Part shown: in pieces, positions 1 to 64,000 of the stretch
Layout of the letters: the number at the start of each line of letters is the position of its first letter
Numbering within the stretch: the stretch's first letter is position 1
Source: Spirochaetota bacterium
GTDB taxonomy: Bacteria > Spirochaetota > UBA4802 > UBA5550
Length of the DNA: 64,000 nucleotides
Assembly (NCBI GenBank): GCA_963664815.2
Contig: CAXXHB010000003.1
Location: 2,016,001-2,080,000, forward strand
Reading direction: 5' to 3'
Notes under the pieces: model-generated
Databases searched by the model: none
Told to the model about the DNA's origin: nothing
What the model saw: only the letters and a program-made list of their open reading frames with translations
Program-made: the position numbers and the translations under genes

Positions 1-1
1 A

Positions 2-424
2 CAGAAAATTGTTACCAACGAAACAGATATCTACAGTACACTTTATACTGATAAAGTTGATGGAATGAAAGCGCGGGTTATGAAGACTCCCGGAGCACAA
101 AGACTCATAAAAAAACGTCTGAACCCATTCAGCGCACTTATTCAATCAAAAAAAATCGCAAAAATGTTAGGTTTTCCATGGCTGAAACTCGCAATCGGAA
201 TTATGTTTATGGGCTATAAAAAATCTATGCAGATGGCAAGGATGGCTATAGGATTTGACGCATTTTACGCCGGCACAATGGAGGGAAACAACCAGAAAGG
301 AGTTCTTCCGATTGGTCAAATTGCGGGTATTATAACTGAAACAATGACAGTAAAACAGATAATTGAATCAACTGTCAGAGATGCAATAAAAGCGCAGAAT
401 GTATTGGCATCTAAATTAAAATAA
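2..424 (+). CDS. Nitronate monooxygenase / FabK-like flavoenzyme, C-terminal part (5' truncated by window)
   Basis: Frame open from base 2 (QKIVTNETDIYSTLYTDKVDGMKARVM...). Ends with the family-type GVLPIGQIAGII...TVKQII segment. Confidence 0.75.
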   Translation, partial: QKIVTNETDIYSTLYTDKVDGMKARVMKTPGAQRLIKKRLNPFSALIQSKKIAKMLGFPWLKLAIGIMFMGYKKSMQMARMAIGFDAFYAGTMEGNNQKGVLPIGQIAGIITETMTVKQIIESTVRDAIKAQNVLASKLK

Positions 425-454
425 ACTATAAAATCTGATTTTCAGGTCAATCAT

Positions 455-501
455 TAATGTTAATTTCCATCACAGCTGTTGTATAGTGGAAATTAACATT
501 A
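455..501. terminator. Inverted repeat, probable terminator
   Basis: TAATGTTAATTTCCA-N17-TGGAAATTAACATTA, perfect 15-bp arms just downstream of the first gene. Confidence 0.55.
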
Positions 502-652
502 TTTGCTGATTTGATTTTTACTCGTTCATATATAAAAAAAAAACTGTTATCAACGCTTAATTCAGCGGTGGAATTACAGACTGTTTAACTTTATAAAATT
601 TTTGAATAAATACTTTATTAAATTAATAAAATTAAAATTTTAAGGAGGAATC

Positions 653-1411
653 ATGGCTATAGTTGAGTGGAAGAAAGATGGCACTGTTGCAATAATGGTT
701 TTAAACAATGGCGAGAACAGGCATAATCCTGTCTGGTCTGAGGCTATGCTTTCAACATATGATGATATCATGGCCGACAAGGAAATTAAAGCAATTGTTC
801 TTACTTCAAGCGATCCTAAAAATTTCTGTCTTGGTGTCGATGTAGCATGGCTGATGAATGAACAGAAAAACAATAAATGGCCTGAAATCAGCAAATGGTT
901 ACACAGAAACGGAGAAGTTTTCAGAACAATTATGATGGCTCCTGTTCCCACAATAGCTGCAATAACAGGGCATGCTTTCGGAAATGGTGCAATGCTTGCC
1001 GGAGCCTGTGATTTCAGATTTATGAGAGCAGACAAAGGGTTTTTCTGCTTACCGGAAATTGATCTTGGGATTCAGTTTGCCCCATCAATGATCGAATGGA
1101 TGAGAAGAATAATGCCATATCATCTTTTTATCAGATTGAAATGGTCTGGTGAAAAAGCCGGAGCTGCTGAGCTTGAAAAATATAATGTTATAATGAAAGC
1201 ATGCGAAAATGCCGAGAAAACTGTTGAAGAAGCTGTAGCATTTGCTAAAACATTCAATAAATCCCGAACAACACTTGCAGAGATGAAAAGAAGAACCTAC
1301 AAACATGTCATAGATAAAATGGAAAATGAAGATCCGAATTATTTTGCATACAAACCGGATAATGTAAAAGAAGGAAAAGCACCAATTTTTATGTTTACAC
1401 CATTGACATAA
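653..1411 (+). CDS. Enoyl-CoA hydratase/isomerase (crotonase) family protein
   Basis: FCLGVD, PTIAAITGHAFGNG, ACDFR and LPEIDLG motifs; AAGGAGG RBS. Confidence 0.9.
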   Translation: MAIVEWKKDGTVAIMVLNNGENRHNPVWSEAMLSTYDDIMADKEIKAIVLTSSDPKNFCLGVDVAWLMNEQKNNKWPEISKWLHRNGEVFRTIMMAPVPTIAAITGHAFGNGAMLAGACDFRFMRADKGFFCLPEIDLGIQFAPSMIEWMRRIMPYHLFIRLKWSGEKAGAAELEKYNVIMKACENAEKTVEEAVAFAKTFNKSRTTLAEMKRRTYKHVIDKMENEDPNYFAYKPDNVKEGKAPIFMFTPLT

Positions 1412-1415
1412 TACT

Positions 1416-1452
1416 AAAAGAGGGGGATTATTTATTAATCCCCCTCTTTTTT
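1416..1452 (+). terminator. Rho-independent terminator
   Basis: AAAAGAGGGGGATTA-TTTAT-TAATCCCCCTCTTTT followed by T run. Confidence 0.85.
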
Positions 1453-1709
1453 ACTTAAATTAATGAAACATATCCGATTTTAACACTACAAACACTCTTT
1501 AAATTCTATAATATCTTATAAACTCATTGACTTTAGTTAAATAATAATTATTGTTCTGATAAGATGTTTTTGTACATAACAATGATTTCCTCTCTGTACA
1601 AAAGGGGGAAAAATTATTATACCTGTTACTTATTATTTTACAGGGATAATGAAAAAGTAATAAATTTACCGGAATAATTAAAAATTTGCATATCAGGGAT
1701 TATTACGTG

Positions 1710-2981
1710 ATGGAATATGGTCTAAATTACTGGATAGATAATAAATCAAAACTACTTTCACAGTATGAAAAGCTATTAAAAAAAAATGAAAAATTACTTA
1801 ACCTGCTAACAAAAAAGTTTGAAAGCATCCTTATTGGAAGCGGCTGTAATGCGCAGGTAAAAGGCAGAATTAAATCATTTGACGCTCTCTACAGAAAGCT
1901 TCTTACCAGATGTCAGAATGGACCAATTGAAAAACCTTTTGAGGTTATAACAGATATTATCGGAATGCGCATTGTAGTGCCATTTCTCGAGGATCTTGAA
2001 AGTGTTGAAAAAATGATAAAAACACACTTCCAGGTTTTTGAAACCGAATACAAATCACGCGAATTATCAATAAGGGAATTCGGTTATGATTCAATTCACA
2101 TGCAGATAAAATTACCTGATGACATTGTGAGTAAGATAAAAAATTCAGAAAATATGAAAATCGAGATACAATTGAGAACCATACTTCAGGATGCATGGGC
2201 TGAAGTTGAACATGAACTTATATATAAAACAAGTATTGATAAAGTTGAAGACACAATCCGCAGAAAAATGATAGCTGTTAACGCAACATTATCGCTCGGA
2301 GACACTATTTTTCAGGAGATCCGGGACTACCAGAGAAAAAGATACAGAGATATCCAGGAAAGACATAAAAAACTGATGGATAAAGTATCAACAATTCCTG
2401 AAAAGATGGAAAAACTGAAAACCACGATGGATATTATCAGCCAGGAAAAACCAAATGAATATATCCGGGAAACTCCAAGGAAAATACAACCACTTAACAT
2501 GACTAATTCAACAGATAAGCATGGCCTGAATGATCTGCTTGTTGAAGCCATGAATGCACATCTTGAAAACCGTCTCACCGATGCCATAGAATTATATACA
2601 CAGCTTATACTTGTATCACCAAACCATTATATTTATAATCACAGGGGTCTTGTCTATTTTACCCTTTCAGAATACAACAAGGCTATTAACGATTTTACCA
2701 GGGCAATCCAGATGGCGCCTAAAGACACAAGGGTATATACCAACAGGGGACTTACTTACAGGATGCTTAAAAAGTATGATGACTCATTGAGGGATTTTAA
2801 CAAATCACTTGAACTCAATCCTCTCTGGCCTGACACTTTTTACGGAAGATCATTAACATATTATGATCTTGGAGATATACAGCATGCACTTGAGGATTGC
2901 GATAAGGCGATCAGTATAAAACCTGATTTTAAACAGGCAGTGCGCTTTAAACAGTTTATATTGAATCAGCAGATGACCTGA
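1710..2981 (+). CDS. Small alarmone ((p)ppGpp) synthetase with C-terminal TPR repeats
   Basis: Synthetase motifs GRIKS..LYRK, DIIGMRIV, GYDSIH, EIQLRT..QDAWAEVEH. TPRs (YNHRG/YTNRG/FYGRS) in last ~150 aa. Start uncertain (1686-1710). Confidence 0.85.
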   Translation: MEYGLNYWIDNKSKLLSQYEKLLKKNEKLLNLLTKKFESILIGSGCNAQVKGRIKSFDALYRKLLTRCQNGPIEKPFEVITDIIGMRIVVPFLEDLESVEKMIKTHFQVFETEYKSRELSIREFGYDSIHMQIKLPDDIVSKIKNSENMKIEIQLRTILQDAWAEVEHELIYKTSIDKVEDTIRRKMIAVNATLSLGDTIFQEIRDYQRKRYRDIQERHKKLMDKVSTIPEKMEKLKTTMDIISQEKPNEYIRETPRKIQPLNMTNSTDKHGLNDLLVEAMNAHLENRLTDAIELYTQLILVSPNHYIYNHRGLVYFTLSEYNKAINDFTRAIQMAPKDTRVYTNRGLTYRMLKKYDDSLRDFNKSLELNPLWPDTFYGRSLTYYDLGDIQHALEDCDKAISIKPDFKQAVRFKQFILNQQMT

Positions 2982-2998
2982 ATTTTTGTTAAAATATT

Positions 2999-3658
2999 TT
3001 ATTTAAACACTTCACCTGCCTCTTTATACCATAATACAAAATCAAGGTGTTCCATGGGAATACCTGACTTTTTTGAATAACCTGATAATTTTTTTTCAAG
3101 TGAGAGATATACCTTTTCAGTAATACTTTCAGGTATTTCATCTATTACACTCAGTAATTTCATGTTTTTTAGTATATGCCTGTCAAGAATTGCAAGCTGG
3201 TCACCAATACCGATATTTCTCATAAAATGACTGGCTTCTTTGAATCCCATTCCTTTTACATTTTTCACGAGCCATTTCCTCTTTTCAAACTGGCTGAAAT
3301 TAAGATTAAGACATTCCCGTACTCCTGTATCACTGCAACAGAATTTTCCTCTTGCCTCAACAAGATACCGGGCTTTGTTATTTCTGAACCTTACAATATT
3401 TATCTCCCTGCTTATTTCATCCCAATCTCCGCTGAAAAGAAGATCCTTTTCCAGCAGAATATTCACTGCTTTCCAGCACTGTCTTGCACTTGATTGAGGA
3501 GTGAATAAACAGAATGCCAGTTCAGCAAAAAGTTCATTGTTATCCGCGCTATCCCATATATTCCTGAATTCAGAGATTCTATGTACTATTTCCGGTTTGA
3601 TCTTTTTATATAAATCGAATATTTCTTTTTCGTAAGTATCTGGAATTTGTTTTGACAT
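2999..3658 (-). CDS. ogg: N-glycosylase/DNA lyase (8-oxoguanine glycosylase, Ogg2 type)
   Basis: VRFRNNKA, HhH motif KGMGFKEASHFMRNIG, AILDRHI, C-terminal Lys. Confidence 0.85.
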   Translation of the reverse strand: MSKQIPDTYEKEIFDLYKKIKPEIVHRISEFRNIWDSADNNELFAELAFCLFTPQSSARQCWKAVNILLEKDLLFSGDWDEISREINIVRFRNNKARYLVEARGKFCCSDTGVRECLNLNFSQFEKRKWLVKNVKGMGFKEASHFMRNIGIGDQLAILDRHILKNMKLLSVIDEIPESITEKVYLSLEKKLSGYSKKSGIPMEHLDFVLWYKEAGEVFK

Positions 3659-3815
3659 ATACTGCTCCTTCTATCGCACACACAAATGGTGCAAAGATAT
3701 CTTCTTCACCTCTCAAAGGGTAAAGGGTAATTTAAAAAATAAGTTGCAACAAAAACAATAAGAAGTAATTTATAATCTGAAAAACCAGTTTAATCTTTGA
3801 TACAGGAGATAATTC

Positions 3816-4301
3816 ATGGCTGAAAATAAACAATTAAAAATTGAAAGTAAGGCACCTGATTTCAGACTTCCTGATTCATCAGGTGAAACTGTTTCTCTTA
3901 AAGATTACCGGGATAAATGGCTTGTTCTATATTTTTACCCAAAGGACAATACAAGTGGGTGTACAACCGAAGCTATTGATTTCACAGGGAATCTTCCGGA
4001 GTTTAAAAAATTAAATTGTTATATTGTTGGAGTAAGTCCTGATTCATGTAAGAGCCACCAGAAGTTTATAGAAAGACATGATCTTGCAGTAACACTCCTG
4101 AGTGATGAGGAGAAGATGGTTCTGGAGAAGTATGGAGTCTGGCAGACTAAAAAGATGTATGGCAAGGAATACCTGGGAGTTGTTAGAACCACATTCCTTA
4201 TAAGCCCCGATGGCAAAATAAGGTTTATATGGAATAATGTGAAGGTTGCCGGACATATTACAGAAGTACTTAAAAAACTAAAGGAGCTTCAGAATTTATA
4301 A
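3816..4301 (+). CDS. bcp: Peroxiredoxin Bcp/PrxQ
   Basis: YFYPKDNTSGCTTEA; KMYGKEYLGVVRTTF. Confidence 0.9.
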   Translation: MAENKQLKIESKAPDFRLPDSSGETVSLKDYRDKWLVLYFYPKDNTSGCTTEAIDFTGNLPEFKKLNCYIVGVSPDSCKSHQKFIERHDLAVTLLSDEEKMVLEKYGVWQTKKMYGKEYLGVVRTTFLISPDGKIRFIWNNVKVAGHITEVLKKLKELQNL

Positions 4302-4451
4302 TCTATTAATCAAGCTTTAAAATCGCCGATATGTTTAATATAAATAATCAGAATATCAAAAAACAGAATATATATTTTTATTAAAAACACTTGACTCCTT
4401 CTTTTTACCCAAAAAATCTGAATTATAATAAACATAAAAAATGGTGAAGAG

Positions 4452-4895
4452 ATGAATGCAAAACCTGATAAAGTCTATGATATGATGAAAGAAGCGATGG
4501 GATCACCTGATGAACTTACTCTTCCACCTAACTGTTTCATTGAAATGGAAGGGAAATTTATTGAACATAAAGAAAATGATTTCCTGAAGATGTCATTCCC
4601 TGTACAGGAAAAGTACTGTAATCCTGCCGGTAATTTACTCGGTGGTATGTTTGCGGCATTTTTTGACAATACATTCGGACCATTCTCATACATGACAGCA
4701 AAAAAGCCAACAACCAGCCTCGATCTTAACGTCACTTTTATCAGATCTATACCCCCCGGAGAAAAAGAGGTTATCATAGAAGCAAAAATTGTAAAAATTA
4801 CAAAAAGATTTATAATATTCGAGGGGAAAGCATTTAATCCCAAAAATGACCTCCTTGCCACAAGCACTTCAAGAATGATGATACTTGGGAATTGA
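4452..4895 (+). CDS. PaaI-family hotdog thioesterase
   Basis: NPAGNLLGG...FD motif, 147 aa. Confidence 0.8.
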   Translation: MNAKPDKVYDMMKEAMGSPDELTLPPNCFIEMEGKFIEHKENDFLKMSFPVQEKYCNPAGNLLGGMFAAFFDNTFGPFSYMTAKKPTTSLDLNVTFIRSIPPGEKEVIIEAKIVKITKRFIIFEGKAFNPKNDLLATSTSRMMILGN

Positions 4896-4919
4896 CGGAT
4901 TAAATGCTTTCCAGGGAAT

Positions 4920-6227
4920 TTATCTTTCGACTATCCCTTTGGTCTCATTCATTACTACAACAGGAATATTAATGCCTTTAAGATTTTTCATTGAATCAGC
5001 AACATCCTGCGGAAAACCGCGGTAAAGGACAGCAGCCTCGACTGAAACTTTACCGCTGAACTGACCGGCATCAATTTTTTCAATATACTCCTCCATGGGT
5101 TTAAACCTTCTGTCGCTCAGAATCTCTTTCGCTTTTGCAATATTATCCACAACCTTACCCTTCCCGTCTCCAAAAACTGTACTGAAAAACCTTGTATCAG
5201 CGGGGAGATAACCCTTTTTGTCAGCAACGCCGGTTGTATAGATAATTTTTCCTTTAATATCCTTAACTATTACTTTAAGCCATACCTGCCGTACATTTGT
5301 AAGTCCGGTAGGTACATTATGCCCTGCTCCGTTATTCAGAATCCTCACAATAATTTTATCATTCTCTGTTTTATGATCTACTTTTATAACAACAGCATTT
5401 TTCAGCCGATCTTCGGCCATTTTTGTCAGAGTTTTATTCTTCTCTATTGACGGGATTGCCATATTTCCACCAATAAAATAGTGTGTGAAAATATGATCTC
5501 TACCTGGGCCGCCTGAAGCTGCTATACCCGGATTTTTTTTCCTGACTGTAGATCCGGTAGCTGGTAAACCAGGTTTCTGATACATATGACAATCCTGGCA
5601 TTGTATTCCCTGTTTTCTGTATGGGCTATTCTCCCATTCCTGATAGGTAGTTTCAAGTGATGTTCCATAATTCACATGTTTAACATCATGACAGGTTCCG
5701 CACATTTCTGATTTTGTATGAAATTCTGAAAACTCTATATTATGGAAATCTGATTTAGAATCTTTGAATGGACCACGTTTTGTTCCGGGATTTTCTTCGC
5801 CATTACCGGGATTGTATTTAAACTTTGCATTATATACAGCATAAGCTCCTGTAATAGAATGGCAGTAGTCACATTGAATTCCTTTTTTTGCTATCTCTGC
5901 AATTTTAGTTTTATCATCTGATGTTTTAAGAGGATAACCCGTTATATAACCGACAGGAGTATGGCATATCTGGCAATGCTCTGCTTCTTCAATTTCCTTT
6001 TTTACACTAAGTCCAATCAATCCTGCATCAGCCACTTCAGAATAGAGTATATCACTCAAAGCAAGATTATGCATAGAACCTTTCCACTGGGAATAAATCT
6101 CATCATGGCATCCGCCGCATGTTTCAGGAGAGATAAACTGTGAAAGCCGGTAATGAACAACTTTATCGGAAGAACAGGCATAAATGGTAATAACAGCTAA
6201 AAATGTTATAATTGTAAATCTTTTCAT
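4920..6227 (-). CDS. Multiheme (5 CxxCH) c-type cytochrome, probable lipoprotein
   Basis: CGGCH, CQICH, CDYCH, CGTCH, CQDCH; lipobox-like IYAC; GAGHNVPTG motif. Confidence 0.85.
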   Translation of the reverse strand: MKRFTIITFLAVITIYACSSDKVVHYRLSQFISPETCGGCHDEIYSQWKGSMHNLALSDILYSEVADAGLIGLSVKKEIEEAEHCQICHTPVGYITGYPLKTSDDKTKIAEIAKKGIQCDYCHSITGAYAVYNAKFKYNPGNGEENPGTKRGPFKDSKSDFHNIEFSEFHTKSEMCGTCHDVKHVNYGTSLETTYQEWENSPYRKQGIQCQDCHMYQKPGLPATGSTVRKKNPGIAASGGPGRDHIFTHYFIGGNMAIPSIEKNKTLTKMAEDRLKNAVVIKVDHKTENDKIIVRILNNGAGHNVPTGLTNVRQVWLKVIVKDIKGKIIYTTGVADKKGYLPADTRFFSTVFGDGKGKVVDNIAKAKEILSDRRFKPMEEYIEKIDAGQFSGKVSVEAAVLYRGFPQDVADSMKNLKGINIPVVVMNETKGIVER

Positions 6228-6732
6228 GTCGAATCCTCATTCATTAAATATTTTTTTATTAAAAGTAGCTCTGCGGCAATTCTTAAAATATTTTATCCTC
6301 ATATTACGGCAATAGTATTTACGATATATCCTTAAAACCGCTTTTTGAATTTTTAAAATTGAGTTATTGATTCTATCAATATCATCCTGAGTAATCATTA
6401 AAAAATTACTGAATAAATTCTCAGTATCAGAGTAATTTTTATATATATTTTAAAATTTAAAATAGCTGGATTTAAACGGTTTATTTATAATTTTTAAGGA
6501 ATTCATCAAATATATTTTCTTATAAAACTTTATATCAGATTTTTTGAATAAACGACTTTTTTATGAAACTTTGGTTGCTTTTTCTTATACTAAAATGTAG
6601 ATTTAAATATACAAGTATAAAAAGAGCTGTTTTAAAACTTTATTTTAAAACAGTCATTATGTGAATGATCTGACAATTTATTGTTAGCCCTGTAAGACGT
6701 TAATTAAAATCAATTTACACAAGGAGGAAATT

Positions 6733-7896
6733 TTGAAAGCAGTAAAAATACATGAAAACATATACTGGGTTGGAGGTATAGACTGGAATATCAGAAGCTT
6801 CCATGGCTACCTCACACAAAGAGGAACTACATACAATGCATATTTAATAATAGATGATAAAATAACACTTATCGACACTGTAAAATATTATCATTACGAT
6901 GAAATGATAGAAAGAATATCATCTGTAATTGACCCGGAAAAAATTGATTACATAATCTCAAATCATGCGGAGATGGATCATTCAGGTGCACTGCCGGAGC
7001 TGATGAAACTTATACCCGGTGCAGAGATTATTGCTACTCCCAACGGAGAAAAAGCACTTAATGAACATTTTAAAATGAACTGGACATGCAGAACCGTAAA
7101 GGCCGGCGACACTCTTTCCACAGGTAAATATAAATTTTCATTTCACCCGGCGCCAATGGTTCACTGGCCTGACAACATGCTTACATATATGGAAAATGAG
7201 AATATTCTCTTCTCCAATGATGCATTCGGTCAGCACCTGGCAACATCCGAAAGATTTGATGACCAGTACAATCTTGATACAATCATCGAAGAGGCGAGAA
7301 AATATTATGCAAATATAGTTCTCCCATATTCTGTTCAGGTACAGAAAGCACTTTCAGATCTTGGCAGTCTTAAAATCGATATGATAGCACCAAGCCATGG
7401 AATCATATGGAGAAAAAATGCAGGGATTATTGTTGATGAATATGTTAAATGGGCATCCGGCATCACAAAGAAGAAGGCTCTTGTCATCTACGATACAATG
7501 TGGAATTCGACAGCATTAATTGCTGAAACAATAGGATCTGTTTTTGAAGAAAAAGGTTATGATTTCAAAATGTACAATCTTCAGTTTAATCATATGTCTG
7601 ATATCATGACAGAGCTTCTTGAGGCTGAATTTATCTGTGTCGGATCTCCTACCCTGAATAACAATATGCTTCCATCTGTTGCAGGTTTCCTTACTTACAT
7701 GAAAGGGCTTGCTCCAAAACAGAGAAAGGGGCTGGCATTCGGTTCATTCGGATGGGGAGGACAGGGTGTTAAACAGGTTCATGAAGCCCTTATGGGATGC
7801 AATTACCAGATGTATGATCTTATCAGTATTAAATACAGACCTGATACTGAAGCCCTTGAAACAATAAAAGCACAACTGTTTAATAGTATTAAATAA
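6733..7896 (+). CDS. fprA: Flavodiiron protein (A-type flavoprotein)
   Basis: GTTYNAY, NHAEMDHSG, HWPD, FSNDAFGQH, PSHG, C-terminal flavodoxin domain; AAGGAGG RBS before TTG. Confidence 0.93.
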   Translation: MKAVKIHENIYWVGGIDWNIRSFHGYLTQRGTTYNAYLIIDDKITLIDTVKYYHYDEMIERISSVIDPEKIDYIISNHAEMDHSGALPELMKLIPGAEIIATPNGEKALNEHFKMNWTCRTVKAGDTLSTGKYKFSFHPAPMVHWPDNMLTYMENENILFSNDAFGQHLATSERFDDQYNLDTIIEEARKYYANIVLPYSVQVQKALSDLGSLKIDMIAPSHGIIWRKNAGIIVDEYVKWASGITKKKALVIYDTMWNSTALIAETIGSVFEEKGYDFKMYNLQFNHMSDIMTELLEAEFICVGSPTLNNNMLPSVAGFLTYMKGLAPKQRKGLAFGSFGWGGQGVKQVHEALMGCNYQMYDLISIKYRPDTEALETIKAQLFNSIK

Positions 7897-7938
7897 TATC
7901 AAAACTGATGTAATTAAATATCCCGGAGGTTTTATTAA

Positions 7939-8100
7939 ATGAAAAAGTATATCTGTTCAGTCTGTGGTTATGTTTATGATCCGGAGAAAGGGATTCCCGA
8001 AGAGGGAATTGCCCCCGGAACTCCTTTTGAAGATCTACCTGATGATTTCGTCTGTCCGGTATGTGGTGTCGGTAAAGATGAATTTGCACCGGAATCTTAG
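7939..8100 (+). CDS. rd: Rubredoxin (53 aa; not in ORF track)
   Basis: Hand translation [53 protein letters not shown]; GGAGG RBS. Confidence 0.95.
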
Positions 8101-8133
8101 AAAGAATGAAATAATTAAAAAAGGAGGATTTAA

Positions 8134-9462
8134 ATGGATGCCGTATTACTTTCAAGAATACAATTTGCTATGACGGCAGGTTTTCACTTCATATTTCCGC
8201 CATTAACGCTGGGACTTGGTCTTATAATATTAATATACGAAACTCTTTATATCAGAACCAATAAAGAACAGTATATGAATATTGCAAAATTCATAATAAA
8301 GATTTTTGCCCTGATATTTGCAATTGGTGTTGCATCAGGTATTGTCCTGGAATTTTCTTTCGGGACAAACTGGTCTACTTATTCAAGAATGGTAGGTGAC
8401 ATATTCGGAGCCCCGCTTGCTGCAGAAGGAGTTCTTGCTTTTTTTCTTGAATCTGTTTTTATCGGAGTGCTGCTTTTCGGAAGAAATAAAGTTTCAAAAA
8501 GAGTTTACTGGCTGTCTGCATTTCTTGTTTTCTTCGGTTCGCACCTTTCAGGATTATGGATAATAATTGCAAATTCGTGGATGCAGACACCGGCAGGTTT
8601 TGTCATTGAAGGTGGACGTGCAGTCCTTAAAGATTTTTTTGCTGCAGCAGTGAATCATTCCACAATGCAGCGGTATTTACATACAATTATCGGCGGATGG
8701 CTTTCAGGTTCACTTTTCATGGCCGGTATAAGTTCATGGTATATTCTCAAAAAAAGAGATCTGGACTATGCCAGACCTATCCTGAAAGTCTCACTGATAG
8801 TTTTTATACTAACTTCCTTTCTTCAATTCGGAACAGGGCATATGCATGCGGTTCAGGTTGCAAAAACACAACCTGTAAAAATGGCGGCTATGGAAGGTTT
8901 ATGGGAATCAAAAACCGGAGCTGGACTTTCTGTTTATGGAATTCCCGATTCTTCAAAAAAGATAACTCACTTCGATATAAGAATTCCCAAGCTTCTCAGT
9001 ATTATGATCTATGCTGATCCGAAAGCAAAAATACAGGGATTGAACGATTTTTCAGAAGACCTTCATCCGCCGGTTTTCATCACATTTCAGGTTTACCACG
9101 CAATGATAGGAATGGGAAGCCTTTTTGCACTGATATCACTTATCGGACTTTTTCTTTTAATTAAGAAAAAACTATATGAAACAGACTGGTATCTTAAGGT
9201 TCTTTTGTTTGCAATACCGATTCCGCTTATTGCAAATGAAGTCGGGTGGATGACAGCAGAGATAGGCCGTCAGCCCTGGGCTGTTTATAACGTCCTTAAA
9301 ACAGCTGATGCTGCATCGGTGGTTGTACCAGCCTGGCAGATCCTGGCAACAATTATAATGTTCACAATACTTTATGCTGTACTTTTAATGTTTTTCATAA
9401 AGTTCCTTGTGGCTTTGATTAAAAAAGGACCTGAAAAGGTTATTGCCACTGAAGGTTATTAG
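8134..9462 (+). CDS. cydA: Cytochrome bd oxidase subunit I
   Basis: SRIQFAMTAGFHFIF, FGTNW, AFFLES, QPVKMAAMEG, GRQPW. Confidence 0.95.
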   Translation: MDAVLLSRIQFAMTAGFHFIFPPLTLGLGLIILIYETLYIRTNKEQYMNIAKFIIKIFALIFAIGVASGIVLEFSFGTNWSTYSRMVGDIFGAPLAAEGVLAFFLESVFIGVLLFGRNKVSKRVYWLSAFLVFFGSHLSGLWIIIANSWMQTPAGFVIEGGRAVLKDFFAAAVNHSTMQRYLHTIIGGWLSGSLFMAGISSWYILKKRDLDYARPILKVSLIVFILTSFLQFGTGHMHAVQVAKTQPVKMAAMEGLWESKTGAGLSVYGIPDSSKKITHFDIRIPKLLSIMIYADPKAKIQGLNDFSEDLHPPVFITFQVYHAMIGMGSLFALISLIGLFLLIKKKLYETDWYLKVLLFAIPIPLIANEVGWMTAEIGRQPWAVYNVLKTADAASVVVPAWQILATIIMFTILYAVLLMFFIKFLVALIKKGPEKVIATEGY

Positions 9463-9471
9463 GAGGATTAA

Positions 9472-10473
9472 ATGGATACACTGACATTTCTTCAGTTTAC
9501 ATGGTTTATTTTAATTGGTGTTCTTTTTGCAGGTTATGCTGTTCTTGACGGGTTTGACCTGGGTGTCGGTTCACTTCTGCCTTTCCTTGCAGGCAATGAT
9601 GAAAAAAAGACAGAGATTCTTTTCAAATCTATCGGTCCGGTGTGGGACGGGAACGAAGTTTGGCTTATTACTGCAGGGGGAGCATTATTTGCGGCTTTTC
9701 CCAATGCATATGCGACTGTTTTCAGCGGATTTTATCTTGCCCTTATGATTGTCCTCCTAGGGCTTATTTTGCGGGCTGTTTCAAACGAGTTTTTTATTCT
9801 TGAACATGATAATAAAGGTATATGGGCCAAAACTTTTTTTATCGGCAGTCTTGTACCATCAATTCTTTTCGGGGTTGCCCTTGGTAATGTAATAGTTGGA
9901 ATTCCTCTGGATGCAAAAATGGAATTTACAGGTACTTTCTTTACATTATTAAGACCATTCCCTCTTGCAATCGGATTACTTGGTTTATCTGCAATTCTTA
10001 TGCAGGGTGTAACATACACGTTATTAAAAACCGATGGAGAAATAAATGAAACAGCGTCATCTGTTTCGGGAAAAATCTACTATCTTTATGCGGTGATGTT
10101 TATAATCTCACTTGTTCTTTCATATGTTTTTATACCCGAGAGAATGAACATAATACCGGCATGGATTTCCGCCGCAGCTTTTACAGTTTCAATGGCAGCT
10201 TTAAGATTTTTTTTAATCCGGAAAAGTGAATTAAATGCGTTTCTTTCATCATCAATTGCATTTATATCTTTATGGGGAATTGCAGGTTCAGTACAATTTC
10301 CTGTACTGGTAAACTCAATAGACAGCAACTCACTCGATCTGACAGTTTATAATTCATCCTCAAGCGTACTTACTTTATCGGTAATGTTTGGTATAGCTCT
10401 GGTTGGTATGCCCATTGTAATCGCATATTCCGTATATGTTTACAGGGTTTTCAAAGGTAAAATAAATCAATAA
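9472..10473 (+). CDS. cydB: Cytochrome bd oxidase subunit II
   Basis: LDGFDLGVG, PVWDGNEVWL, GGALFAAFP. Confidence 0.95.
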   Translation: MDTLTFLQFTWFILIGVLFAGYAVLDGFDLGVGSLLPFLAGNDEKKTEILFKSIGPVWDGNEVWLITAGGALFAAFPNAYATVFSGFYLALMIVLLGLILRAVSNEFFILEHDNKGIWAKTFFIGSLVPSILFGVALGNVIVGIPLDAKMEFTGTFFTLLRPFPLAIGLLGLSAILMQGVTYTLLKTDGEINETASSVSGKIYYLYAVMFIISLVLSYVFIPERMNIIPAWISAAAFTVSMAALRFFLIRKSELNAFLSSSIAFISLWGIAGSVQFPVLVNSIDSNSLDLTVYNSSSSVLTLSVMFGIALVGMPIVIAYSVYVYRVFKGKINQ

Positions 10474-10488
10474 TAGGAGAAAAATAAA

Positions 10489-10863
10489 ATGACTGAAAAA
10501 TCACAAATATATAAATGTGATAAATGCGGAAACATTGTAGAGGTACTTCATGTCGGTGAAACCGCGCTTTTTTGCTGCGGTCAGCCGATGACACTTCTTG
10601 AAGAAAAAACAGCTGATAAAACAACTGAAAAACATGTTCCTTTGATTGAAAAAACTTCTGACGGTTATAAAATAACAGTGGGAAGCACTCTTCATCCAAT
10701 GGAGGAAAAACATTTTATAGAATGGATTGAACTTCTATCAGAAGGAATATCGTATAAAAAATTCCTTAAACCGGGTGATAAACCAGAAGCGTTATTTAAG
10801 ACAGACGCAACAAATATTACTGCAAGAGAACATTGTAATATTCATGGTCTCTGGAGGTCTTAA
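10489..10863 (+). CDS. dfx: Desulfoferrodoxin (2Fe superoxide reductase)
   Basis: CDKCG...CCG, EKHVP, HPM..HFIEWI, CNIHGLW. Confidence 0.95.
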
Positions 10864-10929
10864 TTCATATTTTAGTAATAACGCTGATAAATATTGCCGT
10901 TATTTTATTAAAAAAATTATGGAGAGAAT

Positions 10930-11112
10930 ATGGCTCAGACATTAGAAAATAAAATACTGAACGCAATGAAAAAAGAGGGGAAACCTTTAAGACCTGGTGA
11001 AATAGCTGATCTTGCCAAAGAAGACAAGGATGCAGTAACTAAAGCTATAAAAAAACTTAGTTCTGAAGGAAAGGTAACATCTCCCAAAAGGTGTTTCTGG
11101 GAAGCTGTCTGA
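10930..11112 (+). CDS. Small winged-helix protein (60 aa)
   Basis: ILNAMKKEGKPLRPGEIA...VTKAIKKL..EGKVTSPKRCFW; GGAG RBS. Confidence 0.75.
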   Translation: MAQTLENKILNAMKKEGKPLRPGEIADLAKEDKDAVTKAIKKLSSEGKVTSPKRCFWEAV

Positions 11113-11146
11113 TTACGATTTATTGCTGACATTAAAAAAAATATAC

Positions 11147-11192
11147 TATAATGTAAGAATGCCATTTATTTATTTGGCATTCTTACATTATA
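11147..11192 (+). terminator. Inverted repeat ending the fprA-dfx operon
   Basis: TATAATGTAAGAATGCCA-N10-TGGCATTCTTACATTATA, perfect 18-bp arms. Confidence 0.65.
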
Positions 11193-11577
11193 CCTTTCAG
11201 TAAATCCTCATTAACCTTTATAATAAATATTTTTTAATTATTTCAATATACAAATTTTTCTTGCAACATTTATATTAAATTGATGTCTTAATAAATATAT
11301 ATTATTTTTGATTACACCGCTTTTTTAAAAAAATCTAAATTATAATCAAAGGAGAAACTTTAAAACTCCTTATTAATTAAAAACAAACATTTTCGGGTGT
11401 TAAAAAGACTATTATATATGTTTTTCTTTTTTATTCCATTTTCCAGTTCCGCGTTAATTGATTCTGAAATTTTTCACATAAGGAATATATTTTAAAATTA
11501 AAAAATAAAATCAAAGTATGTAATTTCTTTTATTAATACATAATTTAAAAATAGTAATAAAATTGAGAGGTATCAAT

Positions 11578-13755
11578 ATGAATGGTGTAAGGGGTGTTAT
11601 CACTGATGATGTCGAAAAAACTGTAGACAGGGTAATTGAACATGTAGGCAAAGAGATTAATTTTACAATGACACTTGGTCTTGGTAAGCCGGCAATGTTT
11701 ATAAATGAACTGTATAGACGCGCTAAAGAGGATCCTGAGATAAAACTGAAAATAATTACAGCTCTTGCGCTGGAAAAACCAAAAGGAAAAAGTGAACTTG
11801 AAAAGCGTATCGCAAAACCTATTGCAGAAAGAATATTCTCTGGAACTCCTGAATTTGATTACATGATTGATTTCCGCGCCGGTAAGCTTCCTGAAAATGT
11901 TGAGATACTTGAGTTTTTCAATAAAGCCGGTGGATATATGGACAATTACGTAGCACAGCAGAATCACATTAATTCCAATTATACACACATAGTTCGTGAT
12001 GCTTACAATATGGGTGCTAATGTTTTCGGGCAGCTTTTAGGATGCAAAGAGATAAATGGAAAAATGATGTACTCAATGGGGTGCAATACGGATATATGTG
12101 TAGAAGCAAATGCCAAGGTTGACTACGCAAGATCTATTGGTAAAAAAATGGCAATCGTCGCAGAGGTAAATGAAAATATGCCCTTTATGTATGGTGATGC
12201 GGTTTATGAAGCTGAATCATTCGATATACTTCTAAAAGGACCAAAATTCAACTATCCTTTATTCGCTCCTCCAAAAGATGCAGTAAATGTCAAAGATTAT
12301 ATGATAGGAATCAATGTAAGCACACTAATCAAAGACGGCGGTACACTTCAGGTTGGAATTGGGGCTCTGGGGGATGCAATAGTTGCAAGTCTGGAGATGA
12401 GACATTCACTGAATGATCTTTACAGGGAAATCATTGAAAAAGCGGGTCTTATTAATAAATATGACACACTAATTAAAGATTACGGCGGAACAGGAACGTT
12501 TGAACAGGGACTTTATGGATCCTCTGAGATGTTTGTAGATGCTTTTATGCAGTTATATAAACAGGGAATTCTAAAAAGAAAGGTTTTTGATAATATCACT
12601 TTAATGAGGCTTATCAATTCAGGTAAACTCACTCCGGACAATATACCATCAGACATTCTTGAACTTCTGCATAGTGAAGAAGGCATTCACTTTAATCTTA
12701 GAGAAAAAGATTTTGATATGCTGATGAAATATGGCATATTGAAAGATGGCCTTTCATATAAAGATGGTTGTATATATGACGGTAAAACACAATATATGAC
12801 AGATCTTAATAATGAAAAAAACCTGACCGATATTAAAAAACTTCTAGGGAAAAAGCTTAAAAACGGACAGGTAATACTTGGAGCGTTTTTCCTTGGACCG
12901 AAATCTTTCTATGATGCCTTAAACGAGATGAGTGAAGATGAAAGATCACAATTTGGTATGTCCGGAGTTGAAAAAGTAAACCAGCTTTATGGTGGTGAAG
13001 AGCTGCGTGCTCTTCAGAGAAAAGACGGAAGATTCATAAATACCGGAATGCTCGCCAATGTTTTGGGAGCCATTACATCAGACCAGCTTGAAGATGGAAG
13101 AATTGTTAGCGGCATAGGGGGGCAATACAATTTTGTATCTATGGCGCATGCTCTTCCAGACGCCAGACTTATTATGATGCTGAGAAGTACAAGAGGGTCA
13201 GGGAAAAGTCTTACATCAAATATCGTGTTCAATTATGGTCACTGTTCAATTCCGCGACATTTGAGGGACATTGTTGTAACAGAATATGGAATTGCCGATA
13301 TCCGTGGAAAACGTGATAAAGATGTTATTGCGGAGATGATTAATATCGCAGATTCAAGATTCCAGCAACAGCTTGTTGATCAGGCAAAAAAAGCAAAAAA
13401 GCTGCCGGCAGATTATGAAATTCCTGAAATATACAGGAATAATACTCCAGAACAAATACAGAAATTTATGAAACCATACCAGGAAATGGGGCATTTCAGA
13501 CAGTTTCCCTATGGAACAGATCTTCTTCCGGAAGAAGTTGATCTTGGCGTATCGCTTAAATTATTTAATAACTTTAAGAATGAACATCTGTTTAAAACAG
13601 GAATAGGATTATTGCTGGAGATTTTCAGAGCTGTTCCTGATAAAGCTGTACCTTATCTTAAAATAATGGAACTTGAAAAACCTGCTAATTTAAATGAAAG
13701 ATTGATGCGCAATATTGTTCTTCTTGCTTTAAGAAAAAATAAAAAAATATCATAG
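11578..13755 (+). CDS. Acetyl-CoA hydrolase/CoA-transferase, long form
   Basis: LGLGKP, DGGTLQVGIG, SEMFVD, SGIGGQYNFV, PRHLRDIVVTEYGIA; ATG at 11578 after GAGAGG. Confidence 0.85.
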   Translation: MNGVRGVITDDVEKTVDRVIEHVGKEINFTMTLGLGKPAMFINELYRRAKEDPEIKLKIITALALEKPKGKSELEKRIAKPIAERIFSGTPEFDYMIDFRAGKLPENVEILEFFNKAGGYMDNYVAQQNHINSNYTHIVRDAYNMGANVFGQLLGCKEINGKMMYSMGCNTDICVEANAKVDYARSIGKKMAIVAEVNENMPFMYGDAVYEAESFDILLKGPKFNYPLFAPPKDAVNVKDYMIGINVSTLIKDGGTLQVGIGALGDAIVASLEMRHSLNDLYREIIEKAGLINKYDTLIKDYGGTGTFEQGLYGSSEMFVDAFMQLYKQGILKRKVFDNITLMRLINSGKLTPDNIPSDILELLHSEEGIHFNLREKDFDMLMKYGILKDGLSYKDGCIYDGKTQYMTDLNNEKNLTDIKKLLGKKLKNGQVILGAFFLGPKSFYDALNEMSEDERSQFGMSGVEKVNQLYGGEELRALQRKDGRFINTGMLANVLGAITSDQLEDGRIVSGIGGQYNFVSMAHALPDARLIMMLRSTRGSGKSLTSNIVFNYGHCSIPRHLRDIVVTEYGIADIRGKRDKDVIAEMINIADSRFQQQLVDQAKKAKKLPADYEIPEIYRNNTPEQIQKFMKPYQEMGHFRQFPYGTDLLPEEVDLGVSLKLFNNFKNEHLFKTGIGLLLEIFRAVPDKAVPYLKIMELEKPANLNERLMRNIVLLALRKNKKIS

Positions 13756-13786
13756 TATTAGATATTTATAATAATTAATATAAATA

Positions 13787-13819
13787 TTCACCAGGGATCT
13801 GAAAATATTCCCTGGTGAA
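13787..13819. terminator. Bidirectional terminator between convergent genes
   Basis: TTCACCAGGGA-N11-TCCCTGGTGAA. Confidence 0.65.
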
Positions 13820-13893
13820 AAATCATTTTCCATTTTTTACTTTTATGTTTCCATATTGAACTTAGTATTAAATAACAAACTATCAGATCTTTA

Positions 13894-14199
13894 TCAACAA
13901 CAGGAATTTCCTCCTTGTATTACAAATCCTGAACCGTATCTGTCAGTTCTGAAATCAATTAAAAGCAGACTTTTAGTATTGATATAATTTGTCAGCCTTG
14001 CATCATAAACTACATTAATTCCGTTATCCTTAATCACATTCTGATCTTTTTCACTTAGTTCATCCAGAACTAAACCCATACGGGGTCCGCCTCAACCAAA
14101 ACCGTTTACATTAATTCTTATAACCGGATTTTTATATCCAGACCCCTTCATCAATTCCAGAACTTCATTTTTAGCATTTTCAGAAACTTTTATTGCCAT
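13894..14199 (-). CDS. HesB/IscA-like selenoprotein (101 aa, Sec at codon 36)
   Basis: MAIKVSENAKNEVLELMKGSGYKNPVIRINVNGFG-[TGA 14094-14092]-GGPRMGLVLDE...GGNSCC. GFGUGGP motif; GAGGGG RBS; ORF track has only the 3' half. Confidence 0.85.
14053..14075 (-). promoter_or_regulatory. Putative bacterial SECIS hairpin
   Basis: GUUUAGUUC-UGGAU-GAACUAAGU; apical loop with GG begins 25 nt after the UGA. Confidence 0.6.
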
Positions 14200-14233
14200 A
14201 ACATTTTAACCCCTCAAGCATTTAATTGTTTAC

Positions 14234-14262
14234 AATATAGTAAATTACTTAAATATCGTCAA
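14234..14262 (-). promoter_or_regulatory. Sigma70-type promoter of the HesB-like gene
   Basis: TTGACG-N17-TATATT about 35 nt upstream of ATG 14199. Confidence 0.6.
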
Positions 14263-14413
14263 TACGATTTATAAAATTTTTATTAAATCCGATAAAAATA
14301 CTTTTAAATCCTTTTATTAATAATTTGGAAACGTTTTCAATTTTCAATTGTCATAAACTTCAGTATATTAAATTATTCACATTAAAATTATTCTCTGTCA
14401 AAGTGGAGGCCTT

Positions 14414-15775
14414 ATGAATAAACATTTCAATCTCATTGTAATAGGGGGAGACGGTGCGGGGATGGGTGCGGCATCACAGGCAAGGAGAATAAACAAGAAT
14501 ATGACTATCGCAGTATTTGAACGTGGTGAACACGTATCCTATGCCGCATGTGGAATGCCCTACTACATCTCAGATGATATAACAGATGTAAAATCACTTA
14601 TTGCCATAGATGTCGATGAGTTTATTAATAAAAAGAATATTTTAATAAACACACTTTCAGAAGTAACAGAAGTTGACTTTAATACAAAAACCATATCAGT
14701 CAAATTTGATGGTCATACTAATAATTACAATTATGACCGTTTAATAATTGCTACAGGAGCATCTGCATCAGTGCCCTTAATACCCGGAATAGAAAATAAA
14801 AATGTTTTCCTGCTCAGAACTTTGAGAAACGGTATTGATATAAAAAACTTTTTGGCAGGCAAAAAACCCGCCTCAGTTATACTGATAGGAGGTGGAGTTA
14901 TCAGCCTTGAGCTTGCTGAAACTTTTATTAAAAAAGACATCAAGGTAACTATACTTGAAAAAATGGATTCAATAGCTTCACTTACTTCTCCGGAAATACA
15001 GAAAATAATATTTGATACACTTATAGAAAAAGGTGCTGAAATAAAAACCGGGCTCAATATTGAAAGTATAGTTTCCGAAGCGGATAATCTTTCGGTAAAC
15101 ACAAGTTGCGGAAAATTCAGATCGGATTTTATTATTGTATCTACCGGTGCAAAGCCGAATACATCTCTGTTTATAAACTCGGATTTAAAAATCTCACCTC
15201 ATGGTGCCATAATAATCGATGAAAAATGCAGAACAAATATAGAAAACGTATTTGCTGCCGGAGACTGCTGCACAGTAAAAAATCTGATTACAGGTAAAGA
15301 CGATTATATACCGATAGCAACAACTGCCAACAAACAGGGAAGAGTTGCAGGTCTGCAGGCTGCTGATGTTAAAACTGAAATTTTCAAAGGGGCTATTGGT
15401 TCCCAGATGATTAAAATATTTGAGCTTGAAGTAGCTAAAACCGGATTCAACAAGGCAGATGCAGCAAAACATGGAATACCGGTAATTGAAGAGTTTATAG
15501 AATGGAAATCGAGAGCAGGCTATTACCCTGGATCTGATAAAATATTTGTAAAACTTACAGTTAGAGAAGACAACAGAAAGTTAATAGGTGGAGAAATAGC
15601 AGGGGTTGATGGTGCCGCGTTAAGGATTAATACAATTGCGGCTGCAATTACATCCGGTATGACCATTGAAGACTTTGCCTATCTTGATACAGGGTACTCG
15701 CCTCCGTTTTCACCAGTATGGGATCCTGTTGTCGCTGCCGCCCAGAATTTCATTAAACGCGTCCCTGTAATATGA
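14414..15775 (+). CDS. CoA-disulfide reductase / NADH oxidase family flavoprotein
   Basis: GGDGAG, SYAACGMPY (redox Cys), ATGA, FAAGDC, YSPPFSPVWD. Confidence 0.88.
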   Translation: MNKHFNLIVIGGDGAGMGAASQARRINKNMTIAVFERGEHVSYAACGMPYYISDDITDVKSLIAIDVDEFINKKNILINTLSEVTEVDFNTKTISVKFDGHTNNYNYDRLIIATGASASVPLIPGIENKNVFLLRTLRNGIDIKNFLAGKKPASVILIGGGVISLELAETFIKKDIKVTILEKMDSIASLTSPEIQKIIFDTLIEKGAEIKTGLNIESIVSEADNLSVNTSCGKFRSDFIIVSTGAKPNTSLFINSDLKISPHGAIIIDEKCRTNIENVFAAGDCCTVKNLITGKDDYIPIATTANKQGRVAGLQAADVKTEIFKGAIGSQMIKIFELEVAKTGFNKADAAKHGIPVIEEFIEWKSRAGYYPGSDKIFVKLTVREDNRKLIGGEIAGVDGAALRINTIAAAITSGMTIEDFAYLDTGYSPPFSPVWDPVVAAAQNFIKRVPVI

Positions 15776-15804
15776 CATATTTCTTTTTATAATTTCAAAT
15801 GATC

Positions 15805-15841
15805 TATATCTCACCTCCACAGAAAGCGTTGGTGAGATATA
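15805..15841. terminator. Inverted repeat between convergent genes
   Basis: TATATCTCACC-N15-GGTGAGATATA. Confidence 0.55.
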
Positions 15842-15902
15842 ATCGTTAAATTTACGCGAAAATATCTTTTAAAAAATTAACATCTCATTAAAACAATGCT
15901 GT

Positions 15903-16829
15903 CTATTTACCATTCTTTATTATATTAACAGGTGGTGCACTCTGCATTACCTTTGCGCCTGCAGGAACTGATTCTGTTATCCAGACATTTCCACCCACTT
16001 CCGATCCTTTCCCTATTGTAATTCTGCCAAGAACTGTTGCACCGGAATAAATGATAACATCATCTTCAACAATCGGATGCCTTGGAACATTTTTTACAGG
16101 GTTCCCATTCTCATCAAGCTGGAAGCTTTTTGCTCCGAGTGTAACTCCCTGGTATATCCTTACATTGTTCCCTATTATACAGGTCTCACCGATAACTGTA
16201 CCTGTACCATGATCTATGAAAAAGTATTCACCAACCTGTGCTCCGGGATGTATATCTATACCTGTACGGGAGTGAGCCATTTCTGAAATTATACGGGGTA
16301 TCAGCGGAACTTCAAGCTTATACAGTTCATGCGCAATACGGTGATATGTCATCGCCATTATGCTCGGATAACAGAAAATAGTCTCTGCGATACTTTTCGC
16401 CGCAGGATCACCTATATACGCAGCTTTCGCATCATAGGCAAGCATGCGTCTTATATCAGGAAGCCGCTCTATAAATTTTTCGGTCATTACATTTGCCCTC
16501 TCCTCACAGTCAAGGCATGTAGCATCATTTGTATTGCATGTAAAACAGAATCCTCTTTTAATCTGCTCAGTCATACTTCGGTAAATTCTGTCTAGCTTTG
16601 CCCCTGTGTAGTAACTGACTGTTTCTTTATTAATTTCAGAATTACGGAAGTAACCGGGGAAAAGAACGGATCGTATAAGCTCTATAGTCTCCTTTAAATC
16701 ATCGATAGAAGGCATTGGAACATCATGTCCCGATATATGAAAGACGTCGCTGTAAAGCTGCTGATCTGACAGTCTCTGCACTATCGAATCAAATCGTCCT
16801 CTAAAAAAAGAATCATTTATTATAGTCAT
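15903..16829 (-). CDS. cysE: Serine O-acetyltransferase
   Basis: GDPAA, TGIDIHPGA, FFIDHGTG, YQGVTLGA, RHP; ATG 16829 after AGGAG. Confidence 0.9.
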   Translation of the reverse strand: MTIINDSFFRGRFDSIVQRLSDQQLYSDVFHISGHDVPMPSIDDLKETIELIRSVLFPGYFRNSEINKETVSYYTGAKLDRIYRSMTEQIKRGFCFTCNTNDATCLDCEERANVMTEKFIERLPDIRRMLAYDAKAAYIGDPAAKSIAETIFCYPSIMAMTYHRIAHELYKLEVPLIPRIISEMAHSRTGIDIHPGAQVGEYFFIDHGTGTVIGETCIIGNNVRIYQGVTLGAKSFQLDENGNPVKNVPRHPIVEDDVIIYSGATVLGRITIGKGSEVGGNVWITESVPAGAKVMQSAPPVNIIKNGK

Positions 16830-16935
16830 ATCAAGCTCCTTGATGAAAGACACTTTCAGACAAGAGTATATCATTTTCAAGGAAAAATAAATATTTTATA
16901 TCTGGAAATAAATGATTCATTAACAGTTGTTTTTT

Positions 16936-18408
16936 TTATAAACCTTTAACGTCCCTCGGTGTAAAATAATCCTCGGTTCCATAGGGATCTTTTAACTCCT
17001 CGCCCGATTTAAAATTAAGTTTATGTTTTCCTCTACCCGTGAGGAATTTATTAAGATTAAGATTTACTTTTTCCGGCAGCTGAATTCCTGATTGGGTCAT
17101 TATCTGCCTGAGTAATGTTTCAGATTTTTTGGAGAAAGCAACTGAATCTCCAAGAATCCTGGATGCCTCAGTTGAATTATGAAATCCCACTGAATTTTCA
17201 GCACTGATGAAATTAAGTCTGATAAATCCCTGCATATATGAATCCTTGGCTTTCGAATAAAGAGTCATATCAACTTTTGTTCCTTTAGCCTGATTTTCAT
17301 GCAGTATTTCAAACAGTCTCGCTGCTGTTGCGCTGGCATATCCCGCCCTGGTCAACAGTGAGAGCGTTCTATCCTGTATCGTAAATACCTGTTTTTTAAG
17401 CCAATCTGCAGATTCTGTATGGCACTGGGCGCATGCAACAAAGTCCTGCTTAACAGGGCTTGCAAGATCATGTACAGATATTTTATATGAGCCTACCCTT
17501 TTATACGGCATATGACAATCAGCACATGCAAGCCCGGCATTGAAATGCACGCTCCCTTTTGTAAACAACTCAAACTCGGGATGTCTTACAAAAGGCATAT
17601 CGAACCCGGTTACGTTCTGTTTCCATTCTATACGTCTGGTATCGGTAAGCAGGTCTTTAATTATGTTCTCTATTGAGATATCCCCCCATTTTCCACCTGT
17701 CCAGGGAAGTTCAACATCCCCGTTTACTTTCTTGTCCGGCGTTCTCGGCACATAATAAGTTATGTGACACTGTGCACAAGCCAGAATTCTTCTTTCCTGT
17801 CTTGTAATATCTTTTTTACCGATAAGTTTAAGACCGTTTTCAAGATGAGTTTTGTTTGTGCGTAGAGACATATCTGCAGGATTATGACAATCTGCACACG
17901 AAGGACCAATTTGTCTCATCTTTTCGGGGTACATGTTAAGAGCATCACTGAATTTGGCGGTAAGATATTTCATCCCATACTGTTCGGTATATGATTTATG
18001 CAGAGGAGACTTGCATGCAAGACAGACACCTCCTGCTTTCGTTCTTGAAGGATCAATCTCAATCTGATCAATTATTGCATAATGATGGCCGCGGGGTTCA
18101 TTATATTCAACGCCAAATCCCCAGCCGTTGAACAGAAGCCCGAGGAATGGGAATTCACTGAGTTTATCATAGATTATTTTGTCAGTATCAAAACCCTTTT
18201 TATACATACTTTTACCTGAAGGTCTCGGTTCCTCGGTTTTTTTCCATGACTCATACTGTAGAGGAAATATTTTCCCCCATACTTCCGGATCAAATTCATT
18301 TTCGGCTATTGAACCTGCTTTGAACATTTCCGGCTTGCTCCCACCACAGGAAAAAACAAAAAATGACGTAATTATTGCAGTTATTATCAATATTGAAATT
18401 CTCTTCAT
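16936..18408 (-). CDS. nrfA: Ammonia-forming cytochrome c nitrite reductase catalytic subunit
   Basis: YNEPRGH, CLACK (CxxCK active-site heme) plus four CxxCH, ENSVGFH; lipobox FSC; start 18408 after GAGGT. Confidence 0.93.
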   Translation of the reverse strand: MKRISILIITAIITSFFVFSCGGSKPEMFKAGSIAENEFDPEVWGKIFPLQYESWKKTEEPRPSGKSMYKKGFDTDKIIYDKLSEFPFLGLLFNGWGFGVEYNEPRGHHYAIIDQIEIDPSRTKAGGVCLACKSPLHKSYTEQYGMKYLTAKFSDALNMYPEKMRQIGPSCADCHNPADMSLRTNKTHLENGLKLIGKKDITRQERRILACAQCHITYYVPRTPDKKVNGDVELPWTGGKWGDISIENIIKDLLTDTRRIEWKQNVTGFDMPFVRHPEFELFTKGSVHFNAGLACADCHMPYKRVGSYKISVHDLASPVKQDFVACAQCHTESADWLKKQVFTIQDRTLSLLTRAGYASATAARLFEILHENQAKGTKVDMTLYSKAKDSYMQGFIRLNFISAENSVGFHNSTEASRILGDSVAFSKKSETLLRQIMTQSGIQLPEKVNLNLNKFLTGRGKHKLNFKSGEELKDPYGTEDYFTPRDVKGL

Positions 18409-18422
18409 AAACCTACCTCTCT

Positions 18423-18887
18423 TTATTTCATCATACCATACGACGGGAATGTATGATTTACCTTTCTGTGACAAGACCAGCAATCCCTGTCTTCAGTGTT
18501 TATAACCGAAACCATCCCCTCATGGCACCTGAGACAGTTTTCTTTTACTATTTTTTTACCGTGGCTTGATATTCCTATTTTTTCTGAATAAATTCCTGTA
18601 TGGAACACCGCCAAATCCTTCATTCCATCAAGCCCTTTCCAGATAAAATACCTCACACCGCTGGTATTAGGAAGGTGACAATCTACACATTTGATGTTGC
18701 GATGCAATCCGGTCATAAACCAGGTTTCATATTCTTCATTCATAACGTGACACGTATTACAGTAATCCGGAAGTGAAGTCTTATGGAACATATCGGGAGG
18801 CCCCCATAAAACAAAGATCATAACAAGAGATATTCCAGCTGCGAAAAGGATATACATCCTTAATTTATTAATATTAAATTTATTCAT
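18423..18887 (-). CDS. nrfH: Tetraheme quinol dehydrogenase partner of NrfA
   Basis: N-terminal TM helix; CNTCHVM, CVDCH, CLRCH, CWSCH; directly upstream of nrfA. Confidence 0.92.
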   Translation of the reverse strand: MNKFNINKLRMYILFAAGISLVMIFVLWGPPDMFHKTSLPDYCNTCHVMNEEYETWFMTGLHRNIKCVDCHLPNTSGVRYFIWKGLDGMKDLAVFHTGIYSEKIGISSHGKKIVKENCLRCHEGMVSVINTEDRDCWSCHRKVNHTFPSYGMMK

Positions 18888-18969
18888 ATCGATCTACCCA
18901 TCGATCTACCTGGTTAATTTTTGTTTTATTTATTATATAAAAGATGCAGGACAAAAACAATATTTAATT

Positions 18970-19899
18970 TTAAATTTTCTTTCTTTTTTCTGAATTAATC
19001 GTAAGAGCTATCCCGGAAATAACAATCAATCCACCGATAAACTGCAGGTTACTTACAGGTTCATCAAGCAATATAGTCGAGAATATCACACCAAGTACGG
19101 GTACAAGGTTCATCAGTGTAATAGCTGAACTTGAAGATAGGCCTTTCAATCCGTAGGCATAAAGCAGAAATGCAAAGAATGAACAGAAAAGTCCCAGATA
19201 AAGACACGCTGTCAAAGATTCTGACGTGGCAGGAATCCAGCTTTTATTTTCTGTCCATGCAAGCGGGAGAAATAAAACAGCTCCCGCCGCAGTCTGATAA
19301 AATGTTATAACAAATGGAGAGTATTTATTTACAAACCTGCGTGTCATAAAATTATAAAAAGACCAGATAACACCTGCACCTGCAAGAATAATATCACCTA
19401 TTAACCGGTATGCTCCACTGATACTTGAGCTTTCCATTACAATTAAATAAACTCCTGCAACTGCAAGAAGAATCCCCATAAAAGAAATCTTTAAAAACTT
19501 TCTATCATAAATAATCATTTCAAGAAATATAGATATTGCTGGATATGAGGCAATGATCAGCGCTGCATCTGTACTTGTTGATAGCTTAACACCAATGTTT
19601 TCCATTGAGAAATATATTGTTACACCAAGAGAACCACTGAGTATCAATAAAGAAAAATCCTTAAAATCCATACGAACAAATCCACTCTTTGCAAACAGTA
19701 CAGCACCAAGAAGAGACGTAGCAAAGATAAAGCGCAAAGCGCCTAGTGTCAGTGGAGGAAATGTTGTCATTGCTTTTTTCGTTGCAATAAAGGATATACT
19801 CCAGATGATTACTGCAGTTACAACTGCTATCGTATGTTTTTTCCTCCTGAATAAACCCGCCATAATATATTTTATTCTTATAAAAATCGAAATGAACAT
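18970..19899 (-). CDS. DMT/EamA family transporter
   Basis: About 10 TM helices; WSISFIATK, LRF, NLVPV. Confidence 0.85.
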   Translation of the reverse strand: MFISIFIRIKYIMAGLFRRKKHTIAVVTAVIIWSISFIATKKAMTTFPPLTLGALRFIFATSLLGAVLFAKSGFVRMDFKDFSLLILSGSLGVTIYFSMENIGVKLSTSTDAALIIASYPAISIFLEMIIYDRKFLKISFMGILLAVAGVYLIVMESSSISGAYRLIGDIILAGAGVIWSFYNFMTRRFVNKYSPFVITFYQTAAGAVLFLPLAWTENKSWIPATSESLTACLYLGLFCSFFAFLLYAYGLKGLSSSSAITLMNLVPVLGVIFSTILLDEPVSNLQFIGGLIVISGIALTINSEKRKKI

Positions 19900-20004
19900 A
19901 GTTTTCTCCTTATTACATCCTGTTGATGAATATCCAGTTTCAGTAAAATCAGCATCAATAACTGATTTTTTATTTAATCATAATGGTAGCGGTAAAAGCT
20001 GGTT

Positions 20005-20895
20005 TTATACGTTCATCGGATTATCCGGATAATGATCATATGAATACCTAAAGTTCTGATTTTGATGCTTTACCGGGTGTACTGCATTTAAATACTGACG
20101 CGGTGTAATGCCGGTAAATCTTTTAAAACTGTTTGAAAAATGGCTTTGATCACTGAAACCGAGTTCCATCGCGACCTGTACAAGTGGCAGATTCGTTTCA
20201 ATTAATTTTTTAGCTTTGCTTATTCTCAGACTTTCAAGATATGAATGTGGAGGCATCCCTGTTTCATTGCGGAATATTCTCAGCAGGTAATATCTGCTCA
20301 GTCCTGCGTACTCAGACAATTCTGTTAATGTAATCTTTTCTGAAATATTATCATGTATATAATCAGAAACTTTTTTTACTACAGACTTTTCTCTTGCTAT
20401 TTTAAATACTTTCGGTCTTATTTCGGTATAATCAGAAATCAGTTTTGCAAGCACTGACAGAAAATTATATTCACGTTCAATTGGTGAAGTTTCGTTTATA
20501 AGTGAGATATGTAACTCTTTTACTGCTTTAGCAATGCCGGGATCGTCAACTCTCAGCTTTGAAAAAATTGGCATACTATTATCTTTTTCGGTAAGATCTA
20601 ACACAACTTTCTTCATATGTTTTTCTGTAGGATATAGCGCCCTGTACTCAAATCCGTTTTTATCCACAGGTTCACCGGTATGATCATCACCGGGATTAAG
20701 CAAAATAAGGCCACCCGGGGGTGTCAGATGTTTTGTTCTGCGGTGTCTGAAAGACTGCAAGCCGCTTTCTATAAAGCATATAACAAAATATTCGTGCATA
20801 TGGACAGGGAATCCGTCTTTTATACATACAGCCTGATAAAACTCGAGGTCGAGCTGTTCATCATTCCACAATCTGCTCCATTCATACGCTGTCAT
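20005..20895 (-). CDS. AraC family transcriptional regulator
   Basis: Cupin FPVHMHE; HTH LSRYYLLRIF..GMPP; LGFSDQSHF. Confidence 0.92.
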   Translation of the reverse strand: MTAYEWSRLWNDEQLDLEFYQAVCIKDGFPVHMHEYFVICFIESGLQSFRHRRTKHLTPPGGLILLNPGDDHTGEPVDKNGFEYRALYPTEKHMKKVVLDLTEKDNSMPIFSKLRVDDPGIAKAVKELHISLINETSPIEREYNFLSVLAKLISDYTEIRPKVFKIAREKSVVKKVSDYIHDNISEKITLTELSEYAGLSRYYLLRIFRNETGMPPHSYLESLRISKAKKLIETNLPLVQVAMELGFSDQSHFSNSFKRFTGITPRQYLNAVHPVKHQNQNFRYSYDHYPDNPMNV

Positions 20896-21283
20896 ATCTA
20901 TACCTTAAATTAACTTAAAAGCCCTGTAACAGTAATAATTAAAATCATAATGAAAGACATCTCTCATTTATATTACAGCTCATTGTTGTTAAATTATCAG
21001 TTATCTCCAGAATCTGTGTCTTCGTGAACATGTAATACATTTCTATATTTAATATATTTTTTAATTATTACTGAAACATATCATTACTATTGCATGTTAT
21101 TTACAATTAATCTTGTAAAATATTGCTTTATTTGTTATAAAATTTATTTTTAAAGTAGGATTATTTAAATTATGATTTTTTAATACGCGGTTATCAGGTT
21201 GAAGGGTTATAGTCTTATTTAAAAAAAACAGACAGTTAAATATATGAAATAAAATTTATATCCGTTCAATTTTTAAATATCTA

Positions 21284-22030
21284 TTATTCGTATCTCGATA
21301 TAATCTCTCTGGTGAGGGCCATATAGTCATCGGCTCCGTTACTTTCAGGTTTATATTCAAAAATAGTTTTACCCCAGCTTGGAGCCTCCTGAAGCGCAAC
21401 ATTTTCTCTTATAAATGTGTTAAAGAGTTTACCGGGGAGTCTTCTTTCAGTCTCTTCCATAACCTCCCTGTTAATACTTTTTTTGGGATTATACATTGTA
21501 CCTATAATTCCGGTTACTTCAATATTTCTGTTAATTCTCTTTTTTACCATCTGAACAGCTTCAAAGAGATTATACATTCCATGGAATGGAAGAAACTGAG
21601 CCTGAAGCGGTACAAGGATAAATTCACTTATTGCCATCGCATTCAGTGTCAGTACTCCAAGTGACGGCGGGCAGTCCAGAAGGACATAATCGTATCCGGT
21701 AAGCCCCTCCATTGCCTCTTTAAGAAGAAATTCTTTTGCCGGGAGAGGGATGAATTCTATATTACGCATTTCCGGATTAGCAGGGAGTAAATCAATTCCG
21801 CTTCTGTTTATTATAATTTCGGTATAATCTTTCTCACCTTTTAAAACATCATATATGGATACTGCAACCTGGTTGGGGTTTATTCCAAAATGATATGTAG
21901 ACTGGGCCTGATGATCCATATCAATAACCATAACTTTTTTCCCAAGTATCTGCATTGCTGCTGCTACATTGACTGTTGTGGTAGTCTTCCCGACTCCGCC
22001 TTTGTTATTTGATATTGATATAATTTTCAT
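21284..22030 (-). CDS. ParA/Soj family ATPase (orphan)
   Basis: NKGGVGKTT, DMDHQ, DCPPSLG, LQEAPS.G..IFEY. Confidence 0.9.
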   Translation of the reverse strand: MKIISISNNKGGVGKTTTTVNVAAAMQILGKKVMVIDMDHQAQSTYHFGINPNQVAVSIYDVLKGEKDYTEIIINRSGIDLLPANPEMRNIEFIPLPAKEFLLKEAMEGLTGYDYVLLDCPPSLGVLTLNAMAISEFILVPLQAQFLPFHGMYNLFEAVQMVKKRINRNIEVTGIIGTMYNPKKSINREVMEETERRLPGKLFNTFIRENVALQEAPSWGKTIFEYKPESNGADDYMALTREIISRYE

Positions 22031-22059
22031 TTAAGCTCCTGAATTAATATTTTTTTCTG

Positions 22060-22566
22060 TTAAAATTCCTGAAATGATTTTATCATTTCCCAGAATTCAT
22101 CAACTTCCTTTTCATCAACAATTCCAAGTTTCTTGACACGATCAATATCCATCAGGAAAAATGACCCCGTTGCAGAAGAACAGAGTTCTCCTTTACTGTT
22201 AAAAATTTTAGAAGACATTACTGCATCCCTGTCACTTATCTTTTCCAGAACCTCACTCTCTACATGAAGCATGTCACCTACCATAACAGGTTTATGGTAA
22301 GTAACTGTCATAGTTTTGGTGAAGATCATTCTTCGCGTAAGAAATATAGCCCCCCAACTCATGCTTTCATCAAGGAGTGTTGATACAATTCCTCCATGTG
22401 CAAGCCCATTCCATCCGACCATGTATGAAGGCACTGAAACATCGCAGTAAACAAGTTTATCATTACCGTAAAATTTCATTTTTAATCCTTTATCATTAAC
22501 CGGTCCACAGGCAAAACAGTTACTATCGGGCATATTAGGAATTTCAACATAGCTGTTTTCAGACAT
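22060..22566 (-). CDS. PaaI-family thioesterase
   Basis: CFACG..N..GL; GLAHGGIVSTLLDE. Confidence 0.85.
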   Translation of the reverse strand: MSENSYVEIPNMPDSNCFACGPVNDKGLKMKFYGNDKLVYCDVSVPSYMVGWNGLAHGGIVSTLLDESMSWGAIFLTRRMIFTKTMTVTYHKPVMVGDMLHVESEVLEKISDRDAVMSSKIFNSKGELCSSATGSFFLMDIDRVKKLGIVDEKEVDEFWEMIKSFQEF

Positions 22567-23077
22567 AATCTTCCTCCCCTATTAATCGGCTTATCTATCG
22601 ATAAACCTGCAGATCAATAGTGATCATCATAAAAAATATCATATATAGAAAATCAAAATAAACCGGAACTATAATCATGAAGAAAAGGTTTTACATTTTT
22701 TATCTACAAAATTCCAGAAATTTTAGTAAAGAAATGTTACTGGAATCATCGTAGCAGACAAACATTATTATCCTGAAAATAAACATGAAAAAATCCCGGT
22801 AAAATCTATATTTTACAGATTTATTATGTTACAATGAATTGCAAGCAATTAATATCAGACTAAAATCTTTGTTAAACAGCAAAATTAATCAGAGATTAAT
22901 ACTGTTTTATCAATTAAATTTCAACATGATTGTTAATTATTGTGTTTTTTTTATGCAAAACTATTGATTGACAAAAGTTGTATAATTAAGTTGAATCAGT
23001 TAATAATAATTGTATTTTAATTGCCTCAAATTAAGTGCAGAATAGTTTTTTTCATAAAAAATAAAGGAGTCTCATGT

Positions 23078-23410
23078 ATGGGATTTTTAAAAGAATTGGG
23101 CAGATATCTGGTAATATATGGTGAAATCGCATTAAACAAAACTGAAATACTCACACAAATGACAAAACTTAAAATTGAAATAAAAAGACGGGAAATTGAA
23201 ATAGAACAGGTTAAAATTGAAATCGGAGATTATGTAATAAACCAGTTTGAAAAAAACGAAGCTGTAAACAGCGAAGTTATTAAATTTAAAATTGAGAATA
23301 TGAATTCCTTTAAAAATGGGATTGATGATCTGAAAATAAAGCTTGAAATATTAAAAACAAAGTTCTGGGAAAGATCTAATGATATCAAAGAAACCAGTAA
23401 GGCTGTATAA
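23078..23410 (+). CDS. Hypothetical coiled-coil protein
   Basis: AAGGAG RBS; heptad-rich; 2 nt from rnr start. Confidence 0.6.
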   Translation: MGFLKELGRYLVIYGEIALNKTEILTQMTKLKIEIKRREIEIEQVKIEIGDYVINQFEKNEAVNSEVIKFKIENMNSFKNGIDDLKIKLEILKTKFWERSNDIKETSKAV

Positions 23411-23412
23411 AT

Positions 23413-25536
23413 ATGCCGGTTTCTTCAAAAAAAATAATCAGCTTAATAGATGAACTACCTTCACATTTTACAAAGAATGATCTTAACAGGAAACTGATAC
23501 ACGCAACGGAAGAAAACTCCCTTCCGAACAGAAATGTGAGAAGGAAAAAGAAAAAAACTGCAGAAACAGCATCCCGGGATATTTCCAGGATAGAAGAAAC
23601 CCTTAATGCTCTTATATCATCGGGATTCATTCAGAAGGATAAAAAACATCTTATTAAAGCGGCAAAATTTACATTCGAGGGTAAAATAAAAGTAAACAGA
23701 AGCGGAGATTCTTTAATAAAGTACAATGACCTAGACATTGTTATTCATCGTGAAGATACAAATAATGCACAGAATGACGATACTGTTACAATTAAAATTT
23801 ATGATTACAGAAAGGGATTTTTTTCCGGAAGAGTTATAAAAGTAAGCGCCAGGAGCAAAGAATCAAATATTGCCCGTGTTACAGGTAAGAGTGGAAACCT
23901 CATCTTATTCAGGCTGCTTGATGTACAGGGTGACGTCAGTCTATGCGCACAAAAGAGGGGAATTATACCGGAAATTGGTGATTTTGCGACTGTTGCATTA
24001 ATGGATAACAGAATATCCGGCATGACGGAATGTAAAGTGCTGGAATATTTCAGCGAGAGTGACGAAAGCTACGATTTTATACGGATTAAGAACAGGCATT
24101 CCCTGCCTGATGACCATGAATATTTCAAAGAAACACCTGAAAATATTACTGTTCCTGAAAATGAACTTCTCAACAGAAAGGATTATACAAAACTGTTTAC
24201 AATAACAATTGATGGTGATTATGCGAAAGATTTTGACGACGCGATCTCCATCAAAGAGTACAAAAATTCCACTAAAATATATGTGCATATTGCCGATGTT
24301 TCGGCTTATGTCAGTATCGGGACAAGACTCGACCAGGAAGCATTTCTCAGGGGTACAAGTTATTATCTTGGAAACAGAGTAATTCCTATGCTTCCGGAAG
24401 TTCTCTCAAACGATTTATGTTCACTTAAAGAAGGTGTTAAAAGATATACGCTTACAGCTGAAATGAATTTTGACGATAAAGGAAACCTGACAAAACTGGA
24501 AGCGTTCAGGGGAATAATTAAAGTCAACAAAAGACTGACATATAACATAGCCGAACAGATGCTTAATAAAAAACAATGGAACCAGGCATCAATTACACTT
24601 CATAAAATGATGAAATTTGCCAATCTCCTGAACGCAAAAAGGGTTCAGGATGGCAGACTTGACCTGAACCTGACTGATGAAGAAATTGTATATGACGGTA
24701 ACAAAGTAAAAGAGATAAAATTTGCTAAAAGATTAAAAAGCCAGACTCTGATAGAAGAGTTTATGCTGAGTGCAAACGAAGCTGTTTCAAAATCTTTAAA
24801 GGAAAACAGTATCCCCACTCTTTACAGAGTCCATGAAAAGATAAGCGATGAAAATCTTGCTGCTCTTAAAAAATTCCTTCAGGTATTGAATATTAAAATA
24901 AATATTTCTGATGCTCCGGGTAAAGCTATACAGGAGATATTACATAAAGTCTCAGGCAAACCTTATGAACAGGTTGTAAATCTTGTTGTGCTGAAATCAA
25001 TGATGCAGGCGTTTTACGGCGCCGTTCCTCTTGGTCATTTTGGACTGGGTTTTCTTGATTATACACATTTTACATCACCGATAAGACGGTATCCAGACCT
25101 TATAGTTCACAGGTGTCTGAAAAGTCTTATTGATTCAAAACCGGGACCCTATAAAATTGAAGAGCTTATTGCAATAGGTGAGAAATCTTCAACAATGGAA
25201 CGTATAGCCCAGAAAGCTGAAAGAGATATAATCAAAATGAAATCCTGCAGACTTATGAAAAACCGTATTGGAGAGGAGTTTGAGGTTATAATAAGCGGAG
25301 TTACAAAATTCGGAATGTTTGTATCACTTCTCGAAATGCCGATTGAAGGGATGGTTCCTCTCAGGAATATTACGGACGATTATTACATTCTCAAGGAGGA
25401 TGATTTTACTATAATTGGCAGAAAATACAACAGAAGGTACAGACTTGGAGATAAAATAAAGGTACGCCTGATTACAGCAGATATTGAAACTTTAAGAATT
25501 GACTTTGAACTTGTTGTAGCAGGGAAGAAAAAGTAA
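23413..25536 (+). CDS. rnr: Ribonuclease R
   Basis: TIDGDYAKDFDDAIS, HIADVS, IEEFML, YTHFTSPIRRYPDL, C-terminal S1 domain. Confidence 0.9.
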   Translation: MPVSSKKIISLIDELPSHFTKNDLNRKLIHATEENSLPNRNVRRKKKKTAETASRDISRIEETLNALISSGFIQKDKKHLIKAAKFTFEGKIKVNRSGDSLIKYNDLDIVIHREDTNNAQNDDTVTIKIYDYRKGFFSGRVIKVSARSKESNIARVTGKSGNLILFRLLDVQGDVSLCAQKRGIIPEIGDFATVALMDNRISGMTECKVLEYFSESDESYDFIRIKNRHSLPDDHEYFKETPENITVPENELLNRKDYTKLFTITIDGDYAKDFDDAISIKEYKNSTKIYVHIADVSAYVSIGTRLDQEAFLRGTSYYLGNRVIPMLPEVLSNDLCSLKEGVKRYTLTAEMNFDDKGNLTKLEAFRGIIKVNKRLTYNIAEQMLNKKQWNQASITLHKMMKFANLLNAKRVQDGRLDLNLTDEEIVYDGNKVKEIKFAKRLKSQTLIEEFMLSANEAVSKSLKENSIPTLYRVHEKISDENLAALKKFLQVLNIKINISDAPGKAIQEILHKVSGKPYEQVVNLVVLKSMMQAFYGAVPLGHFGLGFLDYTHFTSPIRRYPDLIVHRCLKSLIDSKPGPYKIEELIAIGEKSSTMERIAQKAERDIIKMKSCRLMKNRIGEEFEVIISGVTKFGMFVSLLEMPIEGMVPLRNITDDYYILKEDDFTIIGRKYNRRYRLGDKIKVRLITADIETLRIDFELVVAGKKK

Positions 25537-25704
25537 AATTTCTTTACTGAATATAACTTTACAAAAAAATGTCTTCTTCTGACATCTGTTTATGTGAAAA
25601 TTCGAGTAAGCATGATAGATTAACATGTACATTTTATCGACTAATCCGTCTATCATCAGCATAACACTAATATTCACATAAACTGCAATAATTTGAGGTG
25701 ATAT

Positions 25705-26754
25705 ATGAAAAAAGCAGTAATAATAGGTGCTACCGGATTCGGAGGACTCGGGCTTATTGATATATTGTCAAGGCATCCTGAAATAAAAGTGACTGAACTT
25801 TCCTCTATTGATCATGGAAAAAAAATATCAGAAATGTATCCTCATCTTCATGGTATCTGCGATCTTGATGTTAAATCATCCGATAATATTATTGCCGATG
25901 ATGCAGACATAGTTTTTCTGGCTACGCCCGACCAGGTAGGAATGAATCTTGCCAAAAATTTTTATAACAGGAAAATTCCTGTAATAGACTTCAGCGGCGA
26001 TTTCAGGTTCCATTCCCTTGAAGATTATAAAACATATGCTTTGAATAAAGGCATGTCGGATACGCATAGTTCTCCCCAGCTTTTACCGGAATCTGTTTAT
26101 GGACTTCCTGAAAAAAATTTCAATAAAATTAAAACCGCTCCAATTATAGGTAATCCGGGTTGTTTTGCAATGGCAATGATTCTTGCACTGCTGCCCGCTG
26201 TTGAAAATGGTTTTTTAAATAATACAATTATATGCGATGGTAAAACCGGCGTATCAGGTGCCGGAATCAATCCTGGAAGAGCCAATTCGTACCCCCTTAG
26301 ATATGAAAATTCAAATACATACCGGGAAGGTAAACATCAGCATCTTGTTGAGGTTGAAAATGTACTGAATCAATGGAATGGAAATCCGCATGAAAAACAG
26401 AGTATCTTTTTTGTTCCACAGATTATACCTATGAACAGGGGTATACTTATGACAATTTATGCTGATATAGATTCAAAATATAGCACTAAATTTTTAAATA
26501 ATCTCTATAAAGAGTACTATCAGAATTCTCCTTTTATACATATTACAGAAACATCTCCCAATACATCGGAAGTTCGCGGTACAAACAGATGCAATATTAA
26601 AATTTTAAAAGATGAAAGAACGGGTAAACTCCTTATAATATCAGTGATTGATAATCTAATTAAAGGACAATCGGGCAATGCTGTTCAAAATGCCAATATA
26701 AGGCTTGGATTAGAGCAGATTGCCGGGCTTGATCTTAACCCGATTTATCCTTAA
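25705..26754 (+). CDS. argC: N-acetyl-gamma-glutamyl-phosphate reductase
   Basis: GATGFGG, DFSGDFR, YGLPE, NPGCF, IDNLIKGQSGNAVQN. Confidence 0.93.
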   Translation: MKKAVIIGATGFGGLGLIDILSRHPEIKVTELSSIDHGKKISEMYPHLHGICDLDVKSSDNIIADDADIVFLATPDQVGMNLAKNFYNRKIPVIDFSGDFRFHSLEDYKTYALNKGMSDTHSSPQLLPESVYGLPEKNFNKIKTAPIIGNPGCFAMAMILALLPAVENGFLNNTIICDGKTGVSGAGINPGRANSYPLRYENSNTYREGKHQHLVEVENVLNQWNGNPHEKQSIFFVPQIIPMNRGILMTIYADIDSKYSTKFLNNLYKEYYQNSPFIHITETSPNTSEVRGTNRCNIKILKDERTGKLLIISVIDNLIKGQSGNAVQNANIRLGLEQIAGLDLNPIYP

Positions 26755-26895
26755 ATTATGTTGACAATATTACTAAGAACTATATCTATTCTAAATATTA
26801 TTATTTATCTATATTATATAGATATTCAACAGTAAATTTAGATAAATTAGTGGTTATCATGCTCTAAATTATATCAATATCGAGTCAGAAATTAT

Positions 26896-28641
26896 ATGTC
26901 AAAAAGAATAAAAAAAGGGATTATCGCTTCACCAGGTGTAAGGATCGGGAAAGCTCTTGTTTTTCATGGCGATGAAGTTAAAATCCCCAAATATCATATA
27001 GACGAAACAAGGCTTAATGACGAGATAGAAAGATTTGAAGAAGCTGTTATAAAAACAAAAAATGAAATTCTGGAAATACAGAAAAAAATATCAAATGACA
27101 GTTTCAGTGATCTTGCAGAGATATTTTCTACACACCTCATGGCACTTGAGGATCCTATTTTTATTGAACGAGCCAGAAAAAAAATAAAATCTGAAAGACG
27201 AAACAGCGAATGGGTAATTAATGATATATCAATAGATTTAATTACAACGTTGAGTAAAATTGACGACGAATATCTTAAAGAAAGAATTATTGATATCTCC
27301 GATATCAATAAACGACTGATCGGTAATCTTCAGAAAAAGAAAAAAATGAGTCTTTCTGATATAAATGAAAACTCAATAATTTTCGCTGCTGATCTGACAC
27401 CTTCCGAAACAGCACTTTTAAACAGACAGTTTGTACTTGCATTCGTAACAGATAGAGGTGGTAAAACATCACATACAGCAATTATGGCACGATCAATGGA
27501 TATTCCGGCGATTGTCGGCATGGACGACATTACATCCTATGTAAAAACTGGTGATATCGTCATTGTTGATGCTGTACATTGCGAGATATTCATAAATCCT
27601 TCAAGTGATGAAATAGATGAATATCTAAGATTTCAGAAAGATATAAACGAAGTTGAAAATGAACTTGCTAAACTGACAAATCTACCTTCAACGACAATAG
27701 ATAATACTGAAATATTCATTTTCGGAAATATTGAAATTCCTGATGAAATGAATGTTATTAAATCACATGGTGCACATGGAATCGGTCTATACAGATCAGA
27801 ATTTTTATTCCTTGATAAAGAACTCCCCGATGAGGAAGTACAGCTCTGCCAGTATAAAAAGGTCATAGATTTTTTTAATCCTTTCCCCGTTACAATCAGG
27901 ACTCTCGACTACGGTGGGGATAAAATTCTTGATTTCAATAAAACCCATAAGGAAATGAACCCGTTTCTCGGCTGCCGTTCTATCAGATTCAGCCTGAAAA
28001 ATCAGGGAATATTCAGGACGCAGCTCCGGGCAATTCTCAGAGCAAGTGCTTATGGAAATGTAAAAATAATGTTTCCAATGATATCAACACTGGATGAACT
28101 TCTGCAGGCTAAAGAGATAACCTTCGATATGATGAAGGAACTTGACGCATCAGGCATTCCATATGATAAGAATATAGAAATCGGAATAATGGTAGAGGTA
28201 CCGTCTGCTGTAATAGCAGGTGATATCTTTGCAGAAAATATTGATTTTTTCTCTGTAGGTACCAATGATCTTGTTCAGTATATTCTTGCAGTAGACAGGG
28301 TCAATGAAAAAGTAGCAGATCTTTACAATCCTCTCGATATTTCGGTCTTAAGATTTCTCAGAACAATTTCAGATATTGCATCCTCTCACTCAAAACCTAT
28401 TTCTATCTGCGGAGAAATCGCCGGCGAACCCAAGTTTACAATGATGCTTCTCGGTCTTGGATTCAGGCAATTATCAATGAGTTCGAAATACATGTATCAG
28501 GTAAAACGTATAATAAGATCTGTAACAATTGAAGAATGCGAATCACTTTCAAGATCGCTTCTACAGATGAAAAGAACTGACGATATAGAACGTGCCGTAG
28601 TCGAAAACATGAATCAGAAATTCCCCGGTATTGTTTTTTGA
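26896..28641 (+). CDS. ptsP: PTS enzyme I (PEP-protein phosphotransferase)
   Basis: GGKTSHTAI (phospho-His), GLYRSE, IRTLDYGGDK, GTNDL, CGE. Confidence 0.95.
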   Translation: MSKRIKKGIIASPGVRIGKALVFHGDEVKIPKYHIDETRLNDEIERFEEAVIKTKNEILEIQKKISNDSFSDLAEIFSTHLMALEDPIFIERARKKIKSERRNSEWVINDISIDLITTLSKIDDEYLKERIIDISDINKRLIGNLQKKKKMSLSDINENSIIFAADLTPSETALLNRQFVLAFVTDRGGKTSHTAIMARSMDIPAIVGMDDITSYVKTGDIVIVDAVHCEIFINPSSDEIDEYLRFQKDINEVENELAKLTNLPSTTIDNTEIFIFGNIEIPDEMNVIKSHGAHGIGLYRSEFLFLDKELPDEEVQLCQYKKVIDFFNPFPVTIRTLDYGGDKILDFNKTHKEMNPFLGCRSIRFSLKNQGIFRTQLRAILRASAYGNVKIMFPMISTLDELLQAKEITFDMMKELDASGIPYDKNIEIGIMVEVPSAVIAGDIFAENIDFFSVGTNDLVQYILAVDRVNEKVADLYNPLDISVLRFLRTISDIASSHSKPISICGEIAGEPKFTMMLLGLGFRQLSMSSKYMYQVKRIIRSVTIEECESLSRSLLQMKRTDDIERAVVENMNQKFPGIVF

Positions 28642-29396
28642 TGAAATTATACAGTGAGCTTGCTGAATACTATTTTTCAATAGAATCAAATCACAGAGAA
28701 ATACAGAATGATGTTCTTCTTGTAAGATCATATCTCAGTGGACTAGAACAACCTTCAATTCTTGATCTTGGATGCGGAACAGGTGAACATTTAAATGCAT
28801 TGAAAAAATTCGGTGTAAGAGGAGTTGGAATCGATATCAGCCCTCAAATGCTTGATATAGCAAAAAAAAGATACCCTTCAGGGATAGATTTCGTAAACAG
28901 GAATTTCAAGAATTTTGATTTTTATAATGAATTTGATGCGGTGATATCCCTTTTCGGATCCATGGTATACCTTATCAATGATAAAGAAGTTGATAATTTT
29001 TTCTGGAACACATGGAGGGCTTTAAAACCGGGAGGAATAGGTATATTTGAATTATGGCATTCAATACCGGTATGCAAAATAAAGAACAAACCACTTTCTC
29101 ATGTCTCACATACAAAGTATAAAGATGTTATTATAGAACGTGAAAGAGGATTTAATATTGTTGAAGAAACCAAGCGTACTGTTGTAAAAGTAGATTACAT
29201 ATATAAAGTAATCACTCCAACTTCATCGCAGCTATATAACGATACACATATAATGAGAGCCTTCACTCTTGATGAAATTTCGACTTTTATCAAATCAAAC
29301 GGTTTTATGATAAAAAACGTATTCGCTAACTCTCTAAAGGAAAAATTTAACGATAACTCAAACAAAATGCTTATTGTATTTCAGAAGGAAGCCTGA
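28641..29396 (+). CDS. Class I SAM-dependent methyltransferase
   Basis: ILDLGCGTG; start overlaps ptsP stop (TGATG). Confidence 0.85.
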   Translation: MKLYSELAEYYFSIESNHREIQNDVLLVRSYLSGLEQPSILDLGCGTGEHLNALKKFGVRGVGIDISPQMLDIAKKRYPSGIDFVNRNFKNFDFYNEFDAVISLFGSMVYLINDKEVDNFFWNTWRALKPGGIGIFELWHSIPVCKIKNKPLSHVSHTKYKDVIIERERGFNIVEETKRTVVKVDYIYKVITPTSSQLYNDTHIMRAFTLDEISTFIKSNGFMIKNVFANSLKEKFNDNSNKMLIVFQKEA

Positions 29397-29415
29397 CAGG
29401 CCGATAAAAAACCTG

Positions 29416-31866
29416 CTACATGGTAGCAGGTTTCTCCTCTCTTGATATTTCCGGGAGAGTAATCCCCCATTCATTTATTGTCTCTTTCCATCTATTGTAA
29501 ATATCTCTTGCCATTTTCATATCTCTGAAAAATTTCTCCGGACTTTCAAGCGCCAGAAAGAATACCTCCTCCATAGTTGAAACAGGATGAAAAACCATTT
29601 CGTTTCTTACATACTCCGGAATTTTATCCAAATCCTTTGCATTATCCTTGGGGAGTATTACATGCTTTATCTGAGCCCTGTGAGCGGCCAGAACCTTCTC
29701 CTTTAACCCGCCGATTGGAAGAACTTTTCCCCTCAGGGTTATCTCTCCTGTCATTGCCACATCTTTTCTGACAGGAATTTTACTGTATAGAGATGACATT
29801 ACAACAGCCATTGTAATACCAGCTGACGGTCCATCTTTCGGTATTGCACCTTCAGGGACATGAAGATGAAGGTCGTACTCCCTGAATACAGTATCATCGA
29901 CATTGAAAAACTGCTGGTTAGCCTTAACGTAAGTAAATGCTGCCTGTGCGGATTCCTGCATAACTTCGCCAAGCTTACCGGTCAGTTTAAGATCACCCTT
30001 GCCTTTGATAAGAGACGCTTCAATATTCAATATCTCTCCGCCAACCTCAGTCCATGCAAGACCATTGGCAAGACCTACTTCACTTTTTTCTTCCCTTACT
30101 CCGTGTTTGAATTTTATCGGACCAAGATATTTTTCTATCACATCTTCAGTTATTATCTTTTTAAAAGACGTATTGTTTTCAACAACTTCCCGTGCAGTTT
30201 TTCTGCAGACCTTGGCAATTACACGCTCAAGACTTCTTACTCCAGCCTCCCTTGTGTAATGCCGTATTGTATAAAGCATTACATCTTCAGAGAATTCCAG
30301 GTTGTGAGGCTTTAACCCGTTTTCATCAATCTGTTTATTCAAAAGAAAATCTATTGCAATACGCAGTTTTTCCGGTTCAGTGTAACTTGATAATTCAATT
30401 ATCTCCATCCTGTCCTGAAGAGGAATCGGGATATTATGTTGTGCGTTAGCCGTTGTTATGAACATTACATCTGAAAGATTGTAGGTGACCTCCATGTAAT
30501 GGTCCTGAAAAGAGTTATTCTGTTCAGGGTCAAGAACCTCAAGCAGCGCCGATGAAGGATCGCCACGAAAGTCCATAGACATTTTATCAATCTCATCGAG
30601 AAGGATAACTGGATTCACAGTTCCGGCCTTTTTCATCATCTGAATTATTCTTCCCGGAAGCGCACCAACATAAGTTCTTCTGTGACCTCTTATTTCAGCT
30701 TCATCTCTAACCCCACCAAGAGACATCCTGACAAATTTCCTGTTCAGGGCCCTCGCAACAGATTTTCCAAGAGATGTTTTACCTACGCCTGGAGGTCCCA
30801 CAAAGCAGAGGATAGGACCTTTAAGTTTTTTTGAAAGTTTATTTACTGCAATATATTCAATGATCCTTTCCTTTACTTCATCAAGACCATAATGATCCGT
30901 ATTGAGAATATCAACCGCATCCTGGATTTTCTTAATATCTTTGGTTTTCTTATGCCATGGAACATCTCTAAGCCATTCTATGTAATTTCTTACAACAGCC
31001 GATTCAGCTGACATAGGTGGCATTTTTTCAAGTCTCTTCAGCTCCTGAAGCGCCTTGTTTTTTGCTTCTTCACTCATTTTGGCATTATCAATTGAATTAC
31101 GCAGCTCCCCTATCTCGTCTACTTCACCTTCACCCTGCCCCAGTTCTTTTTTTATGACCTTCATCTGTTCATTGAGATAATACTCTTTCTGGGTCTTCTC
31201 CATCTGTTTACGGACCTGGCCCTGTATCTTCTTTTCAATATACATCACCTCTATTTCACCGTTAATATACTCAATAAGCTTATTAACGCGCTCCGCTGGA
31301 TTTCCTATTTCAAGAAGTGTCTGTTTATATTCAATTCTCATTTCAACATGGGAAGAAATAACATCACAGAGCTGGGAAATATCATCTATGCTCTCGCATG
31401 ATGTTAATGCCTCTTTAGGGACTTTTTTATTCAGCTTGATGTATTTCTCAAATGTATCAAGAATCGACGCCTTAATCGATTGTTTATCAATTTCGCTGTC
31501 TATCTGTCTTTCAACTCTCTTGATATTTACACCGATATGATCATCGCCCTGAATCCAGTCAGAGACAAAACATCTTGTAATGCCTTCAACAAGAACCTTT
31601 ATTGTTCCATCGGGAAGTTTAAGCAGCTGAAGTATCTCCGCCACAGTACCAACTTCATATAAATCGTTTTTTTCCGGTGAAGGATTCTGCGCATCCTTTT
31701 GTGTAAGAAGAATTATAAACCTGTCTTCTTTCATGGCCCTGTCGAGAGCATTGACAGATTTTTCTCTGCCAACAAACAGTGGTATAACCATATATGGATA
31801 CACAACCACATCCCGTAAAGGGAGCAGCGGGTATTTTTTATCAAAATCTACAATTCTATTTGCCAT
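29416..31866 (-). CDS. lon: Lon protease
   Basis: PLLPLRD, GPPGVGKTS, PKDGPSAG, IGGLKEK. Confidence 0.97.
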   Translation of the reverse strand: MANRIVDFDKKYPLLPLRDVVVYPYMVIPLFVGREKSVNALDRAMKEDRFIILLTQKDAQNPSPEKNDLYEVGTVAEILQLLKLPDGTIKVLVEGITRCFVSDWIQGDDHIGVNIKRVERQIDSEIDKQSIKASILDTFEKYIKLNKKVPKEALTSCESIDDISQLCDVISSHVEMRIEYKQTLLEIGNPAERVNKLIEYINGEIEVMYIEKKIQGQVRKQMEKTQKEYYLNEQMKVIKKELGQGEGEVDEIGELRNSIDNAKMSEEAKNKALQELKRLEKMPPMSAESAVVRNYIEWLRDVPWHKKTKDIKKIQDAVDILNTDHYGLDEVKERIIEYIAVNKLSKKLKGPILCFVGPPGVGKTSLGKSVARALNRKFVRMSLGGVRDEAEIRGHRRTYVGALPGRIIQMMKKAGTVNPVILLDEIDKMSMDFRGDPSSALLEVLDPEQNNSFQDHYMEVTYNLSDVMFITTANAQHNIPIPLQDRMEIIELSSYTEPEKLRIAIDFLLNKQIDENGLKPHNLEFSEDVMLYTIRHYTREAGVRSLERVIAKVCRKTAREVVENNTSFKKIITEDVIEKYLGPIKFKHGVREEKSEVGLANGLAWTEVGGEILNIEASLIKGKGDLKLTGKLGEVMQESAQAAFTYVKANQQFFNVDDTVFREYDLHLHVPEGAIPKDGPSAGITMAVVMSSLYSKIPVRKDVAMTGEITLRGKVLPIGGLKEKVLAAHRAQIKHVILPKDNAKDLDKIPEYVRNEMVFHPVSTMEEVFFLALESPEKFFRDMKMARDIYNRWKETINEWGITLPEISREEKPATM

Positions 31867-31884
31867 CAGTTCCTCTGATTGTTA

Positions 31885-33141
31885 TTAAGCTGTTTTTTCT
31901 TTTTTGTTGTATCTGATTACCGGGCTGCTCTGCTTAACAACCATATCTCTGGTAATAATAATTTTATCAATATTGTTATCTGACGGAATTTCATACATCA
32001 GATCAAGCATAAGCTGTTCAAGAACAGACCTTAATCCCCTTGCACCGGTTTTACGTTCAAGTGCTATTCTGGCTATCTCTTCTATGGCTTCATTTTCAAA
32101 TTCAAGTTCAATCTCTTCAAAAGAGAAAATTTTCTGGTATTGTCTTATTATTGAATTTTTAGGTTCGGTTAATATTCTTACAAGAGCTTTGTGATCCAGT
32201 TCATGCAGATGGGCAATGGTAGGTACACGCCCTACAAATTCCGGGATAAGTCCATATTTAATAAAATCTTCAGGTGTCAGATTCTTTGCTATATCTATAC
32301 TGGTTATATCCTTGGTTGATTGAATTTTTGCGCCGAAACCGAGAGATTTATTTCCGAGCCTTCCCTGTACAATTTTATCAAGCCCTATAAAAGCGCCGCC
32401 CAGTATAAAAAGGATATTAGTTGTATTAATTGTAATAAACTCCTGGTGGGGATGTTTTCTTCCACCCTGAGGAGGCACATTGGCAATAGTTCCTTCAATA
32501 ATTTTGAGAAGCGCCTGCTGAACTCCCTCCCCTGAAACATCACGGGTAATTGACGGATTATCTGATTTCCTTGAAATTTTGTCAATTTCATCAATATAGA
32601 TAATACCTACCTCCGCTTTCTTTATATCTCCATCAGCATTCTGTATAAGCCTTAAAAGAATATTTTCAACATCTTCACCCACATATCCCGCCTCAGTAAG
32701 CGAAGTAGCGTCAACAATTGCAAAAGGTACTTTCAGAAGCCTTGCAAGTGTCTGTGCAAGAAGGGTTTTCCCCGATCCGCTTGGTCCAGCTAAAAGTATA
32801 TTGCTTTTCTCAAGTTCTACATCATTTTTTGAAAGATTCTTATTTGAAGCTATTCTCTTGTAATGATTATATACAGCTACAGATAGAATTTTCTTGGCGA
32901 CATCCTGATCGATTACATACTGATCAAGCACTTCTTTGATCTCTTTGGGTTTGGGGAGAGAAGTAAAACTGTTATCAAAATTTACATCCGCTTCCTCAAT
33001 AAGAATTTCATTGCATAATTCTATGCATTCATCACAAATATATACATCAGGTCCTGCAACAAGCTTCTTTACAGATTCCTGACTTTTACCACAAAATGAG
33101 CAGGTTAATGATGCGGTGGAATCTTTCTTTTTTGTTGTCAT
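31885..33141 (-). CDS. clpX: ATP-dependent Clp protease ATPase ClpX
   Basis: CSFCGK zinc finger, [21 protein letters not shown]. Confidence 0.97.
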
Positions 33142-33149
33142 AGATTTAC

Positions 33150-33737
33150 CTATTTTTCAGTCCTTTCTATTACCTTGTCAATAATACCGTATGTAACAGC
33201 CTCTTGTGATGACATGAAATTATCACGTTCCATGTCATTCTCGATTTTATCAACATCTTTACCTGTATGGTGAGCATATATCTCATTAAGCCTGGCCTTA
33301 ACCCTCAAAGTCTCCTTGGCGTGAATAGCAATATCTGAAGCCTGACCCTGGAAACCTCCTGAAGGCTGATGAATCATTATTCGTGAATTAGGGAGAGCGG
33401 ATCTTTTTCCCGGAGCACCTGCTGCAAGAAGCAGTGAACCCATTGACGCAGCCTGACCAAGACAAATTGTCGCAACATCACATTTTATGTACTGCATTGT
33501 ATCATATATAGCCATACCTGAAGTTACAACTCCACCCGGTGAGTTAATATACAGAAAAATATCCTTATCAGGATCCTCTGCTTCAAGGAATAGAAGCTGT
33601 GCAATAACCAGGCTGGCTATGTGATCATCAATAGCCTCTCCAAGAAAGATAATTCTATCTTTAAGCAGTCTGGAATATATATCGTATGAACGCTCCCCTC
33701 TGCTTGTCTGTTCTACTACTATCGGTACAAGGCTCAT
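33150..33737 (-). CDS. clpP: Clp protease proteolytic subunit
   Basis: [25 protein letters not shown]. Confidence 0.97.
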
Positions 33738-33926
33738 TTATAGTACACCCCTATTCTGATTTAAATTTATTCCGGCATCTGGTGAGATTAAAATAATTTT
33801 CATAATTTTATAGTATATTTATCGGATTGCAGGTTAATTTTTTTTTATAATTAATATGGATGAATCAGGACTTAATTTTATTTATGATGATTAAGATAAA
33901 ATTACCCGATCCATCCGACGTATCTT

Positions 33927-35282
33927 TTACTGTCCCATATTCACATTAAGATTTACAAATTCTTCAAGCGATATTGGAGATAATTTCTTAATATTGGCAT
34001 TAATATAGATCAAATTCATAGCATTATCAAGCACTATATCATTTTCAACCGATTCTTTACTTTTATTTTCCTCAATCATCCCTTCAATTTCCTGTACAGA
34101 TTTCCCCAATTGTGCTGAAAATTTCTTCAATGTTTCCTGATATTTCTCAGCAGATACTTTCAAATCCTCTTTTTTTGCTACTTCAGAAAGAACCAGGGTA
34201 TGTTTAATAGATATAAAGGCATCTTCTCTCAATTTTTTTCTGTACTCTTCAGGATCAAGCCCAAGAGCCATGGCAAAGTGCTCGATATTATCAGCATTAT
34301 AACCTATACGTTGCTGGGTTTTTTTAAATATTGAATACATTTCATTTAAAACCATTGTTTCAGGAATATCGAAAGTACATTTTTCAATAACTTTATTCAT
34401 CAAATCGTTTTTTACATCAGTTGAAATTCGATCATTTATAAAATTTTCCAGATATTCTTTTGTTTTAATTTTCATATCTTCGGCAGATTCATAGCCTGAA
34501 CCTTTTGCAAATTCATCATCAACTTCAGGAAGCTCAACAGTACTTACCTCTGCAAGCCTGATTACATACGTTATCTCCTTTCCTGTAAACTCTTTTATGT
34601 GATAATCGTCAGGGTATTTAATTGTTACAGTTTTTTCATCCCCCTTTTTCATCCCCAATAAATCTTTGTCCAGCGTATACTTATCCTTACTTTTACCTAC
34701 AACTATTGAATATTCTTTGAATTCAACATTCTGGACTTCTTCCTGGGAAACATTATCTATTCTTTTAAGGTTAAATTTTACAAGGTTTCCTTTAATAACT
34801 TCAAAGCCTGGATCTTCTATTACAGTTATATTTGCGTACCTTTCCCTTACAGTGTCTATTTCAGATTGTATATCTTCTTCTGAAAGATTACAGACTTTTT
34901 CTTCAGAAATAATGCCCTTATAATCTCCAAGTTCAATTGTAGGCATAACTTCAAATATAGCCTTAAACTTAAAAGGCTCATCTCTGCTGATGTTTTCAAA
35001 AGAAATTTTTGGTTCAACTATAGGTGCTAGTTCTTTCTTTTCCACTGCTTCATAAAATGTAATTCGTGCAAGGTTCTCTGCGACTTCTCCCCCGGCATAA
35101 TCTTTATATTTAGTTTCAATTAATTGAATGGGCGCTTTCCCCTGTCTGAAACCGTCAATTTTTGCATTTTTCTGCAGTTTATTAAAAACTGTTTTATACT
35201 CATTTTCAACTCTTTCAACAGGAATTTCTATTTCCAGTTCAACAACGGCATTTTCGAGTTTTTTTTCACTTAAGATATTCAA
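33927..35282 (-). CDS. tig: Trigger factor
   Basis: IDGFRQGKAP; upstream of clpP; likely TTG start at 35282 after AGAGG. Confidence 0.92.
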   Translation of the reverse strand: MNILSEKKLENAVVELEIEIPVERVENEYKTVFNKLQKNAKIDGFRQGKAPIQLIETKYKDYAGGEVAENLARITFYEAVEKKELAPIVEPKISFENISRDEPFKFKAIFEVMPTIELGDYKGIISEEKVCNLSEEDIQSEIDTVRERYANITVIEDPGFEVIKGNLVKFNLKRIDNVSQEEVQNVEFKEYSIVVGKSKDKYTLDKDLLGMKKGDEKTVTIKYPDDYHIKEFTGKEITYVIRLAEVSTVELPEVDDEFAKGSGYESAEDMKIKTKEYLENFINDRISTDVKNDLMNKVIEKCTFDIPETMVLNEMYSIFKKTQQRIGYNADNIEHFAMALGLDPEEYRKKLREDAFISIKHTLVLSEVAKKEDLKVSAEKYQETLKKFSAQLGKSVQEIEGMIEENKSKESVENDIVLDNAMNLIYINANIKKLSPISLEEFVNLNVNMGQ

Positions 35283-35627
35283 TTTGTACCTCTTTTTTAG
35301 TAATAAATATTCGTTGCCTGACTTCAATCAAAATATTTAAGCCCAACTATTATAAAAATTCTATATTCATAAATATTTAGTGATTAATTTCATTATCATT
35401 CTTTAACACTTCCATAGGATAAAATAATTTATCAACAGCCTTTTTTTCCGGCCATCATATGAAAAATCTATTTTTAAACTAACAAGATTTTTTAAAGAAT
35501 TATTAATTCAATTATTTGCACAGTACATTAACTTTAAACTATGAATTCAAAACAAGGTTATGCGTCAAACATTTTTTATTTATCTTTTGAATGAATACGA
35601 GGTATTATATGTGTAAACATTTAAAAT

Positions 35628-35658
35628 AAAAAAGGCGCTTAACACTTTAAGCGCCTTT
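35628..35658 (-). terminator. Terminator after tRNA pair
   Basis: AAAGGCGCTTAA-AGTG-TTAAGCGCCTTT followed by T run on the minus strand. Confidence 0.8.
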
Positions 35659-35662
35659 CATG

Positions 35663-35734
<72 letters not shown>

Positions 35735-35749
35735 GTATTCGGCCTCTTT

Positions 35750-35831
35750 TGCGAGCGAAGGGAGTCGAACCCCCACACCTTACGGTACCAGATCCTAAGT
35801 CTGGCGTGTCTGCCAGTTCCACCACGCTCGC
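35750..35831 (-). tRNA. tRNA-Leu(TAG), CCA not encoded
   Basis: GCGAGCGTGGTGGAACTGGCAGACACGCCAGACTTAGGATCTGG-long variable arm-GGGGGTTCGACTCCCTTCGCTCGCA. Confidence 0.97.
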
Positions 35832-36052
35832 TAAAGACGATTGTTATATTTATTAATGGGCAATATAATGCAACTAAATTTTTTATTTTTATCTAAAAAT
35901 TTTTTCGTGGAACATTCTTCTCCAATCATGGGTCAAAAGAATATCAGGCATGAAAAATTCGTTGTTACATAACTAAAGTTACATATATTAAACAATCTCA
36001 TGTGGACTGATCTCTGTTCATTATATTGAAGTCTCAATGGAGTTTACCGGTA

Positions 36053-36463
36053 ATGATTAATCGGTTTCAAATTCTGTCATGCTGCATAGCAGCAGTTTTT
36101 ATTTTTTTTACCGCATGTGATGATCCGTCGGTACCTTCAACCTATAACTTCAAGGTAATGTCATCAGACGGACCATTTACCGGTTATTACTCGGTTGATG
36201 GCGGTTCATTCCAGTATTTTGACGGTTCACTGGCATCCGGAAGTTCCTATTTCTACAGTTATGAGAAAAATTTATCATCTCCTGATTCAATAATGGTCTA
36301 CGCGATAGGTACAGATACATCGGCAACATCAATATCAATTTTTATATATGAAGACGGCGCCCTGGGCGACAGTATAACAGTCTCACAGTCAACCGATTCT
36401 TATGGTAATGATTTAAAGGTTGTAGCAACGATTTCATATACATTCAATGAATCAGATGACTGA
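36053..36463 (+). CDS. Hypothetical lipoprotein
   Basis: Lipobox-like FTAC; Ser/Tyr-rich beta-type mature part. Confidence 0.65.
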   Translation: MINRFQILSCCIAAVFIFFTACDDPSVPSTYNFKVMSSDGPFTGYYSVDGGSFQYFDGSLASGSSYFYSYEKNLSSPDSIMVYAIGTDTSATSISIFIYEDGALGDSITVSQSTDSYGNDLKVVATISYTFNESDD

Positions 36464-36587
36464 TATTATTTCTATTGACTAAACTATCCCTGTTTCTTTA
36501 TTTTTAAAATATGCTGTATATATTTTAAAAAACGGTAAAATTTATGTTTCCAGAAGAGAACATAACCCACAATCAGCCGGGGAAGAA

Positions 36588-37328
36588 ATGACTCCTGAAA
36601 TTCTGTACGAAGACAACCATATAATAATTATCACCAAACCTCCAGGTATGCTTTCACAGGGAGATTCCTCCGGAGATGAATCCATGCTGGATATTCTCAA
36701 GCAATATATTAAAAAAAAGTATAAAAAAGATGGCGATGTTTTTTTAGGTCTTGTTCACAGGCTTGATAAACCGGTTTCCGGTGTAATGGTTTTTGCACGA
36801 ACCTCCAAGGCTGCAAGACGACTTCATACGGAAATAATAAACGGGAATATGGAAAAATATTATGCAGCAGTTATTGAAAAAAAATTACATACAGATAAAA
36901 AATGGCATTTGCTTGAAAACTTTCTGGTAAGAGAAAACAATCTTACAAAAGTTACAGATAATGTCAGCAGCAACTCCCAAAAAGCAGATCTTTACTACAG
37001 AGTAATATTATCATCTGATAAATATTCCCTGATTATTGTAAAACTCGGCACAGGGAGAAAACACCAGATACGTGCTCAATTATCTGCAATCGGTGCACCT
37101 GTTGCCGGTGATAAAAAATATGGTGCTAAGTCGGAATTAAATAACAGAATTTGTCTTCATTCTGTGCTTCTTGCATTTAAACATCCCACCCTGAACAGTA
37201 AGATGTCATTCTACTCGGATATACCGGAAGTATTTAATAAATTAATTCAAACAGATTCAGAAAAAATAAAAAATGAAATACTTGAATTGGCCGCTGACTT
37301 TAAGCCTACGCTTTGGCATCAAAATTAA
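36588..37328 (+). CDS. RluA/RluD family pseudouridine synthase
   Basis: KPPGMLSQ, VHRLDKPVSG, TGRKHQIR, GDKKYG. Confidence 0.92.
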   Translation: MTPEILYEDNHIIIITKPPGMLSQGDSSGDESMLDILKQYIKKKYKKDGDVFLGLVHRLDKPVSGVMVFARTSKAARRLHTEIINGNMEKYYAAVIEKKLHTDKKWHLLENFLVRENNLTKVTDNVSSNSQKADLYYRVILSSDKYSLIIVKLGTGRKHQIRAQLSAIGAPVAGDKKYGAKSELNNRICLHSVLLAFKHPTLNSKMSFYSDIPEVFNKLIQTDSEKIKNEILELAADFKPTLWHQN

Positions 37329-37479
37329 TACCCCTGGTATCCTTAAATGTTTTAATGGTTTTTTCAGTTTCCAGTGCCGTTTTTATTCTTTTACTCTCCT
37401 GTTCCCTGATTCTTTTATCAGAATTTTCAAATACACCCTTTTGCAGCATTTGTACGGAATCTGTTTTGTCAATTTTCAT
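37306..37479 (-). CDS. Small hypothetical protein (57 aa)
   Basis: Strong GAGGGGGGTG RBS; MKIDK...RGINFDAKA. Confidence 0.55.
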   Translation of the reverse strand: MKIDKTDSVQMLQKGVFENSDKRIREQESKRIKTALETEKTIKTFKDTRGINFDAKA

Positions 37480-37766
37480 GTTCACCCCCCTCTGAATCAT
37501 GAAACATCACTACAGGCTTCTTTTATCAGAAACAACTTTAAACCTTATTTATATTATATGCTATAAATATTATAACCTGCAGTATAACTGTTTTCAATAT
37601 TACCCTATACATAGTATAAAAAGAAAAAGTGTAAAAGTCATCTATTTTTCAGCATTAAACTGTCATTTTCTTTTATAATGCATGTTAATTCCTTAACTTA
37701 TATTTCAGTTTAAAATACATGAATTTATTTAATCTGTCTTAGGCGTCGGAAAAAAAATAAAAATTT

Positions 37767-38570
37767 TTATTTTGACCTGATTATCAGTCCATGCTGGACC
37801 TTAAGAACTACACTGTTCTTTATCAGATTACTGATACCCTCAGCCATATCCAGATCACTGATATTACTCTCAGATCTCTGTAAATTCAGATACTGGCAGC
37901 TTTTCCCATCTATCTGAAATGTAAGCACATTGGATTTTATACCCTGTATAATCCGCTTCCTTGTAAGTTTTGTCATGGCTTCATCAACAAGTCCTATGGA
38001 ATTCTCAGGATTATGCAGAACATCAACTCCATCAAGTCCAAGATTTTCAGCAGTCAGCTCCGGAATTATATTTATTTTGTTAAACTGGCTGAATTTTGCA
38101 TTCATATTAACCTGGTTTAACATCTGAGATATTTCAGTCTGTATCAATTCCCTGTCCTCTGCGGTAAAAATTCCGCTTGAAGCCTGAATAATAAGCAGTC
38201 TTATCCTCTGAAGAATATTCTGATCCTCAGCAGCTGCTGATTCAATTGCATTATGAAAATTCCTCATGTCTTCGGCATTCATTGATTCGCGGCTTAACTG
38301 GTTTAAAAGGCTGCTCATTTTTTCGGCAACTGCAAATCCGGATGGATCATCTGAGGCGCTGTTAATTCTTTTCCCTGTTGATAATTGTGCCATCTGTTTA
38401 TCGAGATTGAACGATGTAATCCTGCTCTGATTGAGTATGAAAGTATTCTGTCCATATCCGTAAACATAAAAATTTGCTCCATCCGGCCGGAACAGAAAAC
38501 TGGCATCTTTACCGGGTGCATTCAATGATAAAAGTAAAATCAATGATGCCGCGTATAACAACTTTTTCAT
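37767..38570 (-). CDS. Flagellin-family protein with N-terminal signal-peptide-like extension
   Basis: LSTGKRINSASDDPSG, LQRIR.L..QASSG.....DR..IQ.E, SQFN, SNISDLDMA; begins MKKLLYAASLILLLSLNA. Confidence 0.85.
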   Translation of the reverse strand: MKKLLYAASLILLLSLNAPGKDASFLFRPDGANFYVYGYGQNTFILNQSRITSFNLDKQMAQLSTGKRINSASDDPSGFAVAEKMSSLLNQLSRESMNAEDMRNFHNAIESAAAEDQNILQRIRLLIIQASSGIFTAEDRELIQTEISQMLNQVNMNAKFSQFNKINIIPELTAENLGLDGVDVLHNPENSIGLVDEAMTKLTRKRIIQGIKSNVLTFQIDGKSCQYLNLQRSESNISDLDMAEGISNLIKNSVVLKVQHGLIIRSK

Positions 38571-38776
38571 AATTTACACTCCATAAAAAAATAGTAATAA
38601 ATCTAAAAAAAGTTCCAATTTTAAAAGGGAATATTAAACTTAATCTTCAATCTTTAATTCGTGATAACTACGAAATTCTTACATGAAAATAATCAAATTA
38701 CAGCAAAAGCTTTAATTATGAAAATACTGCTTCATAAAAAAAATACAGAATAATTTTCTGTTATTCCTGCTTTTTT

Positions 38777-40633
38777 TTATCTCTTCAGTATTTTATCAGT
38801 ATCAAGGAGCTGCTGGTTCAGATGAATTACGTTTATATAATTCTTCAACCCTGCAGCTGATTGAATATTTGCACTATCTCCAATAATATTATTTTTTTCG
38901 GATGGATCCTTTTCAAGGTCAAACAGGTATTCCTTACCGTTTTTAAGGTTTGTTATATATTTCAGAGGGTATTCAACCACCTGGAGAAAACGCCCGTTAT
39001 ATGGCTGTACCAGAAAAACCGGGTGTCTGCTTTTACGGTCAAATACCGACAACCCGGTCATCGTATGCGCAACATCTGTTATGCCCAGCATATCTGTAAT
39101 TGTCGGTCCGATATCAATCTGAGAATAAACCCTCCGGCTTATCCGTTCAGGTTTAATTACTCCGTCCCACAGTATAAGAAACGGGATACGGAAGGTTTCA
39201 TCGTAGAAACAGACCTCGTTATTATATATGCCATGCTCTCTCATCGGAAAGCTGTGATCGGCGGTGATTATTATAATCGAGTTCTCAAGGTATTTCCTTT
39301 TATTTAACAATTCAAAAAACACCGGAAGCTGGCTGTCACTAAGTCTTAATGCATTTGAATACTTTTCCTTTATATTCTGAGGATTTTTATATATAGTACG
39401 CTTTTCAGGGGGCATTCCGTCGCAGGGTATATGAGTCCCGATAGTCATAAGCGAAGCGAATACAGGTTTTTGTGGGGTTTTATTATGCAGGGAGTCAAGC
39501 ATACCGAAAAATCTTTCATAGAATATTTTATCTTCAACACCCCATCCCCATATAAACGGTTTGTCTTCTTTCTGTCTGAACTCGCTGTAGGATTTTATTA
39601 TGGAAAAACCGGCTTTCTTCATACTGTTTTTTGTATTATCAAACTGCAGATTATGATATGCCTGGAAAAAAACCGTTTCATATCCTTCTCCTGCAAGTAT
39701 TGAAGGAAAACCCCTGATATTGAGATTCGGGTAATCGACAAATATTTTTCCTTTGAAACTCGGCAGAACTGAAAAGAATATGGAGGCCTGGCCTTTGCAT
39801 GTCTGAACCGAATTGCCGTAAAAACGATCTATATATAACCCTTTTTTTATCAGAGAATTAAAATATGGTGTATAGTCCAAACCATCTGGAGCTTTTGACT
39901 CAACAAAATTAGCATTGAATGATTCAATCATTATAAGGAAAATATTTGGTTTATTTTTTTTTGCCGGTGGAACCGATGAACTTATTGATGTCAAAGGAAT
40001 ACTCTTCCTTTCATAGGGATATTCGGATGTTGATGGATGTGCATAAAGTTCTGAACTTTTACCCGGCAGTGCGCTTTTAGCGAAAAGAGTTAATCCATCC
40101 CCCCCCTGCACCGGAAGTAATACGAGAACAATCCACACAATAAATGAAACCGCAGCCGGTTTGAATTTAAATTTATCATTTATTTCTGCCGTACTGAACC
40201 TGAACTCAATGAATGCAAAGACTGAAAGAAAAACTGAAAGAAAAATTATATCCATTTTGCTGAATGGTGTACTGATCATGGTAAATGCCTCTGCTGAAAA
40301 ACTTATCCCGATATTATCCTTTACCAAAGAAAAATCAAGGGGCGAGCCCGAAGTAAGCTGGTATGCATTTAGTCCCCACAATATGGAGGAAAACAATGGA
40401 AAAAATATTCTCCGCAATATTTTATTTACCAGTAAAATCTCAAATACTGATGAAATCAGATAAAGAGTAAATACGCTGAAAACCGCAAAAAATAAACCGG
40501 AGGGATTTAAAGAATAATCCTGAATATTGTTTATTATAAACAGAACGGTATAAAAAAGCTGAATTACAATCAGCGAAAAGAATAAAAATCCAGGGGCAGG
40601 TATATACGATTTAAATTTACTGTTAATATTCAT
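38777..40633 (-). CDS. LTA synthase / sulfatase-fold membrane protein
   Basis: About 5 N-terminal TMs; PNIFLIMIES, SVQT, TIGTH, IITADH, FRIPFLI, DIGPT. Confidence 0.8.
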   Translation of the reverse strand: MNINSKFKSYIPAPGFLFFSLIVIQLFYTVLFIINNIQDYSLNPSGLFFAVFSVFTLYLISSVFEILLVNKILRRIFFPLFSSILWGLNAYQLTSGSPLDFSLVKDNIGISFSAEAFTMISTPFSKMDIIFLSVFLSVFAFIEFRFSTAEINDKFKFKPAAVSFIVWIVLVLLPVQGGDGLTLFAKSALPGKSSELYAHPSTSEYPYERKSIPLTSISSSVPPAKKNKPNIFLIMIESFNANFVESKAPDGLDYTPYFNSLIKKGLYIDRFYGNSVQTCKGQASIFFSVLPSFKGKIFVDYPNLNIRGFPSILAGEGYETVFFQAYHNLQFDNTKNSMKKAGFSIIKSYSEFRQKEDKPFIWGWGVEDKIFYERFFGMLDSLHNKTPQKPVFASLMTIGTHIPCDGMPPEKRTIYKNPQNIKEKYSNALRLSDSQLPVFFELLNKRKYLENSIIIITADHSFPMREHGIYNNEVCFYDETFRIPFLILWDGVIKPERISRRVYSQIDIGPTITDMLGITDVAHTMTGLSVFDRKSRHPVFLVQPYNGRFLQVVEYPLKYITNLKNGKEYLFDLEKDPSEKNNIIGDSANIQSAAGLKNYINVIHLNQQLLDTDKILKR

Positions 40634-40660
40634 TTAAGCTTTACCATGTCAGTTTTTTTA

Positions 40661-42646
40661 TTACTGTTTTCTTTTTTCGCTGAAAGCTTTGTCAACCATG
40701 GAGTGGTCACCCCCCGGATTCCAGAATGAGTATGACTTACCCCCTCCATCAGTAACCCCTTTAACCTGTTTCATTATATAATCAGTACCCCATGTAGGAG
40801 AATTGTAATTCCAGTCCTGTATCCACTGACGTATTACAGTTCTTCCCCTTGAGTGATAAATTGAACGGATCGAACTGTCCTTTACTATCTGATAAGGCCT
40901 CTCCACATCCGAAAAACGCCTGTAAAATGCAGCACCGAAGTGTGAAGGATATACCATGGGATATATGGCGTCAACAAACCTTGAAAGGAACTGGATGTCC
41001 TGCCCGATAAGGTTGCCGAACCTGTACCATGCATTAAACCCGTAAATGTCTATAGAAACAGGAACACCGGCTTCTTTACGCGCCTGCTGAAGAAAATCCC
41101 CCATAATTTCAGACTTGAACGTGTCATCCTTCTCCCTGTACCTGTACAGACATCTTTTCACAGGTCCGTCAGTCGGGAATCTTATATAATCAAACTGAAT
41201 TTCGTCAAATCCAAGTTTAGCCGTTTCCCTGGCAATTTCAATATTATAGTCACGGACAAACTTCGAATACGGATCGCACCATTTCTCTCTCGGCAGTCCC
41301 ACCCATGGCCTGTTTGAAACCTTATCCCATATGGCATACTTCCCGCCGAAGGCTTCGTAGAGTTTTTTATCTTTAAAGGTAACGTTGCGGGCAATTACAT
41401 AAATTTTATTTTCATGCAGTTTTTTAATTACCTCTTTAATGTTTGTCTTTTTTATTGCGCCGAGCTCACGGGCTGTTCTGGAATCAACAGGGGCATTTAT
41501 CATCCCGTGATCATCCTTGACGTCTATAACCACAGCATTAAATTTATTACGAAGGACTATATCAAGAAATCCGTCAAAGTTTTTATCTATCATCCCCCAG
41601 CTTACATATAAAGCCTGTTTATTTCCCGATTTACTCTTTTCATCCATCGTATACTTCGTTATATCTCTTTTAATAAAAACAGGGGGGTTCTTTTTACTTT
41701 CTTTTACAAATAGCATGGCGGGACCATTATCATTAAAGCATTCCTTAATTTCTCCATAGGCAGGCGAGAGTATAATCTTTTTATCCGCAGGATTGTACTG
41801 GTACAATGCTTCAGTAGTCGCTATAAAAACAGTATCATTAAATGGACTTATTCCATATACACCCTCGGAATTTACATTTTTTACCGGTATATTTACCGGA
41901 TTCCATTTTTTTAAGTCGGTTGTTTCAGCAACTCCGCGGCCGAAAAGATACCCCGAATACAGTTTTCCTTTAACCGCTGCAATAGATGAAACACCTTCAC
42001 AGAAACAGAAATTTCCGGCATAATACTCTTTCGGTATACCGTCGTTTATCTCTTTAGTAGCTGCCGGTGTTATCCGTACAACACCATTGAAAGATGTTCC
42101 CGCATAGATCACATTATCAGCAACTGTCAGTGAAGTAAAATAATATGAATTTTTGTTTTCAACAACATCAATTTTCTGCCAGCTTTTGCCGCTGTCAGCT
42201 GATTTATAAAGGACATGCTTGGTCGCAAGGTATAGTTTAGACTGGTCCGAAGGGTCTATGCAGAATGCCGATATGGATCTGTACTCATCAACACCTGCCA
42301 GCTGAGTTCGCCTCTTCATAAGAGGGGATGATATATTTATCCACGAAGTGTCGCTCTGCGCACGTCTGAATATTCCCGAATATTCAGTTGTAAGGTAGAG
42401 AGTGCCGTTTTTATCGGAAGTAATATACTCCGCCTCAATGTTATCCGGAAGCCCTTCAGACATTTTGTGCCATGAACTGCCGTTATATCCCTTTATCCCT
42501 TCACCAGGGAAATAGCCAATATATATAAAACTCTCAGCCCCCCCTGAACATCCGGCTGTACATGAAAAAAGTAATAATGATATTATTATATATTTAACAG
42601 GATTTCCCCTGAAAACGAATCTGCATATTTTTAAAGAAGAAAACAT
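40661..42646 (-). CDS. Putative glycoside hydrolase (DUF4015-like TIM barrel) with N-terminal beta-propeller, probable lipoprotein
   Basis: NAVVIDVKDDHG, IARNVTFKD, GFDEIQFDYIRFP, PMVYPSH; BNR-like SADSGKSW; lipobox-like FSC/AGC. Confidence 0.75.
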   Translation of the reverse strand: MFSSLKICRFVFRGNPVKYIIISLLLFSCTAGCSGGAESFIYIGYFPGEGIKGYNGSSWHKMSEGLPDNIEAEYITSDKNGTLYLTTEYSGIFRRAQSDTSWINISSPLMKRRTQLAGVDEYRSISAFCIDPSDQSKLYLATKHVLYKSADSGKSWQKIDVVENKNSYYFTSLTVADNVIYAGTSFNGVVRITPAATKEINDGIPKEYYAGNFCFCEGVSSIAAVKGKLYSGYLFGRGVAETTDLKKWNPVNIPVKNVNSEGVYGISPFNDTVFIATTEALYQYNPADKKIILSPAYGEIKECFNDNGPAMLFVKESKKNPPVFIKRDITKYTMDEKSKSGNKQALYVSWGMIDKNFDGFLDIVLRNKFNAVVIDVKDDHGMINAPVDSRTARELGAIKKTNIKEVIKKLHENKIYVIARNVTFKDKKLYEAFGGKYAIWDKVSNRPWVGLPREKWCDPYSKFVRDYNIEIARETAKLGFDEIQFDYIRFPTDGPVKRCLYRYREKDDTFKSEIMGDFLQQARKEAGVPVSIDIYGFNAWYRFGNLIGQDIQFLSRFVDAIYPMVYPSHFGAAFYRRFSDVERPYQIVKDSSIRSIYHSRGRTVIRQWIQDWNYNSPTWGTDYIMKQVKGVTDGGGKSYSFWNPGGDHSMVDKAFSEKRKQ

Positions 42647-42744
42647 TATGATCCCCCTGAAATATTGTATACTATAATAATGGCGGCACTCTGCTGAACA
42701 AACAGCGTTTTACAGTTATTGTCTTTATCGGAGGTAAAAAGTTG

Positions 42745-43869
42745 TCAATTCTTTAAATTGATGTTTAATATCCTGTTAAAATAGTCCATATTTGCATAAT
42801 AGATAAAATCGAGAGCCGAAAAGTTCAGCATTATTAATAGATTATTTTTTATTCCAAGAGAAGTATAGCATGTAAAAGTGGATGTTTCGCTGTCAGCATC
42901 CCATAGTGAAAGCGAAAGCGACCTGTTTTTTAAATCTATCTTTACTGTATCGGCAATTACGCATGACTGAAACATTAATGAAGATGTAAATGTATCTATA
43001 TCATTTTTTTCAAATTTCATGTTTTTTAATTCGATTGATTCAATCCCTATCTGCGCATCCCTTGAAGTAAATTTACTCAGTTCGTATGTATCGTAAATAT
43101 CAAGAGCGAGATCCCCCTTTTCAAAATGCCAGTTTTTGTCCAGGGCAAGCGGAATATTATCAAGCTTTACATTCATACCCTCTGTTTCCGTGATTATATA
43201 TTTTTTATCTTCTGTCCTGGTATTATAAAATACAGGCAGCTTGCTGATCCTTGTGAACATATCCGGATCTTCCTTAAGAACAGAGCCGAAACATACCAGT
43301 TTCAGGGATTTGTAACCCTTCTCACCTGAAGAGTCAGTTTCGGCATTACTGCTTGATTCAAGTTTATAAAATGGAATCCACCATCTGTAGCTGTTGATCA
43401 GTTTTCTTTTGTAGGCTGACCATTCCGAGGCAACAGTTATATCTTTCCTGTTATTTATATCCTGTAAATTTTTACTGGTTTCACCGCCCATATATTTCAT
43501 AAGGTTAAGAAGATCGGCCATTATAAGCGATCCCTCTTTTGCATCACCCTGCATTTCATCTGTAAAAAAATCCATTCCGCCTTTATCCAGATAAAAATGC
43601 CCGAGAAAAAGAAAAGACTCACCGTTACTTATATTGCATGCTCGTATTATATACTGTTTATTATCAGCTTTCATGATCCCAATAAGCCTGTTTACCGGTT
43701 TCACGCTGCCGTATATCCCTGTTCTCATATCGTGGTAGTATACATACTGTCCCGGCCTCTCTCCGGGGAACGGATCAGCTTTAACCATTGTACTCTTTTC
43801 TGCAAAGACAGCAACCTGAATAAAAATTACAGAAAATGCGATAAACAGACATTTCAATTTATTTAACAT
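42745..43869 (-). CDS. Secreted hypothetical protein
   Basis: Signal peptide ending VFA; YVYYHD.R segment. Confidence 0.6.
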   Translation of the reverse strand: MLNKLKCLFIAFSVIFIQVAVFAEKSTMVKADPFPGERPGQYVYYHDMRTGIYGSVKPVNRLIGIMKADNKQYIIRACNISNGESFLFLGHFYLDKGGMDFFTDEMQGDAKEGSLIMADLLNLMKYMGGETSKNLQDINNRKDITVASEWSAYKRKLINSYRWWIPFYKLESSSNAETDSSGEKGYKSLKLVCFGSVLKEDPDMFTRISKLPVFYNTRTEDKKYIITETEGMNVKLDNIPLALDKNWHFEKGDLALDIYDTYELSKFTSRDAQIGIESIELKNMKFEKNDIDTFTSSLMFQSCVIADTVKIDLKNRSLSLSLWDADSETSTFTCYTSLGIKNNLLIMLNFSALDFIYYANMDYFNRILNINLKN

Positions 43870-44197
43870 GTGATCTCTTCTCCTTTTTATATATTAACCT
43901 GATTCATAATTCATGATTTCCGGCCGGATCATAATTTTTAATTTTAAAGTATTAAAACTGATTTATTATATTATCTTTATATATAATGTCTTTAAGTTCA
44001 CATTAAATTTTAATTTTATAAATAATATTATTACAGATTTCATCAATCATAAAATTCAGTTTTTTAACTCTTTTATTCACATGAATTATCATCCGGCAAT
44101 ATCATGACAATTATTGATTATTTAATTTTTTTTTGCACCTTAAAATCAAATCCGCTGTTTAAATAAATAAAATTAAATCCTATACGGAGCTGACGTA

Positions 44198-44839
44198 ATG
44201 AACATTTTAAAACAGGAAAAAGTATCAGCTTATTCACATGGCGCCTTGATACCAATAATGCTTGCTGGTGCAATACTTCTTGCTATCCTCGCAGGTAACA
44301 ACATGAAACTTGAGTTTTTTATAATTGTTTACGGAATTTCATCAGTGACTCTTTTCACTGCCAGCTTTCTCTACCATGCCAAAAAGAAAACTGTGGATGA
44401 AAGGTCGGTATGGCGCAAACTGGATCGTTCCGCTATTTTTGTTTTAATAGCCGGCACTGCAACACCGATGTGTTTTATCTATCTTGACGGTGCCATGAGA
44501 ATATGGGTTCTCGCTGCACAATGGTTTCTTGTTGTATCAGGAATTGCATTCTGCTTTTTTACAAATGCACACCGTAAAATAAGTACAGTTTTATATCTGA
44601 CAATGGGATGGCTTGTTGTATTCCCTTTTAAACTCAAGCTTGCCGCAATCCCTTCAAGTGTTCTTGAACTGTTCTTCGCAGGGGTAGTATTCTACACCGC
44701 AGGAGCAATAGTTTATGCTGTCAAAAAACCGAATCTCCAGAATCTCGGGTTTCATGAAGTATTTCACATGTTTGTTAATGCCGGCGCCATTTGTCATCTT
44801 TTTATGATCATAAACGGAGTGAATATTTATCTGGGTTGA
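44198..44839 (+). CDS. Hemolysin III / PAQR family membrane protein
   Basis: E..SAYSH, SFLYH, LDRSAIFVLIAGT.TP, GFHEVFH. Confidence 0.9.
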   Translation: MNILKQEKVSAYSHGALIPIMLAGAILLAILAGNNMKLEFFIIVYGISSVTLFTASFLYHAKKKTVDERSVWRKLDRSAIFVLIAGTATPMCFIYLDGAMRIWVLAAQWFLVVSGIAFCFFTNAHRKISTVLYLTMGWLVVFPFKLKLAAIPSSVLELFFAGVVFYTAGAIVYAVKKPNLQNLGFHEVFHMFVNAGAICHLFMIINGVNIYLG

Positions 44840-44908
44840 AAGAAGTAAACAATACTGATTCAATATATATTTGATGTTAATGCCTTAATATATATTTTAG
44901 TGTAAAAT

Positions 44909-44961
44909 AAAATGCTATATTATATACGCCGCCTCCGGCGGCGTATATAATATAGCATTTT
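44909..44961. repeat. 25-bp perfect inverted repeat with 3-nt loop
   Basis: AAAATGCTATATTATATACGCCGCC-TCC-GGCGGCGTATATAATATAGCATTTT; followed by (TAT)6 at 44963-44982. Confidence 0.9.
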
Positions 44962-45019
44962 CTATTATTATTATTATTATTAAAATTTCAGGAATTATTA
45001 TTGATATATATTTATATCT

Positions 45020-45886
45020 CTAAAGATATATTGAGTTTTTCTCAATTGCTGCATATAACTTCATCGGAGGCACAACGAATTTTTGTGCATTATCAATTAT
45101 TATTTCAAGCTCCTCATCAGTATGTACCGGGTCATGATGAAAAGCAAAAAGATTTTTAACATTGTACCTGTTGCCGATTTCAACAGCCTTGTTGATTGTT
45201 GTATGGCCCCAGCCGATCTTGTTTTTATACTCTTCTTCAGTATATTGACAGTCTGCTATAAGCACATCAGCATTTTTTATAAGATTACCGATATTTCTTT
45301 CATTTATCATTTCAATTTCCGGGTCATCTGAAATTTCATTATCTGTTGCATACACAACGACTTTACCTTTGTATTCAATGCGGAAACCGAGGGAAAGCGA
45401 GGGATGAATCAGGTGAGTATAATAAATTTTCACATCATTAATGTAAAACGGATTATCTGCAAGAGTATTGAATACCACAGTTGAAGCGAGTTCAAGAACT
45501 GATACCGGGAAGTATTCCTTTTCCATCTGGCCGTATATAAGTTTTTCCAGCGCTGACACACTGTTACCACCATAAAATGACAACCTGTTACCCGGAAGAT
45601 ATGCCATATGAAAAAATGGAAATCCCTGAATATGGTCCCAGTGTGTATGGCTTATAAGTATATGGTATTCACGCGGAGTTGCGCCAAACTCATGAAGAAG
45701 AGATGCACCCAGTTCCCTGATACCTGTACCGGCATCCAGTATAATAATCGTATCACCGCATCTAATCTCAACACAGGGGGTATTCCCGCCATATTTTAAA
45801 AAGTATCTCCCGGGCGTAGGTATTGAGCCCCTTGTACCCCAGAACTTTACTTTTATATTATAATTATCTTTATTTATATCAGACAT
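45020..45886 (-). CDS. MBL-fold metallo-hydrolase
   Basis: FWGTRGSIP, YGGNTPC, SHTHWDHIQG, GWGH, HHDP. Confidence 0.9.
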   Translation of the reverse strand: MSDINKDNYNIKVKFWGTRGSIPTPGRYFLKYGGNTPCVEIRCGDTIIILDAGTGIRELGASLLHEFGATPREYHILISHTHWDHIQGFPFFHMAYLPGNRLSFYGGNSVSALEKLIYGQMEKEYFPVSVLELASTVVFNTLADNPFYINDVKIYYTHLIHPSLSLGFRIEYKGKVVVYATDNEISDDPEIEMINERNIGNLIKNADVLIADCQYTEEEYKNKIGWGHTTINKAVEIGNRYNVKNLFAFHHDPVHTDEELEIIIDNAQKFVVPPMKLYAAIEKNSIYL

Positions 45887-46011
45887 AAATATATACCAGA
45901 ATATTTATAACTCATATATCATATAATTATTGTTTGTCAACAATATATCATTATCCCTTTACAGTATTTATTATACTGTCAGGCACTCACTTTGATAATT
46001 TTTACCGGATA

Positions 46012-46779
46012 TCATTTTTTAAAGTTCCATTCATCTGATAAGAATTTTCTGGAACATGATTCCATAATTATAGATTCAGTTTCAGACAGATTATCCATAC
46101 TGAAATCGATATTAAATGCTCCTGAAAAATCGTTTATCAGGCTTACAGTAAGATTATCAATAAACTTCTCGGTTATCTCCTCCCCGGTTTCCTTTTTTAT
46201 GGATGTTACAGTATCACAGGCTGAAGTGAATCCCCTGTCGTTTATTTTTTTTTCATCATGGATTAATGCGGAGGTTATCACATCGCTGTCAATGTCCATA
46301 ATAAGCGTTCCATGCTGCTGAAGTATCCCCCTTTTTCTCGCCTGTGCACTCCCTGAAATTTTTCTTTTATCAATGACAATATCGTTTACCGGCCTGTATT
46401 CAGCTTTAATTGAAAGCAGTCGCAGTGATTTTATTATGGGTGAAATTATAGCTCTGAACGAATCGTCTACAGATTCCGGAACAATACCCGATTTTACAGG
46501 CACGGTAAAACTGTATGTAAGTTCCATATGATGCATTACCGTACCGCCGCCTGTCTCCCTCCTGGTCACTGTAATTCCGTTCTTTTTACAGTAACACATG
46601 TTCACGCACTCAAGAATTTTCTGAAAATACCCGAGAGTGACAGATGCACGTTCCCAGCGGTATAAGCGTAGAGTCGGTAAAGAACCTGACATTGACAGTC
46701 CCTGCAGTATCGCATGATCCTTGGCCATGTTAACAGCGCTGTTAAGCGGTGGATCTATTATAAGTCTGAATCTGTTCAT
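46012..46779 (-). CDS. Lipoate-protein ligase / octanoyltransferase (LplA/LipM-like, catalytic domain only)
   Basis: NMAKD, RRETGGGTV.H, NDI...RKISGSAQ, QHGT. Confidence 0.85.
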   Translation of the reverse strand: MNRFRLIIDPPLNSAVNMAKDHAILQGLSMSGSLPTLRLYRWERASVTLGYFQKILECVNMCYCKKNGITVTRRETGGGTVMHHMELTYSFTVPVKSGIVPESVDDSFRAIISPIIKSLRLLSIKAEYRPVNDIVIDKRKISGSAQARKRGILQQHGTLIMDIDSDVITSALIHDEKKINDRGFTSACDTVTSIKKETGEEITEKFIDNLTVSLINDFSGAFNIDFSMDNLSETESIIMESCSRKFLSDEWNFKK

Positions 46780-46807
46780 TTTTTCATATACCTTTAACAG
46801 GATGATT

Positions 46808-47659
46808 TTAATTATGCCACACACAGGCAGCATGATATGAGCTTCTTACATTGGGTGCGCTTAAAACTTTTTCAAATCCCATACTTATACCCGTCTTTTC
46901 AATCTCATCGAATTCATCCGGGTGATAATACTTTTCCACTGAATAGCTGTTTCTGCCGGGACTAAGATATTGTCCCACTGTGAGAATTCTGCAACCTGAT
47001 TCTATAAGATCAGACATAGTAGAAGATATGTCATCAATGGTTTCTCCGAATCCGATCATAAGACCAGATTTAACCCTGAACCCGCAATCAGAAGCTGTTT
47101 TTATAAGGTTAAGCGATCTCCTGTAATCCCCTGAGGGCCTCAACAGCGGGAAGAAACATTCAACAGTCTCAATATTATGGTTGAGTATATCCGGCTCCGA
47201 TTCCCTTATAATATTTAACGAGCTCAGGCATGAATCTCTGAAATCCGGAACAAGCAGTTCAACACCGCAGCCGGGAACCCTTTCTTTTATTCTGTATGAC
47301 GTTTCAGCAAAATATGAAGCGCCTCCGTCAGATAGATCATCACGCGTAACAGAGGTTATAACAACGTATTTCAGACCGAGACGTGCAACGGCTTCACCGA
47401 TTCTTTGCGGCTCCATACTGTCCGGATAATCCGGTTTGCCGCTGTCCACCGCACAATACAGACAATGACGTGTACATTTATTGCCCAGTATCAGGAAAGT
47501 TGCTGTATTCTCTGAAAAACACTGCCCTGCATTTGGACACTTTGCCTCCGAACATATAGTATTCAGCTTCAGCTCACTTAAACATCTTTTAACATTCAGA
47601 TAACCGGGACCGCCCGGAGTTTTATACCTTATCCACCCGGGGATTCTTTTATCTGCCAT
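46808..47659 (-). CDS. lipA: Lipoyl synthase
   Basis: CSEAKCPNAGQC, CTRHCLYC, RSSY. Confidence 0.95.
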   Translation of the reverse strand: MADKRIPGWIRYKTPGGPGYLNVKRCLSELKLNTICSEAKCPNAGQCFSENTATFLILGNKCTRHCLYCAVDSGKPDYPDSMEPQRIGEAVARLGLKYVVITSVTRDDLSDGGASYFAETSYRIKERVPGCGVELLVPDFRDSCLSSLNIIRESEPDILNHNIETVECFFPLLRPSGDYRRSLNLIKTASDCGFRVKSGLMIGFGETIDDISSTMSDLIESGCRILTVGQYLSPGRNSYSVEKYYHPDEFDEIEKTGISMGFEKVLSAPNVRSSYHAACVWHN

Positions 47660-49085
47660 TATCCCATACCAGAACAGGTTTTTTAGCAGCCATTACCGTA
47701 TCAACTCTTTTTACAGAAGTATTATGAGGAGCCCCAAGCACAAGACCGGGATTTTCATCACACTCTTTCCTTATTTTTTTCATAGCGTCGATAAACCGGT
47801 TCAGCGACCGGAGTGTTTCTGTCTCTGTCGGTTCAATCATCATTGCACCATGTATCAGCAGAGGGAAGTAAACTGTCGGTGAATGAAATCCGTAATCAGC
47901 AATTCTTTTCCCTATATCATTGGTAGTAATACCCCCCGGAAGGTCCCGGTCGCTGACTACAAATTCATGCATACAACTTCTGTTAACCGGAATATGGTAA
48001 AATCCACGCAACTTCGACATAAGGTAGTTGGCATTAAGTACTGCTGTATCCGATACTTCACGAATACCATCATAACCGAGCATATTTATATAAACCCATG
48101 CCCTGAGACAGACTCCGAAATTCCCATGGAAAGCGTGAATCTTCCCTATTGAATCAGGCAGATCATATGCCATTATATATCCATTCTCTTTTTTCCTGAT
48201 AACTGGCACCGGAAGAAATGATACAAGATGACCGGCGACTCCAAGCGGACCGGAACCCGGACCGCCTCCGCCGTGAGGGGTGGAGAAGGTTTTGTGAAGA
48301 TTTATATGCATCAGGTCAAAACCCATATCATGGAAACGGACTCTCCCCACAGTTGCATTAAGGTTTGCGCCATCACCGTAAAATAATGAACCGTTTTTAT
48401 GCAGTGCATCACCTATTTTTAAAAGATTCCGGTCAAAAAGCCCGAGAGTATTCGGACTTGTAAGCATCATTGCAGCGACATTGCCATCAAGCGACTCCAT
48501 GAATTTTTCCAGATCAATATCGCCTTCGGCTGTAGATGGTATTTCACGGACTTTAAATCCGCACATGGCTACAGAGGCAGGATTGGTTCCGTGGGCGGAA
48601 TCCGGTATTAATATTGTATCTCTCTTTTCACCCTTACTTTCAAAATATTTTCTGATTATCATGACTCCTGTAAGTTCACCATGCGAACCGGCCGCAGGAG
48701 ATAAAGTAAATTCAGAAAAACCTGTTATAGCACATAAATATCCGGAAAGTTCATACATAATCTGAAGAGCTCCCTGTACCAGGTTTTCTTCCGACATGGG
48801 ATGAAGTGACGAGAAGCCTTTACTGCGCGCTATTCTTTCATTTATTTTAGGGTTGTACTTCATTGTGCAGCTTCCCAGAGGATACATCCCGTTATCCACT
48901 CCGAAATTCATTTTTGACAGGTTGTTGTAATGCCGCACAACTTCCGGCTCGCTACAATCGGGAAGGTCTGTATTATCCCGGAGATATTTTTCAGGTATAT
49001 TGCTGTAATCTTCCCCCACCCACGAAGGTAATCTGTAATGATTCTGACCCGGCGTACTCTTTTCAAATATCAGTTCCGTGTTCAT
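47649..49085 (-). CDS. gcvPB: Glycine dehydrogenase subunit 2
   Basis: PLGSCTMKYNP, SAHGTNPAS, LHKTFSTPHGGGGPG, IEPTE. Confidence 0.95.
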   Translation of the reverse strand: MNTELIFEKSTPGQNHYRLPSWVGEDYSNIPEKYLRDNTDLPDCSEPEVVRHYNNLSKMNFGVDNGMYPLGSCTMKYNPKINERIARSKGFSSLHPMSEENLVQGALQIMYELSGYLCAITGFSEFTLSPAAGSHGELTGVMIIRKYFESKGEKRDTILIPDSAHGTNPASVAMCGFKVREIPSTAEGDIDLEKFMESLDGNVAAMMLTSPNTLGLFDRNLLKIGDALHKNGSLFYGDGANLNATVGRVRFHDMGFDLMHINLHKTFSTPHGGGGPGSGPLGVAGHLVSFLPVPVIRKKENGYIMAYDLPDSIGKIHAFHGNFGVCLRAWVYINMLGYDGIREVSDTAVLNANYLMSKLRGFYHIPVNRSCMHEFVVSDRDLPGGITTNDIGKRIADYGFHSPTVYFPLLIHGAMMIEPTETETLRSLNRFIDAMKKIRKECDENPGLVLGAPHNTSVKRVDTVMAAKKPVLVWDNGR

Positions 49086-50413
49086 CTGCATCCCCCGATA
49101 ATCTCCGCATACTCATCAGCATCATCTTTTGAAATCATTTCTGTAGCGCATACAAGAAGACATCCTTCATATTCAGGGTAAAACCGTGAAATTTCAAGAC
49201 CTGGATTAATACCTCTTTTTATAAATTCATTCATTGCCATGCCGCTGTTTTCCGGTTGAATTATGAATTCATTGAAAAACGGTTTGTTGTCATGGAATGT
49301 TTTTATTCCTGATTCAATAAGCCTTCTGTGAAGATAGCATGCTGTTCTGTGATTTACCGAAGCGAGTTCTTTAAGCCTGACACCGATAAGGCTCAGAAAT
49401 ACCGCCGTTCTGAGAGCTATTAGTCCCTCATTTGTGCAGATATTTGATGTTGCTTTCCCGCGTCTGATATGCTGCTCCCTTGTCTGTAGTGTAAGCGTAT
49501 ATACCCTGCTCCCTTCCGAATCCACCGTCTGTCCGACGAGCCTTCCGGGAATTCTGCGAATAAACGCCTTCCCTGCAGATATATATCCGGCATATGGCCC
49601 TCCGAAATTCAGCGGATTCCCGAAGCTCTGAACCTCTCCGCAAACAACATCGGAACCCAGTTCTCCTGGCCCCTTAAGCATACCCAGGCTCATTGCCTCA
49701 ACAACAACCGTAATCATTATTGCACCGGATTCAACAGCTGTTTTGCTGAATGAATTTATATCCTCAATCAATCCGAAGAAGTTGGGCGACTGAATTATCA
49801 CTGCCGATGTATCTGAACCGGCAGCATTACAGCATGCTGAAATGTCAGTAATCCCGTCAGACATAGGCAGTTCCGCAACCCGGAAGCCGCATGCACGGGC
49901 GTATGTATCAAGGACATCCCTGTAATATGGATGTATCCCCCTGCTGACCAGGACTGTTTTCCTGTTATTTGTACGAACAGCCATCATCGCCGCCTCCGCC
50001 ATGGAAGTAGCGCCATCGTACATGCTGGCGTTTGTCAGATCCATCCCTGTCAGACGGCTCATCATTGTCTGAAATTCGAAAATGGCCCCGAGCGTCCCCT
50101 GGCTCACCTCCGGCTGATATGGCGTATAAGCGGTGTAGAACTCGGATCTTGATGAAATTTCATCAACAACAGGGGGAACATAATGATTATAGGCCCCCGC
50201 TCCGGTAAATGTTTTTGAAAACCGGATATTTTTATTTTCAATGAAAGAGGCGATTCTTTCTATACTGATTTCAGATGCCGGGAGAGGAAGGCCGTCAATA
50301 TTAGCAATCTGTATGCCGGCCGGAATGTCGCTGAACAGATCATCAACTGATAAAACCCCTATATCAGCAAGCATTCTGTTGATGTCAGCTTTTGATAACC
50401 CGGTAAAACTCAT
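49082..50413 (-). CDS. gcvPA: Glycine dehydrogenase subunit 1
   Basis: TAYTPYQPEVSQG, NASMYDG, QTREQHIRR.KATSNIC. Confidence 0.95.
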   Translation of the reverse strand: MSFTGLSKADINRMLADIGVLSVDDLFSDIPAGIQIANIDGLPLPASEISIERIASFIENKNIRFSKTFTGAGAYNHYVPPVVDEISSRSEFYTAYTPYQPEVSQGTLGAIFEFQTMMSRLTGMDLTNASMYDGATSMAEAAMMAVRTNNRKTVLVSRGIHPYYRDVLDTYARACGFRVAELPMSDGITDISACCNAAGSDTSAVIIQSPNFFGLIEDINSFSKTAVESGAIMITVVVEAMSLGMLKGPGELGSDVVCGEVQSFGNPLNFGGPYAGYISAGKAFIRRIPGRLVGQTVDSEGSRVYTLTLQTREQHIRRGKATSNICTNEGLIALRTAVFLSLIGVRLKELASVNHRTACYLHRRLIESGIKTFHDNKPFFNEFIIQPENSGMAMNEFIKRGINPGLEISRFYPEYEGCLLVCATEMISKDDADEYAEIIGGCR

Positions 50414-50414
50414 C

Positions 50415-50828
50415 TCATTCACCATCTTTAATAAGTTTAAGATAATCCGCCGGTTTTAAGAGTTTATCAATCCCCTTTTTGTCAGTAAGCTCAAGTCTGA
50501 ACAGCCATCCGTCACCATATGGATCTTTATTGATAATTTCGGGTGTATCTTCCACATCACGGTTTACTGTAACCACTTTACCCTTTAATGGAGAATATAC
50601 GTCAGATGCGGCTTTTGGAGACTCGATAATTACCACAGGTTCACCCTGTTCCACAACCGATTGTACAATATTAGCAATAAATTCAACAAAAACAATATCT
50701 CCAAGCGCATTCTGCGCGTGATCCGTTATACCGCATACACCATGCATTTCATCAATAATTCTGATCCATTCATGTTCCTCAGTGTATAATAAATCTTCAG
50801 GTACCTTCATCCCCTTTTCTTTTGTCAT
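50415..50828 (-). CDS. gcvH: Glycine cleavage H protein
   Basis: YTEEHEW, GITDHAQ.LGDIVF, ESPKAASDVYSP, INKDPYGDGW; GGAGG RBS. Confidence 0.95.
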   Translation of the reverse strand: MTKEKGMKVPEDLLYTEEHEWIRIIDEMHGVCGITDHAQNALGDIVFVEFIANIVQSVVEQGEPVVIIESPKAASDVYSPLKGKVVTVNRDVEDTPEIINKDPYGDGWLFRLELTDKKGIDKLLKPADYLKLIKDGE

Positions 50829-50908
50829 TTATATACCTCCGGTTTAAACTGTCATTTTTTCGATTTCATCCGCCGGTCACGGAACATAGTGGAGACGGAC
50901 TTTAAAAT

Positions 50909-50937
50909 ATTATACTTTTACTAAAAAATTATTTCAA
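50909..50937 (-). promoter_or_regulatory. Internal sigma70-type promoter upstream of gcvH
   Basis: TTGAAA-N17-TATAAT overlapping the gcvT stop. Confidence 0.55.
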
Positions 50938-52040
50938 GTATCCATTGAAGCATGGCGGCTATTAAATTTATAAAACGGTTTTTCGACAATTCTGCCGTCT
51001 ACTCTCTTATCACGGATTATAACCTGAACGGTATCACCGACGGAAACGGAACCTCTCAAAGCCCTTAACAGCGCCAGACCTTTCCTGAATGTCGGGGAGT
51101 ATATTCCGCTTGTCAATGTACCTATCTCATTATTTCTGAATAATACTTTGTATCCTTCATGAAGAACACCCTTACCGGTAAGCTCAAGACAGTACTGCCC
51201 GTATTCCGCTCCCGTTTTTTTTAACTCTTCCAGAGCAGGCTTACCAACATAAGGAAGGTCGGAGCTTATCAGCCATGAAAGCCCGGCTTCGAATGGATTT
51301 ATATTCTCATTGATTTCATGCCCGTAGAGCGGGTAACATGATTCCAGCCTCAGGGTATCTCTGGCACCCAGGCCCGCCGGTTTTATACCAATTCCGGCCC
51401 CCTCCAGCATCAACCTTTCCCAGAGTAATTCTGCCTTTGAATTCTCTATGAAGAGCTCATATCCCTGTTCACCGGTGTAGCCTGTATTTGAAATCATGAT
51501 TTCTGAACCATTAAACTCATCGAAGTAAAACCTGAATCGCGGCAGGTTATCGATACCTTCTTTACGGAATATTTTACTCAATACCTGCGAAGATAGCGGC
51601 CCCTGAATATCAATTTTAGAAGTGGAATCCGATATGTTTTTTATTTCTGTTTTTTCAATAAGATGTTCTTTCATCCATGCAAAATCTTTTTCAATGGTTG
51701 AAGCATTCACTACAAGGTAGTAGCTGCTATTTTCTATCTTAAAGATAAACAGATCATCTATCACCCCTCCGTTTTCGAGGCAGAAGAGAGTGTACATACC
51801 CATGCCGGAAACCAGTTTTGACATAGATGTAGGTATCAGGCTGGAAAGATAAAGTGCCGCATTTTCACCCTTTACGGTAAACTCACCCATATGCGAAACA
51901 TCAAAGATTCCCGCTGAATTTCTGACAGCTTCATGTTCATCAAGTATCGACTTGTACTGAACCGGCATTGAGAAGCCGGCGAAATCGACCATACGTCCGC
52001 CATATCTGAGATGCATATTATACAGAGATGTTTTTTTCAT
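50934..52040 (-). CDS. gcvT: Aminomethyltransferase (glycine cleavage T)
   Basis: FDVSHMG, GGVIDD, TGYTGE.G.E, GLGARDTLRLE. Confidence 0.95.
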   Translation of the reverse strand: MKKTSLYNMHLRYGGRMVDFAGFSMPVQYKSILDEHEAVRNSAGIFDVSHMGEFTVKGENAALYLSSLIPTSMSKLVSGMGMYTLFCLENGGVIDDLFIFKIENSSYYLVVNASTIEKDFAWMKEHLIEKTEIKNISDSTSKIDIQGPLSSQVLSKIFRKEGIDNLPRFRFYFDEFNGSEIMISNTGYTGEQGYELFIENSKAELLWERLMLEGAGIGIKPAGLGARDTLRLESCYPLYGHEINENINPFEAGLSWLISSDLPYVGKPALEELKKTGAEYGQYCLELTGKGVLHEGYKVLFRNNEIGTLTSGIYSPTFRKGLALLRALRGSVSVGDTVQVIIRDKRVDGRIVEKPFYKFNSRHASMDT

Positions 52041-53371
52041 CTTCTGTTCATCCTCCTCAGGCCGAAATCTGCAGCACGGAGAAGCGGATCATAGACTTCG
52101 CTCACGGAAGGGACATAGGCCATTTCAGTTCTCCACAATTCATCAAGTGTAATGCCGAACTCAATGGCCATGCTTATTAAATTGATCCTCTCTGCCGCAC
52201 CCCTCTCCCCTGCGCACTGGGCCCCCAGTATGATCCCCGAATTTTTATCAAAAATTATTTTTACCGTAATTTCGCAGTTATCTGGATAATATTCCGGCCT
52301 TATCCTGGATGTTATCTTACCTGCAGCCGGTTCAAACCCCTTTGCGGCGGAAAGTGCAGTGTTAAAACCTGTTCCGGCTATTTCAAAACTCCCGATCCTT
52401 GTAACAAATGTTCCGGTACTTCCCCTGTATTTTTCATTTCCACCCATAACATTAATTGCCGCTACGGTTCCCTGCTTGTATGCCGAGGTTGCAAGTTTTG
52501 AAGTTACCGGTTTCCCGTCAATAGATGAGTAATTCATTATACAGTCCCCCGCCGCATATACATCCTTTACCGAGGTCATCAGCATTTCGTCAGTTTTTAT
52601 TCCTGATGATGTTGTTTCAATAGATGAATTAATTGCGAGAGATAATTCAGGCCTGAATCCCGCTGCAATAACTGCCATATCTGCCGGAATCTGAATATCG
52701 CGGCAGATAACCTGCCTGAGATATTCACCGCCATCAAAAGATAAAACAGCCTTCTCTTTTAAAACACTGATTCCCGTTTTTTCAAGATGATTCTCAACGA
52801 GTGCCGCAATATCGGGATCAAGAATGCTCTTGAAAATCTGATTCTCAGTTTCAACAATTGTAGTTTTTTTTCCATGACAATGCAGTGCATATGCAGTTTC
52901 CAGACCTATTGCGCCCCCCCCTATAATGATAATATTACGCGCAGTTTTCATCCTTTCCATTATAAAAGAGAGATCACGCAAGCCGGCAAAGGTAAATACG
53001 GAGAGGTTCATGTACCTGTCAAGATTGGAAAGAGGCGGAATAAAAGGGATACAGCCGGTTGCAATAATCAGCTTATCGTAGTGTTCAGTTTTAATACCTT
53101 CAGAGGTTGATACTGTTATTGTTTTCTCATCATGGTTAATTTTTTCCACTTTACCTCTTATTTTAACCGCCCCCTGTTTCTGAAGATTCAGATCAAGAAC
53201 AAGGTTTTCAGCTTTTACTATACCCTCAAGGGCATAAGGGAGTCCGCAGGGATGAAAAAGGTCATTTTCTTTAGGATCAATAATTCTTACATCAGCCTTC
53301 GGGTTATTTCTCTTGATTGTTATAGCAGCAGCATAACCGGCAGATCCGAAACCACATATTACAATTCTCAT
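52037..53371 (-). CDS. NADH oxidase / CoA-disulfide reductase family flavoprotein
   Basis: GFGSAG, HPCGLPY single redox Cys, GGGAIGLE, YAAGDC, YVPSVSEVYDPL; ATGA overlap with gcvT. Confidence 0.85.
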   Translation of the reverse strand: MRIVICGFGSAGYAAAITIKRNNPKADVRIIDPKENDLFHPCGLPYALEGIVKAENLVLDLNLQKQGAVKIRGKVEKINHDEKTITVSTSEGIKTEHYDKLIIATGCIPFIPPLSNLDRYMNLSVFTFAGLRDLSFIMERMKTARNIIIIGGGAIGLETAYALHCHGKKTTIVETENQIFKSILDPDIAALVENHLEKTGISVLKEKAVLSFDGGEYLRQVICRDIQIPADMAVIAAGFRPELSLAINSSIETTSSGIKTDEMLMTSVKDVYAAGDCIMNYSSIDGKPVTSKLATSAYKQGTVAAINVMGGNEKYRGSTGTFVTRIGSFEIAGTGFNTALSAAKGFEPAAGKITSRIRPEYYPDNCEITVKIIFDKNSGIILGAQCAGERGAAERINLISMAIEFGITLDELWRTEMAYVPSVSEVYDPLLRAADFGLRRMNRR

Positions 53372-53529
53372 AAAAACCCCGAAACTGTTATATTTGATGA
53401 CTGCTGCTATAATAATATAACATGGCGGAATTTTCAATTGCCGGAAACTTTTTTATTTTGCTGTTTTTAATGTTTTTTAAAAGGATTTTAATCAGAGCAT
53501 AGGTGGGTTTTATTTAAATTTATCATTAT

Positions 53530-54630
53530 TCAGGTTGATCTGTTTTTCTTATCTGAATTCTGAAGGAATGAACTATTAATTCTTTCATCTAACCCATCGC
53601 AGAAAGTATCAACTGTTGCCGAGTTAATAGCGGGCTTGATTAAATAACTGATTATTATATCAAAACAGACCCCTGTTATAAATAAAGCCGCAACTGTCAG
53701 AAAGCAGTGAACCAAAAAAAAGTGTGAATTATAATAGGCACCCCTGTTCACAGCAACACCCCAGATCCACTCCCTTAATATAAAATTCTCATGGAACAGA
53801 TATACTCCGAATGTGGAACCTGCTATATAGTTTATAAGCCTGTTAGTGTTAATAGAAATCTTCAGGAATAAAAGAAATAGGCTTACTCCAAGTACAAGAG
53901 AAAATATATTATTCATATCAAGAACCATGTTGTTAAACAGTTCAATATTCAGAAAATGACCGATGGGATATGTTGAATATGAAAGCGCCCAGAAACCGGT
54001 TATTGTAATTAAAAGTCCGGATTTGGTTATTCTATCCTCCGGATGATACTTTTTAATATAACCGGCAATTGTATAGAGAATTAAAAAAGTTAAAATACCA
54101 TTTCTTTCATTGGACATTGAGAAAGCCCTGTTTGTGGAAATACCGAAAACAAGTATTATCGATAAAAGCAGAAACAGTTTATGCTGCCCTTCATTGCATC
54201 GTTCCATGAGCAGATCCATAAATGGAGCAAGCAGGCACATACCAAGATATGGCCCGACAAACCAGTAGGCTTCATAACCGTACATAAATGGGATAAAGGA
54301 TCTTATGACCATACCGGCGTCCCGGCGTATATGTAAAACGTATATTCCGGCAAGAAGAGATAAAAGAGAAAAAGCTACAACCTGGATTAACAGTGAGACT
54401 ATTCTTTTTGTTTTAAATTTACCTTCACCGGCCATAAAATAGCCGCTTATAAGAACAAATGCCACCAGAGCCGGGTAGCCGGTAGATCTGAAAAGATGAG
54501 CAATATTATTATTAAAATTAAAAACATCGTAAGTTTCAACAATACCCCTTCTTGATACATAGTGATTCAATACTATGATGGCCATGCATATAATGCGCAG
54601 AAGTTCAATATTGGATTTACGGGCTTTCAT
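53530..54630 (-). CDS. Acyltransferase family 3 (OafA-like membrane O-acyltransferase)
   Basis: RKSNIELLR....IV..H, FVLISGYF, YWFV, STFGVYLFH. Confidence 0.85.
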   Translation of the reverse strand: MKARKSNIELLRIICMAIIVLNHYVSRRGIVETYDVFNFNNNIAHLFRSTGYPALVAFVLISGYFMAGEGKFKTKRIVSLLIQVVAFSLLSLLAGIYVLHIRRDAGMVIRSFIPFMYGYEAYWFVGPYLGMCLLAPFMDLLMERCNEGQHKLFLLLSIILVFGISTNRAFSMSNERNGILTFLILYTIAGYIKKYHPEDRITKSGLLITITGFWALSYSTYPIGHFLNIELFNNMVLDMNNIFSLVLGVSLFLLFLKISINTNRLINYIAGSTFGVYLFHENFILREWIWGVAVNRGAYYNSHFFLVHCFLTVAALFITGVCFDIIISYLIKPAINSATVDTFCDGLDERINSSFLQNSDKKNRST

Positions 54631-54643
54631 AAAATTTCTCCAT

Positions 54644-54759
54644 TTCGTTTCGGCTCTGCTCAACGAACGACGTTTGCATTAACTGTTCGTTTCGACTCCG
54701 CTCAACGAGCGTCGTTTTGCATTAACTGTTCGACTCCGCTCAACGAACGAAGTTTGCAT
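54644..54759. repeat. Tandem REP-like repeat, units of 42, 43 and 31 bp
   Basis: Unit about TTCGTTTCGACTCCGCTCAACGAACG.CGTTTGCATTAACTG at 54644, 54686 and 54729 (last one truncated). Confidence 0.85.
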
Positions 54760-54788
54760 ATATACTCCGGATACAGGAGTCTTCTTAA

Positions 54789-55361
54789 TCAGATTTCATG
54801 TTTTTTAAATGATGAACTTAATAGTGTGAATCCCTGGAGTGTCATTACCTCATTGAGCGCAGGTTCAAGTTCAATGCTCTCTATTTCCGATTCCTTCTTT
54901 GTCATAACAAGGGTAAGGTGTGATTCGATTGCATCTTTTAATGTTTTCAGAAGATTTACAGCTTTCTCTTCCCACTCTCTTTTACAGGTGTCAACAGCAC
55001 AGAGTGTTCCGAAAACCGTACCGTCAGGCCATAACAGCGGTACACCAAGGTATGCAATTATACCCGCTTTTGCGGTGGGTGAATCCGACCATTGTTCTTC
55101 GCTGCCTGCATCATTTATATGAAGCATCTGCTTTTTTACTGCAATATCTGTACAGTATACTCCATCCATCTGCATTCGCGTACCGGAAGGAAGAGGGTTC
55201 CCAGGGCTGATGTTTGAGAGTAATATTTCCAGTTCCGGCGGTTCAAAGCGATTAATCATTACACTCGGTACTGACAGATAAATTGCAACAGAATCAACAA
55301 TCCTCTGCCAGATTTCGGCTATTCCGTCAGGTATTGGCAGGTTTCTTGTTTCCAACTCCAC
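54789..55361 (-). CDS. GAF-domain protein (possibly C-terminally eroded)
   Basis: WQRIVD, GVYC, AYLGVPLLWPDGTVFGTLCAVD; start uncertain. Confidence 0.75.
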   Translation of the reverse strand: MELETRNLPIPDGIAEIWQRIVDSVAIYLSVPSVMINRFEPPELEILLSNISPGNPLPSGTRMQMDGVYCTDIAVKKQMLHINDAGSEEQWSDSPTAKAGIIAYLGVPLLWPDGTVFGTLCAVDTCKREWEEKAVNLLKTLKDAIESHLTLVMTKKESEIESIELEPALNEVMTLQGFTLLSSSFKKHEI

Positions 55362-55500
55362 AATATCACATCCGTGTTTTAACTTAAACAATTACAGATG
55401 ACTTACTGATATATTTAACCTGCAGTATTGTCAATTATATTCTTTCTGAAAGTTCCGTTACATTGAAATCCATGCAGTTAATTACCCTGCAGAACAACAG

Positions 55501-56262
55501 TTATATACTGAATAAATATGCTGCTGAAAGTGTTATCCCGTAAAATTTACTTTTATTGCTGAATCCATCCTCATATTCTGTTTTAATATACTGGTATCTG
55601 CCGCCGATACTTATTGATGTAGAAGCCGGTTCAATGTAGTATGCCAGGGAAATACTTGCGTTAAATCCATAATCTTTAACATCAAGATTACTGGTATACC
55701 CGTTAGTGTCTGAATATTCTTCATCACCCCACAAATAGAAACTTCCTGCATTTCCTGTTATAAAAAAATTATCCGATACAGGCAGCGTTACAGATAAACC
55801 AGCACCAGGACCGAATGTTCTGTGATCAAACTCACCTGTATATGTGGAAGCTTTAATATCATAAGCAAACCCGGAATATTTTGCTCCTAAATATATTCTG
55901 AAATAGCTGTTTAACTTGTAGTTAAGCGCTGTATCGCCATCAAACCTGTCTATATCATATGTGTAATAACTGACCGGGCCGCCGTAAAGAACTGAATCAC
56001 TGTAATTTCTTGCATCTGCATTAAAATTTCCATAAAGGAAAAGAAACGTAAAACTTAATTTTTCAGTAAAATTTATCGAAAATGTCGGTCCATAAACAAT
56101 ACCCGGATCTGTTGTAACCTTTTCGTATCTGTCTTCAGGAAAATCCCACCACGCATACCATGTGTATACCCCGGCTGACATATCAACAGCAGATACTGTT
56201 GCTGGATTAAAGACTGAAATCATAATAAGTGCCGCTGTAAATATTAATAATATTTTTTTCAT
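55501..56262 (-). CDS. Outer-membrane beta-barrel protein
   Basis: Signal peptide (VSA), alternating aromatic beta strands, C-terminal SAAYLF. Confidence 0.7.
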   Translation of the reverse strand: MKKILLIFTAALIMISVFNPATVSAVDMSAGVYTWYAWWDFPEDRYEKVTTDPGIVYGPTFSINFTEKLSFTFLFLYGNFNADARNYSDSVLYGGPVSYYTYDIDRFDGDTALNYKLNSYFRIYLGAKYSGFAYDIKASTYTGEFDHRTFGPGAGLSVTLPVSDNFFITGNAGSFYLWGDEEYSDTNGYTSNLDVKDYGFNASISLAYYIEPASTSISIGGRYQYIKTEYEDGFSNKSKFYGITLSAAYLFSI

Positions 56263-56461
56263 ACTATATACCTTTACTATTTATATTTTATTCACGAAAC
56301 TGAATTTACAAACACTACGATCAGATATGAACAATAGTGAACCGCATTAACTGAAATCTTATCAACATAATAAAAAAAAAGAGCCGCGGCTGACAAATAC
56401 TTTTTTTGGGGTATGTTAAAATTCAATAACAATTTCTCATTTTTTTATTACATAAATACCG

Positions 56462-56490
56462 TTGACAACCCTTTCATCTTCATTTACCGT
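56462..56490 (+). promoter_or_regulatory. Sigma70-type promoter
   Basis: TTGACA-N17-TACCGT about 40 nt before CAGGAGG-ATG. Confidence 0.55.
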
Positions 56491-56532
56491 TAAATTAAAA
56501 TTTAATCCGTCAACATACATCAGGAGGCGTTC

Positions 56533-57333
56533 ATGGCAGAGACAAGAAGAGATTTTGAAAGCTGTTTTGTAACAATAAAGGAAAACATCGCAATCATAAC
56601 ACTTAACAGACCTGATAAGATGAACGCGCTTAATCCTGAACTTTTTGAGGGTATTGCCGGATCTTTTGCCTTCCTCGCCTCAGAGGATAAAGTCAGATCG
56701 GTTATCCTGACAGGCGCAGGGGATCACTTCTCGGCAGGAGGTGACGTTGAAAAAGATATAGATCCGCTCAGGACAAAGACAGTCAATGAATTCAAGGCAT
56801 ACTTCGAGTCGCTTGCGGAGCTCTACGAAATGATTTACAATTACAGCAAGCCGACTATCGCTGCAATCAACGGCTATGCGCTCGGCGCAGGGATGGAACT
56901 CACTCTGATGTGCGACATCCGTATAGCTTCGGAGAATCTTCAGATGGGTGAATTTTTTGTACGAATGGGACTTGTGCCGGAAACCGGTATGTGCATGCTC
57001 CCGAAAATCGTCGGACTCGGCATGGCAAAACTTATCTGTATGACCGGAGAACTGATAGACGCGAAGGAGGCGTTCCGCATCGGACTTGTTGAAAAGGTTG
57101 TACCGTCAGCCGGGCTTTTGCCTCAGGCTGAAATGTTAGCCCTGAAGCTTGCAGGCAACCCGTCTTCAGTGAGAATCATAAAGCGCGCTATCAATGAGTT
57201 CGCAACAATGCCTTTTGAAGCAACGGAGACTGCTACAATCGGATACCAGTTTGAAGCCGCAAGAACCGCTGATCATGCCGAGGCTGTCATGGCATTCATG
57301 GAAAAAAGAAAACCGGTCTTTAACGGGGAGTGA
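56533..57333 (+). CDS. Enoyl-CoA hydratase/isomerase
   Basis: LNRPDKMNAL, FSAGGD, KPTIAAINGYALGAG, AFMEKRKPVF. Confidence 0.92.
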   Translation: MAETRRDFESCFVTIKENIAIITLNRPDKMNALNPELFEGIAGSFAFLASEDKVRSVILTGAGDHFSAGGDVEKDIDPLRTKTVNEFKAYFESLAELYEMIYNYSKPTIAAINGYALGAGMELTLMCDIRIASENLQMGEFFVRMGLVPETGMCMLPKIVGLGMAKLICMTGELIDAKEAFRIGLVEKVVPSAGLLPQAEMLALKLAGNPSSVRIIKRAINEFATMPFEATETATIGYQFEAARTADHAEAVMAFMEKRKPVFNGE

Positions 57334-57414
57334 AGACCGGACGCACACCCCTTCAATCCGTTTTTATATCCGGCGGAATCTTAAATTTTAATTATTTATA
57401 ATAAGAGGCAAAAC

Positions 57415-57765
57415 ATGGATGAAAACAATTTTATTTTTTCAATCATTAACCAGTATAAATACCCGATAGTTTTTGTTAATAACAATCATATTATTGAATA
57501 TCTGAATACAGCTGCAATCAGTAAATACAGTAAACGCGGAATAAACGATTTACTGCATAAATCAATATTTGACTGCCATAACCCTGCATCTAAAAGTAAA
57601 ATTCTTGAATATCATAAAAAATTTATTGATGGTGAAAACGAGTTTTTTATACAGATTAACAGGAATAATCAAAGAGTATACATGGTTGCCGTAAGAGACA
57701 AAGCCGGAAATCTGACCGGATATTATGAGAGATTTGAAGACATAAATAATCCTGTTGACAGATAA
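57415..57765 (+). CDS. Stand-alone PAS-domain protein
   Basis: PIVFVN..H.I.YLN.AA, SIFDCHNP, VRDKAGNLTGYYE. Confidence 0.75.
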   Translation: MDENNFIFSIINQYKYPIVFVNNNHIIEYLNTAAISKYSKRGINDLLHKSIFDCHNPASKSKILEYHKKFIDGENEFFIQINRNNQRVYMVAVRDKAGNLTGYYERFEDINNPVDR

Positions 57766-57826
57766 TTTCTTTTGTTTCCTGTTTATCAACTGATTATTAA
57801 TTCCATTTTATAAACAGGTATCAATT

Positions 57827-58279
57827 ATGAAAATATTTATTAAGGCAATCCTTGGAGTTGCAGTATGGTTTGGCTTCTTCTATTTCTATGCCGTGAAGAT
57901 CTCCGGAAGCAACGCCGGGGTGAACATGCTCGTATTTTTTTCCTCTTTTGCACTTTTACTGATTTTTATACTGTGGATCTCGGGCGTAATTGAAATGGCG
58001 ATGTCAGGTATCCGCAGGGAGAAGCTTCTGAAAAGCGGGACAGCTGCTTCGGGCTGTATTGTAAGCTGTGAAAAGACAGGTGTTAAAATGTCTGTAAACT
58101 CAGACTACCCAAGATATGGCGCCGTGCTTGTTATTGATATAGAAACGTCAGATGGGGAGAAATTCCAGGCCAGTACAAAGATGATGCTGCCTGAACATGA
58201 ATTAGCCGGAATAAGACCGGGAAAACAGGTGCAGGTTCGATTTGATCCGCGTAACAGAAATAATGTTATAATAGAATGA
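57827..58279 (+). CDS. DUF3592-like membrane protein
   Basis: Two TMs then G...G.I, PG..V.VRFDP. Confidence 0.6.
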   Translation: MKIFIKAILGVAVWFGFFYFYAVKISGSNAGVNMLVFFSSFALLLIFILWISGVIEMAMSGIRREKLLKSGTAASGCIVSCEKTGVKMSVNSDYPRYGAVLVIDIETSDGEKFQASTKMMLPEHELAGIRPGKQVQVRFDPRNRNNVIIE

Positions 58280-58287
58280 TTTATTCC

Positions 58288-58309
58288 GCAGGAGTTTATA
58301 ACCTCCTGC
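58288..58309. terminator. Hairpin between convergent genes
   Basis: GCAGGAG-N8-CTCCTGC. Confidence 0.5.
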
Positions 58310-58345
58310 ATATTTTATATGCTTAACAGATGAGAGTTTCAGTGA

Positions 58346-59128
58346 TTAAAGAAGATAAATGATATCATTTAAATTGTTAAACTCATAAACCGGATTAATG
58401 TCTGTTTTATTCTCCTTTAAATTTCTGTTAAGCCAGACCGATGTAATCCCCATGTTATTAGCTCCCCGGATATCCTTTTCAAGGCTGTCTCCGATCATTA
58501 TGGAATCATCTTTTTTACTGTTTACCTGTTTCAGGCAATAATTAAATATCTCTACCCCCGGTTTTTTATAACCTATTTCTCCGGATATAACAATTGTATG
58601 GAAATATTGCTCAATATTGCTTTTCCTGATTTTCTGCCATTGCAGATCCGGAGTTCCATTTGTAATAAGCGCAATTTTCAGATTTAACCCGGACAGCTGC
58701 TTTAAAAATATTTCTGTATCATCAAAGAGTATATGCCTGTTTCTTCTGTCTTCTATATAAACTAAAGACAATTTTAATGCAAGTTCATCATCAACAATCC
58801 CATATTTTAATAAAGCATTACGCCATGCCGTTTTCTGATAATACGACCTGAGGCTTTTTAACTCTTTCTGATTTTCATCGGTATCTGAAAAATCAGCCCA
58901 TAAAGCCTCCCATGAACTGATCCCGATTTCCTTTGCATATTTAATTGTCGGTAGAGAGTACCACAGATCTCTGGCGGAATTACGTACAGTATTTATGAAA
59001 CCCTCTGAATCTATATTATGAAATTTACCAAGGTATTCCGCAGAGGCCATAAAAGACTCCTGTGCCGATTTTTCTTCAACAATCAGAGTATCATCCAAAT
59101 CTATTAATACAGTTTTGTAATTCATCAA
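58346..59128 (-). CDS. HAD-family hydrolase
   Basis: DLDDTL, ITNG, KKP, MIGDSLEKDIRGA. Confidence 0.9.
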   Translation of the reverse strand: MMNYKTVLIDLDDTLIVEEKSAQESFMASAEYLGKFHNIDSEGFINTVRNSARDLWYSLPTIKYAKEIGISSWEALWADFSDTDENQKELKSLRSYYQKTAWRNALLKYGIVDDELALKLSLVYIEDRRNRHILFDDTEIFLKQLSGLNLKIALITNGTPDLQWQKIRKSNIEQYFHTIVISGEIGYKKPGVEIFNYCLKQVNSKKDDSIMIGDSLEKDIRGANNMGITSVWLNRNLKENKTDINPVYEFNNLNDIIYLL

Positions 59129-59391
59129 TCATTAACCTTAATACCAATATCATAGCTGATACAAAGAACCTGATTCAGATTCTTTTTTTTATCTGACAAG
59201 TAAGACATACTATTTTTCATGAAATTATTTAATCGTAAATTAGTAATATCTTACAATTACTTCTTCGATTTTTAAGATTATATTATTTTAATATTACAGC
59301 TATAATGATAAATAATGATAAATAATGAAAATATACTGTTATTTCCGCGGAATTCATATCCGATGCTTAAATTAACAACCATTTTCTTTTC

Positions 59392-60024
59392 TCATTTTCT
59401 TAAATATAATTCAATGTGATTAAATTCATTTCTTTTATTTACAACTTTATCTATAACATAGAGTCCAAGATCTTCAAGTTCTGCCAATAAAAATTTTTCT
59501 GCCGGAATAAACCGATATGGTAAATTATCAGAATATTTTGTATGATTTTCAGCGTCAGGGCTGGATAAACTGCTGATAAATAAAATTCCACCCGGAGACA
59601 ACATCTTGTACAGATTTTTTAAAAATCTTTGCCTGTCGTCACCGATTATACAATGGAGACAATTCCCGTCCATAATAACATCATAAGTCTCATTGAAGTT
59701 TATACCCGGCACAGTTAAATCCGAATGAACATATTTAATATTCATCAGCATCGATTCACTTTTCCGGATTGCCCAGTCAATGGCCACTTTTGAAATATCA
59801 ACCCCGGTGACCAAATATCCTTTTTTATAAAATTCCCTGCATAAAACGCCTTCTCCACAACCGGCTTCCATTACTTTACCGGATTTCGGAATAAAGCCTG
59901 AATGAAGAATATTTTCACATTGATTTAATTTCTTTATAAATCTTTCGTTACCGCCCCAGCATTCATAGCCATTTTCAAGAGCAGATTTATATTGGTTATC
60001 ATAAAATGATTGTTTATTAAACAT
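59392..60024 (-). CDS. Class I SAM-dependent methyltransferase
   Basis: MEAGCGEG, GVDIS, DGNCLHCI. Confidence 0.85.
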   Translation of the reverse strand: MFNKQSFYDNQYKSALENGYECWGGNERFIKKLNQCENILHSGFIPKSGKVMEAGCGEGVLCREFYKKGYLVTGVDISKVAIDWAIRKSESMLMNIKYVHSDLTVPGINFNETYDVIMDGNCLHCIIGDDRQRFLKNLYKMLSPGGILFISSLSSPDAENHTKYSDNLPYRFIPAEKFLLAELEDLGLYVIDKVVNKRNEFNHIELYLRK

Positions 60025-60119
60025 ATTAAAATCCGGCGTCCTGTTTATATTCTGATAAATACATCAGGTACCGGCAATCAAAGTATTGCGGAACACCAGT
60101 CAGTGCCGGTAAGACAGGT

Positions 60120-60896
60120 TTAATTTTTAAAAATATATGAATGCTGATATTTATTTGCATAATAATGACTTCTTGATGCCAGAAAATATGAACCATCTTT
60201 TTTTATGATCATTATATCAGAAAATTGATCAACCGATTCATATTCCCCCTTTTTTATATATGGAATATCCCTTTTTTCAACAGGGGAATACCATTCATCA
60301 TATCCGCCATAGGGATGATCAATGCAGTATAATACAAAATATGAATCACAATTATTACAATGCTTAATTATCCTTGAATTATCGCTTGTACCTGTTTTCG
60401 ATATTTCGACAAAACTACTTTCATGACATAATAAACAATCGCAGTATTTTGATAACCCCTTCTCAAGTTTTATATCTTTTTCATAATCAATAAATGATTC
60501 AATACTTATCAGATCGTCTTCAACAGAATATATGCAATCTGAATATTTTTTAAGGAAAACATTCAGATCCTCTATTCCAATATTAACTTTTCTGTTTTTA
60601 TTATTGATACTTATCTTTATATTTGAATTACAAAAATTAAAAATTTTTGGTTTATCATACCATGCTAAAAGCAGGTTTTTAAATGAAACTGCTGCATCAT
60701 TCTGAATCTCAAAGCGGTTGTAATTTCCGGTTTTATTGTTATTTATTCGTGCTGATATTAATGAAAGATCACCCTTCAATAAAAGAAAGTATCTGTTATT
60801 TACCATGAAATTTACAGGAATCTTCTCATCCAGAAGAATAAAGAGGGACGATTTCCCTTTAGTGCATGTTATCAATATTTCAAAAATATCTTCCAA
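60120..60896 (-). CDS. Hypothetical protein with C-terminal Cys pairs
   Basis: 258-aa ORF; CLLC...CNNC possible Zn ribbon. Confidence 0.5.
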   Translation of the reverse strand: MEDIFEILITCTKGKSSLFILLDEKIPVNFMVNNRYFLLLKGDLSLISARINNNKTGNYNRFEIQNDAAVSFKNLLLAWYDKPKIFNFCNSNIKISINNKNRKVNIGIEDLNVFLKKYSDCIYSVEDDLISIESFIDYEKDIKLEKGLSKYCDCLLCHESSFVEISKTGTSDNSRIIKHCNNCDSYFVLYCIDHPYGGYDEWYSPVEKRDIPYIKKGEYESVDQFSDIMIIKKDGSYFLASRSHYYANKYQHSYIFKN

Positions 60897-60918
60897 TTAT
60901 TGTACCCCTGTAGAATTC

Positions 60919-62079
60919 TCAGTCATCTGCTGTGAAATTCCCGGGCCTTTTCCTGAGGTTTTTATTTTCCTTGTCCAGATACATAAGGTCATCTACAGTC
61001 TTTATAATTTTTTCTATAGACAGATTCTCATCTTTTCTGAAAATTTCAGCCCCCATGCTGAAAGACAGAGTATATGGCTTTCCGCTGCTTATATTCCATT
61101 CAGCGGTCTTTTTCCTTATTCTTGCGACGGCATCATCAAGAACCGACCTGTCCCCCATATCAAGCAAAACGAGAAATTCATCACCTGCATAGCGGGCTAT
61201 TATATCCCCGGTACGCAGAGACTGCTGGATAATTCTTACTGCAGTTCCAAGCGCAGCATCCCCTTCAATATGGCCGAAACGGTCATTGATTGTCTTGAAA
61301 TCATCAATATCCAGCATTATAAGTGAAAATTCCGCTCCACCGAAACTGATTCTCCTGTGCAGTATTGAATCAAACTGTCGTCGGTTAAATATTCCGGTGA
61401 GATAATCTGTTGTAAGAAGACTGTTCTGTATATTAATAAATATCAGCAGAATTGATATTGTCATGGAGGGCCATAAGAGTGTTATACCAAATACAGAAGC
61501 CTGAATTATTCCGGCAATTATAGGCGGTACAGCAAAAAACAGAAGGGTTTTAAATATTCCCGGTTCCGCCATCTTCCTGTTGAACAATATCATTAAAAAT
61601 GTATAGGCAATGAACAGATAGCACGCTGAAAAAAAATATATGAAGCAGTATCCCCTTGTATAATAATTTTCTTCATTGATATAGAAAATATAACCTTTCC
61701 AGATGCTTGCTATTATAAAAAAAATAAAAACAGAATTAACGGCTGTTAGGACTATTCCAGCAATTTTTATTTTTTTTAAATTCCTGAAAATTGAAAAATC
61801 GGCATACAGTGTCCAGAAGGTAAGAATCAGAGGATGTGAAATATAATATATAACCGATGACAGTATATTCAGTTCCCTGAGCAATACACCCTTTTTCCCG
61901 TCCAGGTACCAGTTTACTGAATCTGTAACCAGAAGAACAATTGTTATAATGGCCATTGTATTAAACAATATCTGGGTGAAGGAAATTCCGGAAGATGACA
62001 CTTTTCTGTTAAGTATAATAAGAAGAACAAAAATACAAAATAAATTCAGTATAATATATCCGCTCACTGAAACGGTCAT
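60919..62079 (-). CDS. Membrane diguanylate cyclase (GGDEF domain, AGDEF variant)
   Basis: About 7 TMs; DYLTGIFNRR, DIDDFKTINDRFGH.EGD, RTGD I-site, RYAGDEF. Confidence 0.9.
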   Translation of the reverse strand: MTVSVSGYIILNLFCIFVLLIILNRKVSSSGISFTQILFNTMAIITIVLLVTDSVNWYLDGKKGVLLRELNILSSVIYYISHPLILTFWTLYADFSIFRNLKKIKIAGIVLTAVNSVFIFFIIASIWKGYIFYINEENYYTRGYCFIYFFSACYLFIAYTFLMILFNRKMAEPGIFKTLLFFAVPPIIAGIIQASVFGITLLWPSMTISILLIFINIQNSLLTTDYLTGIFNRRQFDSILHRRISFGGAEFSLIMLDIDDFKTINDRFGHIEGDAALGTAVRIIQQSLRTGDIIARYAGDEFLVLLDMGDRSVLDDAVARIRKKTAEWNISSGKPYTLSFSMGAEIFRKDENLSIEKIIKTVDDLMYLDKENKNLRKRPGNFTADD

Positions 62080-62304
62080 TTTAACATCCTGTCATGCGTT
62101 ATGCATTATCTATTTAAAACAGATTAACCTGAAAGCAGTTTACTGTCAACAATAACAATAATCTGCTGATTCACTCACACGACTCCATAAATCTATTTTC
62201 ACCGCTGATGTTTTGTTTTATCATAAGTGAATGAATTATCTTTTATATAATTCCAGATTTTATCCAATGCATAATCAAGTGGAGAAAATATTTACAGGGG
62301 ATAT

Positions 62305-62763
62305 TTAATCCTGTCGTTTTTCAAACAGGTTTTTGAATATTGTTTTTCCTTCATTTACATCTGATTTAAAATCCAGGTAGATCTTGATTACAAGAAAAAA
62401 GATAACAGTAACAAATACCGGCATAATACCGGACAATGTATATTTATCTTTATGTTCATTTAAAAAATACATTATAAATAATACAAAAACAGTTACCGGT
62501 ATAACAATCATACGGAGATCAATCTTAAATTTTACATCAATTTTATTTTCATAAATTTTCCCGGTTATTAGCGCCGGTACATGTCGGCGATAGCCGGACA
62601 TGCGTACTAATTTAAAATCAGAATTATTCACTTCACCAATTAATCGGTTCATTGTAACATAAGGAACAAAGGCTTCCCTTGGCAATACACTTTCTTTAAG
62701 TTTCTCAATAATCCGTGATGAATTCATATCTGTTTCTATAGTCATTTTGTAAGATGTCATCAT
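62305..62763 (-). CDS. Hypothetical membrane protein
   Basis: Two C-terminal TMs; AAGGA RBS. Confidence 0.55.
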   Translation of the reverse strand: MMTSYKMTIETDMNSSRIIEKLKESVLPREAFVPYVTMNRLIGEVNNSDFKLVRMSGYRRHVPALITGKIYENKIDVKFKIDLRMIVIPVTVFVLFIMYFLNEHKDKYTLSGIMPVFVTVIFFLVIKIYLDFKSDVNEGKTIFKNLFEKRQD

Positions 62764-62866
62764 ATTCTGTTTTCCTTTTAAAACTGAAGTATTTATAAAT
62801 TCAGACTGTTTTTATGCAACTTTATCTCTCAATATGCAATTAATTTGTAAAGCATTATACTTACGT

Positions 62867-62957
62867 ATTCCGGCCCAAACCTGCCACCCATTCCGGAAAA
62901 TGCCTGCCACCTGTTCCGGTGCAAAGTTGCCACCCATTCCGGTTGAAACCTGCCACT
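62867..62957 (+). repeat. IS21 subterminal transposase-binding repeats
   Basis: RTTCCGG-N8-TGCCAC at 62867, 62890, 62913 and 62936 (23-bp period). Confidence 0.9.
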
Positions 62958-63052
62958 TGTAGGATTTTACCGGAATAAAAAACAAACCATTTCCTTTTAA
63001 AACAGAGCCTGAATTATCTGATAAAAAATCAAATCAGATGGAGTTACCGGGC

Positions 63053-64000
63053 ATGTCACAAAGGAGAATATCGATGAAAAAAATCAGGGAAATCATTCGT
63101 CTTCACGAGCATTCAAAACTCAGCCAAAGGCAGATATCTCAGGCAATGGGAATGTCACGTCCGGTTGTCAGTGATTATATTAACAAAATTAAAACACTCG
63201 GTTTAACTTTTATTGATATAGAAAATATGCCGGATGAAAAACTTCTGAATGTTCTTCAGGGAAATAAAACACCGGACAACAAACGCCATGAAATGCTTCA
63301 AAATCAGTTCCTTCATTTCACGCAGGAGCTCAAACGCCTCGGAGTGACCCGTCAAACTTTATGGGAGGAATACATTCTCGAAAATCCAGGCGGATACAGC
63401 TACTCACAGTTTTGTTATCATTTTCAGGTCTGGCAGAATATGTCAGAAATTACGATGCATATCGAACACAAAGCGGGAGACAAACTCTTTGTGGATTTTG
63501 CCGGTAAGAAACTTTCCATAACAGACCGGTCAACGGGAGAGATAAGAGAGGTTGAAGTATTTGTGGCAATACTTGGGGCAAGCCAGCTTGTTTATATTGA
63601 AGCTTCGATGAGTCAGAAGAAGGAGGAATGGATAAGACTAAATGAAAATGCATTAAGATATATTGGAGGCGTTCCACAGGCCATTGTGCCGGACTGTTTA
63701 AAATCTGCAGTAACAAAGACAGATCGATATGAACCGGATATCAATCCGGAATATCTCGACTTCGCCCGGCATTACGGCATAACAATTCTTCCAGCTCGTC
63801 CGGCAAAACCGAAAGACAAAGCTCTGGTTGAAGGGGCGGTACGAATTTCATATTCATGGATTTACGCTAAACTTCGTGACCGAATATTCTTTTCACTTGA
63901 AGAACTCAATGTCGCGATCATAGAACTGCTTGAAGAATTTAATGCCCGGATAATGCAGCGTCCAGGTGTAAGCAGACGGGAACTTTTTAACAGCATTGAG
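63053..64000 (+). CDS. istA: IS21 transposase IstA (3' truncated; not in ORF track)
   Basis: MSQRRISMKKIREIIRL, LWEEY...GYSYSQFC, HKAGDKLFVDFAG, GGVPQAIVPDCLKSAV, KPKDKALVE. Confidence 0.93.
   Translation, partial: MSQRRISMKKIREIIRLHEHSKLSQRQISQAMGMSRPVVSDYINKIKTLGLTFIDIENMPDEKLLNVLQGNKTPDNKRHEMLQNQFLHFTQELKRLGVTRQTLWEEYILENPGGYSYSQFCYHFQVWQNMSEITMHIEHKAGDKLFVDFAGKKLSITDRSTGEIREVEVFVAILGASQLVYIEASMSQKKEEWIRLNENALRYIGGVPQAIVPDCLKSAVTKTDRYEPDINPEYLDFARHYGITILPARPAKPKDKALVEGAVRISYSWIYAKLRDRIFFSLEELNVAIIELLEEFNARIMQRPGVSRRELFNSIE

Follow-up and report, generated by a model that had tools for sequence, protein, structure and literature searches.

To our knowledge, flagellins are exported strictly through the type III channel of the flagellum. 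The 64,000-nt stretch of Spirochaetota DNA analysed here (the window) holds a gene for which the initial annotation proposed a different route: a flagellin homologue with an apparent Sec signal peptide, delivered independently of the flagellar channel and put forward as a candidate for an undescribed system. The question raised by this locus is whether a flagellin paralogue has been re-addressed to the general secretory pathway and, if so, what kind of protein it has become. If a conserved lineage of flagellins had moved to Sec, it would represent a clean natural switch of export route, one that would be enabled by the periplasmic location of spirochaete flagella.

The reading frame and its predicted signal peptide

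The gene occupies window positions 37767..38570 on the minus strand, as do all of its features given below, and encodes 267 aa from an ATG start to a stop codon at 37767..37769. A GGAG ribosome-binding site (38579..38582), read from the sequence by eye, lies 8 nt 5' of the ATG, in agreement with the initial annotation. The only other in-frame starts within codons 1-70 are an ATG at codon 60 and three TTGs (codons 4, 10 and 16) that all fall within the predicted signal peptide; thus none of them yields a canonical flagellin N-terminus, and the absence of an alternative Met before the helical region, also claimed at the outset, was upheld. The GC content of the gene (0.384) matched that of the window (0.365). 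Five canonical FlaB genes (two tandem pairs and one single; C2:260135-262165, C2:811914-812759 and C3:3799791-3801810), one FlgL-like gene and three FlaA homologues (C3:4096260-4097586 and C3:546035-546403) were identified elsewhere in the source genome, which comprises 5.2 Mb on 3 contigs. The window gene is therefore an extra, odd paralogue and not the cell's flagellin. With five FlaB genes, three FlaA homologues and a paralogue with a predicted Sec signal in one genome, the filament gene set is a rich one.

The predicted Sec (SPase I type) signal peptide spans residues 1-20 (38511..38570) and was assigned by a rule-based test in combination with homologue alignments. Applied to the window protein, the rules revealed the features of a Sec/SPase I substrate: a positively charged n-region (MKK), an h-region within the range of about 10-15 residues (13 residues, LLYAASLILLLSL), small residues at -3/-1 in the c-region NAPG, and neither a Cys lipobox nor a twin-arginine (RR) motif. 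This is the arrangement of MKK, hydrophobic run and NA that had been described originally. Cleavage would most probably occur at G20|K21, as judged by alignment with ..NASG|KDNS of homologues; a simple rule placed the cut at residue 15, and the site may lie anywhere in residues 15-20.

Conservation of the signal peptide was assessed with four criteria, which are textbook features applied by a rule-based script: an 11-residue Kyte-Doolittle window of at least 2.2, K/R ahead of that window, an uncharged run of at least 14 residues, and a small -3/-1 site. By these rules all four features were found in 68 of the 82 family members compared with 0/64 spirochaete FlaBs, and the FlaA homologues of the source genome, used as positive controls, passed the same test (3/3). 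The 14 of 82 members that did not pass were either near misses or gene calls whose start fell within the hydrophobic stretch or a long way upstream of it. The predicted signal peptide is thus conserved among homologues, which the initial annotation had proposed as a check, and the homologues were found not to start downstream of it. Passages of four papers on periplasmic flagella (10.64898/2026.02.04.703737, 10.64898/2026.10.15.759423, PMC9254593 and PMC13144727) report that sheath proteins have Sec signal peptides and FlaB does not, and that the FlaA family is Sec-dependent. Outside the family, a 272-aa flagellin (P0140) has a hydrophobic N-terminal extension before the canonical start MVVNVNISAIN; either the gene call is too long, or this may be another flagellin that bears a signal and arose independently.

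The hydrophobic N-terminus might instead be a membrane anchor, or the protein might still be exported by the flagellar type III system; that the signal call is rule-based and that the residues equivalent to FlaB 11-42 are kept would both be in keeping with this explanation. Cleaved signals typically have h-regions of about this length, whereas anchors tend to be longer; an h-region of only 13 residues and the conserved small -3/-1 residues argue against an anchor here. [quoted passage not shown] We consider an anchor or type III export very unlikely, and prefer the reading of a cleavable Sec signal.

Domain architecture and predicted fold

Analysis with Pfam revealed a match to Flagellin_N at residues 49-168 (1.1e-20; 74.5 bits, cut-off 26.6; profile positions 14-133 of 139) and a match to Flagellin_C at residues 193-254 (5e-5, covering profile positions 2-63 of 86; 24.0 bits, marginal with the cut-off at 23). 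The gathering scores of both models that define the bacterial flagellin class (PF00669 and PF00700) were therefore reached, the C-terminal one barely, and the flagellin N- and C-terminal helical motifs recognised by the initial annotation were confirmed at this level. All NCBIfam flagellin models (e.g. NF009449, NF009446 and NF005294) scored far below cut-off, the best at 90.4 bits compared with 347.

Profile-profile comparison (hhalign) of the family alignment (82 sequences) with 64 spirochaete FlaBs gave a probability of 100 (E 5e-52, 36% identity) and paired mature residues 24-246 with FlaB 11-269 of 281. As the alignment begins at mature residue 24 and FlaB 11 and ends at FlaB 269, the first 23 mature residues are without an equivalent in FlaB, and the final 12 residues of FlaB are not represented. 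The 23 residues form a family-specific N-terminal module (residues 21-43, KDASFLFRPDGANFYVYGYGQNT; 38442..38510) that is unmatched by the FlaB profile; it is beta-prone, aromatic and hydrophobic, and stands in for FlaB 1-10 (MIINHNMSAI). The module motif FLFxPxGANFxVYGxG is conserved, with Pro present in at least 90% of the 82 sequences, and its retention among proteins merely 29-45% identical overall indicates that the N-terminal region is coding.

The module is followed by a remnant of the N-terminal D0 helix with the LSxGxRINxAxDDPAG junction (residues 44-75; 38346..38441), aligned to FlaB 11-42, and by the N-terminal D1 helices with the QRIRxL motif (residues 76-160; 38091..38345), which were identified by Flagellin_N, AF2 and Foldseek. 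A short linker defined by alignment gaps (residues 161-187; 38010..38090) connects these to the C-terminal D1 helix (residues 188-238; 37857..38009), located by Flagellin_C and an AF2 helix, and the protein ends with a shortened C-terminal D0 (residues 239-267; 37770..37856), delimited by alignments and AF2 and terminating in ..VQHGLIIRSK. At the linker site FlaB has extra stretches of 30 and 7 residues (the D1 hairpin region) and other flagellins have D2/D3; the 30-residue stretch that is missing from the family corresponds to FlaB ~137-166, in the ..TASMWxHxGANxxQRE.. region, and the further 7-residue stretch is missing too. The final FlaB residues (..QANxxxQxxLQLLR) give way to a family terminus of G-L-I-I-R-S-K. 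The flagellin motifs LSSGxRIN, DDPAG, QRIRxL and ESRIxDxDMAE are retained. The initial annotation had counted about 25 extra residues before the helical motifs, with no MxINTN start, and had described almost no variable domain and a shortened C-terminal D0; these claims were accurate, the variable domain being absent from the window protein.

The termini of flagellin are needed for polymerisation. Filament-forming flagellins have characteristic D0 termini (an MxINxN start and a ..QANxxPQxVLxLL end), neither of which was found in the window protein, and the signal-less N-terminus expected of them was likewise not found according to the rule-based signal call. Replacement of the N-terminus, together with loss of the D1 hairpin region and of 12 residues at the end of D0, argues that the protein is no normal core subunit delivered via the flagellar channel. 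On sequence grounds, the paralogue is probably a flagellin derivative that is exported by Sec to the periplasm and is not a core filament subunit.

To predict the fold, an AF2 model was built with the mature protein as query and 82 sequences; it had a mean pLDDT of 85.3 and a pTM of 0.68. In full-length numbering, the model contained three short strands of moderate confidence at residues 24-27, 34-39 and 42-47 (pLDDT 66-71) and helices at residues 48-65, 76-131, 137-160, 188-238 and 242-259, with a pLDDT of 83-95 in the N-terminal D1 helices and below 50 in the last 5 residues. Beta hairpins in the C-terminal D1 of a 27-sequence AF2 model (pLDDT 64) were artefacts, and were gone when 82 sequences were used. 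Foldseek comparison with the PDB ranked the Leptospira biflexa FlaB filament 9lrz best (E 9e-13, TM 0.78, 33% identity), followed by 9ls0, 6pwb, 9lry and then other flagellar filaments, and a PDB sequence profile search matched 9lrz at 2.7e-53. A search of the ESM Atlas with residues 1-62 returned no usable match (best score 0.89). As modelled, the fold is a flagellin D0/D1 to which a small sheet has been added at the N-terminus and whose D0 is trimmed at both ends.

An architecture that keeps D1 and the inner D0 and removes both extreme termini would also suit a periplasmic scavenger or chain terminator, which would bind leaked FlaB monomers or broken or uncapped filament ends via D1 and block growth, a role near to the repair subunit suggested in the initial annotation. 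Leaked flagellin cannot diffuse away in spirochaetes, which would be in keeping with this role. This explanation is purely inferential, and most relatives do without the gene; we regard it as distinctly unlikely.

Family, distribution and genomic context

A word-indexed search identified 138 proteins at E ≤0.001. Seventy of these matched at 1e-58 to 1e-163 and were mostly 266-268 aa in length; after them E dropped to 2.4e-19, where ordinary flagellins start. When 1.84 billion representatives were searched exhaustively with a profile, the best 150 matches included about 20 full-length clusters (50% identity) with the same architecture; after these came canonical flagellins, with a MIINHN start and an LLR end. 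No longer or fused forms were seen among the best 150, save an unrelated 1101-aa clostridial flagellinolysin. Where a source named the protein, it was called 'hypothetical protein' or 'flagellin' and came from metagenome bins of Spirochaetes/Spirochaetota. Recurrence of the architecture in 82 aligned homologues indicates that the observation is not due to chance.

Phylogenetic analysis was performed on 74 rows and 235 columns, with 32 family rows and the FlgL of the source genome as outgroup. The 32 family rows formed one clade in both a quick tree (SH-aLRT 99) and a careful tree (UFBoot 96, SH-aLRT 90), the bootstrap of the latter not having fully settled, and this clade sat on a long stem (0.58-0.76). 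The nearest non-family rows were the metagenome sequences P0142, P0144 and P0149, with the spirochaete FlaB clade next; this arrangement was strongly supported in the quick tree (95-97) and weakly in the careful tree (UFBoot 33-51). In the careful tree the very long FlgL outgroup branch joined the stem of the family, which is probably long-branch attraction, and for this reason we claim no branching order. An AU test in which the family and the spirochaete FlaBs were placed together as one side did not reject this grouping (p = 0.39), the group having been picked after viewing the tree. The family is an old paralogue, plausibly of spirochaete FlaB origin. The nearest rows P0142, P0144 and P0149 resemble it in being short flagellins (240-268 aa) that occupy this position in both trees, and P0142 and P0144 are also without the D1 stretch absent from the window family; they differ in that they start MKINTN.., end ..LLR and have no signal peptide. 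These sequences could represent a precursor state.

The distribution of the gene was determined by profile search of 122 genomes of the window's order. It was found in 39 of them, the source genome (G000) included, as a single copy with zero internal stops in 39/39. The carriers comprised 25/78 high-quality genomes and 22/50 genera, and represented all seven families of the order. The gene was not found in the other 83/122 genomes, including 53/78 of high quality, so motility in the window's order does not require the paralogue. Within the window's own taxonomic family it was present in 24/64 genomes. An even sample of the phylum (401 genomes) contained 25 carriers, 24 of them within the window's order and one outside (1/321); the outside carrier, G176, is 88% complete with 8% contamination and has a very long branch. 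No carriers were detected in the three most heavily sampled other families of the phylum (0/75, 0/38 and 0/50). In a family-only tree three taxonomic families each formed one clade, and members of the window's own family were scattered. This distribution fits vertical descent with many losses and is compatible with transfers within the order too.

Comparison of the same three genomes of one genus revealed 62-69% identity for the paralogue compared with 95% for the FlaB orthologue. Such far faster divergence than FlaB fits a peripheral or a non-flagellar role. Fast evolution and patchy presence might also be expected if the gene were a relic, a duplicate of FlaB that is in decay or not expressed, an outcome that the initial annotation had named as one that would count against its proposal. 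The frame is intact in 39/39 carriers drawn from seven taxonomic families of the order, the family-specific motifs are conserved, the ribosome-binding site is good and the predicted fold is confident, all of which speak against decay. A relic is hardly conceivable on this evidence; the paralogue is a single-copy gene, intact in every carrier, that is under purifying selection.

We also examined the genomic context of the gene. Its neighbours in the window encode a pseudouridine synthase, an LtaS-like sulfatase, a DUF4015 protein, tRNAs and trigger factor; none is flagellar, and the gene therefore lies outside any flagellar cluster, as stated initially. Directly upstream on the same strand (38777-42646, minus) are genes for a membrane sulfatase of the LtaS-like type (618 aa) and for a putative glycosyl hydrolase with DUF4015 (661 aa). 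This pair adjoins the paralogue in the same-genus genomes checked (G322, G394, G310, G401 and G403). Across the 122 genomes of the order no link with the sulfatase was evident (both genes in 12, sulfatase only in 12, paralogue only in 27), and no conserved neighbours beyond the genus were found in 27 loci, with up to 8 kb inspected on each side. Pfam analysis covered 86 of 96 flanking ORFs and revealed assorted housekeeping and signalling genes, FliG in L045 being the only flagellar one; the other 10 comprised the two sulfatase/DUF4015 pairs at L121 and L123, all four ORFs at L133, and two at L134, which duplicate L130. Genes with cyclic-nucleotide-binding domains occur at most 2 genes from the paralogue in five loci (L125, L126, L130, L131 and L139), which may be due to chance in genomes rich in such genes. 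Two further window ORFs had no Pfam match: one of 145 aa (36026-36463, plus strand) with a lipoprotein-like N-terminus (..FIFFTAC), and one of 374 aa (42745-43869, minus strand).

Transcription signals around the gene were also analysed. A sigma-70/terminator scan identified nothing upstream of the paralogue. A sigma-28 consensus scan upstream of 27 orthologues gave a mean best score of 7.9 compared with 7.8 for shuffles; the source genome's own FlaB genes, used as controls, gave weak matches too. An Rfam search of window positions 35400-39000 revealed two tRNAs and no other RNA element. By eye, an AT-rich imperfect hairpin with a T-run is present just past the sulfatase stop (38735-38769, minus strand) and is absent from the terminator-scan output; if a terminator, it would make the paralogue a separate transcription unit.

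Absence of flagellar-gene synteny, patchy distribution and fast evolution raise the prospect of a periplasmic but non-flagellar protein, in which the scaffold would self-assemble into a separate filament or layer, perhaps by strand pairing of the N-terminal beta module, or serve some other envelope function. The new hydrophobic, aromatic beta module at the mature N-terminus and the retention of conserved flagellin D1 motifs are consistent with such a scaffold. Parts of D0 drive the self-assembly of flagellin, and these are cut in the paralogue; the family is also found almost only in a phylum with periplasmic flagella. Weighing both sides, we judge a non-flagellar role rather unlikely.

Taken together, these data support one part of the original proposal and not the other. 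A flagellin homologue re-addressed to Sec is favoured by the sequence, given the rule-based signal peptide calls in the family and their absence from the FlaBs; the designation 'undescribed system' is not, as this is a stand-alone gene without conserved partners. It is a single gene of a small family for which we found no published characterisation: no description of a flagellin family with a Sec signal was found in full-text searches of the literature other than supplements and subscription journals.

Proposed role and comparison with known systems

In the role that we favour, the protein would be made with a cleavable Sec signal peptide, cross the inner membrane via the general secretory pathway and end up free in the periplasm, where spirochaete flagella reside. 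The mature product (~247 aa, 27.6 kDa) would keep the helical bundle of D1 along with the inner half of D0. From the periplasmic side it would then dock onto FlaB through its retained flagellin surfaces, as a dispensable accessory protein analogous to FlaA-type sheath proteins, its target being the filament, the filament ends or free subunits. For Sec export, cleavage, periplasmic residence and docking onto FlaB taken jointly, the chances seem to us evenly balanced. The more specific suggestion that a Sec-delivered flagellin-fold protein assembles onto periplasmic flagellar filaments from outside, or caps them, is possible, and we offer it as a tentative one. The proposal of flagellar docking draws on the retained D1 surfaces and on the restriction of the family to bacteria whose flagella are periplasmic; the dispensability of the gene, its fast evolution and the lack of flagellar synteny weaken this proposal.

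If the paralogue does bind filaments, it would be a new kind of component for the incomplete parts list of periplasmic flagella and, if it acts as a sheath or terminator element, the first of these to have arisen from flagellin itself. This would imply that, in the enclosed periplasm of spirochaetes, a flagellin paralogue was able to leave the type III route and take on a new structural role. A Leptospira cryo-EM study invokes a filament-binding 'protein X' whose identity is not given (PMC13144727). The paralogue would also offer a minimal, probably soluble flagellin scaffold for studies of subunit contacts.

Three known types of flagellar protein provide points of comparison. With FlgL (TIGR02550) the likeness is weak and consists of flagellin-type N-terminal helices (88.5 bits), a score below the cut-off of 127.2, and the source genome's own 421-aa FlgL forms a very distant branch. 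The closest in structure is FlaB of Leptospira biflexa (PDB 9lrz, 9ls0, 9lry and 6pwb), with which the paralogue shares the D0/D1 helical fold, homology over FlaB 11-269 and the motifs LSSGxRIN, DDPAG, QRIRxL and ESRIxDxDMAxE. In contrast to FlaB, it has a Sec-type signal peptide, which the rule-based test assigned to 0/64 FlaBs; it carries a 23-residue beta-prone module in place of MIINHNMSAI and is without 30 + 7 D1 residues and the last 12 residues; and it belongs to a separate clade on a long stem that has evolved much faster. In delivery, the paralogue instead resembles FlaA (PF04620), FcpA/FcpB and FlaL1/FlaL2 of T. denticola in its predicted Sec route independent of the flagellar channel, and like FlaA-type sheath proteins it is lineage-restricted and partly dispensable. 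It differs from FlaA in having no sequence relation to it, PF04620 not being among the Pfam matches of the paralogue at E ≤1, and the source genome has three FlaA homologues of its own elsewhere. The fold of the paralogue is that of flagellin, combined with a predicted route of export resembling that of the sheath proteins.

What the first reader, a model, noticed from the sequence alone, without database searches (positions are those of the whole stretch)
46012..53371. Glycine cleavage/lipoylation operon with a CoADR/Nox-family enzyme in place of the L protein
Seen: flavoprotein-gcvT-gcvH-gcvPA-gcvPB-lipA-ligase, tightly packed, with an ATGA overlap between the flavoprotein and gcvT. No lpdA is present. 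The flavoprotein has the single-Cys HPCGLPY centre and lacks the CxxxxC disulfide of dihydrolipoamide dehydrogenase. Known: the system needs an L protein to reoxidise dihydrolipoyl-H. Inference: a non-orthologous L protein, or a dedicated NADH sink, possibly supporting the reductive glycine direction.
Basis: partly seen in the sequence, partly recalled or inferred. Interest (0 to 1): 0.7.

Follow-up and report, generated by a model that had tools for sequence, protein, structure and literature searches.

The report
Glycine cleavage operon with Nox/CoADR-type L protein
A spirochaete glycine-cleavage and lipoylation operon starts with a single-cysteine flavoprotein of the NADH-oxidase/CoA-disulfide-reductase family, and comparative genomics suggests it replaces the usual lipoamide dehydrogenase, which this genome lacks.

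Summary
On the minus strand, 53371-46012, lie a 444-aa Nox/CoADR-family flavoprotein, gcvT (ATGA overlap), gcvH, gcvPA, gcvPB, lipA and an LplA/LipM-type ligase. The genome (96% complete, 3 contigs) has no class-I dihydrolipoyl dehydrogenase and no E2.

The linkage is conserved. Of the 122 genomes of the order, 66 have an ortholog. It lies directly upstream of gcvT in 60 and next to gcvH in 2, and the contig ends there in the other 4. One genome keeps only flavoprotein-GcvH-HD-LipA. A 34%-identical relative lies inside GcvH-LipA-X-GcvPA-GcvPB in metagenomic contigs; its close homologs carry Thermodesulfobacteriota labels. The one genus whose gcv operon lacks the gene carries a CxxxxC LpdA-like gene at the operon's 3' end.

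Best reading (about 0.6): a dedicated NAD(H):lipoyl-GcvH oxidoreductase, a non-orthologous L protein. There is no biochemistry, and my literature searches found no precedent. The direction of flux and the "NADH sink" idea remain untested. Thioredoxin reductase or a LipA-related role remain possible.

The parts
53409..53437 (-). promoter-like TTGAAA-17-TATTAT just upstream of the flavoprotein ATG, in the 158-nt gap after an acyltransferase-3 gene
   Evidence: 10 of 12 matches. The scan found 19 sites against 20.8 expected, so this is a consensus match only. Sequence. The neighbouring gene is Acyl_transf_3.
52037..53371 (-). single-Cys FAD/NAD(H) flavoprotein of the Nox/CoADR group (444 aa), proposed L-protein substitute
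   Evidence: Cys42 is invariant in 45 of 45 orthologs and E174 is invariant. It is the first gene of the operon.
50934..52040 (-). gcvT aminomethyltransferase; its start overlaps the flavoprotein stop (ATGA)
50415..50828 (-). gcvH lipoyl carrier (K72 in ESPKAAS)
49082..50425 (-). gcvPA glycine dehydrogenase subunit 1
47649..49091 (-). gcvPB glycine dehydrogenase subunit 2
46808..47659 (-). lipA lipoyl synthase (radical SAM)
46012..46833 (-). LplA/LipM-type lipoate or octanoyl protein ligase/transferase, catalytic domain only; the true start may be the internal Met at about 46779
   Evidence: PF21948 9.8e-46; TIGR00545 145 bits, below its cut-off of 280.

Best explanation
The first gene of the operon most likely encodes a dedicated NAD(H):lipoyl-GcvH oxidoreductase. 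That would make it a non-orthologous replacement of the L protein (dihydrolipoyl dehydrogenase), recruited from the single-cysteine Nox/CoADR branch of the pyridine-nucleotide disulfide oxidoreductases.

Shown:
- It is an FAD/NAD two-Rossmann protein with a dimerisation domain.
- It has one invariant active-site cysteine (Cys42, in HPCGLPY).
- It has an invariant acidic residue (E174) at the end of the NAD-fold beta-2 strand.
- It is very likely co-transcribed and translationally coupled with gcvT.
- GcvH (two copies) is the only lipoyl-protein type found in a genome without E2 or class-I Lpd.

Inferred:
- After P and T have acted, dihydrolipoyl-GcvH is reoxidised at this enzyme. LipA's dithiol product would be oxidised the same way.
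- One lipoyl thiolate attacks a Cys42-flavin C4a adduct, or a Cys42 mixed disulfide with bound CoA. In most orthologs the partner could be Cys420 of the other subunit.
- This gives Cys42-S-S-lipoyl. The second lipoyl thiol then closes the dithiolane and releases Cys42 thiolate.
- FADH- passes the electrons to NAD+.
- The same steps run backwards for glycine synthesis.
- A loop after the active-site helix that is about 7 residues shorter than usual would open the channel for a protein-borne lipoyl-lysine arm.
For: 1. Need. G000 has a complete T/H/PA/PB set. No TIGR01350 match reaches the cut-off, no match aligns over the full length of the model, and there is no E2.

2. Linkage.
- In 301 genomes of the phylum, hits of 278 bits or more occur only in this order. 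Paralogs score 228 bits or less.
- In the 122 genomes of the order, 66 have an ortholog at E<=1e-70.
- 59 orthologs are directly upstream of gcvT on the same strand, with gaps of 3-115 nt by match coordinates. G331 adds one more, at a contig end.
- G322 has AsnC-X-GcvH-PA-PB-LipA. G323 has X-GcvH-HD-LipA and no gcvT at 1e-50 in a 96%-complete genome.
- The remaining 4 orthologs end at contig ends.
- 0 of 4 paralog-level loci are next to gcv genes.

3. Complementarity.
- By genus, 27 of 32 gcvT-bearing genera have the gene. Of the other 5, 4 have an LpdA(-like) gene.
- In genus g4 that gene is about 5 kb downstream of gcvT in 15 of 16 genomes.
- In G360 the operon reads gcvT-H-PA-PB-lplA-lipA-LpdA-like. 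The LpdA-like protein has CLGEGC and its best family is TIGR01350 at 381 bits.
- 36 of 66 bearer genomes, including the single-contig G092, have no full-length class-I homolog. In 13 of the 28 bearer genera no sampled genome has one.
- 6 of the 10 cut-off-passing LpdA genes sit next to an E2 gene. Genomes with that E2-E3 pair (G345, G322, G150) still keep the flavoprotein in the gcv operon.

4. A rearranged context in another phylum.
- L083 and L129 (34% identity) read GcvH-LipA-X-GcvPA-GcvPB. Their close homologs carry Deltaproteobacteria/Thermodesulfobacteriota labels.
- L084 and L090 (39% identity) lie beside LipA and LplA.
- These four fall with the ortholog clade in one 58-member subfamily.

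5. Sequence.
- Clade signatures are G[FL]GSAG, DPK, HPCGLPY, KLATSAYKQG and ELAYCPAVSEV.
- The loop is 15 residues, against a median of 22 in 56 other Nox/CoADR sequences.
- Three of the four residues shown to narrow the Pyrococcus CoADR channel are changed here. Y66 and P67 are deleted and H367 is Glu (PMC6026696 passages).
- Three other Nox/CoADR paralogs in G000 score higher on the CoADR model: 354-500 bits against 300. Generic CoADR/Nox roles are therefore already covered.
Against: - No activity has been measured.
- I found no report of a single-cysteine Nox/CoADR enzyme acting as lipoamide dehydrogenase or L protein.
- 30 of 66 bearer genomes do have a full-length class-I homolog, which might serve as L. 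In the same-genus G374 that homolog is a PRK06370-type 'FAD-containing oxidoreductase' beside ABC-transporter genes.
- G000 has a thioredoxin reductase that passes its cut-off and two TrxR-like proteins. These could be the acceptor.
- The g4 operon is a distant xenolog (GcvT 34% identical). It is a whole-operon alternative, not a clean gene swap.
- G328 has gcvT-H-PA-PB-lipA-lplA with neither type of flavoprotein found, though that genome is only 70% complete.
- 8 of the 12 non-ortholog members of the subfamily show no gcv or lipoyl genes in the flanks available.
- LipA is as constant a neighbour as GcvH, so gene context alone cannot separate an L role from a LipA-related role.
Confidence: 0.6

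Rival explanations
1. The chemistry is the same but the physiology differs. The enzyme is an NADH-dependent lipoyl-GcvH reductase. It either keeps GcvH in the dithiol form as a protein-bound antioxidant or redox relay, or it drives the glycine-synthase (reductive) direction. It is not the oxidising L protein of glycine catabolism.
For: - Family members normally reduce disulfides or persulfides with NAD(P)H (PMC6026696 abstract).
- G323 keeps X-GcvH-HD-LipA with no gcvT or gcvP found.
- G000 has a second, orphan GcvH.
- Formate-THF ligase is present.
- There is no glycine riboswitch, which would have marked a catabolic gcv operon.
- Lipoylated GcvH-like proteins protect S. aureus from oxidants (listing abstract of PMC12440151).
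Against: - In 60 of 66 genomes the gene is fused into a full T/H/P operon.
- The reaction is reversible, so this is a question of flux, not of enzyme identity.
- GrdA was not found, though that search's control was silent.
- No peroxiredoxin or AhpD-like gene was seen in the operon.
Confidence: 0.17
2. It is an ordinary CoA-disulfide/persulfide reductase or an O2-scavenging NADH oxidase. It is co-transcribed to protect the O2-sensitive radical-SAM LipA and the dithiol arm. The L function is supplied by thioredoxin reductase/thioredoxin or another flavoprotein.
For: - The best family and PDB matches are CoADR, CoA-persulfide reductase and Nox.
- The genome encodes TrxB and two TrxR-like proteins and cytochrome bd, suggesting microoxic exposure.
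- A TrxR-like 'small lipoamide dehydrogenase' serves the glycine decarboxylase of Eubacterium acidaminophilum. This is recalled from memory; it was not found in the library.
Against: - Scores are far below the CoADR and Nox cut-offs, and lower than those of three paralogs in the same genome.
- A protective enzyme would not be expected to track GcvH through three different gene orders and two phyla.
- Nor would it be expected to be missing exactly from the one genus whose gcv operon carries an LpdA-like gene.
Confidence: 0.1
3. It serves lipoyl synthase rather than the glycine reaction, for example by delivering electrons or handling sulfur/persulfide for regeneration of LipA's auxiliary cluster.
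For: - LipA is present in every context seen: the main operon, G322, G323, L083, L129, L084 and L090.
- In L084 and L090, LipA and LplA are neighbours and no GcvH is seen in the flanks.
- L084 also has ferredoxin-type and radical-SAM genes upstream.
Against: - In the main clade the gene sits at the opposite end of the operon from lipA and is translationally coupled to gcvT.
- An invariant thiol points to disulfide chemistry rather than electron transfer to an Fe-S protein.
- The positional analogue in genus g4 is an LpdA-type enzyme.
Confidence: 0.08

Closest known systems
Dihydrolipoyl dehydrogenase (LpdA/E3, L protein; class-I PNDOR, TIGR01350)
   Same: - Same superfamily fold: FAD and NAD Rossmann domains plus a dimerisation domain.
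- Same proposed job, and a place in a gcv-lipA-lplA operon like the LpdA-like gene of genus g4.
   Different: - No CxxxxC disulfide.
- A Tyr lies where class-I enzymes have the catalytic His; this rests on an alignment and is only tentative.
- 141.9 bits against a cut-off of 408.8, matching only from model position 102.
- It sits at the 5' end of the operon, not the 3' end.
Single-cysteine CoA-disulfide / CoA-persulfide / polysulfide reductases and NADH oxidases (Pyrococcus CoADR 3kd9/4fx9, A. fulgidus NoxA-3 6pfz, 8a56, B. anthracis 3cgb, Npx 1joa)
   Same: - Best sequence relatives, E 2e-58 to about 1e-43.
- Same single Cys in the xxC(G/A)xPY helix.
- Same conserved Tyr in the A-Y-x-P motif and same length.
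   Different: - Below every curated cut-off.
- Its own signature motifs.
- A loop about 7 residues shorter where phCoADR has Y65-Y66-P67.
- No rhodanese domain.
- An extra Cys420 in 40 of 45 orthologs, though not in this genus.
- A genomic context of gcv and lipoyl genes, which I did not see for 55 of 56 other family members sampled. The exception is L134, with LipA 2.8 kb away.
Thioredoxin-reductase-like 'atypically small lipoamide dehydrogenase' of the Eubacterium acidaminophilum glycine decarboxylase (recalled; no paper seen)
   Same: A precedent that an anaerobe's glycine cleavage system can use a flavoprotein other than class-I Lpd to take electrons from the H protein.
   Different: It belongs to a different flavoprotein family (low-Mr TrxR with CxxC) and passes electrons to thioredoxin and glycine reductase. 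Its gene is not inside the gcv operon, as far as I recall.
Lipoyl-protein antioxidant systems (M. tuberculosis Lpd-DlaT-AhpD-AhpC, recalled; S. aureus GcvH-L, PMC12440151 listing abstract)
   Same: A flavoprotein paired with a lipoylated carrier outside classical catabolism, which resembles the G323 arrangement X-GcvH-HD-LipA.
   Different: Those systems use class-I Lpd, or their reductase is not defined. No AhpD, AhpC, macrodomain or sirtuin genes are present here.

Membership tests
Class-I dihydrolipoyl dehydrogenase (TIGR01350) | Whole-protein score at or above the curated cut-off (408.8 bits) | tested here: not met
   141.9 bits, matching model positions 102-448 only.
Class-I dihydrolipoyl dehydrogenase (TIGR01350) | Redox-active CxxxxC disulfide in the N-terminal FAD domain | tested here: not met
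   Cysteines are at 6, 42, 107, 165, 223, 277, 366 and 386, with no C-x4-C pair. The g4 LpdA-like protein has CLGEGC at the aligned place.
Class-I dihydrolipoyl dehydrogenase (TIGR01350) | C-terminal His-Glu catalytic dyad (H-P-x-x-S-E type motif; the motif is recalled) | tested here: inconclusive
   The clade has Y419-x-P-x-x-S424-E425. One MAFFT run aligned E425 to the Glu of the g4 LpdA-like protein and a larger run did not. A Tyr, not a His, occupies the base position.
Class-I dihydrolipoyl dehydrogenase (TIGR01350) | FAD and NAD(P) Rossmann domains plus a dimerisation domain | tested here: met
   PF07992, PF00070 and PF02852.
CoA-disulfide reductase (TIGR03385 / NF007123) | Score at or above the curated cut-off | tested here: not met
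   299.9 against 578.8, and 279.3 against 458. Paralogs in the same genome score 354-500 bits.
CoA-disulfide reductase (TIGR03385 / NF007123) | Single redox cysteine in the N-terminal helix that forms Cys-S-S-CoA | tested here: inconclusive
   Cys42 is present and invariant in 45 of 45 orthologs. Whether CoA is bound cannot be read from the sequence.
CoA-disulfide reductase (TIGR03385 / NF007123) | Activity on CoA disulfide or persulfide | not testable with these tools
   Needs an enzyme assay.
H2O-forming NADH oxidase / NADH peroxidase (NF046103) | Score at or above the cut-off (600 bits) | tested here: not met
   221.9 bits.
Glycine cleavage system L component (a functional role, not a sequence family) | Encoded with T, H and P and conserved with them | tested here: met
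   60 of 66 orthologs are directly upstream of gcvT and 2 of 66 are next to gcvH. A rearranged context occurs in L083 and L129.
Glycine cleavage system L component (a functional role, not a sequence family) | No other candidate dihydrolipoyl dehydrogenase in the genome | tested here: inconclusive
   No class-I homolog and no E2 were found, but TrxB, two TrxR-like proteins and three Nox/CoADR paralogs exist. The genome is 96.2% complete.
Glycine cleavage system L component (a functional role, not a sequence family) | NAD+-dependent oxidation of dihydrolipoyl-H protein | not testable with these tools
   Needs an enzyme assay. The invariant E174 only suggests NAD(H) rather than NADP(H).

The most novel reading that the evidence does not exclude
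The whole '(H/S)PCGxP(Y/F)...ELAYCP' subfamily of short-loop, single-Cys (or Cys42/Cys420' inter-subunit) flavoproteins is a second, ancient type of lipoyl-protein oxidoreductase. It would be the L protein of anaerobes that have GcvH as their only lipoyl protein. It occurs in Spirochaetota and in a clade labelled Thermodesulfobacteriota, and possibly in the archaeal relatives seen at 37-41% identity. It would work by a substrate-assisted mixed disulfide instead of an enzyme CxxxxC. If true, many genes annotated 'NADH oxidase' or 'CoADR' in anaerobes are misannotated, and reconstructions of the glycine cleavage and reductive glycine pathways that call the system incomplete for lack of lpdA are wrong.
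Probability: 0.25. Interest if true: 0.8.

Novelty: new variant of a known kind. Interest (0 to 1): 0.63.

Why it matters
The glycine cleavage system is textbook biochemistry with four fixed parts, and it is the core of the reductive glycine pathway now used for C1 assimilation. A different flavoprotein family doing the L step would matter in four ways.
- It would explain how lpdA-less anaerobes run the system.
- It would correct pathway-completeness calls in genome and metagenome annotation. In this order 36 of 66 bearer genomes would otherwise look L-less.
- It would give the poorly understood single-cysteine CoADR/Nox group a defined protein substrate.
- It would offer a small, possibly more O2-tolerant or NADH-specific L module for engineering.

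The claim can be tested directly with four recombinant proteins.

Tried and rejected
- Glycine riboswitch: none in the window at Rfam gathering scores; only two tRNAs were found.
- Promoter and terminator scans: counts at the level expected by chance. I used them only to place the start codon.
- The search for related loci on genome contigs with the single protein: one search did not complete. One search returned one locus, L065, a Spirochaetota MAG with the same seven-gene order.
- The protein-atlas search: only generic CoADR/Nox clusters, not discriminating.
- The look-up of sequencing runs: no RNA holder listed.
- Complex prediction (two copies of the flavoprotein plus GcvH, from alignments A1 and A2): requested seven times and never answered. 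No result exists.
- The search of earlier findings: three look-ups returned nothing.
- Literature: nine searches found no paper linking a Nox/CoADR-type enzyme to GcvH or to the L step.
  - PMC3904984 (passages) only notes that most Thermococcus have GcvH without E2.
  - Supplementary files were not consulted.
- E425 as a remnant of a His-Glu dyad: dropped as evidence, because the match depends on the alignment.
- GrdA (PF04723): no match, but the control genomes were silent too, so this is inconclusive.
- 'LpdA-like' defined as 190 bits or more to TIGR01350 proved over-inclusive. In G374 it is a PRK06370-type oxidoreductase. The count of 30 of 66 bearer genomes is therefore an upper bound for genomes with a real alternative L protein.

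Full report
**What is there**

The minus strand from 53371 to 46012 carries seven tightly packed genes. Pfam and NCBIfam identify them as follows:
- A 444-aa pyridine-nucleotide disulfide oxidoreductase (52037-53371).
- gcvT (50934-52040).
- gcvH (50415-50828).
- gcvPA (49082-50425).
- gcvPB (47649-49091).
- lipA (46808-47659).
- A catalytic-domain-only LplA/LipM-type protein (46012-46833).

The flavoprotein's TGA overlaps the gcvT ATG (ATGA), and a GGAGG lies just upstream inside the flavoprotein gene. The other junctions overlap by 10-26 nt, except for a 105-nt gap before gcvH. The unit is bounded upstream by an acyltransferase-3 gene and downstream by a metallo-beta-lactamase-fold gene. A promoter-like site lies 38 nt upstream of the ATG at 53371. 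The scan that found it is at chance level overall. No glycine riboswitch is present.

**The flavoprotein**

- Its best curated families are CoADR (TIGR03385, 299.9 bits against a cut-off of 578.8; NF007123, 279 against 458) and Streptococcus-type Nox (221.9 against 600).
- Lipoamide dehydrogenase TIGR01350 gives 141.9 bits against 408.8 and aligns only from model position 102.
- The best solved relatives are A. fulgidus NoxA-3 (6pfz, 2e-58), a CoA-persulfide reductase (8a56) and the Pyrococcus CoADRs (3kd9, 4fx9). Class-I E3 enzymes appear only at about 1e-14 to 1e-15.
- The active-site motif is HPCGLPY, with Cys42.
- The eight cysteines (6, 42, 107, 165, 223, 277, 366, 386) include no C-x4-C pair.

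**Is there another L protein?**

- The window's genome (G000: 5.2 Mb, 3 contigs, 96.2% complete) has no match over the TIGR01350 cut-off.
- The best of its 17 weak matches is this flavoprotein. None of the 17 aligns over the full length of the model; each covers either the region from about position 100 on or only the first 36-77 positions.
- There is no E2 catalytic domain (PF00198).
- There are two GcvH genes, the operon's and an orphan at C3:1934822-1935184. GcvH is thus the only lipoyl-protein type found.
- Other disulfide-reductase-like flavoproteins do exist:
  - Three Nox/CoADR paralogs, two of them with C-terminal extensions that align with rhodanese-bearing relatives. They score 354-500 bits on the CoADR model.
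  - A thioredoxin reductase that passes its cut-off, plus two TrxR-like proteins.

**Conserved linkage**

In 301 genomes sampled across the phylum, strong hits (278 bits or more; full-length hits 375 bits or more, 43-55% identity) occur only in the window's order. The next hits drop to 228 bits or less, at 35% identity or less.
- 25 of 25 strong-hit loci have gcvT immediately downstream.
- 0 of 4 weak-hit loci do.

I then searched all 122 genomes of the order. 66 of them, G000 included, have an ortholog at E<=1e-70.
- 59 orthologs are directly upstream of gcvT on the same strand. The gaps by match coordinates are 3-115 nt, and 39 of the 59 are 3 or 6 nt (gcvT coordinates, comparison).
- G331 shows the first 33 residues of GcvT before its contig ends. 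That makes 60.
- G350, G335, G324 and G348 break at contig ends.
- The two members of family f56 differ:
  - G322 has AsnC regulator-flavoprotein-GcvH-GcvPA-GcvPB-LipA, with LplA on the opposite strand.
  - G323 (96% complete, no gcvT at 1e-50) has only flavoprotein-GcvH-HD-domain protein-LipA.

The partners that never drop out are therefore the lipoyl carrier and its synthase.

**Complementary distribution**

I counted full-length TIGR01350 matches of 190 bits or more as 'LpdA-like', which is a generous definition.
- 36 of the 66 bearer genomes have none, and 30 have one.
- In 13 of the 28 bearer genera no sampled genome has one. Among these is G092, a single-contig genome that is 98% complete.
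- Only 10 of the 122 genomes have a match over the cut-off.
- 6 of those 10 lie next to an E2 gene. E2 itself occurs in only 8 of the 122 genomes.
- G345, G322 and G150 have that E2-E3 pair and still keep the Nox-type gene in the gcv operon.
- In the same-genus G374, the 'LpdA-like' hit is best described as a PRK06370-type FAD-containing oxidoreductase (465 bits). It sits beside ABC-transporter genes. G000 lacks it.

By genus, 27 of the 32 gcvT-bearing genera have the Nox-type gene. The other five are:
- g4, with an LpdA-like gene about 5 kb downstream of gcvT on the same strand in 15 of 16 genomes.
- g129 and g138, with a cut-off-passing LpdA elsewhere in the genome.
- g6, with a 381-bit LpdA-like gene elsewhere.
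- g150 (G328, 70% complete), where neither type was found. This is an unexplained exception.

In G360 (genus g4) the operon reads gcvT-gcvH-gcvPA-gcvPB-lplA-lipA-LpdA-like. The last gene encodes a 431-aa protein whose best family is TIGR01350 (380.8 bits), and it carries CLGEGC. That operon is a distant version (GcvT 34% identical to the window's). It is a whole-operon alternative rather than a one-gene swap.

**Beyond the order**

I scanned metagenome contigs with the ortholog alignment A1 and obtained 80 loci.
- L078 (55% identity) repeats the flavoprotein-gcvT-H-PA-PB order.
- L079 (65% identity) ends inside the gene.
- L083 and L129 (34% identity) read GcvH-LipA-flavoprotein-GcvPA-GcvPB, a different order.
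- Homologs 55-99% identical to the L083 protein carry the source labels 'Deltaproteobacteria bacterium' and 'Thermodesulfobacteriota bacterium', plus one 'Nanoarchaeota' label.
- L084 (39%) reads ferredoxin-type protein-radical SAM-flavoprotein-LipA-unknown-LplA.
- L090 (39%) reads flavoprotein-RNase T-LipA-unknown-LplA.
- Eight further relatives at 33-38% identity (L080-L082, L085-L089) show no gcv or lipoyl gene in their flanks. Three of them are on contigs of 3.2 kb or less.

In a FastTree phylogeny:
- The 46 orthologs and these 12 sequences form one 58-member subfamily. The local support is 1.0 for the inner 50 sequences and 0.857 for 57.
- They stand apart from 56 other CoADR/Nox sequences.
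- Only one of those 56 has a lipoyl gene nearby: L134, with LipA 2.8 kb away.

**Sequence features**

Among the 45 orthologs:
- 62 positions are invariant (66 in the 26-sequence alignment A1).
- Clade-specific residues include G9-S10 (G[FL]GSAG), D32, K34, H40-P41 before Cys42, the KLATSAYKQG block, F322, T324 and P359, N397, S400, E425, and R439-R440.
- E174, at the end of the NAD-fold beta-2 strand, is invariant. By the usual rule for Rossmann folds this points to NAD(H) rather than NADP(H). That is an inference.
- Cys420, next to the family-wide Tyr419, is present in 40 of 45 orthologs. It is Val or Ala in the five sequences of the window's genus. A Cys42-Cys420' disulfide therefore cannot be the general mechanism.
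- The loop after the active-site helix is 15 residues in all 46 clade members. It is 14-16 residues in the rest of the subfamily and a median of 22 (range 16-25) in the 56 other sequences.

In the alignment to Pyrococcus CoADR:
- This deletion removes Y66 and P67.
- Y65 aligns with a Leu, and H367 with Glu360.
- These four residues are the ones whose replacement widened the substrate channel of that enzyme (PMC6026696, abstract and introduction passages).

I read this as a more open channel, which would suit a protein-borne lipoyl-lysine. That is an inference, not a demonstration.

**Mechanism proposed**

Glycine cleavage leaves dihydrolipoyl-GcvH. LipA, by established chemistry, also delivers the dithiol form. 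The P protein needs the disulfide form. A flavoprotein that interconverts the two forms with NAD(H) is the missing step, and this gene is the only one that travels with GcvH.

A single-Cys enzyme can do this because the substrate brings the second thiol:
1. One lipoyl thiolate forms a mixed disulfide with Cys42, as CoA does in CoADR.
2. The other lipoyl thiol closes the ring.
3. The electrons pass by way of FAD to NAD+.

Bound CoA, or Cys420' where it is present, could act as a relay. I found no report of such an activity. The only precedent I know for a non-class-I L protein is the TrxR-like enzyme of Eubacterium acidaminophilum. That is recalled from memory and was not found in the library.

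**What remains open**

- Activity, cofactor and direction of flux are all untested.
- The organism looks anaerobic to microaerotolerant: cytochrome bd is present, no haem-copper oxidase was found, and there is no E2.
- It has formate-THF ligase, so either direction is conceivable.
- The TrxR alternative and a LipA-support role cannot be excluded from gene context.
- The complex prediction that might have added evidence did not complete (seven requests).

**Verdict**

It is a new variant of a known system: the glycine cleavage system with an L component from a different branch of the flavoprotein disulfide reductases. It appears to be widespread in at least one spirochaete order, and probably in the metagenomic clade labelled Thermodesulfobacteriota.

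Noticed in passing
G000:C3:1934822-1935184 (outside the window; L068 6784-7212 +): A second, orphan gcvH (TIGR00527 127.9 bits, 51% identical to the operon's) directly after a 952-aa TPR protein. In G100 a 943-aa TPR protein and a dehydroquinase precede gcvT. The orphan may therefore be a remnant of an older gcv locus, or a separate lipoyl carrier.
   Followed up: partly
window 14414-15775 (+): A 453-aa Nox/CoADR paralog (31% identical to the gcv-linked one; TIGR03385 417 bits) lies in the same window. It has no gcv genes around it.
   Followed up: partly
window 8134-9462 (+) and 9472-10473 (+): Cytochrome bd oxidase subunit I (PF01654, 534.9 bits) and a likely subunit II. No haem-copper oxidase was found in the genome. 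This suggests a microaerotolerant anaerobe.
   Followed up: partly
Residue 420 of the flavoprotein (window about 52112-52114) and orthologs in L010-L064: A Cys next to the conserved Tyr419 (ELAYCPAVSEV) is present in 40 of 45 orthologs and in most of the wider subfamily. It is Val or Ala only in the window's genus. It could form an inter-subunit disulfide with Cys42 in the other lineages.
   Followed up: partly
L069 (G323:C13) 6956-10131: Flavoprotein-GcvH-HD_3 domain protein-LipA, with no gcvT or gcvP found in a 96%-complete genome. This is a lipoyl-GcvH module detached from glycine cleavage.
   Followed up: partly
L067 (G360:C2) 1963-9436: Genus g4 has gcvT-H-PA-PB-lplA-lipA followed by a 431-aa CxxxxC LpdA-like gene that falls just under the TIGR01350 cut-off (380.8 against 408.8). 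In this operon lplA precedes lipA, the reverse of the order in the window.
   Followed up: yes
window 46012-46833 (-): The 'ligase' has only the LplA/LipB catalytic domain (about 255-273 aa; TIGR00545 145 bits against a cut-off of 280) and sits next to lipA. It may be a LipM-like octanoyltransferase for de novo lipoylation of GcvH rather than a lipoate-salvage ligase.
   Followed up: no
L157 (metagenome) 3216-6451: A class-I LpdA-like gene (33% identical to the g4 protein) lies 1.1 kb upstream of a lipA. This is another flavoprotein-lipA pairing.
   Followed up: no
window 35663-35831 (-): Two adjacent tRNA genes (Rfam RF00005, 69.3 and 52.9 bits).
   Followed up: no
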